Assembly: GCA_021613535.1 (NCBI GenBank)
Contig: CP075496.1
Span: 9,858,001-9,922,000, forward strand
Origin: Adineta vaga
Taxonomy: Eukaryota; Animalia; Rotifera
DNA length: 64,000 nt
Direction: 5' to 3'
A program made the translations under genes and the position numbers. Every line of letters starts with the position of its first letter. The first letter of the stretch is position 1. The notes under the pieces are model-generated. The model made no database searches. It saw only the letters and a program-made list of their open reading frames with translations, and had not been told where the DNA came from. Of this stretch, positions 1 to 64,000 are shown piece after piece.

Positions 1-135
1 CTTTTATATGTTCCTGACTAACAACAAAGAAAAAATAATAATAATAAAACTATCAATGAAAATCATTTTCACTCTTTAAATATTCATGTATCATGATATA
101 TTCAAGCTAAAGGATCTTTCTAAGTTTGTTCAAAT

Positions 136-1080
136 TTAATTATAATGAAATGTTCGTCTTGTTTGCGATTGACAGCATATTAATTTTTTCAATGCTTTTA
201 TGAATTGTTTTCGAAATACATTTGATGAACAAATATAAATGAAGAAACTTGAATAATTACTCCAGAAAAGCATCTGAACAATATCATGCACTAAGTTCTC
301 TTTAGCTTGAATTATCAATGATTTCTGTTGTGTTTTTGTTAGAACTAAATAACATTTAAATATACCATAAGGTAATGAAGTCAATGTTGATTTAATTGAT
401 TGATATATGAACATTAACGTTAATTGTTCATTAATTCGACGAAGAGAAAATGATTTTGTCTGTGAACGTTGATAGAGACAATACGCATTTTTATATGTAA
501 GAAATCCAAAAATCATCATAAGAAATGAAGGAATAATACTATTAAACAAACAAATATATACTAATTGTACAAACATATCAAATGAATATTGACATGAATG
601 TGAACAGAAGAAAATCGGAATAGATATTACTGTCCAAAAACCTATGGTTGATATTATATTGCGAATAATATTACGATGACTACCGTGTCTCCATCGTGAA
701 TTATTTTTTGAACTTAAAATATATCGAAGCATAATAGCTAATGTAAGTAATGTTGCTGAAATAGTAGATAATACATATACAAGATAAGTTTTAATTTTGA
801 AAAAAAGAAGAGTTGTAATAATCCGATAGTAATGAAAACCATACTGTAGAATATATGGTAATAAACCAAGATTTAAATGCATAAAATCACAAACTGATGC
901 AATCAGAAGATAAAGTGAACATGCCCGACGATTATAGATCGATTGAGAAAACATTAACATGTTCATCAGAGTTCCATATATACATATTAAATATGATAAA
1001 CTACCACCATATTTAGCAAGTTGTTGGGATAGAAATGAATATTTTTCTATTAAATTGTAATCAGTTAGATTTGTCGTCAT
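136..1080 (-). CDS. Orphan rhodopsin-like 7TM receptor (GPCR), intronless
   Basis: 314 aa ORF with about seven hydrophobic segments; CSLYLLIASVCD in TM2, LRY at the DRY position, SFFIY..S..FR after TM7. Confidence 0.75.
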   Translation of the reverse strand: MTTNLTDYNLIEKYSFLSQQLAKYGGSLSYLICIYGTLMNMLMFSQSIYNRRACSLYLLIASVCDFMHLNLGLLPYILQYGFHYYRIITTLLFFKIKTYLVYVLSTISATLLTLAIMLRYILSSKNNSRWRHGSHRNIIRNIISTIGFWTVISIPIFFCSHSCQYSFDMFVQLVYICLFNSIIPSFLMMIFGFLTYKNAYCLYQRSQTKSFSLRRINEQLTLMFIYQSIKSTLTSLPYGIFKCYLVLTKTQQKSLIIQAKENLVHDIVQMLFWSNYSSFFIYICSSNVFRKQFIKALKKLICCQSQTRRTFHYN

Positions 1081-1849
1081 CTTGTCACACAGATGACGAG
1101 AAAGACAAGATAAATGATAATTGTGTCTAGATTATAGTTCTCTTCCTTTTGTCTCATCTGATGAAGAGTGACAAGAATCTTGGAAAAAAATCTGTACTTT
1201 ATTATTAGAAAAGAAAAATTATCTTAGAAAGAATTCCGGAGTGATAATTGAAGGTCGAACAAAAGCTTTCTAAAGAGAGTATACAAAGGATATACACTAT
1301 AGTTTAAATATCTCATCTTACATGAATTATAGAAGTTTGTTGTTCATTTAAAAAATGGCAGCAAATAATAAAATAAAGTTGGACCCGTTGAAGCTGAAAT
1401 AGATGACAAGTGCGTATTGATGCATATTCTTTAAAAAGACTGAAAATAACTTGTCCTCTAAAATAATCTTTTCTTAGCATATAAAGCTAAATTGTTAAAT
1501 TCATAGAAATCTTCGGTTTTGAAATATATATTTTTTGAATAGAATTTTTCATAAATACTAAAGACACCCTCGAAATTCATTGCAAGAGTGCCTTTCTTAG
1601 CAAAAAAGATTCTTTGTTATTTCTCCATATGGCCATAATAGAAGAACCGTGTTATATCGTAGAAAGATCAAAAAGACCTTAATAATATGAATCAGACTTA
1701 ATACGCATGTGTTTTTCTTTGCACACATACATAAAAAAAACATTTATTTTGACTCATGCAACGAAAGAAACCATACTATATCGCTGTTGATTATAAATAA
1801 CACATTTTTTTCATCTGTTAAATGCGTTATTTTTCTTCAAGTAGAAAGC

Positions 1850-3601
1850 ATGGATTTTGAATCATTAGTCAATGAACTTCTACTGGATTTATTTGAATAT
1901 TTCGATGGTATTAGTCTACTTCGTGCATTCTATGGTCTTAATTCTCGTTTGAATCAACTTCTTTTCCGTCATTTTCGTAGATATTATTTCGATTTTCGAT
2001 CAGTTTCAAAAGATAATTTTGATTTGATATGTCAAAAATATCTTCCGTCGATTGCTGATCGAATTATTTCGTTACATCTATCAGATGATGATGAAACACC
2101 TGATTTACCTGAGCTTTTTCTTTCTCGTGGTTTTACTTTTGATAATTTTCTTCATTTAAAATCATTGTCACTTTATTGTCTTCGTTCTCTTGATTTATTG
2201 AATCAAATTATTATTCAATGTCGTCATTTAGTCAATTTAATACAATTAAATATTACTAAATTCTACGTCAATTATGAAGAAACAATTGCTGTTAATTTAA
2301 TGAATAATATTTGGCGTTTAAATTTAATTCATTGCCATTTAGATAATTTCTATTCAGGTGGACAATGTTTCTTTGGTATTGAAATGGTTTGTACATCAAT
2401 GAAATATCTTTCTATTGAAAATATTTATTGTGATTTATCTGTTATTTATCATTTATTTCAATATACACCAAATCTTCGAAGGCTTTTAATCGCCAGTGAT
2501 TATTGTTCAGATGATCGATCATTCTATACAATGGGTTTATTTCTAACTACATTTAAACTTTCGTTTGAAGGTTCAATTTCATATTTGATAAATCTTTTTC
2601 AACATATGCCAAATTTATGTTATTTAACATTGAAAACATCAGATATTACCTTAAATGGCTATGAATGGGAAGATATTCTTTGTAATTATTTACCAAAAGT
2701 GAAAAATTTTCGATTAAAAATGAATTTTCATTTTGCTGAAAGTATTGAAAAAGACAAGCAAATCGATGAGTTATTAAATACTTATCGAACATATTTTTGG
2801 ATTGAACAACATCAATGGTTTGTTCAATGTGATTGGGATCCAAGTGATGTTTTTGATCGATTGATTCTTTATACTCTCCCATATACTTTCGATGATTTCT
2901 TCTATATCGATAGTGTCAAATCAAAATCAACCGTTCTAAATGATACGAAATATTTCCCATATGATCGTGTTAATACACTTCGATATTGTTATAATGCGAG
3001 TGTACCATTACATGATGATCCTATTTATAAAATATCTCAATTTGATAAAATTTGTAAGTTAAAACTTGATATTCCTTATAGTCTTAAATTTTGGTCATCC
3101 ATTTCCTCACTGGATTATTTGAAATCTCTCGATGTTACCATATATCAAGAATCTAGTCTTGTACAATTACAAACTTTATTGGATCGAATACCACACATCT
3201 ATTCTTTAACACTACGTTCTTCATTAAAATCATCGATACCGTTATCTCAAATGAATAGCAAACTATCCATTTGTCGTCTTGATCTTATGACAAAATCAGC
3301 ATTTCGTTTACGATATTACACCACTGAAGAATGTACTATATTGATTCATTCATCATTTGTTCGTCATTGTGAAGTTCTTTTAATTAGTGTCGAAGATCGA
3401 AAGATTATTTGTGATATTATAAAAACTATGAACAATCTTCGTGCTTTAACTTTTCAATGTGAAGATGATAAATGGAATTATTGTGAATCATCACTAACAA
3501 ATGATGAACTCATTCTATGGTTAATAGATTCTCTTCCATCGACATTCTTCATCAAGAGAGATAAAACTCAAACGTCGAAAATTCATCTATGGATTCGTTG
3601 A
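1850..3601 (+). CDS. F-box domain / degenerate LRR protein
   Basis: N-terminal F-box-like MDFESLVNELLLDLFEYF...LLRAFYGLNSRLN followed by L..L.L repeats; ATG at 1850 is in frame with ORF 1709..3601; paralogous to 30142..32064 and 32337..34310. Confidence 0.8.
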   Translation: MDFESLVNELLLDLFEYFDGISLLRAFYGLNSRLNQLLFRHFRRYYFDFRSVSKDNFDLICQKYLPSIADRIISLHLSDDDETPDLPELFLSRGFTFDNFLHLKSLSLYCLRSLDLLNQIIIQCRHLVNLIQLNITKFYVNYEETIAVNLMNNIWRLNLIHCHLDNFYSGGQCFFGIEMVCTSMKYLSIENIYCDLSVIYHLFQYTPNLRRLLIASDYCSDDRSFYTMGLFLTTFKLSFEGSISYLINLFQHMPNLCYLTLKTSDITLNGYEWEDILCNYLPKVKNFRLKMNFHFAESIEKDKQIDELLNTYRTYFWIEQHQWFVQCDWDPSDVFDRLILYTLPYTFDDFFYIDSVKSKSTVLNDTKYFPYDRVNTLRYCYNASVPLHDDPIYKISQFDKICKLKLDIPYSLKFWSSISSLDYLKSLDVTIYQESSLVQLQTLLDRIPHIYSLTLRSSLKSSIPLSQMNSKLSICRLDLMTKSAFRLRYYTTEECTILIHSSFVRHCEVLLISVEDRKIICDIIKTMNNLRALTFQCEDDKWNYCESSLTNDELILWLIDSLPSTFFIKRDKTQTSKIHLWIR

Positions 3602-4002
3602 TAAAAGAAAATAAATAACAATGTATGAATTCATTTATTGTAGTTTTCAACTTCAATTTGATACAAAAAATGAAAGAATATATATTTTGTACATTTGTCT
3701 TTCTCATTGATTTTGATGCACAGTTTCCAATACATAGAGAAAAATCTTCGCACATTTGCATCGTCATTAATATCTATGTGTTGCTCATCGTTCAATAACA
3801 TTCTCCCAGAATCTAAAGATACTTTTGAAACAAAGAAATAGATGTTTTTATTTTCAAAAAAGAATATTAGAATTTGATACCTATTAAGGTACTAGTGAAC
3901 TTATTCAAATCAAATGAAGTTTTCAATATTATAAGCTTCATTCATATCTAATCGAGGTCGATGAAAACATTTTGATTGGTGGCCGATCAATTTGTTGCAC
4001 AC

Positions 4003-4613
4003 TCAATTCGTCGCATATATATATATATATATATGAGAGCAAGAGAGATAGTGTGTGAGCGAATTGATAATTGAATTACACGATTTAAACTAACTTGTTA
4101 CTGATTGTATTGCTGACATAAGTATTTTCGTATAGATCTGCCAGTTCTACCGGATTGAAAGATAAATAGTTGGAAAAAAGGTATTTTGAAACAAGTATTT
4201 GAGAAGTGAGACATCGGAGATTAAAATCTAACTCATCTTTCCAACTGATCATAACTGAGAGTTCGCACAGAATTATAAATAAATTATCAAGGAAAAAACC
4301 TTTTGACAAAATGAGAGCAAGGTCTGTATCCTTCATTATTCTTAAGATTTTTACTACTTTTTCTCAGCATCAGACCAGTTACAATATTTTTTCTTGTTTT
4401 TGAAAGTGAAGTTTGAGATTTAGGACGTTCTCGTCAAACCAACTTGGTCTAATTATTGTATATCTTAGAAAGTTCATATGAAGCTTTTGAAATCAGTAAT
4501 ACATTCAGTATAACAACTTGCTATTAACAAGTTAGTTTAAATCCTGTAATTCAAGTATCGATTCGCTCTCATACTTGTCTCTCTTATTCTCATATATAAA
4601 TGCGAAGAATTGA
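4003..4613. mobile_element. MITE-like element with degenerate terminal inverted repeats of about 90-100 bp
   Basis: 4003..4100 (tcaattcgtcgcat...gagcgaattgataattgaattacacgatttaaactaacttgtta) matches the reverse complement of 4525..4613 with scattered mismatches; no transposase inside. Confidence 0.65.
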
Positions 4614-5047
4614 TCTAGTGCCATCATTCATTTATTTCAAAATAATTTATTAAATTCTTATTGTATGTACCGTTATTACGTTCATTTTGAAAATCAGTAT
4701 ATGAATGTTTAAAATTATTCCTTATTTTAAAGATTCAAACTGATGATTCATTTACTTCTTAAGAAAAGACAAAATATTCGAACGAAAATTGGATATCTAG
4801 CCATATCATCGAACGATTAGATACTTAAAAGAAGTGAACATGTATGGTATGTATTGATCATAATCTATAATTCCTTGACACCAGTTGTATTATTAGATTT
4901 GGCAAATAATGATATTTGGTTTCATAGTTCTTAGTTCAAAACCACATGTATTTGGGAGTAATGGATGAAATCTATCCGATTTCTATATTATATATCAATT
5001 CTTTATGGAAAATCAATGACAAAAAATGTTGATCGTAAGCTCAGTCA

Positions 5048-6554
5048 TTAAGATCGTTGATTTTCGATTTCGATTTCATGTATAATTTGATTGAAAATAT
5101 CCATAAAATCATTCATATCAACATGAATAGGCGCAGCATAATTTCCATGTCCTTTACATATCCAATAATGTTGTTCCAAATGAAGACTCATTTCTGCATA
5201 CATTTCGGGAAATGTCATTCCATCTGTATATCCAATTTCAACGACATGTGTTCCTGATATGATGCCCAAAGTATATTCATCATTCCAGCTCCATGAGGAC
5301 CAACAATAATACGAGCTCGACGAAATAAATCAATATGTTCACGAATATGTCCATGAGCTTCGAAAATTTCTAGATGAAGATCATTTGCTAATTTAGATTT
5401 ACTTAATGTAGATGTCATGAAGACAGCCATATTTGAATGTTCAATAATCGATCGTGTACCCCCATCTTTTCGTTTTATAAGTATAACACGATCTTTTTTA
5501 ATATCTGATTGGTGTTCATCGATAGCTAGAGCACGATGAACAAGTTGCATATCTGTTCGATCGTGAATATAATGAGAATTACTTGTATCGTGTATATAAG
5601 GCCAAGGCTCACTACGATAAACAATATGAGCATAATGGTACGAAGAAGTCTGTTTATCAAATGGAATTATGCGATCACGTGTAACAATACCTCGTTCGAT
5701 TAAAACATCGATTAAACCATCAGCAACACCACCTTTGGCTACAAGAACTTTCGCAGTTGTTGGTACAGTGGCAAGTAAACGTAATAAACGTGGTAATTGT
5801 TGAGGTGCAAAATGACCTGGTGCATGTAAATAATTTCCAATACTATCAATTAATTCAAAATATTGATATTTTTCTTCAATAGCTGGTATCTGACGAATAG
5901 GATCATTTCTACATTGATTGTTTGTCCATCGTTGAAGATGATAAGTAGCCCGTTCGGTAAAAATTGTTCCCGGTACGGCTGAATGACAAAAACCTGTATC
6001 AATATATGCATTAAAAACAGCAATTGTTACAAATCGTGTAGTCACTGGAAGCCAACGATCAAGTTCGACTTGTGATTTATTGCATAGAATCCAATCACGA
6101 TCGATATTCAATGCAGAACATGTTTTAGATAATGAACGTACACGAGGTACTGGATGAGGTATCAAATTAGGTAAACGTTTAACATTATCGACAATACAAC
6201 CTTGATTTGGATGAGAACGAAAGTAGACAAGAGCATCATTTACAACTACTGGCGAATCCGCTAGACATGTTAATGGCTGCGGTGAATGAAGTACTCGTCT
6301 TCGACATCGTTCGAAATCACCATTTTTATGCCAAGTCCATTGAAATAAATGACTAACATTATATCGTTTAACCCATTCTGGAATTTCCCATGGATGGGTT
6401 TGAATAGTTTTCGAATCAATTGTTCGTAGTGGTGCGAAGAGGCAATAGTCGATCGAAACTGGCATTTTGGTAAATGAAACACAAAATATTTGCCTATTGT
6501 ACCGAGAGAAAAGACGACCGTTATGAAAAGTAAAATGAAAGGCTTTCGTCGCAT
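5048..6554 (-). CDS. Glycosyltransferase family 61 (DUF563-type), type II membrane protein, with two frameshifts
   Basis: N-terminal anchor MRRKPFILLFITVVFSLG; GT61 signature IIVGPHGAGMMNILW continuing as GTHVVEIGY in another frame; frame breaks near 6466 (A run) and near 5259 (extra dinucleotide). Confidence 0.75.
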
Positions 6555-8828
6555 TTGTTACTTGTTGATATTAATAATAAAAAAATGAGATGCACGTTAT
6601 CAAAATATCAACATATATTTGAATAAAGTATTACTATCTGTATGAAGTTTCCGGTTGTCCATATTAATTCTAGAACAAAGATTGATTTAAAACTAATTTG
6701 TGAATAACAATTGGATATTGTCTCGTATTGTCCATTGAGAAAATAGACGTTTACGTTATCAAATGAATCTTTATCTTCTTTGAAATTCAGATGAAATACA
6801 AGTACAAAACGTTTTCACGCACTTTGTTCTTTTTTTACGAGATGATAAGGAAAAGAAAAAAAATGACATGTTTGCCCACTTCAGTATTATATTTGCTTTC
6901 AAAGTATAATCTATCATTTACCTCTCTTTTCTAAGCTCCGGTAGCGTAGAATCAACAAAAGATCGTTTCTTATTTTCATAGTACGACTAAGAGGAGCATA
7001 TTAATATATTTATACTGACATCACCCGCTCGCTCTTAGTTAATAGTACCATTCTCTGGTGTCTTTGTCTATTGACTCAATATTTTCATTTACATATCTTT
7101 ATCTTTATTTGGCAAAAAATCTCTTTTTGTACTCATCTTCATAACAAAAACTAATACAAACTATACCTTACTCATTCTCTTATAGTAATTCTTATATCTG
7201 CTTAGATGTAGTATTCTCATTTGAACAACTTATTTGTCGATAAATCTCTCGTGTTAAAGAAAATAAATATAAACTCATATTTTTCGTATCTCGATCTTTT
7301 GCTCAACAAGAGAAAAAGTATAAACTGCCGTCTCCTTCTCTTGACTATACGTTCTTCTTCTTGAATAATGCAATATCATCTCTAAAGTGATGGGAGAAAA
7401 TATTCTGATATCAATGTATCACGTTTGAGTTGTAACCCGAACCAATGAGTAGAAAAAGAAAAAGAATGAAAACTAAACGTGTATTATATAAAAAAGAATG
7501 CGAGAATAAAATATTCAAATTTTTGAAAGTTGAAAGATATAATAACACGACAGATTTCGAACATCGTACACTAAATAATCATCTATCCATCTTTTTTGAA
7601 ATCGCACGATACACTTATATACAATTATCTGTCTATTAATTTTTTTTTTCTAGTCACTGTATGTACAGTGTACCTTTTACAAATATAGTAGTAGTCACAA
7701 ATGCTTGCACATCTTTTTATGCAAATAAATTTTTATTGAGGGCGTGCTTTAAAAGTAGTTTTGTATAAATTTTATACCTTATAACAAGTACTACAGAACA
7801 CAATTTTTTGTCTTCGATTAGTTCCTCTTTAGAAGAATTAAGAGGCAAACATCTATTTTTCATGGATGTCATAAAATTCTTACGAAATTAAAATCCGTAG
7901 TTTAAAATTCTTTTGCTAAAAAATCGTTGGAGCTTAACATCAATATTTCTAGGTTTTTTGCGGGAAACTTAAAATGAAGTCCATCTGTAAATATTCTAAG
8001 TGTGAAGTCATCATATCTATATTGTCTGACCTATTGAAATGCTCCTCCTCATACTCAGATATCAGCACTTTTAGGTAAGAAATATCTATAATCATCTGTA
8101 CGAAGAAGAGACGTATTGTTGTTACAAATACTAATAAATGATACGTTGTCGATGAGCTCTCTTTGATTTTAATAACAATGATATCATTAGTTCGGTGAAT
8201 ATTATTGACTTAATAAATATTTTCCTGCTTTCACTAAAGGCACATGATCACCCATTTCCTCTTCAATAATTGACTGAATTTGTCTGCTTCAATTTATTAT
8301 TACTGTAACAGATGGTCCTGAGTGGAATATCTATTTAAAAATGAATGTGAGGAGCAGCTCGTATGCCTTTGCTATAGTAGTATACTACTTTTATATGACG
8401 ATCTTCTAAATCAAAAGTTGACCTCATGATTCAACGTAAATGTACAGAAACGAAAATAAATCATACTTTCATACAGTCAACGTGTTGAATAGCTAATATT
8501 CATGGAAAAGCAAAGTAAGTAATTGCTTTTGAAAAGCAAGAAAATGGTCACGCAAAAAATTTAATTGTGTGCAAGTTGTTTTTTTGACTACTACTCTATA
8601 TAATTGAACCTACAACAAGTAACATTTATCCCTTGGATTCGCTAACCTTTTTTTTGTGAGAAAACTAGGATAATATTCTCACCCTTGATATACTACGAAC
8701 AATCATTATTTTACATAACTTAAGCTCTCTTCTTTTATTGAATATTGAAAAAATTCGTTTCATTTTCTATCTCGATAAAATACATCAACAAACATTAACA
8801 GACACATAAAAGAGAAAATCAGATTATT

Positions 8829-8851
8829 TTCTTCTTCTTCTTCTTCTTCTT
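8829..8851. repeat. (CTT)n microsatellite
   Basis: Directly visible trinucleotide run. Confidence 0.8.
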
Positions 8852-9839
8852 GTTTTCAGTTATTGATGATGTTATAGAAATCGAATAAAACCCAAAGCTA
8901 GACATTATTATTAATGACTGAAAGAAAAATATTAGTCTAATTTGTTCTGTTATACTTGTAAGTTAATGTTTAGAGACGTATCTTATCCAGGTAGGAAATG
9001 CCACAAAGTTTTTCAATATTTAATAAAAGAAGAGAACTTAAATTATGTCATATACTGATTTAATCTTTCTACAAAGACAAGAGAATGCAAAAACCATGGT
9101 TCGTTGGCACAGAATTATTCTTATTATTGATGATCTGGTTTCTTATTTTAAGATTTGATGTCGATTCGTAACGCAGATATAATATCAATAAAAGAAACTA
9201 TGATACTTATCGATACATTATAACGATGAATAGAATTCAAAAACTACATTTAGATACCAAAGATATGTTTATATGAATTGAATACATTATTTCAAACGGA
9301 TTAATTATTGAATGCTTATTTGATTTAATTTATTAGCCGAGATTTATATTTTGTTGTTTAGAATAGATTATACTTTAATAAATGAAAGAAGTCGAAAATC
9401 CATTTCATTCATTCTATAGTTTCACAAAAATATGTTGATAGAGAACTTTAAAAGAGTAAAACGAAGTAAAATTGTTTCTTGTGTTAATTTTTTTTATTTA
9501 AGACAAGAAAGATTTGTGCAAATGAAGCAAATAATGTGATCAGATATATTTTTATTCGTTCGTGGAGATTTATAATGAATTGAGTTCTCTAGTTCTTACT
9601 CGTTATTTCTTCATTTTGTCAATAATATTTTACATGGAAACACGTGCAGAATGTCAATGAAGAAAGTCGGAAAGAAAATGACGTTCTCTTCTTCCGTTGA
9701 TCGAACAACAACACACTTCTGCAAACATGCATTATGATCCGTAATCAATTAATCTTCTAGCTCGAAATGAGTGTACAATTACTGAGTGAAAAACTATCGA
9801 ATTTATCAGGAGATCGATGTGTAGTTTTAACCTATTACG

Positions 9840-10750
9840 TCATATGAGTGAATGCAACCATCGACGAGACAAACAAGAAGTGCCAAGATATTCTAGCACA
9901 CTTAGAAAATGTATTCAACAATTTTAAAATATATACTCACCGAAGAATTGTATTCAATTTTTGACTCGTAACAACAGCGAGAAAGCATGTGCTATTACAT
10001 AGGGATCTTTATGTGAACAACTCGTTTCTGCTATTGATGATCTACCAAATCTAGAAACTATTTACATTTTCTGGGCTGATAAATCCAAACATACAGAATG
10101 GATCACGAAACGGATGAAAATCATCAGTATATATACTAATATTGAGAACATATGTGAAGCCCTTAGAATAGATATGCCTAATGATTCTCATATTTTAAAA
10201 GCACCATTTGCTTCAATTGATCATAATAGAAGTATTTGAATCGAAGATGAAATTCTTTTTTCGATGCATACCGTATATCGGATAGGCGAAATTAGATAAA
10301 TGTCTGAAGATCGCTGTCTTTATCAAGTCGAACTTGAAGTAACGAGTGAAAATGATGAACAACTTTGGATAGTTATGGAGCGTATTCGAAAAGAGATGCG
10401 AGGTGAGACAGAAGGGCAACATCTAGGTAATTTACTCCGTAAAATAGGTAATTTTGACAAAAGTGATAAAGCGATTGATTGTAATCAACTCGATGTGTGA
10501 AGAAGAGCAACGTGATAATCAAAGCACTGTTTTGTAACTAACTATAAATATTCACTTCAAATTAAAGAAAAGAATCTCTCCAGTAATCATCCTTCGTTGG
10601 CTACTTCCTACAATAACATTGCGTTCATCTACTATAATATGCAACAATATTCTACAGCACTAACGTATTTTGAACGCGCATTACCTAGGAATCATCATAA
10701 TCTGAAAAAAACTAGAAAAAAGTATTGACGAAGTCAAAAAGAAATTGAAA
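9840..10750 (+). pseudogene. Decayed ADP-ribosyltransferase-TPR gene
   Basis: Fragments across frames: GSLCEQLVSAIDDLPNLETIYIFW...IYTNIENICEAL; APFASI...EDEILFSMHTVYRIGEIR* (ART E-x-E strand); LYQVELEVTSENDEQL; TPR-like NHPSLATSYNNIAFIYYNMQQYSTALTYFERA. Contains stops, frameshifts and a deletion of most of the ART domain. Confidence 0.7.
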
Positions 10751-10962
10751 TTTTTATTTATCGAATACACCGAATATCATTTTCAGTAATGATAGAGTCT
10801 TTTCATTTTATTTCAGTTTTATTATATTTAGTTAAAAGGAGAATTTCAAAATTTTGATTAATCTGATCATTTCTAGAATAGTATTAGTAATAAGGTTAGA
10901 CATAGTTTGTGATTTTTATCGCATCAGATTTATTCATCAATGCAATTTGTATTCTGTCTCAT

Positions 10963-13736
10963 AATGAGTCATATCTACCTAGTTTTTTTCTTCTTTTCTT
11001 TCGAATTTCAAAACAAAATGCAATTACATTCTCATCTGTGTAGCTTCATTTTACCGTATTTGTCAACATATGCGACATAGAATGCTATGTGTTATAGACG
11101 CACGAACGAATATCTATTTACCAAAAACTCTCACTTCATTATCAGATGATTTCGATACAAATGATTATTATTATGATCATTCCAAAAATACACTCAACTG
11201 TAAACTATTGACCAAAAATCCATATCAAGCATACTTTAAACAACTCTATCCACTCACTATCAATGAACATCAACTCACTGATGATATGTTAACTGTTCTC
11301 AAATCTTATACCGACAGTCAAGCAAATGAATGTTATATGAAAACAAATCTCAATCTTCTTAGTGCAAATCTAAATGATATCGATTGGAACTATGTCAATA
11401 AACTTCGTTCATTGATACGAGGTTTGACTCAAACAAATCTAAAACATATGTACTATCGTGGTTTGACATTGAGTGATCGAGAGATCGAATATTATTTGGA
11501 GAGACGAAATGAATATTATTATACGAATTCATTTACCTCATTTACAATTGATCGTTTACTTGTTTATAGTGGTAATGCGATTATGATGTTAAGAACGGAT
11601 AGTTGCAGTGAAGAGGCAAAGATTAACTTGGCAAATATATGGAAGTGGAGTGCGTTTAGTGATGAAAAAGAAGCACTGTTAGCTGTGGGAACAAGGTTGA
11701 AAGTATTAAGTGTACATAATTTCGGTTGTAAATGGGAAATTGAAGTTGAACTTGCAGACGACGAAATAGGCTGAAAGTAAAGAAAGAAGAAGACTGATCA
11801 AATTTTAAGCTTTTTTTCGTTTATTTATAATTAATTTAAACAGGAATGTCAATGAAATATCTATTTATTTCCATGAAGAAACTCAGATGATCATGATCGA
11901 AATGGAAACGGTTTGATTTACAATCTAAAAGATTCTAGTATATGTGCCACTTTCTGGGATTCGAAATATGTTGTTGAAATTCACATGTTTGTGCTCAGCA
12001 CCGCTCGACACATCGTGATCAGATACTCAAAAAGTAGAGAAAATTTGTAGTTCTTTTAATCAGCAATGTCTCGCATTGTTCTTGCTACACACAAATATTG
12101 TCATCACGTCACAGCTTAAGAAAAAAGTTATGAACAATATTTAACATTACTTAAAACCTTTTCTTTTATTGTATATTGAAAAAAACTATTGAAAAAGTCA
12201 GCGAGGTGTTGTATCTTCAGGGAATACCTTCCTCAGACATCAACGGACAAGTACGAAAAAAAATTTAACTCTTTTCTTCTTTTCTATTCATTTACTGGTG
12301 GTAGGGTTGGTATTAACATTTGCTCACCTACTTGATTGCATTGTTCCTTTATGAATTTCTACCAAATCTCACGTTTTGCTTCATTATTTTACACTGTGTA
12401 TTCTCGGAATGAAAAAGAGTCAAGAACATCACAGTTATAAAATAAATTTGTGTGCTAACATTAAATATTGATAGATCAAATAGTTGTGTTATAAAACCGT
12501 GTATTTCTATGGGTTAATCGAGCTGTCTATATATAAGTAGTCATCTTTTTTTTTAATTTCATATAGTCATCACTTTTCATTATGAATATCTGTAGAGAAC
12601 AATTTAGAGATAGAAAATTTAAAACACATCTTGAAGATGAATATTTACATAATTCAACAATAATTATCAAAATTTTAGACACAACACATATCCTAAACAT
12701 TTCTCTATCTGTTTTAAAATGCTCTTTTGTTTCCATAAGAGAAACCAAACGTAAACGCAAACACCAGTTTCACATTGAAGTCTATTGCCTTCAACGAATT
12801 GCTTGTCTTTTTTCGAATTCTATGAGAACTGAAACAGATATTCCGCTACATAATTGTGACCATACAATATAAACAGTAATCATGAGAGATCGCTATTCAT
12901 TTCTTGGCACGATTTTCAAACAGCATTATGACTCATATCTACCTTGTTTTTTTCTTCTTTTCTTTCGAATTTCAAAACAAAATGCAATTACATTCTCATC
13001 TTTGTGACTACATTGTTTTTCTCTCTCACGTCATCCACGTACACAACAAAAAATGGAATGTGTTGTAGACGCACGAACGAATATCTATTTACCAAAAACT
13101 CTCACTTCATTATCAGATGATTTCGATACAAATGATTATTATTATGATCATTCCAAAAATACACTCAACTGTAAACTATTGACCAAAAATCCATATCAAG
13201 CATACTTTAAACAACTCTATCCACTCACTATCAATGAACATCAACTCACTGATGATATGTTAACTGTTCTCAAATCTTATACCGACAGCCAAGCAAACGA
13301 ATGTTATATGAAAACAAATCTCAATCTTCTTAGTACAAATCTAAATGATATTGATTGGAACTATGTCAATAAACTTCGTTCATTGATACGAGGTTTGACT
13401 CAAACAAATCTAAAACATATGTACTATCGTGGTTTGACATTGAGTGATCGAGAGATCGAATATTATTTGGAGAGACGAAATGAATATTATTATACGAATT
13501 CATTTACCTCATTTACAATTGATCGTTTACTTGTTTATAGTAGTAATGCGATTATGATGTTAAGAACGGATAGTTGTAGTGAAAAGGCAAAGATTAACTT
13601 GGCAAATATATGGAAGTGGAGCACGTTTAGTGATGAAAAAGAAGCACTGTTAGCTGTGGGAACAAGGTTGAAAGTATTAAGTGTACATAATTTCGGTTGT
13701 AAATGGGAAATTGAAGTCGAACTTGCAGACGATGAA
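10963..13736 (+). repeat. Direct duplication of the ART gene plus an upstream block of about 75 bp
   Basis: About 10963..11037 matches about 12928..13001 (catatctacct...caaaatgcaattacattctcatct); coding about 11096..11765 matches about 13066..13736. Confidence 0.85.
11082..11774 (+). CDS. Mono-ADP-ribosyltransferase, R-S-E (ARTC/toxin-like) class, copy 1
   Basis: YTDSQ..Y..TN..L helix, YYRGL (catalytic R), FTSFT (S-T-S position), SDEKEALL (E-x-E); no evident signal peptide. The start could be ATG 11070. Confidence 0.8.
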   Translation: MLCVIDARTNIYLPKTLTSLSDDFDTNDYYYDHSKNTLNCKLLTKNPYQAYFKQLYPLTINEHQLTDDMLTVLKSYTDSQANECYMKTNLNLLSANLNDIDWNYVNKLRSLIRGLTQTNLKHMYYRGLTLSDREIEYYLERRNEYYYTNSFTSFTIDRLLVYSGNAIMMLRTDSCSEEAKINLANIWKWSAFSDEKEALLAVGTRLKVLSVHNFGCKWEIEVELADDEIG

Positions 13737-13769
13737 GAGAGAAATTCAGTTTTAATGATAGTTCAATAG
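13053..13769 (+). CDS. Mono-ADP-ribosyltransferase, R-S-E class, copy 2
   Basis: Near-identical to copy 1 from DARTN to ELADDE, with the same catalytic motifs. Confidence 0.8.
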   Translation: MECVVDARTNIYLPKTLTSLSDDFDTNDYYYDHSKNTLNCKLLTKNPYQAYFKQLYPLTINEHQLTDDMLTVLKSYTDSQANECYMKTNLNLLSTNLNDIDWNYVNKLRSLIRGLTQTNLKHMYYRGLTLSDREIEYYLERRNEYYYTNSFTSFTIDRLLVYSSNAIMMLRTDSCSEKAKINLANIWKWSTFSDEKEALLAVGTRLKVLSVHNFGCKWEIEVELADDEERNSVLMIVQ

Positions 13770-14246
13770 TGGATGGTTTATCCATATATGAAGGATGTAT
13801 AAAATCTTTAATCGAGAAAATGAAGGCACATCGTTTTTTTTTATGGAATAAAAGGACGTATGAAAATGACTGGGACTTCAGAAGTTTGATGATCATTGTG
13901 AACGAATTCTATCATGAATCAGTATTAATGGTATCAAAGCTGTTTATACAGTATATCAATTGAATCACTTTATTCTGTTATACTCAACGCCATAAACGTG
14001 AACTGTCAATTTCTGTGCGATATTTTGCCCAGAAACGATATAACCTTGTACTTGAAGAAAAATCAAGCTGTTACATATACCTTTCACTAAGAAGAGAACG
14101 TAGTTTCTGTCTCATATACGTGCTCTTCAAGTCAGAGTATACAATGATATAAAGAAAAAGAACCGGAGAGAAAAAAAGACAACTTATAAAGGTGCACATG
14201 TGCTTTGCAACATATTATCGTTGTTCATATCTATTTGTCTATAGTT

Positions 14247-16260
14247 ATGGTAGAAGTTATTACTAACTACAAGGATAATTTTAGTTATTCTCTTCTAACT
14301 ATAATTGATCAAGGTGATATTAAAGCATTGGAAATATATTTATCAACAATAAAGAATGCTGATGCTTATTTCAATCAAGTCTATGATAGACCAAGCAAAC
14401 AAAAATGTACGCCATTGATGATTGCGTGTTTAAACAAATATGAAGATATGATACAAATCATACTTGATTATTTTAAAATCAATCTTGAAATCTTAAATGA
14501 TATCGAACTGATGGAGAATGATCAAGATGCATGGACATTTCAAAATGTTACCGTTCTATGGGCAGCAGCAGCAATTAATAATCTACAAATTGTTAAATTA
14601 CTTATTGAAAATGGAGCAAAAATTAATCATACGACAGCAACAAATTCAACAGCATTACGTTGTGCTTGTTGCAATGGTAATCTTGAAATGGTTCGTTATT
14701 TAATTGATCATGGTGCTGATACACATATTACTAAAATTCATAATGAAACAAATCTTATAGCAAGTGTATTCAATGATGATTTACACATAACAACTTATTT
14801 GGTAGATAAATTAGGTTACGATGTGAATGAATGTACTGATGATGGACGTTCGCCGCTTTATGTTGCAGTAGATCGTGAATCATTGAAACAGGTACTATTT
14901 CTACTTAATCATGGTGCACGTAACTTTCAAACAATCAATGGTCATTTAACACCAATAATGCTAGCAGCTGACAAGCGACTTATTGATTTTGTCAATGTAA
15001 TCTCTCCTTATTGTTCCTTAGTGGAACAAATCGAAGCAGACGAAATTCTTGGTAGCTCATTTGCTTGTGGTGAACAAGGAAGTATTAACCTTGAAAAATG
15101 TCTTCAATATTTCTATCAAGCAATGGAACGTCGAATAAAATATCATCTTCCGAAAACAATCAAATCATCAACTATTGACGTTTTTAATCATCGACAAGAA
15201 TGTCAAACAATGGATGAATTAAATAATTTACGTTCAGATCAGAATAATATTTATATTGAAGCATTACTCGTACGTGAACGTTTACTTGGATCAACAAATA
15301 TAAAATATCATCATTCGCTTCGATATCGTGGTGCTGCACTAGCTGATAATGCACAACATCATAATGGAGTAATGTTATGGTTGTACGAACTGGAACTACG
15401 TCGACAACATTCAATGCCAATGGATCTTGATGATCTACGACAATGGGCATCGATTTTTTGTGATATGATATTTGTATCTACAACAATATCGATTTTAGCT
15501 TGGCAAACAGTTATTACTATAATTGTGGAAGAATTAGAATGTAAAACAACTGATTTTGATTTCCATCTACAAACTTTACTCTTCTTAATAACAATTGCTA
15601 GTCGAGTAAAACGATATTTGATCAAATTTTTTTCTTCTTCATTATTAAATTTCTACATATTTAGATTTTATCTAAATCAACACTTCCTGCTACTGGTCAG
15701 AAAGTATTCTATCGACAAATTCATTCTATCATTCAACGGCAATACGTCACTCGAACTAGTGGATCTAGTCTATTACATATGAGTTTAGATATTCATTCAT
15801 CGGCAAATGATTATTTCATTGATCGTATTTGCACGTAAGACTTCTATACGAATTTATCTACGTGTTAGCAACAAGAAAATATTTTCATTTCTTTCTCTCT
15901 CTCTCTCTCTCTAGATATCCATGTTTTCATACAGCACAATTACTTTTACGATGTAGTGCAGATGTGAACGCGATCAATGCTGTCCGAGATACTCCTCTCC
16001 ATGTATTTGTTTCTAATGCAAGTGCACTTGATAAAACGATTATTGAACTTCTCTATACTGCTGGGGCACATATGGATTGCGTCAATGCTTTAGGAGAAAC
16101 AGCAATGGATATTGTATTAAATTCGAATATAAAGGAACTACTCCAAACGAAAGTGAAATTTAATTTAAAATGTTTATGCGCAAGATTAATACAGAAGAAT
16201 AAGATTCCATTCCATGATAAAATTCACATATCTCTAATTAAATTTGTCGAAAAACATTGA
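14247..16260 (+). CDS. fem-1: Fem-1-like ankyrin-repeat protein (CUL2 substrate receptor family), 3 exons
   Basis: Ankyrin repeats with LWAAAA and STALRCAC; Fem-1-like central motif EALLVRERLLG...LRYRGAALAD; C-terminal ankyrins and LKCLCAR (BC/VHL-box-like). Introns 15606..15664 and 15835..15914. Confidence 0.8.
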
Positions 16261-16553
16261 TTATTTATTCAGAAAAAAATTGTGTCTTTCGTTTTATTGC
16301 TACTGTATTTTGAAGAGTAAATATGATTTATCATTGAATTTTATTGAAATAACTATAAAACGTTAAAATGCCTAGTTGTTCGATTGTTATCACATCGTAT
16401 TTTTTATAATTTTAACTCTTATCTTATTTTGTATATGACAATATCTGGTATCCTATAATTTATTGTGTTCATATACCATCATTTTCGATTTTGTTGCTAT
16501 CTATAGAGATGTTTATCATCAAACAAGTAATGAATAGATTTCGTTATTTTTCA

Positions 16554-18326
16554 TGATATATATTTTTCTGCTATAATTCACACTAATAGATTTTTGTGGT
16601 CTTAATCTTTTTAAGTGCTGGTTATCTTGAGATAGCTGCACATGTAAAGACTATTAAAAATAAGCAAAATGGTAATACTGTATCACCCGAGATTGGTCAA
16701 CATTTGGGCAACGATCAATTGCTCTTAGCAATACTCAATCTTTAACTAGTGCTTTATCAGTTCACTTGAGGTTTTCATTCAATGGTCAGTCAACTACGAC
16801 ACCTGGTTTTAGAAATGGTGGTTTCTATGTTATGTATATGTAGCATAGGTAGTAAACTAAACGTTGATTTTAGTGATGCGACTGGACAAATCATTTATGG
16901 TATAATCTCGATAGATGTACTCAAAGTGCCTGTTAATAATTGGTTCTATTTTACTTTTATTATTATACGGTCTTCAATGCGGCTCCGACTACCAAAAATC
17001 TTTTCTTTATTGAATTTTCATCAGGTAGTCGAGGCAGTTTTGAATTTAATTTAATATCTTGTTTTCCATCCACATATAAAAATCGACCGAATGGTGCTCG
17101 AATAGATATTGCACAAGCATTTGCTAATGTAAAACTTGGTTATGTTCGACTTCCTGATGGCAATGATCTTGAAAGTCCAACAATATTGGAACGTTTCATT
17201 TAAAATAATACATATGGATTGATTGAATTATTAACTTTTACGGAAGATATTGGTGCAATACCCGTTCTAGCAGTTTATGCTGGATATTCACTTAATGGTA
17301 AAGCCGTGCCTCAAGATCAATTGCAACCCTATATCAATGAAGTCATCAAAGAATTAGATTTTCTAACTGCATCTTCAGAAAATAATAGAATGGGTGCGCT
17401 ACGTAAACGTTTAGGTCGAAGACAACCATTCGAAATCCGATACATTGACATTTGTAATGAAGATTAGCTTGGTCCTATTCCAAAAACATATGGTTATCAA
17501 TGGTCAGCCTTTTACAATGCTCTTTCTCAACGATATCCGAATATCACATTTATTGCAACAACTACGCGTTATTAACTCTCCACCAACTGTCGATGATCAT
17601 GATTATCAAGTACCTTTATATTTTATAGAGAATTTTCGTCGTTATGAAAAGGTATCTCAATCTGGTCCAAAAGTACTCGTTGGAGAATTTGCAGTAATCA
17701 ATGATGATGATTCAAAAATTACTAATCCATTTGGACCTGGTCGATTGAGTTTTCCTTCAACTAAATCTGCTATTGCTGAATCTATTTATCGTATTGGTTT
17801 GAACGTAGTTCTGTTACTATTATTGGTGGATGTTATGCTCCTGTTCTTCAAACTATTGATAATACTCAATGAACACCAAATTTAATTATTTGTAATGCTG
17901 GCCTAGTGATAAAATCCACCTGATGTCTAGCTCAGAAAATGTTCGGTGAAAATCTTGGAAATCCTGTTCTACATTCTACAGCTACTAAGTAATAGTACCA
18001 TGACACATTCATTCATTCATTCAGAAAGGACAAGAAGGTGATGGTAAACTTGGAAATCTCTATTTTATTGCTACGAAACGTACTAATGATAATACACTGA
18101 TTGTTAAGTTTTCTAATGTAGATCACAGCGATATTCTTGTCAAAGCTCAAATTCAAGGTTCAATGGCATCAGCAACAGGTGTTGCTCACATTTTAACTGC
18201 AGTTCCAGGAATTGATTCTGCGACAGGACATAATACAATGGTCAATCCAAATGCAGCAGCGATTGTTACAATACCTGTTGTTGCCATTCTTAAAGGCATG
18301 AACGATATTTCTTTTGTTTGCTAATA
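16554..18326 (+). pseudogene. Alpha-L-arabinofuranosidase (GH51) pseudogene
   Basis: SCFPSTYKNRPNGARIDIA...VRLPDGNDLE, PVLAVYAGYSL, FEIRYIDICNED, DDHDY, VLVGEFAV, SAIAES; many stops and frameshifts. Boundaries approximate. Confidence 0.8.
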
Positions 18327-18598
18327 TTAAATTTTATCTTAAAAAACTCGTGTTTTTAAGTAAAACACGATTTTCTACAGACTCATTTGTTCATTAACTT
18401 AACCTATATTGTTGAATAAAACTGAAAGTGTGTTTTTAAAAAAGATCAATTACAAAATAACAGCAGATAACAAACAAATCTAAGAGAAATAAGACAACAA
18501 CTTTGTTCTAACAATCATTTATCTTTACAAAAGTATAAATTATAAGCAAGAATGAATAGCCAAATTAAATTTGAATTTGAATCAAATTGCTCTAGTAT

Positions 18599-20340
18599 TT
18601 ATTGAGATAATCTATTCAATATTAACTGAAGTGTGTCTTGAATATTCGTCATTTTCTGTTCCATACTAGCAAGTTTTTCTTCCACTTTCTCAACATTCAA
18701 TTTTGTTGTTACTAATGTATCAGTATTATCTCGAATTTTAATACTCAATTGTCGTTGCATAGTAATCAATTCAGGTAGACCAACACAAACATCAATCAAT
18801 CGTTTTTGTTCTTGTTTCAATTGTTTACCAAGAAGTATTGCTCGAAATAAGTTTCGTTGTGCTGATATATAACGCGGTGTATGCGTTCGATTTCGACGTT
18901 TTAAAATCCAAATTAACAGAGAATATTTAATTATATTCGCTGATTGATTTTTTCGTTCTTTAGTCAATTCCATATTTACTACGAAATTATGTACATATTT
19001 TTCTGATCGACTAAATTCTAATTTTTGTGCAAGAACAGATATCAAAAGTGCTGTTGATATTACACCAATCAATGCTGTTATTGCTGCAACACCTAAATAA
19101 ATAGTTCAAAAATTAATCATGAACATAACTTGATTAGTATTCATAATCTAACCTCTTCCACAATATGTTGTTGGTGTTAAATCTCCATAACCTAGTAATC
19201 ACTTGAATAGATAAGATTTACAATATTTCAATATTTAACTAACCTACAGTAGTAAATGTAACGATAAATAACCACATAGAATCAAGCATAGTTCTATAAT
19301 CTGTTGTTGATTGATAACTACATACACGTAATGACCAACTTCCAATAAGAAAGAGAAGTATACAAAATAAGGATAAACAACGTGTTGGCCATAGAGATAG
19401 GTATGTTTTTATGAGAAAAAGAAAATTGACTGATACTTCATTAAGAGAACCTAGGGATTGTGAAACTGCATCACGAACCAAATGAGAATGAAATATAATA
19501 AAACGACCAATTAAATACAAACGAGCAAACACTATTTCAATATAAATATATGAATAAAAATTTCATTTTTATATGTAAAAATTGATCATACATACTTGGT
19601 AGACCAAGTGCTATATTTAAAGAAGTGTAAATTGGTGGTATAGAATCAATGGTGGTACTATTAACATTGATATATGAAGAATTCGATACAAGAACAAGTT
19701 CAATAGGCACGGGATGTATAATACAAATAAATGCTTCGAGAAGAATTAAAAATACTTTTCCACTTGTTAATCCGACTCTCCAATTATCAATCGAATTATT
19801 TACAGCATATAAAGTTATATCTAATTTATGATAATAAAAAACTAAACAAACAAGAAGAATAGTTGTAATACTAATTATTAATTTAAGAAACCAAGAAAAG
19901 TATAAAGTATTTCCATGTCGATTCAGGAAGACAATTTCATTTTCGATAATCATGAGAAATACACCCGATATACCAAAAAAACACATCATATTACTGACAA
20001 CGGAACTATAATAAAAAGATAAATAAGATAAAATAATGACTAATACTTCTCACAGTTGACTATAAAGTAATTTTCGTTTGAGAAGTCGACGACTAATACT
20101 AATCATTGAAATATCGGTTGGACATTTTCTTTTTGAATCTAACAATAATTTCTGTTCATTTTCATGCATTCTCGTATTTGATGTTGTTGAAGATACATTA
20201 GATATGTAAATACTTGTTGATGATGGAGATGATATTCCATCATATTGAATTGTACACATGGAATCAGTTTGACAAAAACTTAATGATGGTGAACATTTGT
20301 TATCTGAGAATGACATCTTGGATATTTTACCAGAATTCAT
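18599..20340 (-). CDS. KCNN: Small-conductance calcium-activated potassium channel (SK family), multi-exon
   Basis: GVFLMIIENE, IIHPVP, MFARLYL; pore TFTTVG|YGDLTPTTYCGRG split by an intron; calmodulin-binding region SRSEKYVHNF and a C-terminal coiled coil. Start codon uncertain. Confidence 0.85.
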
Positions 20341-21406
20341 GTAACTGTAATCAGACAGAGAACAAAAGTTTAGTAGAAAATTAAATGTAGATAAGTCAAT
20401 CATTCTGTCTTATAATAGAGAATATCTACTCATTGCTTATTTTTATATCCAGAATTCAAATGAAAATGTTTACTCTTGATAAGAAATTCGATTTTGAACT
20501 TACGATATCAATAAATAGCATGATCGGCATGTGGACCATTGATTTATCTCTACAGAAAAAAAGAAAATAATCCGATGAATACAACTCACATGTGAATAAA
20601 AAAGACAAAGAACATCATCGATATGTGATAGAAAAGAAAAAAAAGGATTGACACCTTAGTAGTAAGTCATGCATGAAGGCCTATACAATTTGTTGGTAAT
20701 TAAACGGTTACAGATACAAATCAAACGACTAATGGCGAATTGCAACGTTCCTATGAATTCCATTGCGAATTAAACAATGTCTTAGCTGATTAATTCAAAT
20801 GAATTACAACTAGTTTTCTTATATCGATATTTATTTAACATAAAACAAGTTTCCAATAACGGAATAGTAGCGATTTATCTTTCATTCGAAAAATGTCAAA
20901 TCCAATTAAACTAGACCATATAAAAATATTTACGAAAGAGTTCACCAATAATAAATCGTTAATTATAATCAAATACTTTTGTTTAAGTATGTTTCTCAAT
21001 GAGAAAGAAAAGTTTTTTTCAACGTTCTGTCTTTTGAATTGCTTGTAAGGTAAATACTATTTTCATTTCGATCATACTTATATACACGTAGAAAACAATC
21101 ATTTATAATAAAATAACATATAGTTAAGTATACAATTTTTATTCCTTACAAACGTAACAAGAAGTTAAAACTGCTTTCATAATATATGATAGATATTATT
21201 GATCTATCTTCTTTGTAGAATGAATGATTTAAGTTAGAATTCTAACTAATCTTTGTTTTTCAATATCAAATAAGACAACGTTCTATTATCAAAGCAAATA
21301 ACGCACGAAATTTTATAACACCATCTTATCTTATCTTTACCTCTCTGAATTTAAAAGACAAAATTTTTCGAACACGTGTTTTAATAAAATTATTTTCAAA
21401 TTTATC

Positions 21407-22291
21407 ATGCAGTATTTACTCTTCGTGTGTCTAATTAATTTTATTTCATCTATAGTATCATTTCGATTTGGAACATATAATATTCAATCAGGTAGTAATT
21501 TTGAACAGGTGTATATAATCTAACAGCAACTGCTGAAACAATCAAACAACTTGATTTTGATTTTCTTGCTTTACAAGAAGTTGATAATATGACAACACGT
21601 CATCCAGTTGATCAAACAACATATATTGCTCAGTACAATGATAAACAACCTTTTCAATCGTATCATTTCGAAAAAAATGAGAGATTTTCAAAATGGTGGT
21701 TATAGTATATCAATACTATCGAAAGAATCATCAATCAAACGTGCTTTAACATATCATTATAATAATACAACAGCTGAACAATTTGTAGTACAAAAAGAAG
21801 GAGATTATTGTCAAGGTTTTACTCTATTGAAAACCCCATTTCAATTACAAGATAGTACTGAACTATCAATCTATTTTGGAACAACACATTTAGGAATTGG
21901 TTTAAATGGTTTACAGCAATTAACTGAAGCTAAACAGATAGTTCAATGGATGAAAGAAAATATAATTCATGTTAGTCAAAATCCATATATTATTTTAATG
22001 ACAGGCGATTTTAATACAATTCCAACAGATGATTCGATAAAGAATGTGATGCTTTCATTATTTACTGATCTTTGGACTGCAGATGATATTTGTCAAAAAA
22101 TAATCGATCCGTCGAATGTAAATGGATATACATTTGATGCAGTAAATCCAATGAAACGAACCGATTATTTCTTTTATTTAAAGAGCGAAGATTTTCCTAA
22201 TCAAATCAAAGTTAATTGTGAAATGCAAGTTGTTTCGACATTATCATCAGATCATCGGCCAGTTATATTAAAATTTGATCTTTCTGAATAG
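21407..22291 (+). CDS. Secreted endonuclease/exonuclease/phosphatase (EEP) family protein with two frameshifts
   Basis: Signal-like MQYLLFVCLINFISSIVS; TYNI, LALQEVD, TTHL, TGDFN, RTDY and SDHRPV motifs; +2 indel near 21513 and +1 near 21673. Confidence 0.75.
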
Positions 22292-22917
22292 AGATAAACA
22301 ATTCTTTTTTTTTCCTTTCATATCGGAATAATAAACGACTTCAATGGTCAGAAGAAAAGACAAAAATAAATGGCACACTTACCATCGATTCACGGAAAAG
22401 ATTCTAATACAACAAAAACACATTTTTTAACGAAGGAAGAAAAAGAAAAATGAAACGAGAGAAAAAATAAATCGTGAGAGTATGCGACACAAAGTTTTTC
22501 TTTCCAACCAATCTGTTTATTTGAAACGATGTATAGGCATTGTAAAAATCTTGTATTTGAGTTTCTTCCGAACAAAAATTCGATATCGTTTCTAACATTT
22601 TAGATCAAGATCAAATAGATTTTTCGGCTTCGGCAGTTCGTGAAGATAAAATCAATATATTCTTACTTTTATAATTTGGTCGACGAGAAAAACCCAGTAA
22701 ATTCCAACTTATTCCGTTTTCAATTGTGTTATAGTACAAACAAAATTTTTTTCTCTCATTTGAAGGATCACTTAAAAATTGTCTGTGAAATATAATTTTT
22801 AAGGAAAACGAAATATTCCAAGAAACGCATATAATAACAAACAAGAATAAACTACTATTTCATAATCATTTCTGTTAAATCATACTGTACCGATAGAAAT
22901 TCTATTCTTTGTTACAG

Positions 22918-25900
22918 ATGTCTACCGAAAACGATGCAAAACAATTAAAATTATGTTTAACAAAACTTATTGAATTGGTTGAAGAAACTCGAATAAAATT
23001 AAATTCGAACAAGGAGAAGTCACGAACTAAAACTACTGATGACAATCAACCACTAAGTTCAGATCCAGATGAGGATGCTTGCACATTTACATTAAATGAA
23101 GAAGAGAATCAATATCTCGACACTCTCGTTTCCAATGTTCAAGCTGTTCTCGATGAACATCTGCGACACCTTTCAAGACAATCCTCAAACTATCTCCTCG
23201 ACTTTCTTCATACTTATCATTATAATCGCACTAAGAAAACATTCAGTCCAACTCCTTCCATTGATCTATTGTATCCATTTCAACAAGATTTAAAAGGTCT
23301 TCTTGCAGCATTAGAAGCTTTCCCAGCTGCATTCAATGGTCAACTCGATATAGTCAAAACCTTCATTCAACAGTATCCAGCATATAAAAATAAACCAGGT
23401 CTTTGGGAAACAACTTTATTATATTCAGCAGCAAGAAATAATCATCTTCATCTTGTCAAGTATTTGATTGAAGAAGCACATTGTTCGGTTAATGCACAAA
23501 ATCAACGAGATGTAGCTTTCGCATTAGGTTCTAGTACAAAAGATTACAATCCTAAACCAGCAGCTGCATCAACACCACTTCATGCTGCTTGTTTTAACAA
23601 TCATTTGACCATTGTCGAATATCTTGTTGATCATGGTGCTGACTATTTTATTCACAATCAAGCACATGAAACACCGACTCAAAATGCTGAAAGTCGTTCC
23701 AAAATCAAGAAATTCTTTCAAGATTATCTTGTTCTTCGTTATTCGATGGATGCAACTGATCGATTACCTACCTGTCCAATCATGGATGAAGATCATCGAC
23801 CACTTCGTGATTCCATATGGGAATACAAACCCTTCCAAGATACAAAATGGTACAAGTTTTCCTCACCAGAAGCAACAGAACTACACAAAGCACTTCTGCC
23901 ATCAGAACAATTCCAAAAACAAGTCTATCTCAAAGTAGCCAAAGGATTATATAGTGCATCAATGATGGAATTCGTTCGATCAGGAAGACATGAACATGAT
24001 CAACAGAAAAATATGGCATGGATTCGATGTCGTGGTTCAAGCATTCTGAATTTTGATTGTTTTCCACTTTGGCAACTTATGATTATTCAATATGATAAAA
24101 GTGACAAAATCGACAAAGATACAACACCATCATTGAACATACAACATTTTCCTGGCATGACTGACATTAGTTTCAAACTTCATTTGAATAGTTGGTATAG
24201 TTGTGATGAAAATGTGAGTAAATCATTAGACGAAGCAATGAACTATCGACGAAAAGTCATTTCAATCAATATTCCTTATGTTGCTGATCAGTTGAAAATT
24301 AACTTGGAAACATTTGAATTTGCAAATAATGATAGGACACTTGTTGGTTATATTCGATGGATCCCTAAGCTTGTATCCAATAATGATAGTGATGAAAAGC
24401 GAATAGTTGATGTTGATAATTATCATCCGATGGCAACAGTTGAGCCAATACCATTGACGAGCAAACGATTGAAACAAATGTCGAAACTGAAGACGAACAA
24501 GAAGGAGAAGAAGAAGGAGAGTGATATGAAAGAAGAAGATGCAGAAAATGATCTTGGAGATGAAGATGATGATACTGGTCTTGATATGGCAACAATATTT
24601 GGAGTCGGAAATGATGACGAAGGCGATGATGATGATGAAGACGGAACTGAAGGTGAAGCCCATGACCAGATGGTGAGTAGATTAATTTTGCTGAGAACGT
24701 TTCTTGATCAATAGTTCTATTCAATAATATCCCTTTATCTTGCAATGAATTGAGTTCGTGTCTATCATATTCCAACCATTTTTCCTTTATGAAAGACATG
24801 TATTAATTTCTCTTTAGACTACCGTCGATATACTGGGAGAATGGAGTCTCACTGATCTAAATCATGAATATACTACAAGTAGTTCCGTAAGGGAACCAGC
24901 AGCCACTACTTCTGATCATAAAAAACATCGCGAACATTCAGATACGCTCGACGAACAGTTGTATAATCAACGCGCCGATGATACCGATACGGCCTCTATT
25001 GTCGAAAGAGTTAATCCTGTGTTACGAGACCAGGAAGCTGCCAAAATAGCGGATAAATTTGAATCAGAAGTTAAAAAACTGAAAGATCAAATAGAACAAG
25101 AAAAATTAAAATTTGAACAACATAAACAATCACAACAAAAACTATCCAAAGAGAAAGAACAGCAGTTGCAACGAACTAATGAAAAACTTGCACAACTTCA
25201 ACAACAACTACTTAGTCGACAAACTCAAGAGCAACAACTCAATAATTTAACAAAACAAATAAAGGCTATTGACTACGATACTATTGATAATCTTATTATC
25301 AAATTATATCTCGCCCCTAACCAAAATCATGTTATTGAGCATCTCAAATCTAAATATGAATTGGATAAATATTTCGTTGGAATACCATCTCTTACAATGA
25401 CAGAAAAACCTACTTACTATTGTGTATCATTGACAGGTGTACAAGCTCATCACGAAGAGTTTCGACTGATTCTCCGTCGACTACAACTATTATCAACTGT
25501 CGTTCAATCTGCTAAAGCTTTTTATCAACGACAACTGGATGAAGCAAATCGAAAAATTGTTTTCATAATGACTCAACAGATTCAAACTTCATCAAATTGG
25601 CGATTCTATACAAGGTACTTTCAAGAAATGACAAAGAAAAAGATTGATGAATTTGTCCGTCTATTCGACGAATACATCTCTCAAGAATCAAAAACAATAA
25701 TAGGTGATTGTATCAGACAATCTAATTTTCAGGCAAAATTTCAAGTACAAAAGCTGACAACAAGATACATGGCGAAAAAGCAGTTCATACCTGAGTTAGA
25801 ATTTATCAAGTACGAAGCGTTCAATGAATTTATCAAACAACAAGTCTTCTCCGAAAGAACCAAATTTGACAAAAAGCCATCCGCCAAATCCATGCAAACT

Positions 25901-28900
25901 ATGAACGAATTCATCGACAAAGTCAAAAAAGAATTACAAACAAACGACAAATATCATGGCTTTGACCTCGAACAACTAAGACTCATTCCAAAACTATTAC
26001 AACGAATCATGCTATATTATCGATGTTTTCTTCTTCAACTGCCTCTCTACGAATCATCAAAAGAACTGCTAGACAAAATAGAAAAAAGTACAGTTCTCAC
26101 CATTGCAACATCGACAGGATCAGGCAAATCAAGTCTCTTACCAGCTCTCCTCATTGCTGAAGGCTACGACAAAGTCATTGTCACACAACCTCGTCGATTA
26201 CCTTGTACAGCCATTTGCGAACGAGTCAATCAAACAATGATGACAACCCAAGGAACATTCAGACTAGCAGGATGGGCTGTAAGTGGTGATGACAACCATA
26301 CAGATGCTCCAATCCTATATCTGACTGATGGATTATTGAAAGAACGATTGTTACATGATGAAAACTTAGTTTCAGATAAATCAAAAGTCAACAAAGCCAT
26401 CGTTTTCTTCATCGATGAAGTTCATGAAAGATCAGTCAACATTGATCTATGTCTAGCGTTGATTGCTCGTCTTCTCACGAATAAACCACAACTCAAATCC
26501 AAAATCAAAATCATCATTTCATCAGCTACTCTTGATACATCTGTTCCAACACTATTTCGTAAAATTCCACAACTCAAATTCGAACAGTTTCAAATGGCTA
26601 GTCTTGGAACATTGCATCATGTCACTAAAATCGAAAGACCAAACCAAAATATTCTAGATCTTGTACAAGAACTATGCAAGAAACGACAACGACATGATCA
26701 AATCTTATGTTTCGTCAGTAGTGTCGCCGAAGTTCATCAATCTTGTCGACTTCTTTCAGAAATCAGTCGAGAAACACTTGTTGCTCTTCCACTTATTCAA
26801 TCTCAATCAGCCAGAGAGCAACAACAATACATCGAACATGGCACGATCTTCTTTTCAACAACTGTTGCCGAAACATCACTCACATTTCCATCTTTGACCT
26901 ACGTCATCGATACTGGAATGATTAACATTCCTGTCTATGATATCACCCTCAAACAAACCATTCTCAAAGAAGTTCGAGCAGCTGAATCAACAATCAAACA
27001 ACGTCTTGGACGATTAGGACGCACTAAACCTGGTGAATACTATGCATTGTATGATTACAAAGTGGAAGACAAGAAATTTCCCATACCACAGATCTGTCAA
27101 TCAGAACTATCAAATGTTGAACTCTCATTGAGAAGATCATCGATCAAACAAGGACTCAATTACATCAAACAATTCTTACCTGATTCACCATCTCCTCAAG
27201 CAATCGGTGTCGCAACCAATGAACTTCAACGATTGAGTAAGTGCCTCTTTTCCATCTTTCATTTCAATGTTCATCATTCTTGCTCTCGTTCTCTTTCAGA
27301 TATTTTAGATGCAAAAGAAAATCTCACATCGATCGGGATGAGTATTGCACAACTACCTGATTTTGGATCATTGTCAATGTCAAAAGCAGTTCTAGCTGCT
27401 TTGGATAAACATCATTGTGGTCGTGATCTCATTGTTCTTTCGTCGATTCTTGGTGTTCTCAACACATCATCAGTGTTGAAAGCTCTTCCCGATGCAATGA
27501 AACGACCCGAGGGTGATTTCATGAGTTTATTGACAGTGATGAACGAGATTCTGCTAGTGAGAGAAAGTGTTCCATCCAATCAATTCAGATTAGACAAAGT
27601 TTGTCAGGCAAAAGGACTTGTCAACATAGCACATGTCTTGAAACAAGCATTAAACAGATATAAAAATCTAGAACGAGATTTTAAACGATCTCCAGAATAC
27701 CAAACAAAAGCATACATGTCCAGTTGTCATTGGCCGTCGATAGCTAAATCATTATTGGAAGGATATGGTGATAATGTATTTGTATCAATGAAAGAATTAC
27801 AAGGCAAAACTCATCTTTTCACTCGATATTCATCCACAACAAAAGAAGATGTAGCTGTTCTCGATCTTCAATCGACGCTGACTCGTGCCATCACTGCTGC
27901 ACCTGTAGCTTTGATTCTTGCACGTGATATTCGTTTTTCATCATCCATTCGTGCTACAGCTGTACTTTCATTTGTGGGTGAAATCAAGTCACAATGGATC
28001 GATCACTCAATTAACAGAAAAATCACTCTCAATACTGCGGAAGAAACCAGACTCAATTCGAATAACATTCTCGCCTCGGCCAAACAAGCTTTTCCTAAAG
28101 CCCAAATGCAACTTAGTAGTCAAATTGTCGTTCTTCAAGGCATAGCTGGCCAAGTTCTAGATGCCGAATTATATATCCTAAGACAATTAATTGTCGAAAC
28201 CAAATTCAAATTACAAAATCCCCATTCATCGACTACAAGTACTGATTACAAAAGAGTGGCAAGAAATTTAGAAAGTGTTGCAAAAACGTCATGGATATTT
28301 CAGCCAATGATCTGGAGATGGGAAGCACAACGACAAGTCAAAATTACTGTCAATACTAGTCTTGTGAAAGATGAATGTGAAGTGACCATTGTCGGAAGAG
28401 ACTCACAAAATCAACTTGTTCAAAACGAATTTAACTCATTTCTTGGATGGCTCAAAATGTGTGCTGTCATTCGACATCCCAATGCTGGTAGGTCAACATC
28501 GACATATCAACGAACATTCGAAATAGAATATGAAAGTATATAATATGTTCTCTCTTGTTTAGGCATACCACCACGTATTCTAAAACCACAAATGCGAAAG
28601 AAATGCTTAGATATCGAAGAAAGAATTGCACGCGTCACTGACAGCAAACGAACTTCCATCGAATTGTGGAAAAGTTTGAAAGGTTCAAAAGCAACACGAG
28701 AAACGCGAATGGAAGTTGTGGCATGGATAGCTGTCACTCAGTTTGATTGTCGATTAGAAGGTGGATTTGTTCGCGATTGGATTGTTGGAAATTACAGTAA
28801 TCGACCAACTACTGCTCCCTCTACATGGATCACTTACGTGAAGAACAAAGCTGGCGACATGATCCCTTATCTCGACAAAGGTTTTATACCATCAGATCTT

Positions 28901-29972
28901 GATTGTCATCTTCCATTAAACAGATATTTTGATATTGACAAGTTTCTTGATCATTTACATCGATATCAGATCGAATGTGAAGTAATACGAGAAGATTGGC
29001 GATATGTCCTTTTACTTGATAAAAACACAAGTACTGGTGCATTTACAATGGATCTAATCGAACCTCATGTTGCTCTCACACATGATCGAATCGATTTTGA
29101 TGTTAGTAATCTGTCAGTGGAAAAAGATTATACGAAAGAACTTGGAATGAGAGTTGACATTGAACGTAAACCCTATTCAATCGATCTCGAAATCATTGTT
29201 GATAACATCAAAAACAAACGATTTCAAGTTCTGCGTCCCATTGATTTTCAAGTTACAGATCGGATAAAAAAAATGCAAAGTCGCGGATGGACACAGCTTG
29301 GTGAACCGATGCATGTTGTTCCTGATCCACCACCGAAATATCATGTCGTACTTGTTCCATTACCCCCATCATCGCCCTTGTATCAATTATTGGTTCAAAC
29401 AATGAAAACATATCTTGGAAATCAAGCAGATGTCAAGTCAATCGAACAAATTCGAAATCCATTGATTGAAGATGCATATCTATCGATGAAAAAGATCATT
29501 GCAAAGCAATGTGCAGGTCAAAATCCGAATGAACGTGAATTGTTTCATGGAACGAGTGGTGAAGCTATTGATGGAATATTAAATGATGGATATGATGATC
29601 GATATTGGGGTACGAAGTTTGGTAAAGGCAAATTTGGTGAGTGTGCCTGTATGAATGAGAAATTCTCTTTTGTAAAATTATTTTTTCTCAATAGGTCATG
29701 GTGCTTATTTTGCTGACAATCCTAGTGTTTCTCACAAATATACAGAAGCTGATCCGAGTAATCAAACACGTATCATGTATTATAACAGGGTGACATTAGG
29801 GAAAGAGTCTGTTATTCAAGAGAATAATCCAGAACTAGTTTCTGCTCCCAAAGGTTATCATTCAATACATGCAACATTTGCGGGACATCCACATTCTGAT
29901 GAATATATTGTTTATCGATATGGACAAGCAATGCCGTATCTCAGAATAACATATACCGCTCCGATTTCATAG
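22918..29972 (+). CDS. Ankyrin-WWE-DEAH helicase-nucleotidyltransferase-PARP fusion protein, copy 1 (5 exons, about 2237 aa)
   Basis: Exons 22918-24672, 24818-27236, 27300-28487, 28563-29636 and 29695-29972 are joined by GT-AG introns in compatible phase (total 6714 nt). Motifs: TTLLYSAARNNH and TPLHAACFNNH (ANK); WEYKP..KWYKF (WWE-like); TGSGKS, TQPRR, DEVHER, SAT, TTVAETSLT, QRLGRLGR (helicase); GGFVRD..DLD..RIDFDVSNL (NTase); LFHGT, GHGAYFA, DEYIVY (PARP). Confidence 0.85.
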
Positions 29973-30141
29973 TTATATTTTGTATATTTTTTAATACGAA
30001 TCGAACTACTTATATATCAAAACGCATGTTAGCATGAGTTAAGAAATGTCACACATTCATTTGTCTGCTTTCAAGTTCTAGATACTAATGGAAGTGAGAA
30101 TGAAAGACAAAGAATGAACAAACATATTCTTTATACTTGTC

Positions 30142-32064
30142 TCATTTCTTTCTTAATAACTTTTGAATCGATGTTATTAATTGAGGCATTTTTTGTCCGC
30201 TTTTCGTCGCTATTCCGTTTTTATATTTTGCTCTTCTTTCTTGTTGATCGATCCATATTTGAATATATGATGATCTCTCCACATCCCGTACGATCACATA
30301 TGTTGATGGAAATTGATTTTCAATCCAACGAATAAGTTCATTTTCTGTCGAAATCATTTTTCTTTCATTCCATCGATCATCACTACATCGAACATTCAAT
30401 AATCGCACATTTTCCATTCTTTCAACCAAATCAATAATACTTTTTCGATCTTCGATTTCTACGGTCACCACTTCACATTGTTGTGCAAGTGATGAAGTAC
30501 AAAATGTCAGACATTCCTCTCGACTAAATACATCATTCCAGTTGAACATTCCATTGATTTCAATACGGCGAATCGATTGACTCTTTAATACGCATAGCTT
30601 TGGTAAACATTTTTGCCAAAAAATAATTCGTAATGAATACAATCGAAGTGATCGATCACATAATCTTTGTAGTTGAGAATAACCAGATGAAATTTGCATT
30701 CGTACAGTTAATGAAAGCAAATTATCAAAAGTCAAATTACTTGAATTCAATACATCCACTTCAAATGGAAATATTACATCAAGAACACGAATATGTCGAT
30801 ATCTATTACATATGATACTGAAACTATGTAAATGTAAAGTTTTTCGATGATTGTTTGTGAACATTTCAACACATTCATATGATCTATAATTATCGACATC
30901 ATTATCTTCTTCTTCTTCTTCTTTGTGATCTTTCTTCGAACATGTCGATTCTGTCTGATATTCATTAAAATAATGAATATTTTTGAATACAAATGGAAGT
31001 GTATAAAGATAAGCATATGTCGTAATTTCAGATGATTCCCAATCACATCGGACAAACCATCGATGTTCATCAATCCAATATTTTGTACGAAAACTATCTA
31101 CCAACGTATCAACATGTTCTTTAACTTCGACGTCATCTCCTGATATTTCTATTTGCATTTTGAGATGAAATATTTTCAGATGACGAACATGTTCAAGGAG
31201 AATTTCTTTCCATTGATGTCCATCCACATATAAATCAACTGTTTCAATCGTTAATTGTCGAAGATTAGGAAGGTGTTTAAAAAGATTTGTCATCGATTCG
31301 ATACAACCTCGAAAGAATAGTCGTAATGATGTTATTGATGGGATGGTACATGTGAGAGTGTCACTTTTTGAATGAGAATACACAGTAGTCGAAAGTTGTT
31401 GCAGATGCGGTGTTGAAGATGTTAATAAATAAGATAAACTATCGAAATCACACGAAATATTTTCAATCAATAAATTACGAATTGATGTCGATGTTACTAC
31501 GAATGATGATGAAGATCGTGGAAATATTGAAACATGAGAAAATGAGATGTGATTCAATGTAATACCATTAAGATCGCAATGTATTAATGATGAAATCGAC
31601 CAAATATTATTGAATAAATCAACGATAGGTTGCTTTTGTTTTTGATCAATAGAACAATCAATAATGAAGAGATGAGTAAGTTGACGAAGAGTGCGACAAA
31701 GAGATATCATCGGAATTAATATTTGAAGTGATGAAATGTGATGTAATGAAAGCGATTGTAAATGAATGAAGCGATTAAGATCATATCCACGAGATGAAAG
31801 AAGATCACATAATTGTGGTGTTTCTTCATTTGATAAATAAAGTGAACGAATAGAATAAATCATTGCTGGAAAATATTGTTTACACATCAAATCAAAATCA
31901 TGTTTGGAAATACGACGAAGATTTAACTGATGAGTTTGTAAATGATTGAACAAAAGATAATTGAAACGGTTGTTTAATCCAAAGAATGCACGAAATAGAT
32001 GAACAACATCGATGAACGAGAAGAAATGAAAGAAAAGTTCATTTGGAAGGATTTCAAGACGCAT
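30142..32064 (-). CDS. F-box domain / degenerate LRR protein
   Basis: Start MRLEILPNELFFHFFSF..LFRAFFGLNNRFN at 32064; shares WFVRCDW, LYTLP and CEV blocks with its paralogs. Confidence 0.8.
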   Translation of the reverse strand: MRLEILPNELFFHFFSFIDVVHLFRAFFGLNNRFNYLLFNHLQTHQLNLRRISKHDFDLMCKQYFPAMIYSIRSLYLSNEETPQLCDLLSSRGYDLNRFIHLQSLSLHHISSLQILIPMISLCRTLRQLTHLFIIDCSIDQKQKQPIVDLFNNIWSISSLIHCDLNGITLNHISFSHVSIFPRSSSSFVVTSTSIRNLLIENISCDFDSLSYLLTSSTPHLQQLSTTVYSHSKSDTLTCTIPSITSLRLFFRGCIESMTNLFKHLPNLRQLTIETVDLYVDGHQWKEILLEHVRHLKIFHLKMQIEISGDDVEVKEHVDTLVDSFRTKYWIDEHRWFVRCDWESSEITTYAYLYTLPFVFKNIHYFNEYQTESTCSKKDHKEEEEEDNDVDNYRSYECVEMFTNNHRKTLHLHSFSIICNRYRHIRVLDVIFPFEVDVLNSSNLTFDNLLSLTVRMQISSGYSQLQRLCDRSLRLYSLRIIFWQKCLPKLCVLKSQSIRRIEINGMFNWNDVFSREECLTFCTSSLAQQCEVVTVEIEDRKSIIDLVERMENVRLLNVRCSDDRWNERKMISTENELIRWIENQFPSTYVIVRDVERSSYIQIWIDQQERRAKYKNGIATKSGQKMPQLITSIQKLLRKK

Positions 32065-32336
32065 CAGTAGATACTTTTGTTTCTTAAAAAAGAAGAATAG
32101 ACATAATATCTCTCTCTGTCTCTCTGTTCGATACTCAAATATCATAGAGTAAAAGAAAACAAATAAACGTGTTTGCTTATGTACGCATAGTGTGTGTCTG
32201 TCTTTTTTTTCGATTGAATATATATATATATCATTATGTGATGATTGTAAGAAGAGAAAAAATCGTATCAACGTTTTACTTTCTTTTTTTATCCTATAAT
32301 CACATGCATTATATGCACTTCTTATCGATAAAACTT

Positions 32337-34310
32337 TTATTTATACATTATGTATGATGTATCCATTGAAAATAACTGTCGAAATGATCGCATAAATTGT
32401 GATAGTTTGTTTGCCTGAGTTGATGTGTATATCGATTGATCTGGTACAATTCTCTTCGATTTTGATTCTCGATTGATCCATAATTGAACACGTGATGTAT
32501 AATGAAGATCTCGTCGAATGACGTATGTTGATGGAAGATGTTCTTGTAACCATTCGATCAATTCGTCTCGTGAACATGGTGATAATAGTGATGATTTTTC
32601 GACGAAATTATATCTATCCTCTTCACATTCAACTATCAACACACGAAGATTCGATAGTTGTTCAATTAAATCGATGATACTTATTCGACTTTTCACTCCG
32701 ATCAACAAAACTTCACATTTCATCACAAGTGATGATGGTAATGATGAATGAACAATCACTAAACATTCTTCTTTCGAATAATAATAACATCGACGATCGA
32801 GTCGACTGTTCAAAAGATCAATTCGTTGAATAGGATGTGCAACTGTTAATTGAAATAATCTTGTTGAAAAACAATTTTTCATTAATATTTGACAGCGAAA
32901 TGAACAGAGACCAGATGAACATGACCGATCGAAGATTTCTTGTAATTGATCATAACCAGATGATTTGTAAATACAAACATTTAGTGACTTCAAATGATCA
33001 AATGACGGAAAATGTAATAAGATTTGTTCATCTATGAGTGGAACGTAGATATTGAGAATACTAACATAAGGAAACTGAACAGGGAATAGATGAAAATTAT
33101 CTACTAACATTGTTTCAATACTTTCATAATCAACTCTTTTTACTTTATCATATGACCAATCGTGTTTATCTTGAAAGTGATCGCAGGTCGATCTAGTTGA
33201 TGATACATTTGTATAATCAAAATGATCAAATGCATAGGGTAATGTATATAATGTCACACATTTATATGGATCTGATCGATTCCAATGACATCGAACATAC
33301 CAATCATGTTCTCTACACCAAAATGAACTTTTATATGTTAATAGTAATTCATCAACAATATCTTCAATATCATGATAATCTTCACGATAATCCATTTCCA
33401 TTTTCATTTCAAATTTTTTCAATTGACAAAGATAGTTTTCGATCAAATCTTGCCAAACATGTCCATCCAAATGAATTCGTAATGTTGTAATGCGAAGATA
33501 ATTGAGATACGGAAGATGTTTGAATAAATCAAGGAGTGATGGAATTGATCCACCAAAACTAATTGTCATTGATGTAAGTGATGAACTCATCAGTGTCATA
33601 CGATCATCAGACGAATAAGAATAAACAGTAATATGACGGAGACGATAGAGATAAGGTGTATACTGACAAAGATGAGAAAGAGAATGTAAATTGTATGACA
33701 TATTCTTCAGTGATAGATCTTCGATCAATGGTGATGTTGTTGTTATTATTGGAGATATCAATAGTGTGCTATCAGTTGTTGGAATACCATCTAGATGACA
33801 TCGTCGAAGTTTTTCTAAACTCCACATTCTATTCCACAAATCATTTATCTTCTCTCTATCGATAGCATTATTTTTCTTTCCATCATGATATTTGCTGCTA
33901 ATTGTGAGATGAGTAAGATGTGCAAGGGATTGACATTGACAAATGATATCATATAATATTTCGAATGTAGAGATGCTGAACAGTGAAAGTGATTGTAAAT
34001 GAATAAATTGATTGAGATTAAAACTTTGTGTACGAAGAAGAAGAAGGACAGGTAAATCAATTGTTTCATCATCATCTGAGAGATCAAGTGAAACGAATTG
34101 ATCAATAAGGGATGGAAGACATCGATGACAAAGATCATCAAAATGTTCTTTGGATATGGATCGAAGATTGAGTGAATGATATCGGAAATGATGGAAAATT
34201 AAATGGTTGAAACGAATATTTAATCCAAAGAAAGATCGAAGAAGATCAACACTGTGAAAATATGTGAATAAATCGAGAAGCAATTCGTTTGCTAATGTTT
34301 CTAGTTGCAT
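32337..34310 (-). CDS. F-box domain / degenerate LRR protein
   Basis: MQLETLANELLLDLFTYF..LLRSFFGLNIRFN; same architecture as the adjacent tandem paralog. Confidence 0.8.
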   Translation of the reverse strand: MQLETLANELLLDLFTYFHSVDLLRSFFGLNIRFNHLIFHHFRYHSLNLRSISKEHFDDLCHRCLPSLIDQFVSLDLSDDDETIDLPVLLLLRTQSFNLNQFIHLQSLSLFSISTFEILYDIICQCQSLAHLTHLTISSKYHDGKKNNAIDREKINDLWNRMWSLEKLRRCHLDGIPTTDSTLLISPIITTTSPLIEDLSLKNMSYNLHSLSHLCQYTPYLYRLRHITVYSYSSDDRMTLMSSSLTSMTISFGGSIPSLLDLFKHLPYLNYLRITTLRIHLDGHVWQDLIENYLCQLKKFEMKMEMDYREDYHDIEDIVDELLLTYKSSFWCREHDWYVRCHWNRSDPYKCVTLYTLPYAFDHFDYTNVSSTRSTCDHFQDKHDWSYDKVKRVDYESIETMLVDNFHLFPVQFPYVSILNIYVPLIDEQILLHFPSFDHLKSLNVCIYKSSGYDQLQEIFDRSCSSGLCSFRCQILMKNCFSTRLFQLTVAHPIQRIDLLNSRLDRRCYYYSKEECLVIVHSSLPSSLVMKCEVLLIGVKSRISIIDLIEQLSNLRVLIVECEEDRYNFVEKSSLLSPCSRDELIEWLQEHLPSTYVIRRDLHYTSRVQLWINRESKSKRIVPDQSIYTSTQANKLSQFMRSFRQLFSMDTSYIMYK

Positions 34311-34876
34311 AATTTCATTTGTTTATTATGATAAATGAGAGAGAAAAGAAGAGATCTGAAATGCCCTTCTCTTTGTTGTGATGACGTAAAAAAACGAAAA
34401 AGAAGAAGAAGAGAATGTGTTGAGATGGCTTGTTCTCCTTTTTCGACTTGAGATACATGTAATGTGCGATTAATGATGTGTGACTTGATTTTTCTTTTCG
34501 TTAGTTGATAAAGAGAAGAAATATGTAAAATCGTTTTTTTTCGCTATTTTTTATACCTTTATAGTTTTCATCTGTAAAATTATCAACAATGAGAATAAAA
34601 AGAAACATATCTTTGGATGGAATCTGTGGACTTAACAAAAATATTAATCCAGTATCAGACTTAATACAGTATCTTGATTAGCCTCTGTTGCAAAAGTCTT
34701 TAGACAAAATATTCGTTCATTTTGCAGCCATTAAGAAGTAATCAGAGAATATGAGAAGTAGTCAATTAGAACGAGAATTCGATGCTCATTCTAAACGTGT
34801 ATGCAAAATATTTTTCTAACATGAAATCGAATCATTGAAGACAAATCATTGAGAATGACGGGAACCGGAACGATGA

Positions 34877-35465
34877 GCACCGGAAAATTCAGCAACGAAA
34901 AGTTGAGCACAAGATGTGGATAAGTCTACATCTTAAAAAAAGTACTTTACTTAACCTTTTCAAAAAAAATTTCTGAGATTTGCAGAGTTCGAAAGGAAGT
35001 TTTTAGATTTACAAACCTTTGAATAGAGATACAGAATATGGATCGATCTTTACCTTTGAAGAATCTTTCCTACGACACGATCTCCAAGCCCTATAATGTG
35101 AAACCTTAGCTGGGCTCCATACAAAAATATCAAAACATTATGGTTTTTTCAATAAAATCTGATTATTCTTGCGAAGTTTCAAAGTTTCATGTGAAACCAT
35201 TAGTACCTTATATAAACTCTCAATGTTTCGGTTTTTTCGTATGAATCATTTTTATGCTTTACGACGCGTATGAAAGGTTTCATATCATAAGCTTCCAAAT
35301 TTGTGTTTAGACAAGACGTTTAACGGTTTGTAAATCTAAAAACTTCCTTTCGAAATCTGCAAATCTCAGAATATTTTTTTGAAAAGGTTAAGTAAAGTAC
35401 CTTTTTCAAGATGTAGACTTATCCATATCTGGTGCTCAACTTTTCGTTGCTAAATTTTCCGGTGC
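34877..35465. mobile_element. MITE-like element with terminal inverted repeats of about 140 bp
   Basis: 34877..35017 (gcaccggaaaattcagcaacgaaaagttgagcac...tttttagatttacaaacc) is the reverse complement of 35325..35465 with few mismatches; the interior of about 300 bp is non-coding. Confidence 0.8.
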
Positions 35466-36452
35466 GCATGATCCCTTGTGCTCATCGTTCACTAACCCTT
35501 GATCATATTCGTTAGCTCTTTGACGATATTGAATATAGACAAAGATTAGGCCTGAAGTTTTTCTATATAATCGAATATATTCCTTCATTAGAGTTCGTAT
35601 TTTGATCTGATAAAATCGAAAATGATGAAAACAGTAAATATTTAAAATAAGAATACGTGGAACAACTATAACAAAATTCAAATCATGTGAAGTACTTTAT
35701 AACATTTTCATCAGTATAGTATACATATTCAAACTTTATTGATTTTTCTCTAAACGCAGAAATAAAAACGTACTTCGATAGATATTTATCATAACAAAGT
35801 TGCTGTCTTGTATGGTGACATTAGTTGATAACTTTATGTATGAAGAGTACGGAAGAAATCGTTGAATATATTCATTGTAATAATACAAATATTTTAGGTA
35901 TTGAAGATAAAGTCAATATATAGTATAGCGCTTATATTAAATACGTAAGAAGCAGATGTAATTTCTCCAACTACATCTTCGAGTCTTTTTCTCTGTGTTA
36001 CGCCACTATCATTTTCATACTTATTTTTCTCTCCATTATACAAAAAACACGTGGATTCAAAGTATATGTTGACAATAGACGTTACTGTTGTCTACATTAA
36101 CGCGAGTGGTTAAAGCACTATTTCAATTCTTATATGTCTATCGGATGAATAATAATTTGACTAACGTATGTAAATCGTTGTTGACATATATTTATATACA
36201 GGCAAGTATACAACTCCATCTGATTGTAAGTTGTATTCTATCAGGAAGAGAGTAGAAAACTCATACTATAGAGGGCGAAAACGGCATGTCTTTTTAATAT
36301 AAGAGATTGGCCAGATTAAAAGCAAATCTGATTTCATAATGATGACTTAATAAAAACACAAGTGAAAAAATCTGCAAAATAAAAATTTCTCCTATCTGCA
36401 TCTTCATTGGTTCTACTTCCTATTTCGCCTGAAATCAACTTAACAGTCAGAG

Positions 36453-37750
36453 ATGGATATATTTCGTAAGAGCATATATTGTGCAGAGAGAGAGTCGACA
36501 AAAACCATTAATATAATTATTTTTTGGATTTTTTCAGACTAGTACAACAAATATTAGAAGAATGGGAACTAGTAGGTCTCTAAGCGAGTATGTAAGATAA
36601 AATAGTAACCATCATAGATTTTATGCCAAGTTTTTCTACTAAAGTATTACTGCAAATATATCACCAGCAAGTTTGAAACGAGACTTTCTTGGCGATCATT
36701 CATCGAATCAACGAACTCTTCATATTCTTCAATGGAATACTCTTGCACAAGGTATATTTGTTGACTAAGTTTCTTTCACAATTAGAAATCAAGCGAAATT
36801 CTTCTTTAGGTCTATCTAATCCACAGAGAAATTTTGTTCGAGTCAAAAATGAAACGGTAGCATTTGAGACTCGTAAATGGCGTATTTTAGAACAAATTCT
36901 TATTCGTCAACCTGATCTATGTTCATTAGAAGAAGTTGATATATATGAATGTTTTCTTCAACATCACTTACCAAAACATGGGTAAATCGAGACAATCCAA
37001 GTTTAGCTAATATTTCAAATTACAACTTGATTTAGATACACTTGTTTCTTCACTCCTAAACCCAAATCTCCATGTTTTACCTTTCAAAATGATACTGCTA
37101 ATTTCAAAGGACCAGATGGTGTTCTTCTATGTTATAAAACAGACTTATTCGAAGAAATTCAACGATATTATTATAAACAATCGAATGATAATATTCAAGG
37201 TAAACCGGTTAGTATTCAATTAAATTTATTTCATAATTTATAATATCTAATTCATTATTACATATAGTTTTTTGCTGCTCTCGAATTAAAACATAAGCCA
37301 TCATCAACAAATATTGTTTTTGTTGGCACACATTTAAAAGCAAAGAAACCATTTGCAAACATGCGAATAACTCAAACAAAAGCTATTCTTCAATATTTAT
37401 CTGAACATTATTCCACACGCACGCATACAATTATCGCGGGTGATTTCAATGGTGATTCAGAAGAACCTTTCTACGATATGATTCGTCAATCTGGTTTCTC
37501 CAGTGCTTATCGAACGTTCTTAAATGATAAAGAACCTCCATTTACAACATGGAAATTTCGAGAACATAACGGAATTGAAGATGATCAATGTCGAACGATT
37601 GATTATATCTTTTATAAATCGGAAGGTTTTACACCAATGGCTATCTTACAACTTCCAAGTCGAGAAGATATTGGTTGTAATGGACTTCCATCAGATGAAT
37701 ATCCATCAGATCATTTAGCGATCGAAACAATTTTTAATATTAATCCATAA
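36453..37750 (+). CDS. NOCT: Nocturnin-like EEP phosphatase (NADP(H) 2'-phosphatase family), multi-exon
   Basis: ILQWNTLAQGLS, QPDLCSLEEVD, PKPKSPC, GPDG, THLKAK, GDFNGD, FTTWKFR, TIDYIFY, LPSDEYPSDHL. The 5' exons are tentative. Confidence 0.8.
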
Positions 37751-37848
37751 AAAACATTTTTTCTTATACAGCCGAGAGAGAGAGAGAGAAGATTGAATCT
37801 CAAAAATTAAAATCATCACGAAGAAAACTTTTCAAGTCTCGTGATATT

Positions 37849-39430
37849 CTAACTAAAATTTGAAAGAATAAATGTTCCATTGTTTGTATCATATGTCAAG
37901 GTCATATTAGGTATCACCGAATTTACTTCTTGAAAAGAATATTGCATAAATGGACCAGTTTTAGAAGCTTGAATACGAAGAAATGATGATTTCAATAAGC
38001 AATACTGATATTTCCTACTATCTTACCTTGTATGCCAATAGTACAATTGGCACCGCGATCACTGACATCATAATAAATATATTCAACAACACCAGAATAT
38101 TGTTCAAAGAGTAAAACTTGAAAATGATAATATTCTTTTGGTGCTCGATAATGACTGCAGTAATATTCAAAAATTACCGTTCGATTTGGTGTCTCTCCTT
38201 GAATTTCATAATATATGCCTTGTGATGTATTTGCATAAACATAAAGATCATCCCAATATGGAAACGCTGTTGTACCAGAGAATCTATGAGCAGGAAGAGT
38301 TGTTTCAGTATATTCAGTTGAACAACTTCCAAGACAAAGAACCTATATATCGAAACTTTCTTTTAGATCAATCAGATGAATCAAATAGTCTTTTTAATGG
38401 AGATAATTCTCATGCGTCTGACATGTAGAATATCGTTTTGCGAAACTGTAACATACTGCGAGGAAATTAATACATCTATCTTATATTCGTGATACATTTG
38501 ATGTTTACTCTCAATAACTCGAAAGTAATGATTGATTTGAAAGATTTTTCCCTCTACCCATAGACCAGAAAATTCTTAATCAAATCAAAAGAATTCTTAC
38601 ACCATTGGTTGATACTTGAATGAAATTTGTTGTCGTATTATAAAGAGTAACATTGAGTGGAAGAGTTACATTATAGAATACATCATCGACAGATCCATTC
38701 AACGCTGCTGTAAAAATGGGAATTGCTTTTGTTAGTTGTACGGCTGGAGCAGAACTACATTGACCAGCAGAACAACTTGTATAATTAACTGGACAAACAT
38801 AACCAACTAAACCACAATTGTAGAAATCGATCAATATATTGACACAATGTCCAAGAGGTGTTGGCTTGAATGGATATACACAATTAACTGAAAAAATATA
38901 TCAGTATTTAGAATACATGTGTAAGAAGAAGAACTTAATTTGAAGACATTAAAATTCTTACTTTCTGTCGTTGTTTCAATTGGACTTGAAATAAACGTTG
39001 TTATTTTAGTAGTCTTGTTGAATGTGTCTAAGAGAAACGAGATTTTTGAAAATATTGTACTTTTATCGATTTGATTCCTTTTTAGCTTAAAACGTCTTTC
39101 GTATAGAAAACATCTCATACTATCTTTGTTTTATGAGAACATTTACTTTCTAAAGTGGTAGTTAGTTTTTGCGTTGTAGTAGATGATTTTGTTGAGATCG
39201 TTGACGTTGGTTCTGTGTAAAATATAATAAATGTACAAGAATAGAAGAACTCTTTTTCTTTACTAACCTGATATATTGCTCTTCGTTATGTTTTGTTTCA
39301 CGAGCACAAGGGGAAGAACAATTGCTAATATTAATACCACTAGGAGACACAATAACATCAATATCCAAAGTATAAAACGTCTAGCAAAATAGTAACGATA
39401 GTATATTTGCTGAACGAAACAATTTTTCAT
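37849..39430 (-). CDS. Membrane-anchored extracellular protein with a Cys-rich repeat and a NIDO-like domain, multi-exon
   Basis: Hydrophobic anchor ILWILMLLCLLVVLILAIVLPLVLV; DFYNCGLVGYVC...CSAGQC; DDVFYNVTLP..VSTNG and AFPYWDDLY. Confidence 0.6.
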
Positions 39431-40356
39431 TTACTGTTTTCTTTTCGTAGTTCTCTTTGAATCGCTTACTGGTGTATTATATACATGTTCATCAAACGGT
39501 TGTTGTTTATTCATTGCTATTCAATTAGTCTAATATAAGATAGTGAGTAGTCATATTAGAAGAATGGACTTCTTACTTTAAAGTATTGAATTTATATTCG
39601 CCTGATTTTCTTATGTGATTTAATACATTAATGATTTCTAAAGACGAAGAAAGTTTAATGCATATTATTATGAAAGAAAAAAATTCGTGTATCAATGTTT
39701 TTATAAAATATTCTCGATACCAATACGTTTGCTCCATATTGTATAAATTCTATTGCAGTGCAGATAAAGAACATTTTTCATTCACTGTTAGAATCATATG
39801 ATCGCAGTATTTCAGCAAAATAAAAAAAAAGAACATTTTTCATTATTATGATTGACTATGTAAAATATTGCCTGTTTTTAAAGTATCCTATTCTCGTAAA
39901 TAAGTCGTATAATCAACTGTATTGGCTCATAGAATGTTTCTTTTTGTCGTTACAACATCTCAATTATGTATACATCAATAAAACCGTTTTGTAAGCTTGA
40001 AGATACTATATGCATATGATACTAATAAGTAAATGTACGAATCCTTTTCATTGAAGATATTATATTTCAGAGGAATGACAGACACTGACGTTAAATCACA
40101 TTTCAAATAAATGCAGATTCAGTTATGTTGAATGTCGTAACTATTTCTTAAATATTTTTCATAGGAAAATAGAGTTAAAAGATAGATTGATAGCGCATTT
40201 TATTTCAATAATGGACTTCGCTTTGCTTTATCAGCGAATTAGTTGGTAGAAAAATAGGTTTTTAATAGGTATATTTATTCATAAATTTGTAAATAAGTAT
40301 AAAACAACAACCAATAAATGAAAATTACAGTGAACAGATTGTACCACGCTCAAGTC

Positions 40357-40882
40357 TTAAAAAACATGACGATTCGATACATTCGATGCCGATGGACGCT
40401 TTTTATAACAGCAAATAGAAATCACCAATAACAATGCTAATATTGGAATTCCCAGACCGAGTGAAAGACCGAGAATAAGAGGCAGTTTGTTTTTACCTAA
40501 AAAAAGAAAACAAAAGTGATCAGGAGTCAATTTAAACAATGAGCTATTTTATAATTTACTCGATGGTGGTTCATTTTCCATCGTAACATTGCCACCTGTT
40601 GTCAGATCATTTGTTGTGAAAGATGTTTCATGGACTGTTGTAGTATCTAAAGAAATCTTTGTATACAATGATTGATATCTTAGATATAATCATACTTTTT
40701 ACAATGGGAGTCGTTAATGAGGAATTCACTTCGCTAGAATTCATTGTATCTGTCGATGGAGAACTATAGTCACAAGAACAGCAGATCAATGTGATTAATA
40801 AACCTTTAAAGAATAAAAACTTTATTAATCGGTTGATTATTATTGTCTTTCTTTTACCTGTACCAATATGGAATAGATGCAT
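40357..40882 (-). CDS. Small single-pass membrane protein, multi-exon
   Basis: Signal-like start, Ser/Thr-rich stalk, and TM segment LPLILGLSLGLGIPILALLLVISICC followed by basic residues; short GT-AG introns. Confidence 0.55.
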
Positions 40883-41533
40883 TGCAATATACTATGGAAT
40901 TTTTCTAAAATAATAGAAAGAATATCCTCGACTGAACGTATATTTATAGTATTAAAGCCACTATTTGTTTTCCTTTCTGAGTAATGTAAAACGCACCCAC
41001 TTGATTTTAATCAAAGGCTAACAGTGTATCTATAACGCTGGAGATTCCGACAAGTATTGACGTCAAGATGAACGGAATGTCAACACACACACATGACAAT
41101 TTTTTATTATTATTACTCAACTACGCTAGATTATTCATGAATCTATTTGATTATGCGTGATGTTAACGTGAACTTATATTTGATATCTATGATATTACGA
41201 TGACTTCATTTCCATGATAGATTTACAGGATTAGTCATTTGCTATCGTCAGAATTACACAATTTCCGTGAAAAACATATTTGATTATTACTCATAAAAAT
41301 CATAGCATATGGAAAACACAATTTTATCTATTGAAGTTAAATATATTTCATTGAAATGGCGGATATACACTAGATGAAATACTACAGACAACTATTCATA
41401 CATTCTTAGTCAAATTCTTATACACTTAGGACTAGTTATAGTTATCAATTTCAATTTGTTTCAAGTGGAAGATAAGAAAATGCATTTGTTTAAATAAAAA
41501 ATAAACCTTTATTTCAATACAACAGAAAAAAAA

Positions 41534-43556
41534 TCAACAATGACTCATTCCTTTATTAGATTTTTTCCAGCGAACATGGATTTCCACTATACCATAGCAA
41601 ATCATGCTCACTGAAAGAATACCAAAAAGAATAAACAATGTTACTTGAATGGTTACATAGCTTGCATACTAAAATGACAAACAAATTTCTACATTTACAA
41701 CCTAAAGAAATCATGCTTATACACTATAAGTAAGAAGAGAGCCAAACGATTTCCAAAGACGATATTTTGCTAAAGCAGTTGAATCACTTTCAGAGTAAAG
41801 AACAGTATAAGTAGCTAAAGGAAACGAATAAATATCATATTATGAAAGAAAAGCTCTATACCAATGACTTGTGATTGCCAAACAGCACCAGCAACTCCCC
41901 ATAAGCCAGCAATGAGAAAAAGAATATAAATCTGATCGTCTAATGGTTCCCAGAAATACATAAGAATAAGCATGGAATAGTTTAAAATAGCAGCAATAGT
42001 AAAACATCCAATTCGACCGATATATTTAGTAAGACTACCGAAAATATAACTACTGAAGGCATTACAAACACCATTGCAGATTAATATCAAACCAATAAAA
42101 CTAAAATAGATTTCAACATAAGATTCAAATATCAAAATATATTAAATTCTCTTTGATGATCGACTAGAATCTTCCAATTTTAATTAAAATGCAATAGATA
42201 AATGTATTCATCACGAATTATTATAGCAATAATCTTACCGTATACCGACAAGACAAGTGATAAATGCCTACAATTATGGATTTAAAGTAAATCAATCTGA
42301 TTGACAATAATTATCTTACTCGAGTAAATTGTGCAATTAAAAAACTGTGCTCAATCATAGACCACGCAGTTATTGGTACAAGAAATAACTGATCAACGTG
42401 TTTCCATTGAAATAAAGATCGAAGAACTTCTACACTTTTCTTTAATGATTGTTTTATCGGTTCTAAACAATTTAAATAAAAACTCTCTTTAGATCTCTTT
42501 AAAATTAATCTTTTTACGTGATTTAGCTAAACGAATCTGATCAAGAAAGAAACATAGAAGTATCATTGATATAATACCCATTCCAGCATATATTCCACAA
42601 AGTATATAACGCTATAAAAATCAATAATAATACACTGATATAAAAAAATGATTTCTGCAATGTAACGTACCTTAGTATCGTCAACATCTTCAGATTCTTC
42701 AATTTCTACTTTTACTACTGGATCGAAATAGATTCCACAATTAACTCGTTGTGGTTGATTTGATTGATTAAGTACAAAATATGAAACAGCATTACCCCAA
42801 ATAGTACTTGTACCAAATATAGCAAAGAATATTCCAAAAAAGAAACTAACAATAACATCCACTTTCTTTTGCACATGACGCGTATGATAACGTGCAACAT
42901 AACTTATATAAGTGGCTTGAGATGTCCATAACGGAGCACCAACAATACCACATAAAGCTGCAGCTATATGAGAATAAATCGTTGTTTTTAATAACATTTC
43001 TCAAAGACACTGCTTACTAATGTACATTAATGTTGGTATAGGTCGAATATTAGCACCAATGTATAGAATATAAGCAATTTCTCCAATAACAATAGTCCAT
43101 TTCAATCCAAATATATCCATTGATATACCGGTCAGAAAAATCGAACTAAACTGAAATCTCATTACATTTACTTCATTGTTGTGAATTCGTATTAAATGTA
43201 CTTACTAACACGAAAATAGTTGATACTAGAAGAGAATTGACTCCTACATTACCTTTTGTATTTAAGCTTGACTGAAGTGCAGCAATACCACTATAAGCTG
43301 TAAATAGTAGTACAAAAGCGATTGAGAGTACAGCTAGATTTTTATATATTTGTCGAACTGAAAATGGTGGAACTTCTTCCTTCTCTTTCTCATCATTATT
43401 ATTATCATCATCAATATCATTGATGATAATTGGAATAACAGAAGATATTGACGTATGAAAATCAACCGCAATACTATCAGTAAAAGAAGCATTTTTTGAT
43501 CGATTCTCTTCAGTTGAATTAATTATTGGCGATTCATCTTGTCGTATATCAACCAT
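41534..43556 (-). CDS. unc-93: UNC-93-like MFS membrane protein, multi-exon
   Basis: IYKNLAVLSIAFVLLFTAY..LQSSLN, PLWTSQATYI, FFGIFF..IWGN, GLWG.AGAVWQSQ. Confidence 0.85.
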
Positions 43557-43901
43557 TACGTTACTTCTATAAAACTTTAACAACTGAAAAAGATTGATAA
43601 ACGAACAAATGACGTTTATGTAAGAGATAAGTTTAGAAAGAAAACAAGTCAAGGATTTTGATATCTATTGAATCAACTTATAATTCTTATCTCTAACATA
43701 TATATATATATTATTTTATATAGATGGTGCATCATGAGTTATGCACTTTTCTTTCATTTATATTTAAACAAGAAAGAAACGAAGCATTTTGTTAAAATGA
43801 TAATTCTTTGGATAAAAGACATTTGTTTTTCATCTTTATTTTTTTACAAATACATGTGTGCTAAAAATTGTTTTGTCTTTATGTGTATTTAATTCATATT
43901 A

Positions 43902-45061
43902 TTAACTATGTGATGTTGATTTTCTTTCTTGAGTAGATTTATGGGCAGCCCATGATTTGTAGTAGGTTTCAATTTCTTGAACAAAACCGACATGTCGTGG
44001 TTGCCAACCTAATTCATTGATGGCTTTTGCTGGATTAATAATGCTAAATAAAGACACAATATTGATATTACAACGTCCTATAATCAAGGACTTACGAATC
44101 CGTATCCCATCTTGTTGGCACACCTTCTTCAGCTTTTTTATATTCAATCTTTTCTTGTCGACCTTGGGCTTTAGCCATTGCAGTTCTCAGTTCTTCATAC
44201 GATGGATTATCATTTGGAGCAGCTAAATTATAAACTAAAAGATGCACATATTAATAATAACTGCGATAATGTATCTAAGAAAAGTAATTCCTACGTTGTT
44301 TATCAACGACAACACGTGGAGCTCTAGCAATAGAAACATAACCTTCACCAAGATCATCGATATGTACCCAACTCCAACGCATATCTCTTCTTCCTTGAAT
44401 AACTAATGGTTCTGAATAGAAAAGATCAGCAACAAAACCACCTTGTCCACCGTAAACAAAGCCTGGACGAACGACTGTTGTTTTCAATGCAGCAGATGAT
44501 GTAGCTAGAACGTGATTTTCGTAATCTTCTCGATCCTTCATTGCCGTTACATCAGCTGACGAGGATCCACTATTTCGTTGAGTCGCTGGTTGAGGTCGAG
44601 GTTTAATCATTTCATCAACTGGACGACGACCTGTGGGAGATGTATCACCATCTAATATCATAAACAAATTAAAAAAATGGATTTCATATATTTATTTCAA
44701 TAAACTTACATGTCATAATTCCCGAAGTAAAAATATAAAGTGGAGCATAATGTGGTAATTTGCCATCTTGAGTTCTAATTTTTCCAGTTTGAATCGCTAT
44801 TTCGAGTAGACTAAGAGAAAGCTTTGGAGTGTAACCAACTGCATCAATAATTACTGAGCACGTATTAAGTATGTCAGTAAATGGTTGAACATTATCAAAT
44901 GCTTGTGCAATGATTGGTTCAATTTCATTTCGTTGTAACATATTCGCATGCTTTTCATTACGAATCAATCCATAAACGCGATAACCAGCACGACGAAAAG
45001 CTAGAGCTACACCTAATCCAATATAACCACTAGCACCGATGACTAACACAGAAGAAGACAT
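43902..45061 (-). CDS. NAD-dependent epimerase/dehydratase (extended/atypical SDR), 4 exons
   Basis: Rossmann motif VLVIGASGYIG; IFTSG, VVRPGFVYG, WVHIDDL, KAINELGWQPRH; the two 3' introns were checked and keep the frame. Confidence 0.85.
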
Positions 45062-47287
45062 ATCTATAAAAATTAAAGAGCAATAACATGAAACGTTAGA
45101 CAGCGAATGCTAAGAGAAAAAAACAAACATGCATGCGATAACAATGATCGATGTTTATTCTCTTTGTTTTCTCTCTCCAGTATCATATCGAAAAGACATG
45201 TTTACCTATATATATATATATGTCCACGAGAACAAAGAAAAAACGAATATATCATTGTATAATATCGAGGTTTATATCTTGCTCAAATGAAGTTTTTATT
45301 CGTTATTCTTTATCTTCATATTTTAATGAATAAAAATAGAAACTTAATTATATAAAACGGAAAACATAAGATGATGATCATAATTATGTTTCTCTTGAAG
45401 GAACAGTATAAATTGAGAAAAATGTATGCTAAATATATGTGTTTAGAAAGTCCATTTTAATTCCATCAAAAAATAGATTAATTATAATATTTAATATGAT
45501 AACTAGTAAAAAAACGAGGTTTTGTTAAGATATTTTTTGTCTCACCCTATCTAACACTATTAACAACGTGTATCAAATATAGACTATCGAAGAATAAAAA
45601 AACAAGGAGTATCATGATTTCATTTGTACTCTCGATCTCTTTTTTGCTTCATCATGATGACGACATGTGACACTGCAAATACAAGGAATGTTTTTCTTCC
45701 TCTTTCTCGTCTTCATACATGTCGTCATTGTCGGAACTGCGAATACAATCCATAAATAAAGACTATGTAAATTCATGAAAGGATTAATCTCGAAATACAT
45801 ATCAATGACATAAAAAATGTTGAAAACTGCAAAAGAAAATTTCTCAATTCGTCCCAGAATAGTTCATTGAGTAATGAAGAAGAACTACACTCTGCTTAAA
45901 CTTCACTTCATCATCCAAAGAATCCATTGAAAAATTGAACTATTACATGTTTATCTCGGTTGATTTTATCAATGTTTTATTTTTTGAATTTTATTCAACT
46001 CTAATCAATACAATTTAAGAAATGATTATCTAATTCTTTTCAATACATAAACCTTTCGATAATAAACTATGTTAACTATTTGTTGATCATGAGACAATCT
46101 CGGTTTCAACTTTTGTTTTCAAGATTATTTCTCTAATGTATAGTTTTTGAATATTCAGTTAAATTATTACCATTCATAGATCGTAGTAGGTTTTAGTTTT
46201 CACATAAAGTTCTTCAAACAAATATCATATAAGAAATTAAATGATATTTTAAGTGTAATACGAAATTTACGAGATGATGATTCACTTGCGCAATATTTGA
46301 ATATGGGGAACTAATGTTTTGGAGTATTTGTTTTCAAAATTAACTACTTATGTAAAATATATCAAGGATTTATATTTACATTAAAACTAGAATAGGAATG
46401 ACGGTGGACCTCGACTCAAATGATGTGAGTTCTATTTGAATTTCTCATTTTAATGTGGATGAATATAATCGAATTTGATATTTATTGAAATAGCTAGAAT
46501 ATGGAGAAACAATCATGTGTATTATGCCTATTAAAATGATTGTTAATGATCATTTAGGACATATTAGTATGTCAATATGTACAGGAGATACATGCCAGGA
46601 TTATTAGACAATGGACCTGTATCCTAGAAAGTATTTATCATCTGTTTATAAGATCATCGCTTAAATTCTTTGATTGAGTAAAAATATACAATTCAGTCTA
46701 TTAGCGCTTAAGAAGAAATATAGATTAGATAGTTTCTAAAAGAAATACTTTTCAAACGGTTTATTTTTCATGAAAATTCACTTTGATATATGTTCAATTG
46801 TTAACTATACACAAGAAAAATCACTTTATGAAGTCGAAGATCATCGATAAATTTTGAAACTCGAATTCAAATGTCACTATACAATATGAAACGACATTTG
46901 GTTCTTAATACGAAAGCATATAAATATACTCTTGAGATAAAATGTATCAAGTCCTCAAACTTAACTGAGAATTATTAAGTAATTGAAAACAATCAAGATA
47001 TTTTCATAACATTTAATAATTATTAAATATAGATGTTCGAATTTCCGAGTGGTAATCAATAGAATCGTGCTTGGGTCGGTATTCTGAGGATAAAAAGAGA
47101 GTACAAATCTTCTTACGAATTTTGACAAGTTCTCCAAAACTTTCAAAGATATATCTCGTACATCTCGAAAGTTTTTGCCGTATATTTAAAAATCGCTAAT
47201 GCAGAACAAGACTAAGTTTCAAGATTAAAATGAACAATACGATTGTGAATGGGTTCCAGTCTTTTATAGTGGAGATGCAGTTGAATA

Positions 47288-50200
47288 CTAAGCGGTATAT
47301 GTTATTCTGAGATACGGCATTGCTTGTCCATATCGATAAACAATATATTCATCAGAGTATGGATGCCCCGCAAATGTTGCATGTATTGAATGATGTCCTT
47401 TGGGAGCAGAAACTAGTTCTGGATTATTCTCTTGAATAACAGACTCTTTCCCTAATGTCACCCTGTTATAATACATGATACGTGTTTGATTACTCGGATC
47501 AGCTTCTGTATAACTGTGAGAAACACTAGGATTGTCAGCAAAATAAGCACCATGACCTATTGAGAAAAAATAATGTTACAAAAGAGAATTTCTCATTCAT
47601 ACAGGCACACTCACCAAATTTGCCTTTACCAAACTTCGTACCCCAATATCGATCATCATATCCATCATTCAATATTCCATCAATAGCTTCACCACTCGTT
47701 CCATGAAACAATTCACGTTCATTCGGATTTTGACCTGCACATTGCTTTGCAATGATCTTTTTCATCGATAGATATGCATCTTCAATCAATGGATTTCGAA
47801 TTTGTTCGATTGACTTGACATCTGCTTGATTTCCAAGATATGTTTTCATTGTTTGAACCAATAATTGATACAAGGGCGATGATGGGGGTAATGGAACAAG
47901 TACAACATGATATTTCGGTGGTGGATCAGGAACAACATGCATCGGTTCACCAAGCTGTGTCCATCCGCGACTTTGCATTTTTTTTATCCGATCTGTAACT
48001 TGAAAATCAATGGGACGCAGAACTTGAAATCGTTTGTTTTTGATGTTATCAACGATGATTTCGAGATCGATTGAATAGGGTTTACGTTCAATGTCAACTC
48101 TCATTCCAAGTTCTTTCGTATAATCTTTTTCCACTGACAGATTACTAACATCAAAATCGATTCGATCATGTGTGAGAGCAACATGAGGTTCGATTAGATC
48201 CATTGTAAATGCACCAGTACTTGTGTTTTTATCAAGTAAAAGGACATATCGCCAATCTTCTCGTATTACTTCACATTCGATCTGATATCGATGTAACTGA
48301 TCAAGAAACTTGTCAATATCAAAGTATCTGTTTAATGGAAGATGACAATCAAGATCTGATGGTATAAAACCTTTGTCGAGATAAGGGATCATGTCGCCAG
48401 CTTTGTTCTTCACGTAAGTGATCCATGTAGAGGAGCAGTAGTTGGTCGATTACTGTAATTTCCAACAATCCAATCGCGAACAAATCCACCTTCTAATCGA
48501 CAATCAAACTGAGTGACAGCTATCCATGCCACAACTTCCATTCGCGTTTCTCGTGTTGCTTTTGAACCTTTCAAACTTTTCCACAATTCGATGGAAGTTC
48601 GTTTGCTGTCAGTGACGCGTGCAATTCTTTCTTCGATATCTAAGCATTTCTTTCGCATTTGTGGTTTTAGAATACGTGGTGGTATGCCTAAACAAGAGAG
48701 AACATATTATATACTTTGATATTCTATTTTGAATGTTCGTTTATATGTCGATGTTGACTTACCAGCATTGGGATGTCGAATGACAGCACACATTTTGAGC
48801 CATCCAAGAAATGAGTTAAATTCGTTTTGAACAAGTTGATTTTGTGAGTCTCTTCCGACAATGGTCACTTCACATTCATCTTTCACAAGACTAGTATTGA
48901 CAGTAATTTTGACTTGTCGTTGTGCTTCCCATCTCCAGATCATTGGCTGAAATATCCATGACGTTTTTGCAACACTTTCTAAATTTCTTGCCACTCTTTT
49001 GTAATCAGTACTTGTAATCGATGAATAGGGATTTTGTAATTTGAATTTGGTTTCGACAATTAATTGTCTTAGGATATATAATTCGGCATCTAGAACTTGG
49101 CCAGCTATTCCTTGAAGAATGACAATTTGACTACTGAGTTGCATTTGGGCTCTAGGAAAAGCTTGTTTGGCCGAGGCGAGAATGTTATTCGAATTGAGTC
49201 TGGTTTCTTCCGCAGTGTTGAGAGTGATTTTTCTGTTAATTGAGTGATCGATCCATTGTGACTTGATTTCACCCACAAATGAAAGTACAGCTGTAGCACG
49301 AATGGATGATGAAAAACGAATATCACGTGCAAGAATCAAAGCTACAGGTGCAGCAGTGATGGCACGAGTCAGCGTCGATTGAAGATCGAGAACAGCTACA
49401 TCTTCTTTTGTTGTGGATGAATATCGAGTGAAAAGATGAGTTTTGCCTTGTAATTCTTTCATCGATACAAATACATTATCACCATATCCTTCCAATAATG
49501 ATTTAGCTATCGACGGCCAATGACAACTGGACATGTATGCTTTTGCTTGGTATTCTGGAGATCGTTTAAAATCTCGTTCTAGATTTTTATATCTGTTTAA
49601 TGCTTGTTTCAAGACATGTGCTATGTTGACAAGTCCTTTTGCCTGACAAACTTTGTCTAATCTGAATTGATCGGATGGAACACTTTCTTTCAGTAGCAGA
49701 ATCTCGTTCATCACTGTCAATAAACTCATGAAATCACCTTCGGATCGTTTCATTGCATCGGGAAGAGCTTTCAACACTGATGATGTGTTGAGAACACCAA
49801 GAATCGACGAAAGAACAATGAGATCACGACCACAATGATGTTTATCCAAAGCAGCTAGAACTGCTTTTGACATTGACAATGATCCAAAATCAGGTAGTTG
49901 TGCAATACTCATTCCGATCGATGTGAGATTTTCTTTTGCATCCAAGATGTCTGAAAGAGAACGAGAGCAAGAATGATGAATATTGAAATGAAAGATGGAA
50001 AAGAGACACTTACTCAATCGTTGAAGTTCATTGGTTGCAACACTGATTGCTTGAGGAGATGGTGAATTAGGTAAGAATTGTTTGATATAATTGAGTCCTT
50101 GTTTGATCGATGATCTTCTCAATGAGAGTTCAACATTTGATAGTTCTGATTGACAGATCTGTGGTATGGGAAATTTCTTGTCTTCCACTTTGTAATCATA

Positions 50201-53200
50201 CAATGCATAGTATTCACCAGGTTTAGTGCGTCCTAATCGTCCAAGACGTTGTTTGATTGTTGATTCAGCTGCTCGAACTTCTTTGAGAATGGTTTGTTTG
50301 AGGGTGATATCATAGACAGGAATGTTAATCATTCCAGTATCGATCACATAGGTCAAAGATGGAAACGTGAGTGATGTTTCGGCAACAGTTGTTGAAAAGA
50401 AGATCGTGCCATGTTCGATGAATTGTTGTTGCTCTCTGGCTGATTGAGATTGAATAAGTGGAAGAGCAACAAGTGTTTCTCGACTGATTTCTGAGAGAAG
50501 CCGACAAGATTGATGAACTTCGGCGACACTACTGACGAAACATAAGATTTGATCATGTCGTTGTCGTTTTTTGCATAGTTCTTGTACAAGATCTAGAATA
50601 TTTTGGTTTGGTCTTTCGATTTTAGTGACATGATGCAATGTTCCAAGACTAGCCATTTGAAACTGTTCGAATTTGAGTTGTGGAATTTTACGAAATAGTG
50701 TTGGAACAGATGTATCAAGAGTAGCTGATGAAATGATGATTTTGATTTTGGATTTGAGTTGTGGTTTATTCGTGAGAAGACGAGCAATCAACGCTAGACA
50801 TAGATCAATGTTGACTGATCTTTCATGAACCTCATCGATGAAGAAAACGATAGCTTTGTTGACTTTTGATTTATCTGAAACTAAGTTTTCATCATGTAAC
50901 AGCCGTTCTTTCAATAATCCATCAGTCAGATATAGGATTGGAGCATCTGTATCTTTGTCATCACCACTTACAGCCCATCCTGCTAGTCTGAATGTTCCTT
51001 GGGTTGTCATCATTGTTTGATTGACTCGTTCGCAAATGGCTGTACAAGGTAATCGACGAGGTTGTGTGACAATGACTTTGTCGTAGCCTTCAGCAATGAG
51101 GAGTGCTGGTAAGAGACTTGATTTGCCTGATCCTGTCGATGTTGCAATGGTGAGAACTGTACTTTTTTCTATTTTGTCTAGTAGTTCTTTTGATGATTCG
51201 TAGAGAGGCAGTTGAAGAAGAAAACATCGATAGTATAACATGATTCGTTGTAATAGTTTTGGAATGAGTCTTAGTTGTTCGAGGTCAAAGCCATGATATT
51301 TGTCGTTTGTTTGTAATTCTTTTTTGACTTTGTCGATGAATTCGTTCATGGTTTGCATGGATTTGGCGGATGGCTTTTTGTCAAATTTGGTTCTTTCGGA
51401 GAAGACTTGTTGTTTGATAAATTCATTGAACGCTTCGAACTTGATAATTTCTAACTCAGGTATGAACTGCTTTTTCGCCATGTATCTCGTTGTGAGCTTC
51501 TGTAGTAGCGCTGCTGTTTGATAATCAGGATCTGTAATCGTTTCATCAACCATTGTTTTCGATTGTTGAGTGATGTATTCGTCGAATAGACGGACGAATT
51601 CATCAATCTTTTTCTTTGTCATTTCTTGAAAGTATCTTGTATAGTATTTCCAGTCAGATGACGATGGAACTTTTTTCATTATGATTCGATTGATGGAGTT
51701 AGAAGTGGTATATAATTCATGATTATAGGTATTCTTGGCATGTCGCACGTTTTGTGAAAAACTTTTCATGCGATTGAGAAGTATTCTGAATTCTTCGTGA
51801 TGAGCTTGTACACCTGTCAATGATACACAGTAGTAATTAGATTTTTCTGTCATTGAAAGAGATGGTATTCCAATGAAATATTTATTCATTTGATGTTTGG
51901 ATTTCAAATGTTCGATGACATGTCGAAGTTTACTGAAGAGAAATGTTTTGACAATGAGTGAATCGATGTTATCATAGTCAATGGCTTTGATTTGTCTTAC
52001 TACATCCTTGAGCTCTTGTTCATGAGTTTGTCGACTGAGTAATTGTTGTTGAAGTTGTGCAAGTTTTTCATTAGTTCGTTGTAACTGTTGTTCTTTCTCT
52101 TTGGATAGTTTTTGTTGTGATTGTCTATGTTGTTCAAGTTTTGACTTTTCTCTTTCAATTTGATCTTTTAATTCTTTAACTTCTGATCCTAATTTCTCCC
52201 TGAACTCAGCAGCTACCTGGTCTCGTAACACAGGATTAACTCTTTCGACAATAGAGGCCGTATCGGTATCATCGGCGCGTTGATTATAAAACTGTTCGTC
52301 GAGCGTATCTGAATGTTCGCGATGTTTTTTATGATCAGAAGTAGTGGCTGCTGGTTCCCTTACGGAACTACTTGTAGTATATTCATGATTTAGATCAGTA
52401 AGACTCCATGTACCTTGATTGACAATTGATTCCTAAAGTAAGAAAGGAAAAATGTTATAATATTTTCTTTTCATTGGAATAGTTCTGGTGAAGTAAATAA
52501 ATTTGAATATTTTGAAAATCTTGCAGGATATTCGATATACAGATAAAAGTAATATTTTTCTCCTTTTCTAACATGCTAATCTCATGCGCACTCTCGATCT
52601 GATCATTCTGCTTTTATGAAATATCCTCATTGATGTTTTGAACTTACTCGCGTATATTGGTGCGAGGAATCATCGTCCTCATCACCACCTTCATCATCAT
52701 CATTTCCAATTGACAATGCTGCTCCTATCTCGATACCATCATCGTCATCTTCATCTCCAAGATCATTTTCTTCATCTTCTTCTTTCATATCACTCTCCTT
52801 CTTCTTCTCCTTCTTGTTCGTCTTCAGTTTCGACATTTGTTTCAATCGTTTGCTCGTCAATGGTATTGGCTCAACTGTTGCCATCGGATGATAATTATCA
52901 ACATCAACTATTCGCTTTTCATCACTATCATTATTGGATACAAGCTTAGGGATCCATCGAATATAACCAACAAGTGTCCTATCATTATTTGCAAATTCAA
53001 ATGTTTCCAAGTTAATTTTCAACTGATCAGCAACATAAGGAATATTGATTGAAATGACTTTTCGTCGATAGTTCATTGCTTCATCTAATGATTTACTCAC
53101 ATTTTCATCACAACTATACCAACTATTCAAATGAAGTTTGAAACTAATGTCAGTCATGCCAGGAAAATGTTGTATGTTCAATGATGGTGTTGTGTCTTTG

Positions 53201-54396
53201 TCGATTTTGTCACTTTTATCATATTGAATAATCATAAGTTGCCAAAGTGGAAAACAATCAAAATTCAGAATGCTTGAACCACGACATCGAATCCATGCCA
53301 TATTTTTCTGTTGATCTTGTTCATGTCTTCCTGATCGAACGAATTCCATCATTGATGCACTATATAATCCTTTGGCTACTTTGAGATAGACTTGTTTTTG
53401 GAATTGTTCTGATGGCAGAAGTGCTTTGTGTAGTTCTGTTGCTTCTGGTGATGAAAACTTGTACCATTTTGCATCTTGGAAGGGTTTGTATTCCCATAGG
53501 GAATCACGAAGTGGTCGATGATCTTCATCCATGATTGGATAGGTAGGTAATCGATCAGTTGCATCCATCGAATAACGAAGAACAAGATAATCTTGAAAGA
53601 ATTTCTTGATTTTGGAACGACTTTCAGCATTTTGAGTCGGTGTTTCATGTGCTTGATTGTGGATAAAATAGTCAGCACCATGATCAACAAGATATTCGAC
53701 AATGGTCAAATGATTGTTAAAACAAGCAGCATGAAGTGGTGTTGATGCAGCTGCTGGTTTAGGATTGTAATCTTTTGTACTAGAACCTAATGCGAAAGCT
53801 ACATCTCGTTGATTTTGTGCATTAACCAAACAATGTGCTTCTTCAATCAAATACTTGACAAGATGAAGATGATTATTTCTTGCTGCTGAATATAATAAAG
53901 TTGTTTCCCAAAGACCTGGTTTATTTTTATATGCTGGATACTGTTGAATGAAGGTTTTGACTATATCGAGTTGACCATTGAATGCAGCTGGGAAAGCTTC
54001 TAATGCTGCAAGAAGACCTTTTAAATCTTGTTGAAATGGATGTAAGAGAGCAATAGAAAGAGTGGGACTGAATGTTTTCTTAGTGCGATTATACTGATAG
54101 GTATGAAGAAAGTCGAGAAGATAGTTTGAGGATTCTGTTGGAAGTTGTGGTAGATGTTCATCGAGAACAGCTTGAACATTGAAAGTGAGAGTGTCGAGAT
54201 ATTGATTTTCTTCTTCATTTAATGTAAATGTACAAACGTTACTGGTCAACTGAGAGTTGTGGATACTGGTGGATGTATTTTTATCTGTTTGTAATTGCTT
54301 GTCTGATAAGTTTAGTCTTCGAAGGCATTCTTCAACTAATTTAATAATTTCAGTCAAACTTTCTTTTAATCTTCGTTCGCCACTCGTGGTTGACAT
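47288..54396 (-). CDS. Ankyrin-WWE-DEAH helicase-nucleotidyltransferase-PARP fusion protein, copy 2 (inverted paralog, 1-nt frameshift near 48432)
   Basis: Same motifs and intron positions as copy 1 (intron 1 at 52433..52647). One base is missing in a CCC run (gctcctctaca versus gctccctctaca in copy 1). Confidence 0.85.
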
Positions 54397-56169
54397 CTAA
54401 AAATGATGAATATACATAATAGCGATAATTGTAAGATATAATAATTATTTTATAAATATTTTCTTGTCAATACTTAATGAGTACGACACGAATTCGTTTA
54501 TTTATATTCAAAATCAATAGTAGTTTTCATTTAATTTGAGCCACAATCGTTAATTGTAGGTTATCGTAGTTAGGGTGATAAAGTCTTGCGAAACTGTAAG
54601 TTCGAAAAGTATCTATACGTAGCAATCGGGTCTATCAAAACGAAGTAGTTGTCATAATAAATAGTAAACTTACTCTCAGCTCATTATGAATAAATACTTT
54701 CAGTATCTATTTCTCAGTGGGTTTCCAAGACGATAGTATCATCATTATACTCAGAACCGTATGAAAACTATGTCGATACCTTCAAATATTTTCGAGTATT
54801 TAAATTAAGTTGTTTATACGTTGATATTACGACATCTTCTATCTTTCTTCTTTTCAACAATATACGAAATTATATTTTACGAAACAGAATTTAACATCTT
54901 GGAATAAAGAAAGAAATAGAAACTATATAACGCAGTATGATCTGCTCTCAAATAATTCAAAACAAGCTGTTGCAAATTAACAAATGGTGAGATATGATGG
55001 ACGTTCGTTAAATTGGATGAATACTTAGTGTATTCAAACATTCCTCGTAAATAACGAGACCTCTAAATTTGTGACTGAGAAGTGCATTACCTTAGCGTTG
55101 TTTATTGTGGTGTCTTTGTTGTAATAGAATTGTTTCTAACAAGTTGTGCTCTGTTTAAACATGTAATTTTCTTTTTTTTCTCCTCTTTATATATCTTTCA
55201 TTATATTTCAGCATTTTTCCGAGAAAGAAAATGTTTTTTCTTTCTTTTTCATTATTTATTGCTCTTTTCAAAGGATGCTGTGTTGTTTTTTATGATGAGA
55301 TTACCAAAATTTACTCAGAGCGTTAAAAGATAAGAGTATACCTTTTTGTCTTTATACGTAACTCAGAGATTTGGAGAGCAAAGTCAAATATTCATATAAG
55401 GTTTTTTCCAACATCATTATTCTACCTCAAGTTTGAGATACTAATAATAGTACAAGATCTTTATAGTTCATAGATTCTGTAATATTCCTAAGTAAACCTG
55501 TGAAAATTGTTTTATAATATGCTGCACAAATGATGTTCTTACGAATTTGGTTTTTATAATTGTACAAGTTTCTTAACAACCCTCTCGTCTTGCTTTCTAT
55601 AATGTCGCTTTATATATCCTTTTTTTCGACGACAGAAAATCTCAAAGAACATGTTGTTTTGGACAAGAATTCTGAAAAGCGTATTCAGATTCATACAATA
55701 GTAGATCACCGGATCAAAGTAACATACAACCTACTTGCACTGAATTTAATGATTTCGATCTTCATGCAAATGTGAACCGGTTTAAAAAGGATGAAATAAA
55801 CATTGAAATTCCGTCTATTATAGGATTAATGTCTAAAAATGAATGTCTTACGTTTTTATAGGAGAAAGTGATGAATTCGCCTTAGTAACCATCGGAATAT
55901 CCGTAGACTCTTGATCTGATATATGACATCATATTTTTTTTTCTTCTTCTGGAACTTTCGAGTGCATGTAGAGATGTACATGTGAATACGGATGGGTGAA
56001 TATCGACAAATATAAATATGTCAAAGTCAGTTCTCTCTCTGCACAATGTGTATTAAGATCTGTTTCCATATATAATATCAAGAAGCGAAACATATATTTT
56101 TCAATTCTAATATTCAAATATCAATACAATCATCGATACATGCCTCATAAATTGTTGTTAATATACAGC

Positions 56170-57183
56170 AATTTAACTCTTTCAACACTTCCAAATCAAT
56201 TACCCTATCATATTTTATAGACGTTCTCGACAATGAAACTATTCTGTTTTCCTTTAGATTCACTTGTAAACGATTCTATTCTATCACTCAAACATACAAT
56301 AAATATCAACTTGATTTTAAATTTATATTTAGACTATTTTTTCATTCACTATGCCGTTTTAATGCATTCTAAAAATATTTTTTTATCACTAACACTATCT
56401 AATGAAGATCAAATTCCAGATCAAATCAAATGTTTTCTCTCATCATTTCCATTTCAACAAATGACACGTTTACGTTCCTTAACGCTTCTAAAATTGATGA
56501 AGATGATTTACAAACTATTCTACAAAATCTTGAAACTTTATCAGCACTCTTTTTGACGGTTTCTAATAAACATCCACGACATTTTGACTATCAATTTATC
56601 TAAACAAAATATCCACGATTTATCATGGCCAAAACAATGTTTTCTTCGTCGTTACAATTGAAGAAACTAACAATTGACGATTGTATCTTACTAGTTAATT
56701 CTGATATTGATAATTCCGTAGTATATATACAATTAATATCTCTGACATTAAACCAAAAGATTCTCAACGATTCCAATCACTCAAACAGTAATTACATCAT
56801 ATCAAACACCATTTTGGATTGAAACTAAAAGGTGGTTTGTTAATTGTTACTATTTTAAAAATTCAAGTAACTATTGTCTGTATTCAAATTTTTATAACGA
56901 TACTTCTATGACCGATAATGTACATAAAATGCTATTGGAATTAACCACTTTGATGAATGCACATGAGAATCATCAAGATGTATGTTTTCTAATTCGTAGA
57001 ATAAAATCATATCAGAATATTCTTCTTTTTTTTCTAGAATACTTTATCAAACTATCTACACTTTCGTCAATTAAATGTAGAGATACTGAATATTCTGCAG
57101 AGGAATTATCGAAATGGTTTATGGAAACAAGATCGAATTCGACAATTAGTAAGGGCCATTATCTTTTAAAGATTTGGCTTTGA
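56170..57183 (+). pseudogene. Degraded F-box/LRR-like gene
   Basis: TLSTLPNQLPYHIL* (F-box start) and LSLTLSNEDQIPDQIKCFLSSFPFQQMTRLRSLTL; broken by stops and frameshifts. Confidence 0.55.
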
Positions 57184-57414
57184 CATTAAGTTTTATACAT
57201 GTATTCAAGAAACATAAATTTTGAAAAAAAAACCCTTCTTTGACATGTTTCATACGATATGATTCTATAATAAGAATGAGTAGTTATTCAACTGTGGCAC
57301 TCATCATCAATCACAAAGCTTTCATATTCCCTCTGAAATTAGAAGTAAATGAACTTTAAAGTCTTTTGATCACATTTGTTTTTGCATATCCATCAATCAT
57401 TAACAACAAAGTAG

Positions 57415-58272
57415 TCAGTTCCATGCTATTGGTGCACCACGTGATCGAAGTCGACCTTCATAAAATCCAATAAATACATTATTGAAATATGTTTGAAATT
57501 CAGGAGATATCTGTTTAAAATCAATCAAACGTTTACTACATCCATGCTTATACCAATGTGTAGTAAAATTAACGTTTGATTGAAAAAATACATCAGGTAT
57601 TTTATATGATTTTTCAAGTTCTTTTAGTAGATTATCTTGTGAAACTAACTGTTTAATCGTAGTCGCTTCAAGAAATAAATTCAAATGATCAATCGAATCA
57701 GTTCGTTTCCGACTTAAACCATGTACGAGATGTACCATTAAAACAACAATTTCCTTATGAAGTTCTTGAACATCATCTGTATCTTTGATAGCCGAATCAA
57801 TATAATGTCCAGCAAAATTTCGAACAAATCGAATCAATTTACATATCATATTATCCGTAGTCGTAAAAATATAATGATGATATTGAGATAAGGCATCAAA
57901 ATAATGAGAATATCGACAGTTTGTTTGATGTTTACACGATTGTGTATACCAAAATAAACATATTTTCGGCTGCCGATATAAAACTTCATGTTCACGATGG
58001 CATTGTTCACGTGATTTAGAACAATTTCCATCTTTGATGACATTGATACATGCCCGACGATCCCATAATGTTGTTTCCAAGTGAAGTGTATCTTTTGTTG
58101 TTTCATGAATGTAGATAAATAGGAGAAGACCTTTTTCTAAACGAGCGAAATTGACATTTTTCGAAGTTCGTCGTGTTTCATAATAATCACTAGCCTCTGA
58201 TGAATTATCAGTAGAATCTTGTTCAAGTGTAATTCCAGCAATCTGTTCAGATAAAACATCCATTGTTGTCAT
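57415..58272 (-). CDS. Tandem CCCH zinc-finger protein, intronless
   Basis: C-x8-C-x6-C-x3-H (CINVIKDGNCSKSREQCHREH) and C-x7-C-x5-C-x3-H (CLFWYTQSCKHQTNCRYSH), followed by an unrecognised helical domain. Confidence 0.7.
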   Translation of the reverse strand: MTTMDVLSEQIAGITLEQDSTDNSSEASDYYETRRTSKNVNFARLEKGLLLFIYIHETTKDTLHLETTLWDRRACINVIKDGNCSKSREQCHREHEVLYRQPKICLFWYTQSCKHQTNCRYSHYFDALSQYHHYIFTTTDNMICKLIRFVRNFAGHYIDSAIKDTDDVQELHKEIVVLMVHLVHGLSRKRTDSIDHLNLFLEATTIKQLVSQDNLLKELEKSYKIPDVFFQSNVNFTTHWYKHGCSKRLIDFKQISPEFQTYFNNVFIGFYEGRLRSRGAPIAWN

Positions 58273-59182
58273 AACAAACTATTGTAAAATTGAAAGCCTT
58301 ATATTAACTGCAAAATTCCCAGATTGGTTTTGTTGTTTCACATACTTTTTTTTGTGAAAAAAACAATACGGTAAACGTATATTTTAGATTACGAAATGTA
58401 TGTTTTTGCATTATAAACAAATTAATCACGTGGAATGTAGAGACGAAAACTAACGAAGAAAAGAATGTTTGAGACAATAAGAAGTAACTATGTAGGTGTT
58501 TGTTTTTCTATTAGATAAAGAAAAACATATATTCATCATTTGATTTGATTATTCAATATACACCAATGGAATTATTTCAAATCTTTGTAATCGATTTAAT
58601 GAAATACCAGAAACGATCACAATAAATAATTTCATTCATATCGAATTATTTTATCGTTATTTTTTATCGTCATATTTGCAATATACGATGACATGATACG
58701 GGTGAGAGAAAAATTGAGAAACTGTCTTTGCTTATGCAGGTTTTAGTTCAGGAACAAACGAGATTTCAAGAGAAATTGTAAGTTAATCATATGGAAATAA
58801 GCAATTGAAATTTCAAACTAAAAGGAAATAAAAATTCGATGAATATGACGATAATATTTTTTAAAAATTGGAAAATTCATTTAAAACAAGGTATCTACGA
58901 TTTGTAATTGTGGAGGAAGTAAGAAGTGGGTAACGGTAATAGTAAATTAAGTTTCCGTAATAAATTCATAGTCAGGTTTTTCTTCATCAACAAGCAGTTG
59001 GAGAATAGCCATCGAAAAAATATTTTAAAACTTTATAAAACTAATTACATTAAGAAAGATGATGGAATGTGAAGAGAGAGAGAGAGAGGGTTTGTGAAAG
59101 AGAAACTAGAAATAGTTAATATATATATGGGTAATAGAAAAACAATTTTTACTATTAATTTATAATTGTTGTTTAAATAACA

Positions 59183-60520
59183 ATGTGTACGTATTCAGTA
59201 GCATTTGGTTTAAAACAAACACTTGTTCAAACAACATTTGTAGCACATAGTGATCCACCAACAGGTTATGATGTGATTATTAAATTTCATTCGGCAAAAG
59301 TTCGTTCTTGAAGAATTTTTTCCAAAATTTTTAATCTTATTCTTTGTTACTACTGTAGGATTTACCAAAAACATTTCTTGTCAGACATACCGATCCATAT
59401 TTTATTGCTAAACTTGATCAGCAACTTTCCTATACGTAAATATTGATTTTTATATAAAACAAACCTTTCCATTTCGTTTTCTTACAGATCAGCTATTGCA
59501 TCAAAGACATCATCACCTATTTGGAATGATGAAGAATGGGTTGTTCGAAATATTCCAATTAATGCTAAATTATCTGTCAAAGTCTACGATAAAGATGATG
59601 ATAAACTTATTGATAATTACATTGGAAATTTTGATATTCTTGATCTTATCAACTACACTGCTCCTTTAGAAGGTCATAAAATTTCAGGTCCATTTGGTCA
59701 ACATAATGGTAATTTTTATTTATCTATTCATTCGATGCCATCATCTGACGAAACAAAACTTTTACCTCGATATACATTCGATGGTCCTTGTCGATATTTT
59801 CGTCATGATTCATTTGCCGTTGGTCGTTTAACTATGCTTAATGCTGATTGCGTCTATTCAACATGGAAAATAGAAATACGACGGATTTCGGCATTTTTTA
59901 ATCCATATGATCGACAACATTGGAATAAGAAATATCGAGCTGCTCAAGCTATATTTGGTAATTCTCCTTTAACATTAGCATCACAAAGTACCATCAAATT
60001 AGCTCATAAAGCCTTACATGGTCAAACATTGAAAAATGCGGAAAATGGTCACATACACGACGCTGAAGATCTCTGGACAACAATCTTCACCGATCGAACA
60101 ACAAATCAGATCAGACCGTGCGTTTATACATATATTATTGATGAGCATACGTGGCGATTCAGTCAAACAGGTTCTCAGATTTTCACCGATTTTGCAAGTA
60201 AACATGCATTATTAGCTAATTGTTCGGAGTATGTCCGTTATGCTGGAGAATTTCATCCTCGACCAAAACATGGCTGGAATAAATGTGATGATGAATGGGA
60301 ATTAGTATTTGATAATGGATCAGGCACATATGCACCTGCTGTGAATCTGCTCAATAATTTAAAAGAATTATTAATGTTTAACTTTCCTGGATTGAATATT
60401 GTAACATATGATCATGATGATCCACAATTGAAAGTAAGTATAGAAGAATTAGAGAAATTTATGGAAGCTCATTTAACTGCTACTACAAGTACACATGGAC
60501 TATTTTGTTTATGCGATTGA
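59183..60520 (+). CDS. C2-domain protein with a conserved C-terminal domain, copy 1, 3 exons
   Basis: DLPK..DPYF..P.WN..W.V..KVYDKDD..DNYIG (C2); C-terminal SKHALL..VRYAGEFH..DNGSGTYAP; introns near 59300 and 59437. Confidence 0.75.
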
Positions 60521-61062
60521 TATTTTCGTTGTCATCTGAAAAATAAAAAAAAACTGACAGTTCTCAATAGAAAACTGAATGTTTTTTTCTATGACAATTA
60601 TATGTAGTACAAAGTAAATTTATAATAGAGAATAGTGTAATCTTGTTCTCTGTATTATCAAGGAAATAGATTTCAAGTTAATTTTGGACGTAGTAAGACA
60701 TGTTATTTAAAAGAAATATAAATATTGCGTTGGCAATTTTGTTCAAACTCTAAATTAAATTTTTTCAATTATCAATGTTATAAGAAAACTATAGGTATGG
60801 TCTCCTAGTACAATTTATTATCTGATCTGTACAAAACTTATTCAATAAAATTTATGAAATGAAGATAAAAAGACGAAGAAAATAGAGTACGTCGAATATA
60901 AATTTACATCCTATGTTCAATTCATGTTAAGAAAAAGAATTGATTGTGATCAACAACTCACGATATATATATAAATATATATGTTTGTCAAGACATGTAA
61001 GATGACATCATTAGTATCCATTATATCCATATTGCTAGTATATATCTATAAACTCTCTACTA

Positions 61063-62420
61063 ATGTCAATTGCTACCAATAGTGTTACATTGTAAGTTGA
61101 CTTGATACACTTCTTTCTTATATTCTATATGATTTGAATTATCTCTAGTGTCGCAGTCCTACTCTGGGTCTGATCGTTTTAGTCGCTTTCGGCATTTCAG
61201 GAACAGTTATTCTTTCTCTGATCAGTGTTTATTTACCAAATAAAGGCAATGATCTTGCTTCATGTTCGTATTCTTTTGTCAAGAGAAAAATTGATATGAA
61301 TATTTAGTTCAAGAAGATCTAAATTTTGTTTACTTTTACTAGTAACAATATGTACGTTATCGTTTGCACCGATGACTTCTCAAAGTACTGGCAATGCACC
61401 ATCCTATGTCGATAATGCCGATATAAATAATGATAGTACAGCAGATCTTATCGTTGCTAATTTTGATGATGGTACTATAAATACGTTTCTTGGAAATGGA
61501 AATGGTACGTTTCGAAGTCAAACTACGTTATCAACTGGTGGAACGAATACTAAACCAAATGCCTTAGCAATTGGTGATATTGATAAAGATGGTGCATTGG
61601 ATGTAGTCGTAGCAAATAGTGGTACAGGTACTGTTATAGTCTTTCTCGGTAATGGAGATGGAACTTTAACATCGCAAACCACATTTTCAATTGGAACTAG
61701 TTCAGTACCATTAGGACTTAGTCTTGGTGATTTGAATAGTGATGGTAATCTTGATTTAGTTGTTTCAGATAGTATCAATAATGTTGTCTTAGTATATCTT
61801 GGAAGTAATACTGGTTCATTCACATTAATACGTACACTCTCTAGTGGTGTTGATTCAGCACCTTATGGAGTTGCTATTCAAGATTTGAATGGAGATGGTC
61901 AATCAGATATTGCTGTTAGCAATAGTGGATCTAATAATGTTGGTATATTTCTAAGTAATGGTGAAGCAACATTTGCAGATCAAATAACATATACTACTGG
62001 TGCTATGCCTGTTTCACTTATTATTATTGATTTAAATAAAGATGGTCTCTACGATATTGTTACAGCTAATTATATAGAAAATACAATTAGCGTACTACTA
62101 ATAATGGAGGTGGACGTTTTAAAACACAAAAAGTTTTCTCAACTGGTTCGGGTTCTTCACCTTATTCAGTTTATTATGGTGATTTGAATAGAGATAATAA
62201 TGTTGATCTTGCTGTTGCTAATTATGGGACAAATAAAATTGGTATATTTCTGGGAAACGGTCATGGAAATTTTAGAATACAGAAAACGTTTTCAACTGGG
62301 GATGGATCCAGTCCGAATGATATCACTATTGCAGATTATAATAAAGACGGCCGATTAGATGTTATTACTGCTAATTCTGGAAAGAATTCAGCAAGTATTT
62401 TCTTAAGTACATGCTCATAA
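61063..62420 (+). CDS. FG-GAP/VCBS-repeat beta-propeller protein with an N-terminal membrane anchor; frameshift near 62101
   Basis: About seven D.N.DG.LD.VVAN...V.LGNG.G.F repeats; upstream hydrophobic exon LGLIVLVAFGISGTVILSLISVYL; one A appears missing at ctaataatgga. Confidence 0.8.
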
Positions 62421-63271
62421 TTCCAAAATTGACTTGAATATCTCCGATCAACACAATTTAGTATAATATGAACCATTAAAATTGATTTTCTTCAATATTT
62501 TTTCTTTTTTTCTAATGAACATAACGTCTTATCAAGATTGAATCTATTCACTTATTTAATTCTATATTGAACTGATGTTTTTCATGTATGTTGTAATTGA
62601 TAAATAGAATACATAATCAAAATGAAATACTGATCGAATTGATTTTGTTTCATATATCATTCTCTTCATCTATTATGATTAAATTGTAATTCAATACGAA
62701 GATCTCAATTATGATCGACTTAACTTTAACGATGGCTTGTTCTTTTTTCTCACGTACGAACAAACATGTACTTTATTATAAATGACCTCTATGTTTTTCT
62801 TGTCTTTCTCCTTACTCAATCATTGTAAACAAATACGACAGGGGAGTTCTTTTTATGCATGTGAAAAGTATATTTTAAGCTGAATACAAACGTCTTTAAC
62901 AGTTATTCTTCTTCTTTCTTTTTTCTTCCTTCCGAAAACACTAGAGCGTCAGCCAAAGAGAAGGAGCGTTATGTTAGGGTGTGTGCAATGCGATAATAGA
63001 TAAAATTGCCTAACGTTACATAGAGAGAATAAAAAAGAAAGAAAGAGAAAAAGATAGAACGACAAAGAATAAAAGAGAAAAAACAGCTAACAACGTGACA
63101 TTTTTATACTCTTGACGAGTCACTTCAAAATTATACAAAAAAAGACAACAAACAAGTCGCCTTCTGTTTCTACTACTTTGAAGAATGTCTGGTAAGTTAA
63201 AAAGATTAATCATACGTACAAGTACCAAAAAATTCATTTCGTTTTTTATTAGAGCATACATTTAAGAACTG

Positions 63272-64000
63272 ATGTCATCACCTTCGATATCATCTGGCCT
63301 TGAAAGTACATTATTAGAAACAACATTCTCTCTATTGGATGAATTTCAGCAACATTATGATGTCGTTATACAATTCTTTTCAGCTGAGGTATAAAAAATA
63401 AAAATTATTAGTCGTATAATCAAATTTCCTTCTTTTTCTAAGAATATACCAAAAATGGATGTTGTTGGACATGCTGATCCATATTTTATTGCTAATATTG
63501 ATGATTGTGTAATATTTACGTAAGTATTATTATTTATAAAACTTAAGTTTAATATAATTGCATTTTTTTCAGATCTAGTATAATTCCTAACACAGCAACA
63601 CCGAAATGGGAAGATGAAAAATGGATTGTTCGAAATATTCCAATTAATGCTAAATTATCTGTCAAAGTCTACGATAAAGATGATGATACAGTCAATGATG
63701 ATTATATTGGACAATTCGAGATTTTAAATTTAATTAATTATCATGCTCCACCAAAAGGTCATGAAATTCGTGGTACACTCAATCATCTTAATGGATACTT
63801 TCATCTATCTATTCATTCGATGCCATCATCTGACGAAACAAAACTTTTACCTCGATATACATTCGATGGTCCTTGTCGATATTTTCGTCATGATTCATTT
63901 GCCGTTGGTCGTTTAACTATGCTTAATGCCGATTGCGTCTATTCAACATGGAAAATTCGAATGCGGCGCATCTCCGTTTTTTTCAATCCAGATGATCGAC
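63272..64000 (+). CDS. C2-domain protein, copy 2 (truncated by the window end)
   Basis: YDVVIQFFSAE|NIPKMDVVGHADPYF...; same exon layout as 59183..60520, with shared identical tracts. Confidence 0.75.

Follow-up and report, generated by a model that had tools for sequence, protein, structure and literature searches.

A five-exon bdelloid rotifer gene encoding helicase, nucleotidyltransferase-like and PARP domains in one chain: a candidate RNA surveillance or defence enzyme

Several described systems lie close to the protein considered here. HrpA and DHX34 both act in RNA surveillance, and in TRAMP a non-canonical nucleotidyltransferase and a 3'-to-5' RNA helicase cooperate on one RNA 3' end. 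PARP12, PARP13/ZAP, PARP7 and PARP14 have an RNA-binding front end, WWE and a C-terminal PARP domain, a layout that the present protein shares with a putative RNA-binding part and WWE-like modules; PARP14 carries KH domains, and the triad of PARP12 and PARP14 is H-Y-I/L/Y. Antiviral roles of the zinc-finger PARPs and PARP14 are documented in excerpts of two articles (PMC11784840, PMC9720839). Literature searches returned no study of the helicase-nucleotidyltransferase-PARP family described below, and agree with an initial annotation of this DNA that no characterised protein carries all five of its modules (ankyrin repeats, WWE, helicase, nucleotidyltransferase and PARP). By analogy with known systems, and because the family is multi-copy, lineage-expanded and mosaic, we propose that this five-exon bdelloid gene encodes a single-chain enzyme acting on RNA in surveillance or defence, a proposition that we regard as evenly balanced.

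The gene, copy 1, occupies positions 22918-29972 on the plus strand of the window (the 64,000-nucleotide stretch of Adineta vaga DNA that was analysed), from an ATG at 22918 to a TAG at 29970-29972, with an in-frame stop nine codons upstream of the ATG. A frame check together with RNA-derived contigs identifies it as a transcribed and spliced bdelloid rotifer gene encoding one chain of 2237 residues, and its open frames of 585, 1223 and 357 codons, at approximately 30-38% GC, are far beyond chance. The initial annotation had four ORFs splicing into a single frame of 6714 nt. Joining 22918-24672, 24818-28487, 28563-29636 and 29695-29972 does yield a frame that stays open up to one stop at its end, and the three predicted introns of 145, 75 and 58 nt are all GT..AG, but the frame joined in this way is 6777 nt long. 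Only removal of a fourth intron, which had been overlooked (27237-27299, plus strand; 63 nt, GT..AG, in frame and without a stop), gives exactly 6714 nt and hence 2237 aa; the 21 residues it would encode are absent from homologues.

Exon 1 (22918-24672, 585 aa) encodes a variable N-terminal segment of 130 aa, ankyrin repeats, a tandem WWE-like region and an acidic tail, and is followed by intron 1 (24673-24817, 145 nt, GTGAGT..TTTAG, phase 0). Exon 2 (24818-27236) contributes a low-complexity stretch, a coiled coil and a variable helical region ahead of the helicase RecA1 and RecA2 domains, and beyond the 63-nt intron 2, exon 3 (27300-28487, 395 aa; AF2 model pLDDT 91) continues with the winged-helix, ratchet and OB domains of the helicase and two KH-like modules. 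Intron 3 (28488-28562, 75 nt, GT..AG, phase 1) leads to exon 4 (28563-29636), with the nucleotidyltransferase domain and the first half of the PARP domain, and intron 4 (29637-29694, 58 nt, GTGAGT..AATAG, phase 1) to exon 5 (29695-29972), with the second half of PARP, including the Tyr of GAYFA and the Glu of SDEYIVY, and the stop; all of these features lie on the plus strand. Read from the N-terminus, the chain consists of a variable segment, ankyrin repeats, two WWE-like modules, an acidic, coiled-coil and variable helical region, and then an enzymatic part in the order DEAH/RHA helicase (RecA1, RecA2, winged helix, ratchet, OB), two KH-like modules, nucleotidyltransferase and PARP.

Evidence from RNA comes from contigs of four public runs (X1, X3, X13 and X14) belonging to three studies, and the gene is expressed in all four. 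Introns 3 and 4 are skipped in contigs of every run, those across 28488-28562 extending by as much as 255 letters to each side. At intron 1, 24672 is followed directly by the start of exon 2 in an X1 contig, and a loose end in X13 agrees, so that both introns singled out for checking in the initial annotation (24673-24817 and 28488-28562) are removed in RNA. Intron 2 is skipped in contigs of X1, X3 and X14, and its copy-2 form in X13 and X14. One X1 contig (record 5) spans 27827-29572, bridging helicase tail, nucleotidyltransferase and PARP, and at the 3' end of copy 1 an X1 contig reaches 30048. Exon pieces of copy 1 also map in order on single annotated proteins of other bdelloids (Rotaria P0189, P0190 and P0161), and with the spliced contigs this mapping upholds the view that a single gene encodes one polypeptide. 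It is very improbable that adjoining but separate ANK-WWE, helicase, nucleotidyltransferase and PARP genes only seem joined. Such an artefact would accord with the partial state of many database predictions of relatives and with the lack of a whole copy-1 transcript in any one contig of the four runs, which leaves room for shorter isoforms. However, every exon junction is bridged by contigs with canonical splicing across the three studies, the break in the PARP profile coincides exactly with an intron, the spliced frame is free of stops, Rotaria has independently annotated single proteins of full length, and one paralogue in the same genome is an uninterrupted frame of 2114 aa.

An inverted paralogue, copy 2, lies at 47288-54396 on the minus strand; it is transcribed and spliced with the same exon structure, and its exons are 90-99.5% identical to those of copy 1. 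Intron 1 of copy 2 (52433-52647, minus strand; 215 nt, GTAAGT..TTTAG, phase 0) sits in the same place as in copy 1, and its sequence has diverged until the two are not alignable although the exons align. It is confirmed to the base by an X13 contig that has the predicted 116 letters between alignable flanks, and spliced X13 contigs carry copy-2 variants at 29737-29894 and the copy-2 3' end. The earlier claim of a second copy with the same introns is borne out to this extent, but it passed over a frameshift: opposite 28817, near 48433, copy 2 as assembled here reads CC in place of CCC, a 1-bp deletion that puts its nucleotidyltransferase exon out of frame. The deletion appears in no RNA contig of the four runs, although contigs cannot prove its absence, and copy 2 may be a pseudogene. 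Divergence between the copies is uneven, with near-identical enzymatic blocks (dS 0.01-0.05) and an N-terminus and pre-helicase region that are far apart (dS 0.4-0.5, dN 0.16-0.22).

The ankyrin repeats (23326-23658, plus strand; exon 1 aa 137-247) match Pfam Ank_2 at 7e-20 and Ank at 4e-15, and the block passes the curated cutoff (Ank_2 71.8 bits against 27.3; Ank 55.5 bits), in line with the initial reading; its PDB matches are designed ankyrin proteins (DARPins) and the ankyrin protein FEM1C. Two WWE-like modules follow (23803-24372, plus strand; about aa 296-378 and 385-485 of exon 1). Their assignment as WWE is clear in paralogues but weak in copy 1 itself, where the match (18.4 bits, E 0.003) falls below the Pfam gathering cutoff of 21.1. 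At homologous positions Pfam WWE matched 12 of 29 paralogues, with a best value of 5e-13; the WWE match of P0008 is at 1e-10, and W32, W42 and W157 are invariant; the family profile found no match among PDB sequences.

The DEAH/RHA helicase core (26030-27236, plus strand) has the full set of SF2 motifs I, Ia, II (DExH), III, V and VI, seen as GSGKS, TQPRR, DEVH, SAT, TTVAETS and QRLGRLGR. It matches Pfam DEAD (3e-8) and Helicase_C (1e-8) and, among PDB sequences, Prp2, HrpA, DHX37, Prp43 and DHX8 at 4e-36 to 1e-30, which secures the helicase assignment made earlier; the first matches outside the family are HrpA and DHX34. The AF2 model and structure matches place the winged-helix, ratchet (HA2) and OB domains of DEAH/RHA helicases at 27302-28006 (plus strand). 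This tail superimposes on the DHX8 helicase-associated domain (3i4u, Z 21.2, rmsd 2.7 over 207 residues) and on HrpA (Z 19.4), with Foldseek matches to Prp22 and Prp43 at about 1e-8 and a profile match to DHX15 at E 0.003; the Pfam HA2 and OB models have no match in it. Between helicase and nucleotidyltransferase, and overlooked in the initial annotation, are two beta-alpha-alpha-beta-beta-alpha modules of the type I KH-like arrangement (28007-28456, plus strand; exon 3 aa 236-295 and 297-385). They match the KH domains of PNPase, Nova-1, MEX-3C, N4BP1 and KHNYN with rmsd of 1.6-2.9 over 56-65 residues and Z of 7.6-9.0, a Z range that can reflect a common arrangement. Because the GXXG loop is absent from these modules, where the loop reads SNNI and no GXXG is conserved across the family, we call them KH-like only.

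The domain at 28565-29344 (plus strand; exon 4 aa 1-260, with GGFVRDW, D111-L-D113 and D163) had been read as a template-independent nucleotidyltransferase, and here fold and catalytic motif stand while a match to a curated sequence model does not. Its AF2 model is well defined (pLDDT 92, pTM 0.90), and the top structural matches all come from the Pol-beta superfamily: 3wfo (Z 9.7), FAM46B (8.9), 3aql (8.9), 3h37 (8.8) and 4wby (8.2), with Foldseek returning class II enzymes and FAM46C at 7e-4 to 6e-3. In shape the model is nearest to class II CCA-adding and poly(A) enzymes and TENT5. The catalytic signature GG...DxD...D/E is kept across 34 relatives (G66 in 34, G67 in 32, D111 in 32, D113 in 34, and D or E at position 163 in 32), F68, R70 and D71 are invariant, and the secondary structure of the model puts the hG[GS] turn, the DxD and the third acidic residue on the expected elements. 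Most family members have an insertion of about 40 residues between GG and DxD; the distant member P0118 shows the canonical short spacing. Curated sequence models gave no significant match (PolyA_pol in 1 of 34 members, E 0.064), Pfam DUF5769 matched only weakly, in 23 of 34, and the profile found no match in PDB. The class II nucleotide-selecting motifs B to E (RRD, EDxxR) were not recognised in the family alignment, and since the domain is 260 aa long with PARP directly next to it, there is no body or tail domain. Membership of the PolyA_pol (class II) sequence family was rejected, the resemblance being one of motif (GGFVRD) and fold (Z 8.2-9.7) only.

The substrate of this domain could be RNA, DNA, protein or free nucleotides. 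If it were free nucleotides, the RNA-bound enzyme might make an oligonucleotide or cyclic messenger in the manner of OAS, cGAS-like receptors and CD-NTases, with PARP as effector or second output. We consider this unlikely. The superfamily fold is shared, the structural matches include both a cGAS-like receptor (8gjw, Z 5.0) and a CD-NTase (7to3, Z 4.5), the family is multi-copy, and fusion of sensor to effector is common in immune proteins. The scores of these two nevertheless fall well short of those reached with class II enzymes and with TENT5, entries of the cGAS-like, MenT and Pol X kinds being at Z 4-5; the best 50 structural matches include no OAS entry, and the analysis identified no receptor for a messenger of this kind.

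The PARP catalytic domain is divided by intron 4. Its first half (29348-29636, plus strand) contains the His of LFHGT, covers Pfam PARP profile positions 11-86 and is nearest to PARP12 and PARP14 by sequence (3e-7), and the second half, in exon 5, covers positions 86-162 (1e-8), so that the profile runs on exactly across the intron, from 86 to 86. Taken by itself, exon 5 reaches 35.5 bits (cutoff 26.7), and exon 4 reaches 24.7 bits. The H-Y-E triad is present in LFHGT, GAYFA and SDEYIVY, its Glu aligned with the catalytic Glu in DDEFVVY of PARP4 and YAEYVIY of tankyrase, and recurs in at least 23 of 37 relatives; Pfam match and triad together bear out the PARP assignment. Judged from sequence, the catalytic signatures of helicase, nucleotidyltransferase and PARP are all intact in copy 1.

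At least 13 nucleotidyltransferase loci and at least 9 helicase loci of this family are found in the genome, and many paralogues occur in Adineta, Rotaria and Didymodactylos. Identity between paralogues is only 40-65%, and the named full relatives are all bdelloid. The helicase-nucleotidyltransferase-PARP core is also present on GC-rich metagenomic contigs. These patterns bear on whether the protein is a housekeeping RNA-processing factor, for ribosome biogenesis, splicing or mRNA decay, that was duplicated in a degenerate tetraploid. A complete DEAH/RHA enzyme whose nearest named relatives are HrpA, DHX34, Prp43/DHX15 and DHX37, expressed in all four runs, would suit such a factor. Helicases of this kind are normally single-copy and conserved across animals, however, whereas here 9-13 loci exceed what tetraploidy explains, full relatives are named in bdelloids alone, paralogues have diverged widely, variable regions differ strongly between near-identical enzymatic blocks and copy 2 is frameshifted; a housekeeping role thus seems improbable.

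Under the proposed role in RNA surveillance or defence, the helicase, whose family moves 3' to 5' on single-stranded RNA, would engage an RNA together with the KH-like modules, and the adjoining nucleotidyltransferase would extend the 3' end of that RNA without a template, to mark it or, as in TRAMP, to provide a tail on which the helicase can load. ADP-ribosylation by PARP would fall on the chain itself, on partner proteins or possibly on RNA ends, with the WWE modules as readers of ADP-ribose; partners or specificity would come from the ankyrin repeats and the variable regions. The initial annotation had likewise proposed an RNA-sensing defence protein, one that would tail the RNA or make a nucleotide signal and would use WWE as a feedback reader. 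A more specific version, which we advance tentatively, is an RNA-end-modifying immune enzyme, in which the helicase threads foreign or transposon RNA, the nucleotidyltransferase, of a family otherwise seen in giant viruses, tails its 3' end, the H-Y-E PARP ADP-ribosylates the RNA or bound proteins, and the fast-diverging N-terminal and pre-helicase regions set the target. If this is true, the helicase-nucleotidyltransferase-PARP core, being present also in GC-rich eukaryote-like contigs, would constitute a widespread undescribed eukaryotic defence module.

The same domains might instead serve recovery from DNA damage or desiccation, with PARP and WWE at DNA breaks, the helicase unwinding DNA or RNA-DNA hybrids and the Pol-beta-type domain extending DNA ends like terminal transferase or Pol mu, although we think this doubtful. 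Some DEAH/RHA helicases, e.g., DHX9 and DHX36, act on DNA structures, and Pol lambda, Pol mu and TdT have the same fold as the nucleotidyltransferase. In excerpts of a study of A. vaga, radiation is followed by over-expression of 17 PARP-domain genes and rehydration by that of 9, with ADP-ribosylation as an enriched term (PMC10809525); because PARP genes respond as a group, a DNA-damage role would fit too. Yet the domain resembles Pol X only weakly (Z 4.2-4.8; Foldseek TM 0.15-0.21), while its matches to TENT5 and to the RNA-specific class II enzymes reach Z 8-10. The PARP genes named in those excerpts are of PARP2/3, PBZ-PARP and tankyrase type rather than helicase fusions, and the one helicase-WWE-PARP gene visible there, FUN_000628 of a different family, goes down, not up (PMC10809525). 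Pfam results contain no zinc fingers, WGR or BRCT, the modules that sense DNA breaks.

FUN_000628 (locus L003), one of the uncharacterised helicase-WWE-PARP fusions lacking a nucleotidyltransferase that are annotated in the same genome with best matches in flatworm and scallop, is by Pfam a CCCH-DEAH helicase-WWE-PARP protein; it has CCCH fingers in place of ankyrin repeats, a helicase only 26% identical and no detectable nucleotidyltransferase domain (hhalign probability < 1%). Its best matches, in the excerpts of PMC10809525, are from Macrostomum lignano and Mizuhopecten yessoensis. The nearest predicted structures to the nucleotidyltransferase outside rotifers are uncharacterised giant-virus Pol-beta-like proteins (cedratvirus, moumouvirus, mimivirus L685, klosneuvirus; Foldseek about 1e-7 in BFVD, ESM Atlas TM 0.62), short proteins in some cases and RING, F-box or BTB fusions in others, none of them joined, among the matches listed, to helicase or PARP. 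Class II nucleotidyltransferases (CCA-, CC- and A-adding enzymes and bacterial poly(A) polymerase) and TENT5/FAM46, the best structural matches over the head and part of the neck, likewise have a GGxVRD-type helix-turn motif followed by DxD and a third acidic residue; the present domain differs in having no significant sequence-model match and no body or tail domains, and in the insertion of about 40 residues that most members carry.

HrpA, DHX34 and Prp43/DHX15 have the core motifs and the winged-helix-ratchet-OB tail in common with the copy-1 helicase, at only about 26-31% identity, and in none is the helicase fused to such enzymatic domains. Tankyrase (PARP5a/b) shares ankyrin repeats and an H-Y-E PARP, and with PARP4 it is nearest to the second half of the copy-1 PARP domain, but approximately 1700 residues of helicase, KH-like and nucleotidyltransferase sequence intervene here, and some 3-4 ankyrin repeats form one short block in place of five ankyrin repeat clusters. 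Tankyrase membership was rejected on account of this single short block and of the Pfam search of exon 1, which found no SAM domain. Compared with the zinc-finger PARPs, putative RNA binding would depend on the DEAH/RHA helicase and KH-like modules instead of CCCH fingers; relative to these enzymes and PARP14, WWE lies far upstream next to the ankyrin repeats, a nucleotidyltransferase is inserted before PARP, and the triad is H-Y-E where PARP12 and PARP14 have H-Y-I/L/Y. TRAMP (Trf4/5 poly(A) polymerase, Air1/2 and Mtr4) serves as a working analogy only, with homology claimed at superfamily level at most: its activities reside in separate proteins, its helicase is Ski2-like rather than DEAH and it includes no PARP, whereas copy 1 joins helicase, putative nucleotidyltransferase and PARP in a single chain.

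The 64,000-nt sequence from A. vaga has an AT-rich background (27-32% GC) from which two GC-richer blocks (33-38%) stand out, one at 22-30 kb and the other at 48-54 kb on the opposite strand. The first block holds long open frames at 22909-24714, 24959-28543 and 28592-29716 (+), mirrored by others on the minus strand. Copy 1 of the gene begins with the ATG at 22918, which an in-frame stop precedes by nine codons. The initial annotation had joined these frames through three introns of 145, 75 and 58 nt, all GT..AG, and its exons do give an uninterrupted frame with a single terminal stop, although of 6777 nt and not the 6714 nt that it reported. The reported length matches the spliced transcript once a fourth intron, which had been overlooked, is taken out. 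This intron (27237-27299, 63 nt, GT..AG, in frame) is removed in the contigs described below, the 21 residues it would encode are absent from homologues, and the resulting coding sequence of 6714 nt specifies 2237 amino acids.

Evidence for transcription and splicing comes from Logan contigs of four public sequencing runs in three studies, aligned to 24400-30100; the runs carry no RNA label on record, and the contigs themselves are spliced. Intervals 28487/8-28562 and 29636/7-29694, each with GT..AG ends, are spliced out in all four runs. For intron 1, a contig from run X1 connects 24672 with the first bases of exon 2, and a contig from run X13 that starts at 24817 has, as its loose end, the final 16 bases of exon 1. 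A 1671-nt contig (X1 record 5) bridges the helicase tail, two KH-like modules, the nucleotidyltransferase and the start of the PARP domain, and further records traverse the last intron and reach 30048. The full message is not covered by any one contig, so shorter isoforms are possible. That contigs from three studies remove the predicted introns bears out the proposal of one spliced gene with GT-AG introns. Protein comparisons point the same way: the five exon pieces map in order and almost gap-free to single proteins of Rotaria sordida (P0189, P0190) and of Rotaria sp. (P0161, P0006), and the Pfam PARP profile runs across the last intron, with positions 11-86 at the end of exon 4 and 86-162 in exon 5. 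An A. vaga paralogue has an uninterrupted frame of 2114 residues, in which the family member at G000:C5:2166253-2167041 (+) sits; intron content therefore varies among paralogues.

Sequence searches and structure predictions were carried out on single exons; the joined exons were counted for length and stops. The ankyrin block in exon 1 is clear (Pfam Ank_2, 7e-20). The tryptophan-rich region that follows it scores 18.4 bits against the Pfam WWE profile in copy 1, below the cutoff of 21.1, whereas 12 of 29 paralogues match the profile at the same alignment positions, the best at 5e-13; the pattern of conservation suggests that two modules lie in tandem. A profile of this region found no match among PDB sequences. 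The end of exon 1 is acidic, and the start of exon 2 combines low-complexity sequence with a coiled coil and a helical stretch of no recognisable family. For this variable pre-helicase region an ESM Atlas feature search returned only low-recognition look-alikes of coiled coils and dynein tails and was uninformative. Elsewhere in the window, a 525-residue open frame at 14205-15779 (+) encodes strong ankyrin repeats (Ank_2, 1e-27) that resemble the ankyrin block of copy 1 at the level of the repeat only (35% over 88 residues).

The helicase core carries the motifs GSGKS, TQPRR, DEVH, SAT, TTVAETS and QRLGRLGR and matches Prp2, HrpA, DHX37, Prp43 and DHX8 at 4e-36 to 1e-30. In a structure of exon 3 predicted with 33 relatives (pLDDT 91), residues 1-235 form the winged-helix, ratchet and OB elements of DEAH/RHA helicases (3i4u, Z 21.2; HrpA, Z 19.4), and residues 236-295 and 297-385 form two beta-alpha-alpha-beta-beta-alpha modules. 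Both align structurally with type I KH domains, at Z 7.6-9.0 and an rmsd of about 1.7-2.0 over some 60 residues; inspection of their sequences found no GXXG loop in either, and for this reason we term them KH-like. The first half of the PARP domain is closest to PARP12 and PARP14 (3e-7) and the second half to PARP4 and tankyrase (6e-7). Its catalytic triad is present as His (LFHGT), Tyr (GAYFA) and Glu (SDEYIVY), the last of which aligns with the Glu that is catalytic in PARP4 and tankyrase. The ankyrin, DEAH helicase and PARP assignments of the initial annotation are upheld by these results, the helicase with all core motifs and its characteristic tail, the PARP with a contiguous profile and the triad in place; the WWE match is clear in paralogues and falls short of the Pfam threshold in copy 1 itself.

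The domain occupying residues 1-260 of exon 4 had been described as a template-independent nucleotidyltransferase, which the predicted fold and catalytic signature support and curated sequence models do not. A PDB sequence search with the domain gave no match, the family profile found nothing among PDB sequences even at E 10, and Pfam yielded nothing stronger than a weak hit on the uncharacterised family DUF5769, of which the literature searched makes no mention. By sequence, neither the profile against PDB nor Pfam on 34 members places the domain in class II. An exhaustive HMMER search yielded 158 relatives, many in proteins of 1900-2500 residues. In an alignment of 34 relatives G66, F68, R70 and D71 (GGFVRDW) and D113 are invariant, G67, D111 and D177 are nearly so, and 32 relatives have D or E at position 163. 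The gap from GG to DxD is about 40 residues in most members; the classical short spacing is seen in P0118, a distant member (GGFVRDYVINDEEANDIDAW). In the AlphaFold model (pLDDT 92, pTM 0.90) the top structural matches by Foldseek and exhaustive VIA are class II A-, CC- and CCA-adding enzymes, TENT5/FAM46, and 3aql, which we take to be a bacterial poly(A) polymerase although its title does not state it (Z 8.2-9.7 over about 160-177 aligned residues; Foldseek 7e-4 to 6e-3). The closest predicted structures outside rotifers are uncharacterised giant-virus proteins (about 1e-7; TM 0.62). Model and alignment together show the predicted fold of a Pol-beta-type nucleotidyltransferase and its catalytic signature. 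Pol X polymerases, a cGAS-like receptor, CD-NTases and MenT toxins rank lower (Z 4-5), and we consider it unlikely that the chain serves to synthesise a nucleotide signal.

Copy 2 lies on the minus strand, with its ATG at 54396 and its stop at 47288-47290, and its exons are 90.7-99.5% identical to those of copy 1. The expectation of a second copy with the same introns proved right for their positions and phase. The three 3' introns are 95-98% identical between the copies, whereas intron 1 (52647-52433 in copy 2), confirmed to the base by an X13 contig, has diverged beyond alignment. In this assembly the frame of copy 2 is also broken, one C being deleted from a CCC run opposite 28817 in the nucleotidyltransferase exon; the deletion was not seen in the RNA contigs, although contigs of this kind cannot prove it absent. 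Since X13 contigs bear copy-2 variants and the copy-2 3' end, both copies are expressed. Divergence between them is uneven: dS is 0.50 and dN 0.22 over the first 130 residues (22918-23307), and 0.38 and 0.16 over the first 400 residues of exon 2 (24818-26017), against dS 0.01-0.05 and dN 0.001-0.02 in the ANK, WWE, helicase, KH-like, nucleotidyltransferase and PARP blocks. Identity between the copies is 95-99.5% across all enzymatic blocks and the three 3' introns. This mosaic suggests that the enzymatic blocks underwent gene conversion or that variable modules were exchanged. An allelic relationship is rejected, the copies being inverted and 17 kb apart on the same contig; the assembly, 100.8 Mb in six pieces, also fits what is presumably the haploid A. 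vaga chromosome assembly, and this was counted against alleles. Separately, one X1 contig with intron 1 spliced matches copy 1 throughout exon 1 and, after about 45 bases of exon 2 (24842-24862 on), continues for 162 letters unlike either copy; it may represent a third haplotype or paralogue in a hypervariable region.

[quoted passage not shown] Beyond bdelloids, the helicase-nucleotidyltransferase-PARP core occurs in an MMETSP transcript (P0041), in a JGI metagenome (P0155, 2416 residues, followed by a PARP open frame) and on ENA metagenome contigs L001 (54% GC) and L002 (48% GC), with ANK/WWE or PARP missing from some of these relatives. On L001 the core gene (P0040, 10001-15898) is followed by a gene at 16446-18473 (+) encoding WWE and an Exo_endo_phos (endonuclease/phosphatase) domain, and WWE may there be supplied in trans. 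Outside the family, the next helicase matches are DHX34 and bacterial HrpA (26-31% identity).

A different A. vaga fusion, FUN_000628, is annotated with Helicase_C, HA2, WWE and PARP in the supplement of Moris et al. 2024 (PMC10809525), which lists its best matches in Macrostomum lignano and Mizuhopecten yessoensis. It is probably the locus L003 (G000:C1:2218000-2227999, near 2.22 Mb; minus strand 4575-9799), which encodes CCCH fingers, PARP and a helicase 26% identical to that of copy 1, with no detectable nucleotidyltransferase domain. Uncharacterised helicase-WWE-PARP fusions exist in other spiralians, and what sets the present family apart is that it has a nucleotidyltransferase inserted and ankyrin repeats at the front. 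Open frames of 2217, 2044 and 1717 residues at G000:C5:3419227-3420330 (+), G000:C1:14769065-14770183 (+) and G000:C5:234895-236010 (-) hold more distant helicases of the DEAH type (30-33% identical) and may encode further giant helicase fusions. Insertion of a transposon or virus was set aside: the introns are spliceosomal, the GC content is host-like, the gene is expressed and its paralogues are spread over five contigs. Next to copy 1, on its downstream side, lie two tandem paralogous open frames (30145-32271 and 32340-34310, both minus; 709 and 657 residues, 36% identical) that by eye show leucine-rich repeats and an N-terminal motif resembling an F-box, and that gave no Pfam match; a Glyco_transf_61 frame (5218-6465, -) and an FG-GAP repeat frame (61372-62184, +) are apparently ordinary neighbours.

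In sum, three enzymatic modules with intact catalytic signatures (helicase, nucleotidyltransferase and PARP) share one expressed chain in a multi-copy bdelloid family, flanked by reader or adaptor modules and fast-diverging regions. The literature search found no description of this architecture, in line with the initial statement that no characterised protein with all five domains was known. DEAH/RHA helicases move 3' to 5' on single-stranded RNA; given this polarity and its position just past the OB and KH-like modules, the nucleotidyltransferase would be well placed to act on the 3' end of the RNA that the helicase engages. TRAMP (Trf4 and Mtr4), in which a nucleotidyltransferase and a helicase share one RNA 3' end, offers a working analogy. 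The PARP could modify itself, partners or RNA ends, and the WWE region could read the ADP-ribosylation product.

The domain reading of the initial annotation appears largely right, and the function it proposed, surveillance of foreign or transposon RNA, is a reasonable hypothesis that draws on the multi-copy, lineage-expanded and mosaic pattern and on analogy with ZAP, PARP12 and PARP14. A housekeeping role is the least probable of the functional alternatives. In Perina et al. 2014 A. vaga appears for PARG only, and the text of Moris et al. 2024 (PMC10809525) reports PARP-domain genes upregulated, 17 after radiation and 9 after rehydration. Alongside these counts stands the reading that the protein serves in the response to DNA damage, to which we give little weight. 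The labels that family members currently bear are 'PARP', 'RNA helicase' or 'unnamed', and they may be among the PARP genes counted in stress studies of bdelloids. Should the activities be coupled, the protein would provide a model of how RNA tailing links to ADP-ribosylation, and an entry to a nucleotidyltransferase family otherwise known only from uncharacterised giant-virus proteins. The gene is of clear interest to researchers in ADP-ribosylation, RNA surveillance and invertebrate immunity. In vertebrates, PARPs with RNA-binding modules (ZAP, PARP12, PARP14) have a central part in antiviral defence; helicases and nucleotidyltransferases make up the other two recurrent components of nucleic-acid immunity, and bdelloids are noted for the unusual way in which they deal with foreign nucleic acids. 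Among known systems, copy 1 belongs with the multi-domain PARPs that carry nucleic-acid-handling modules, here in a new arrangement.
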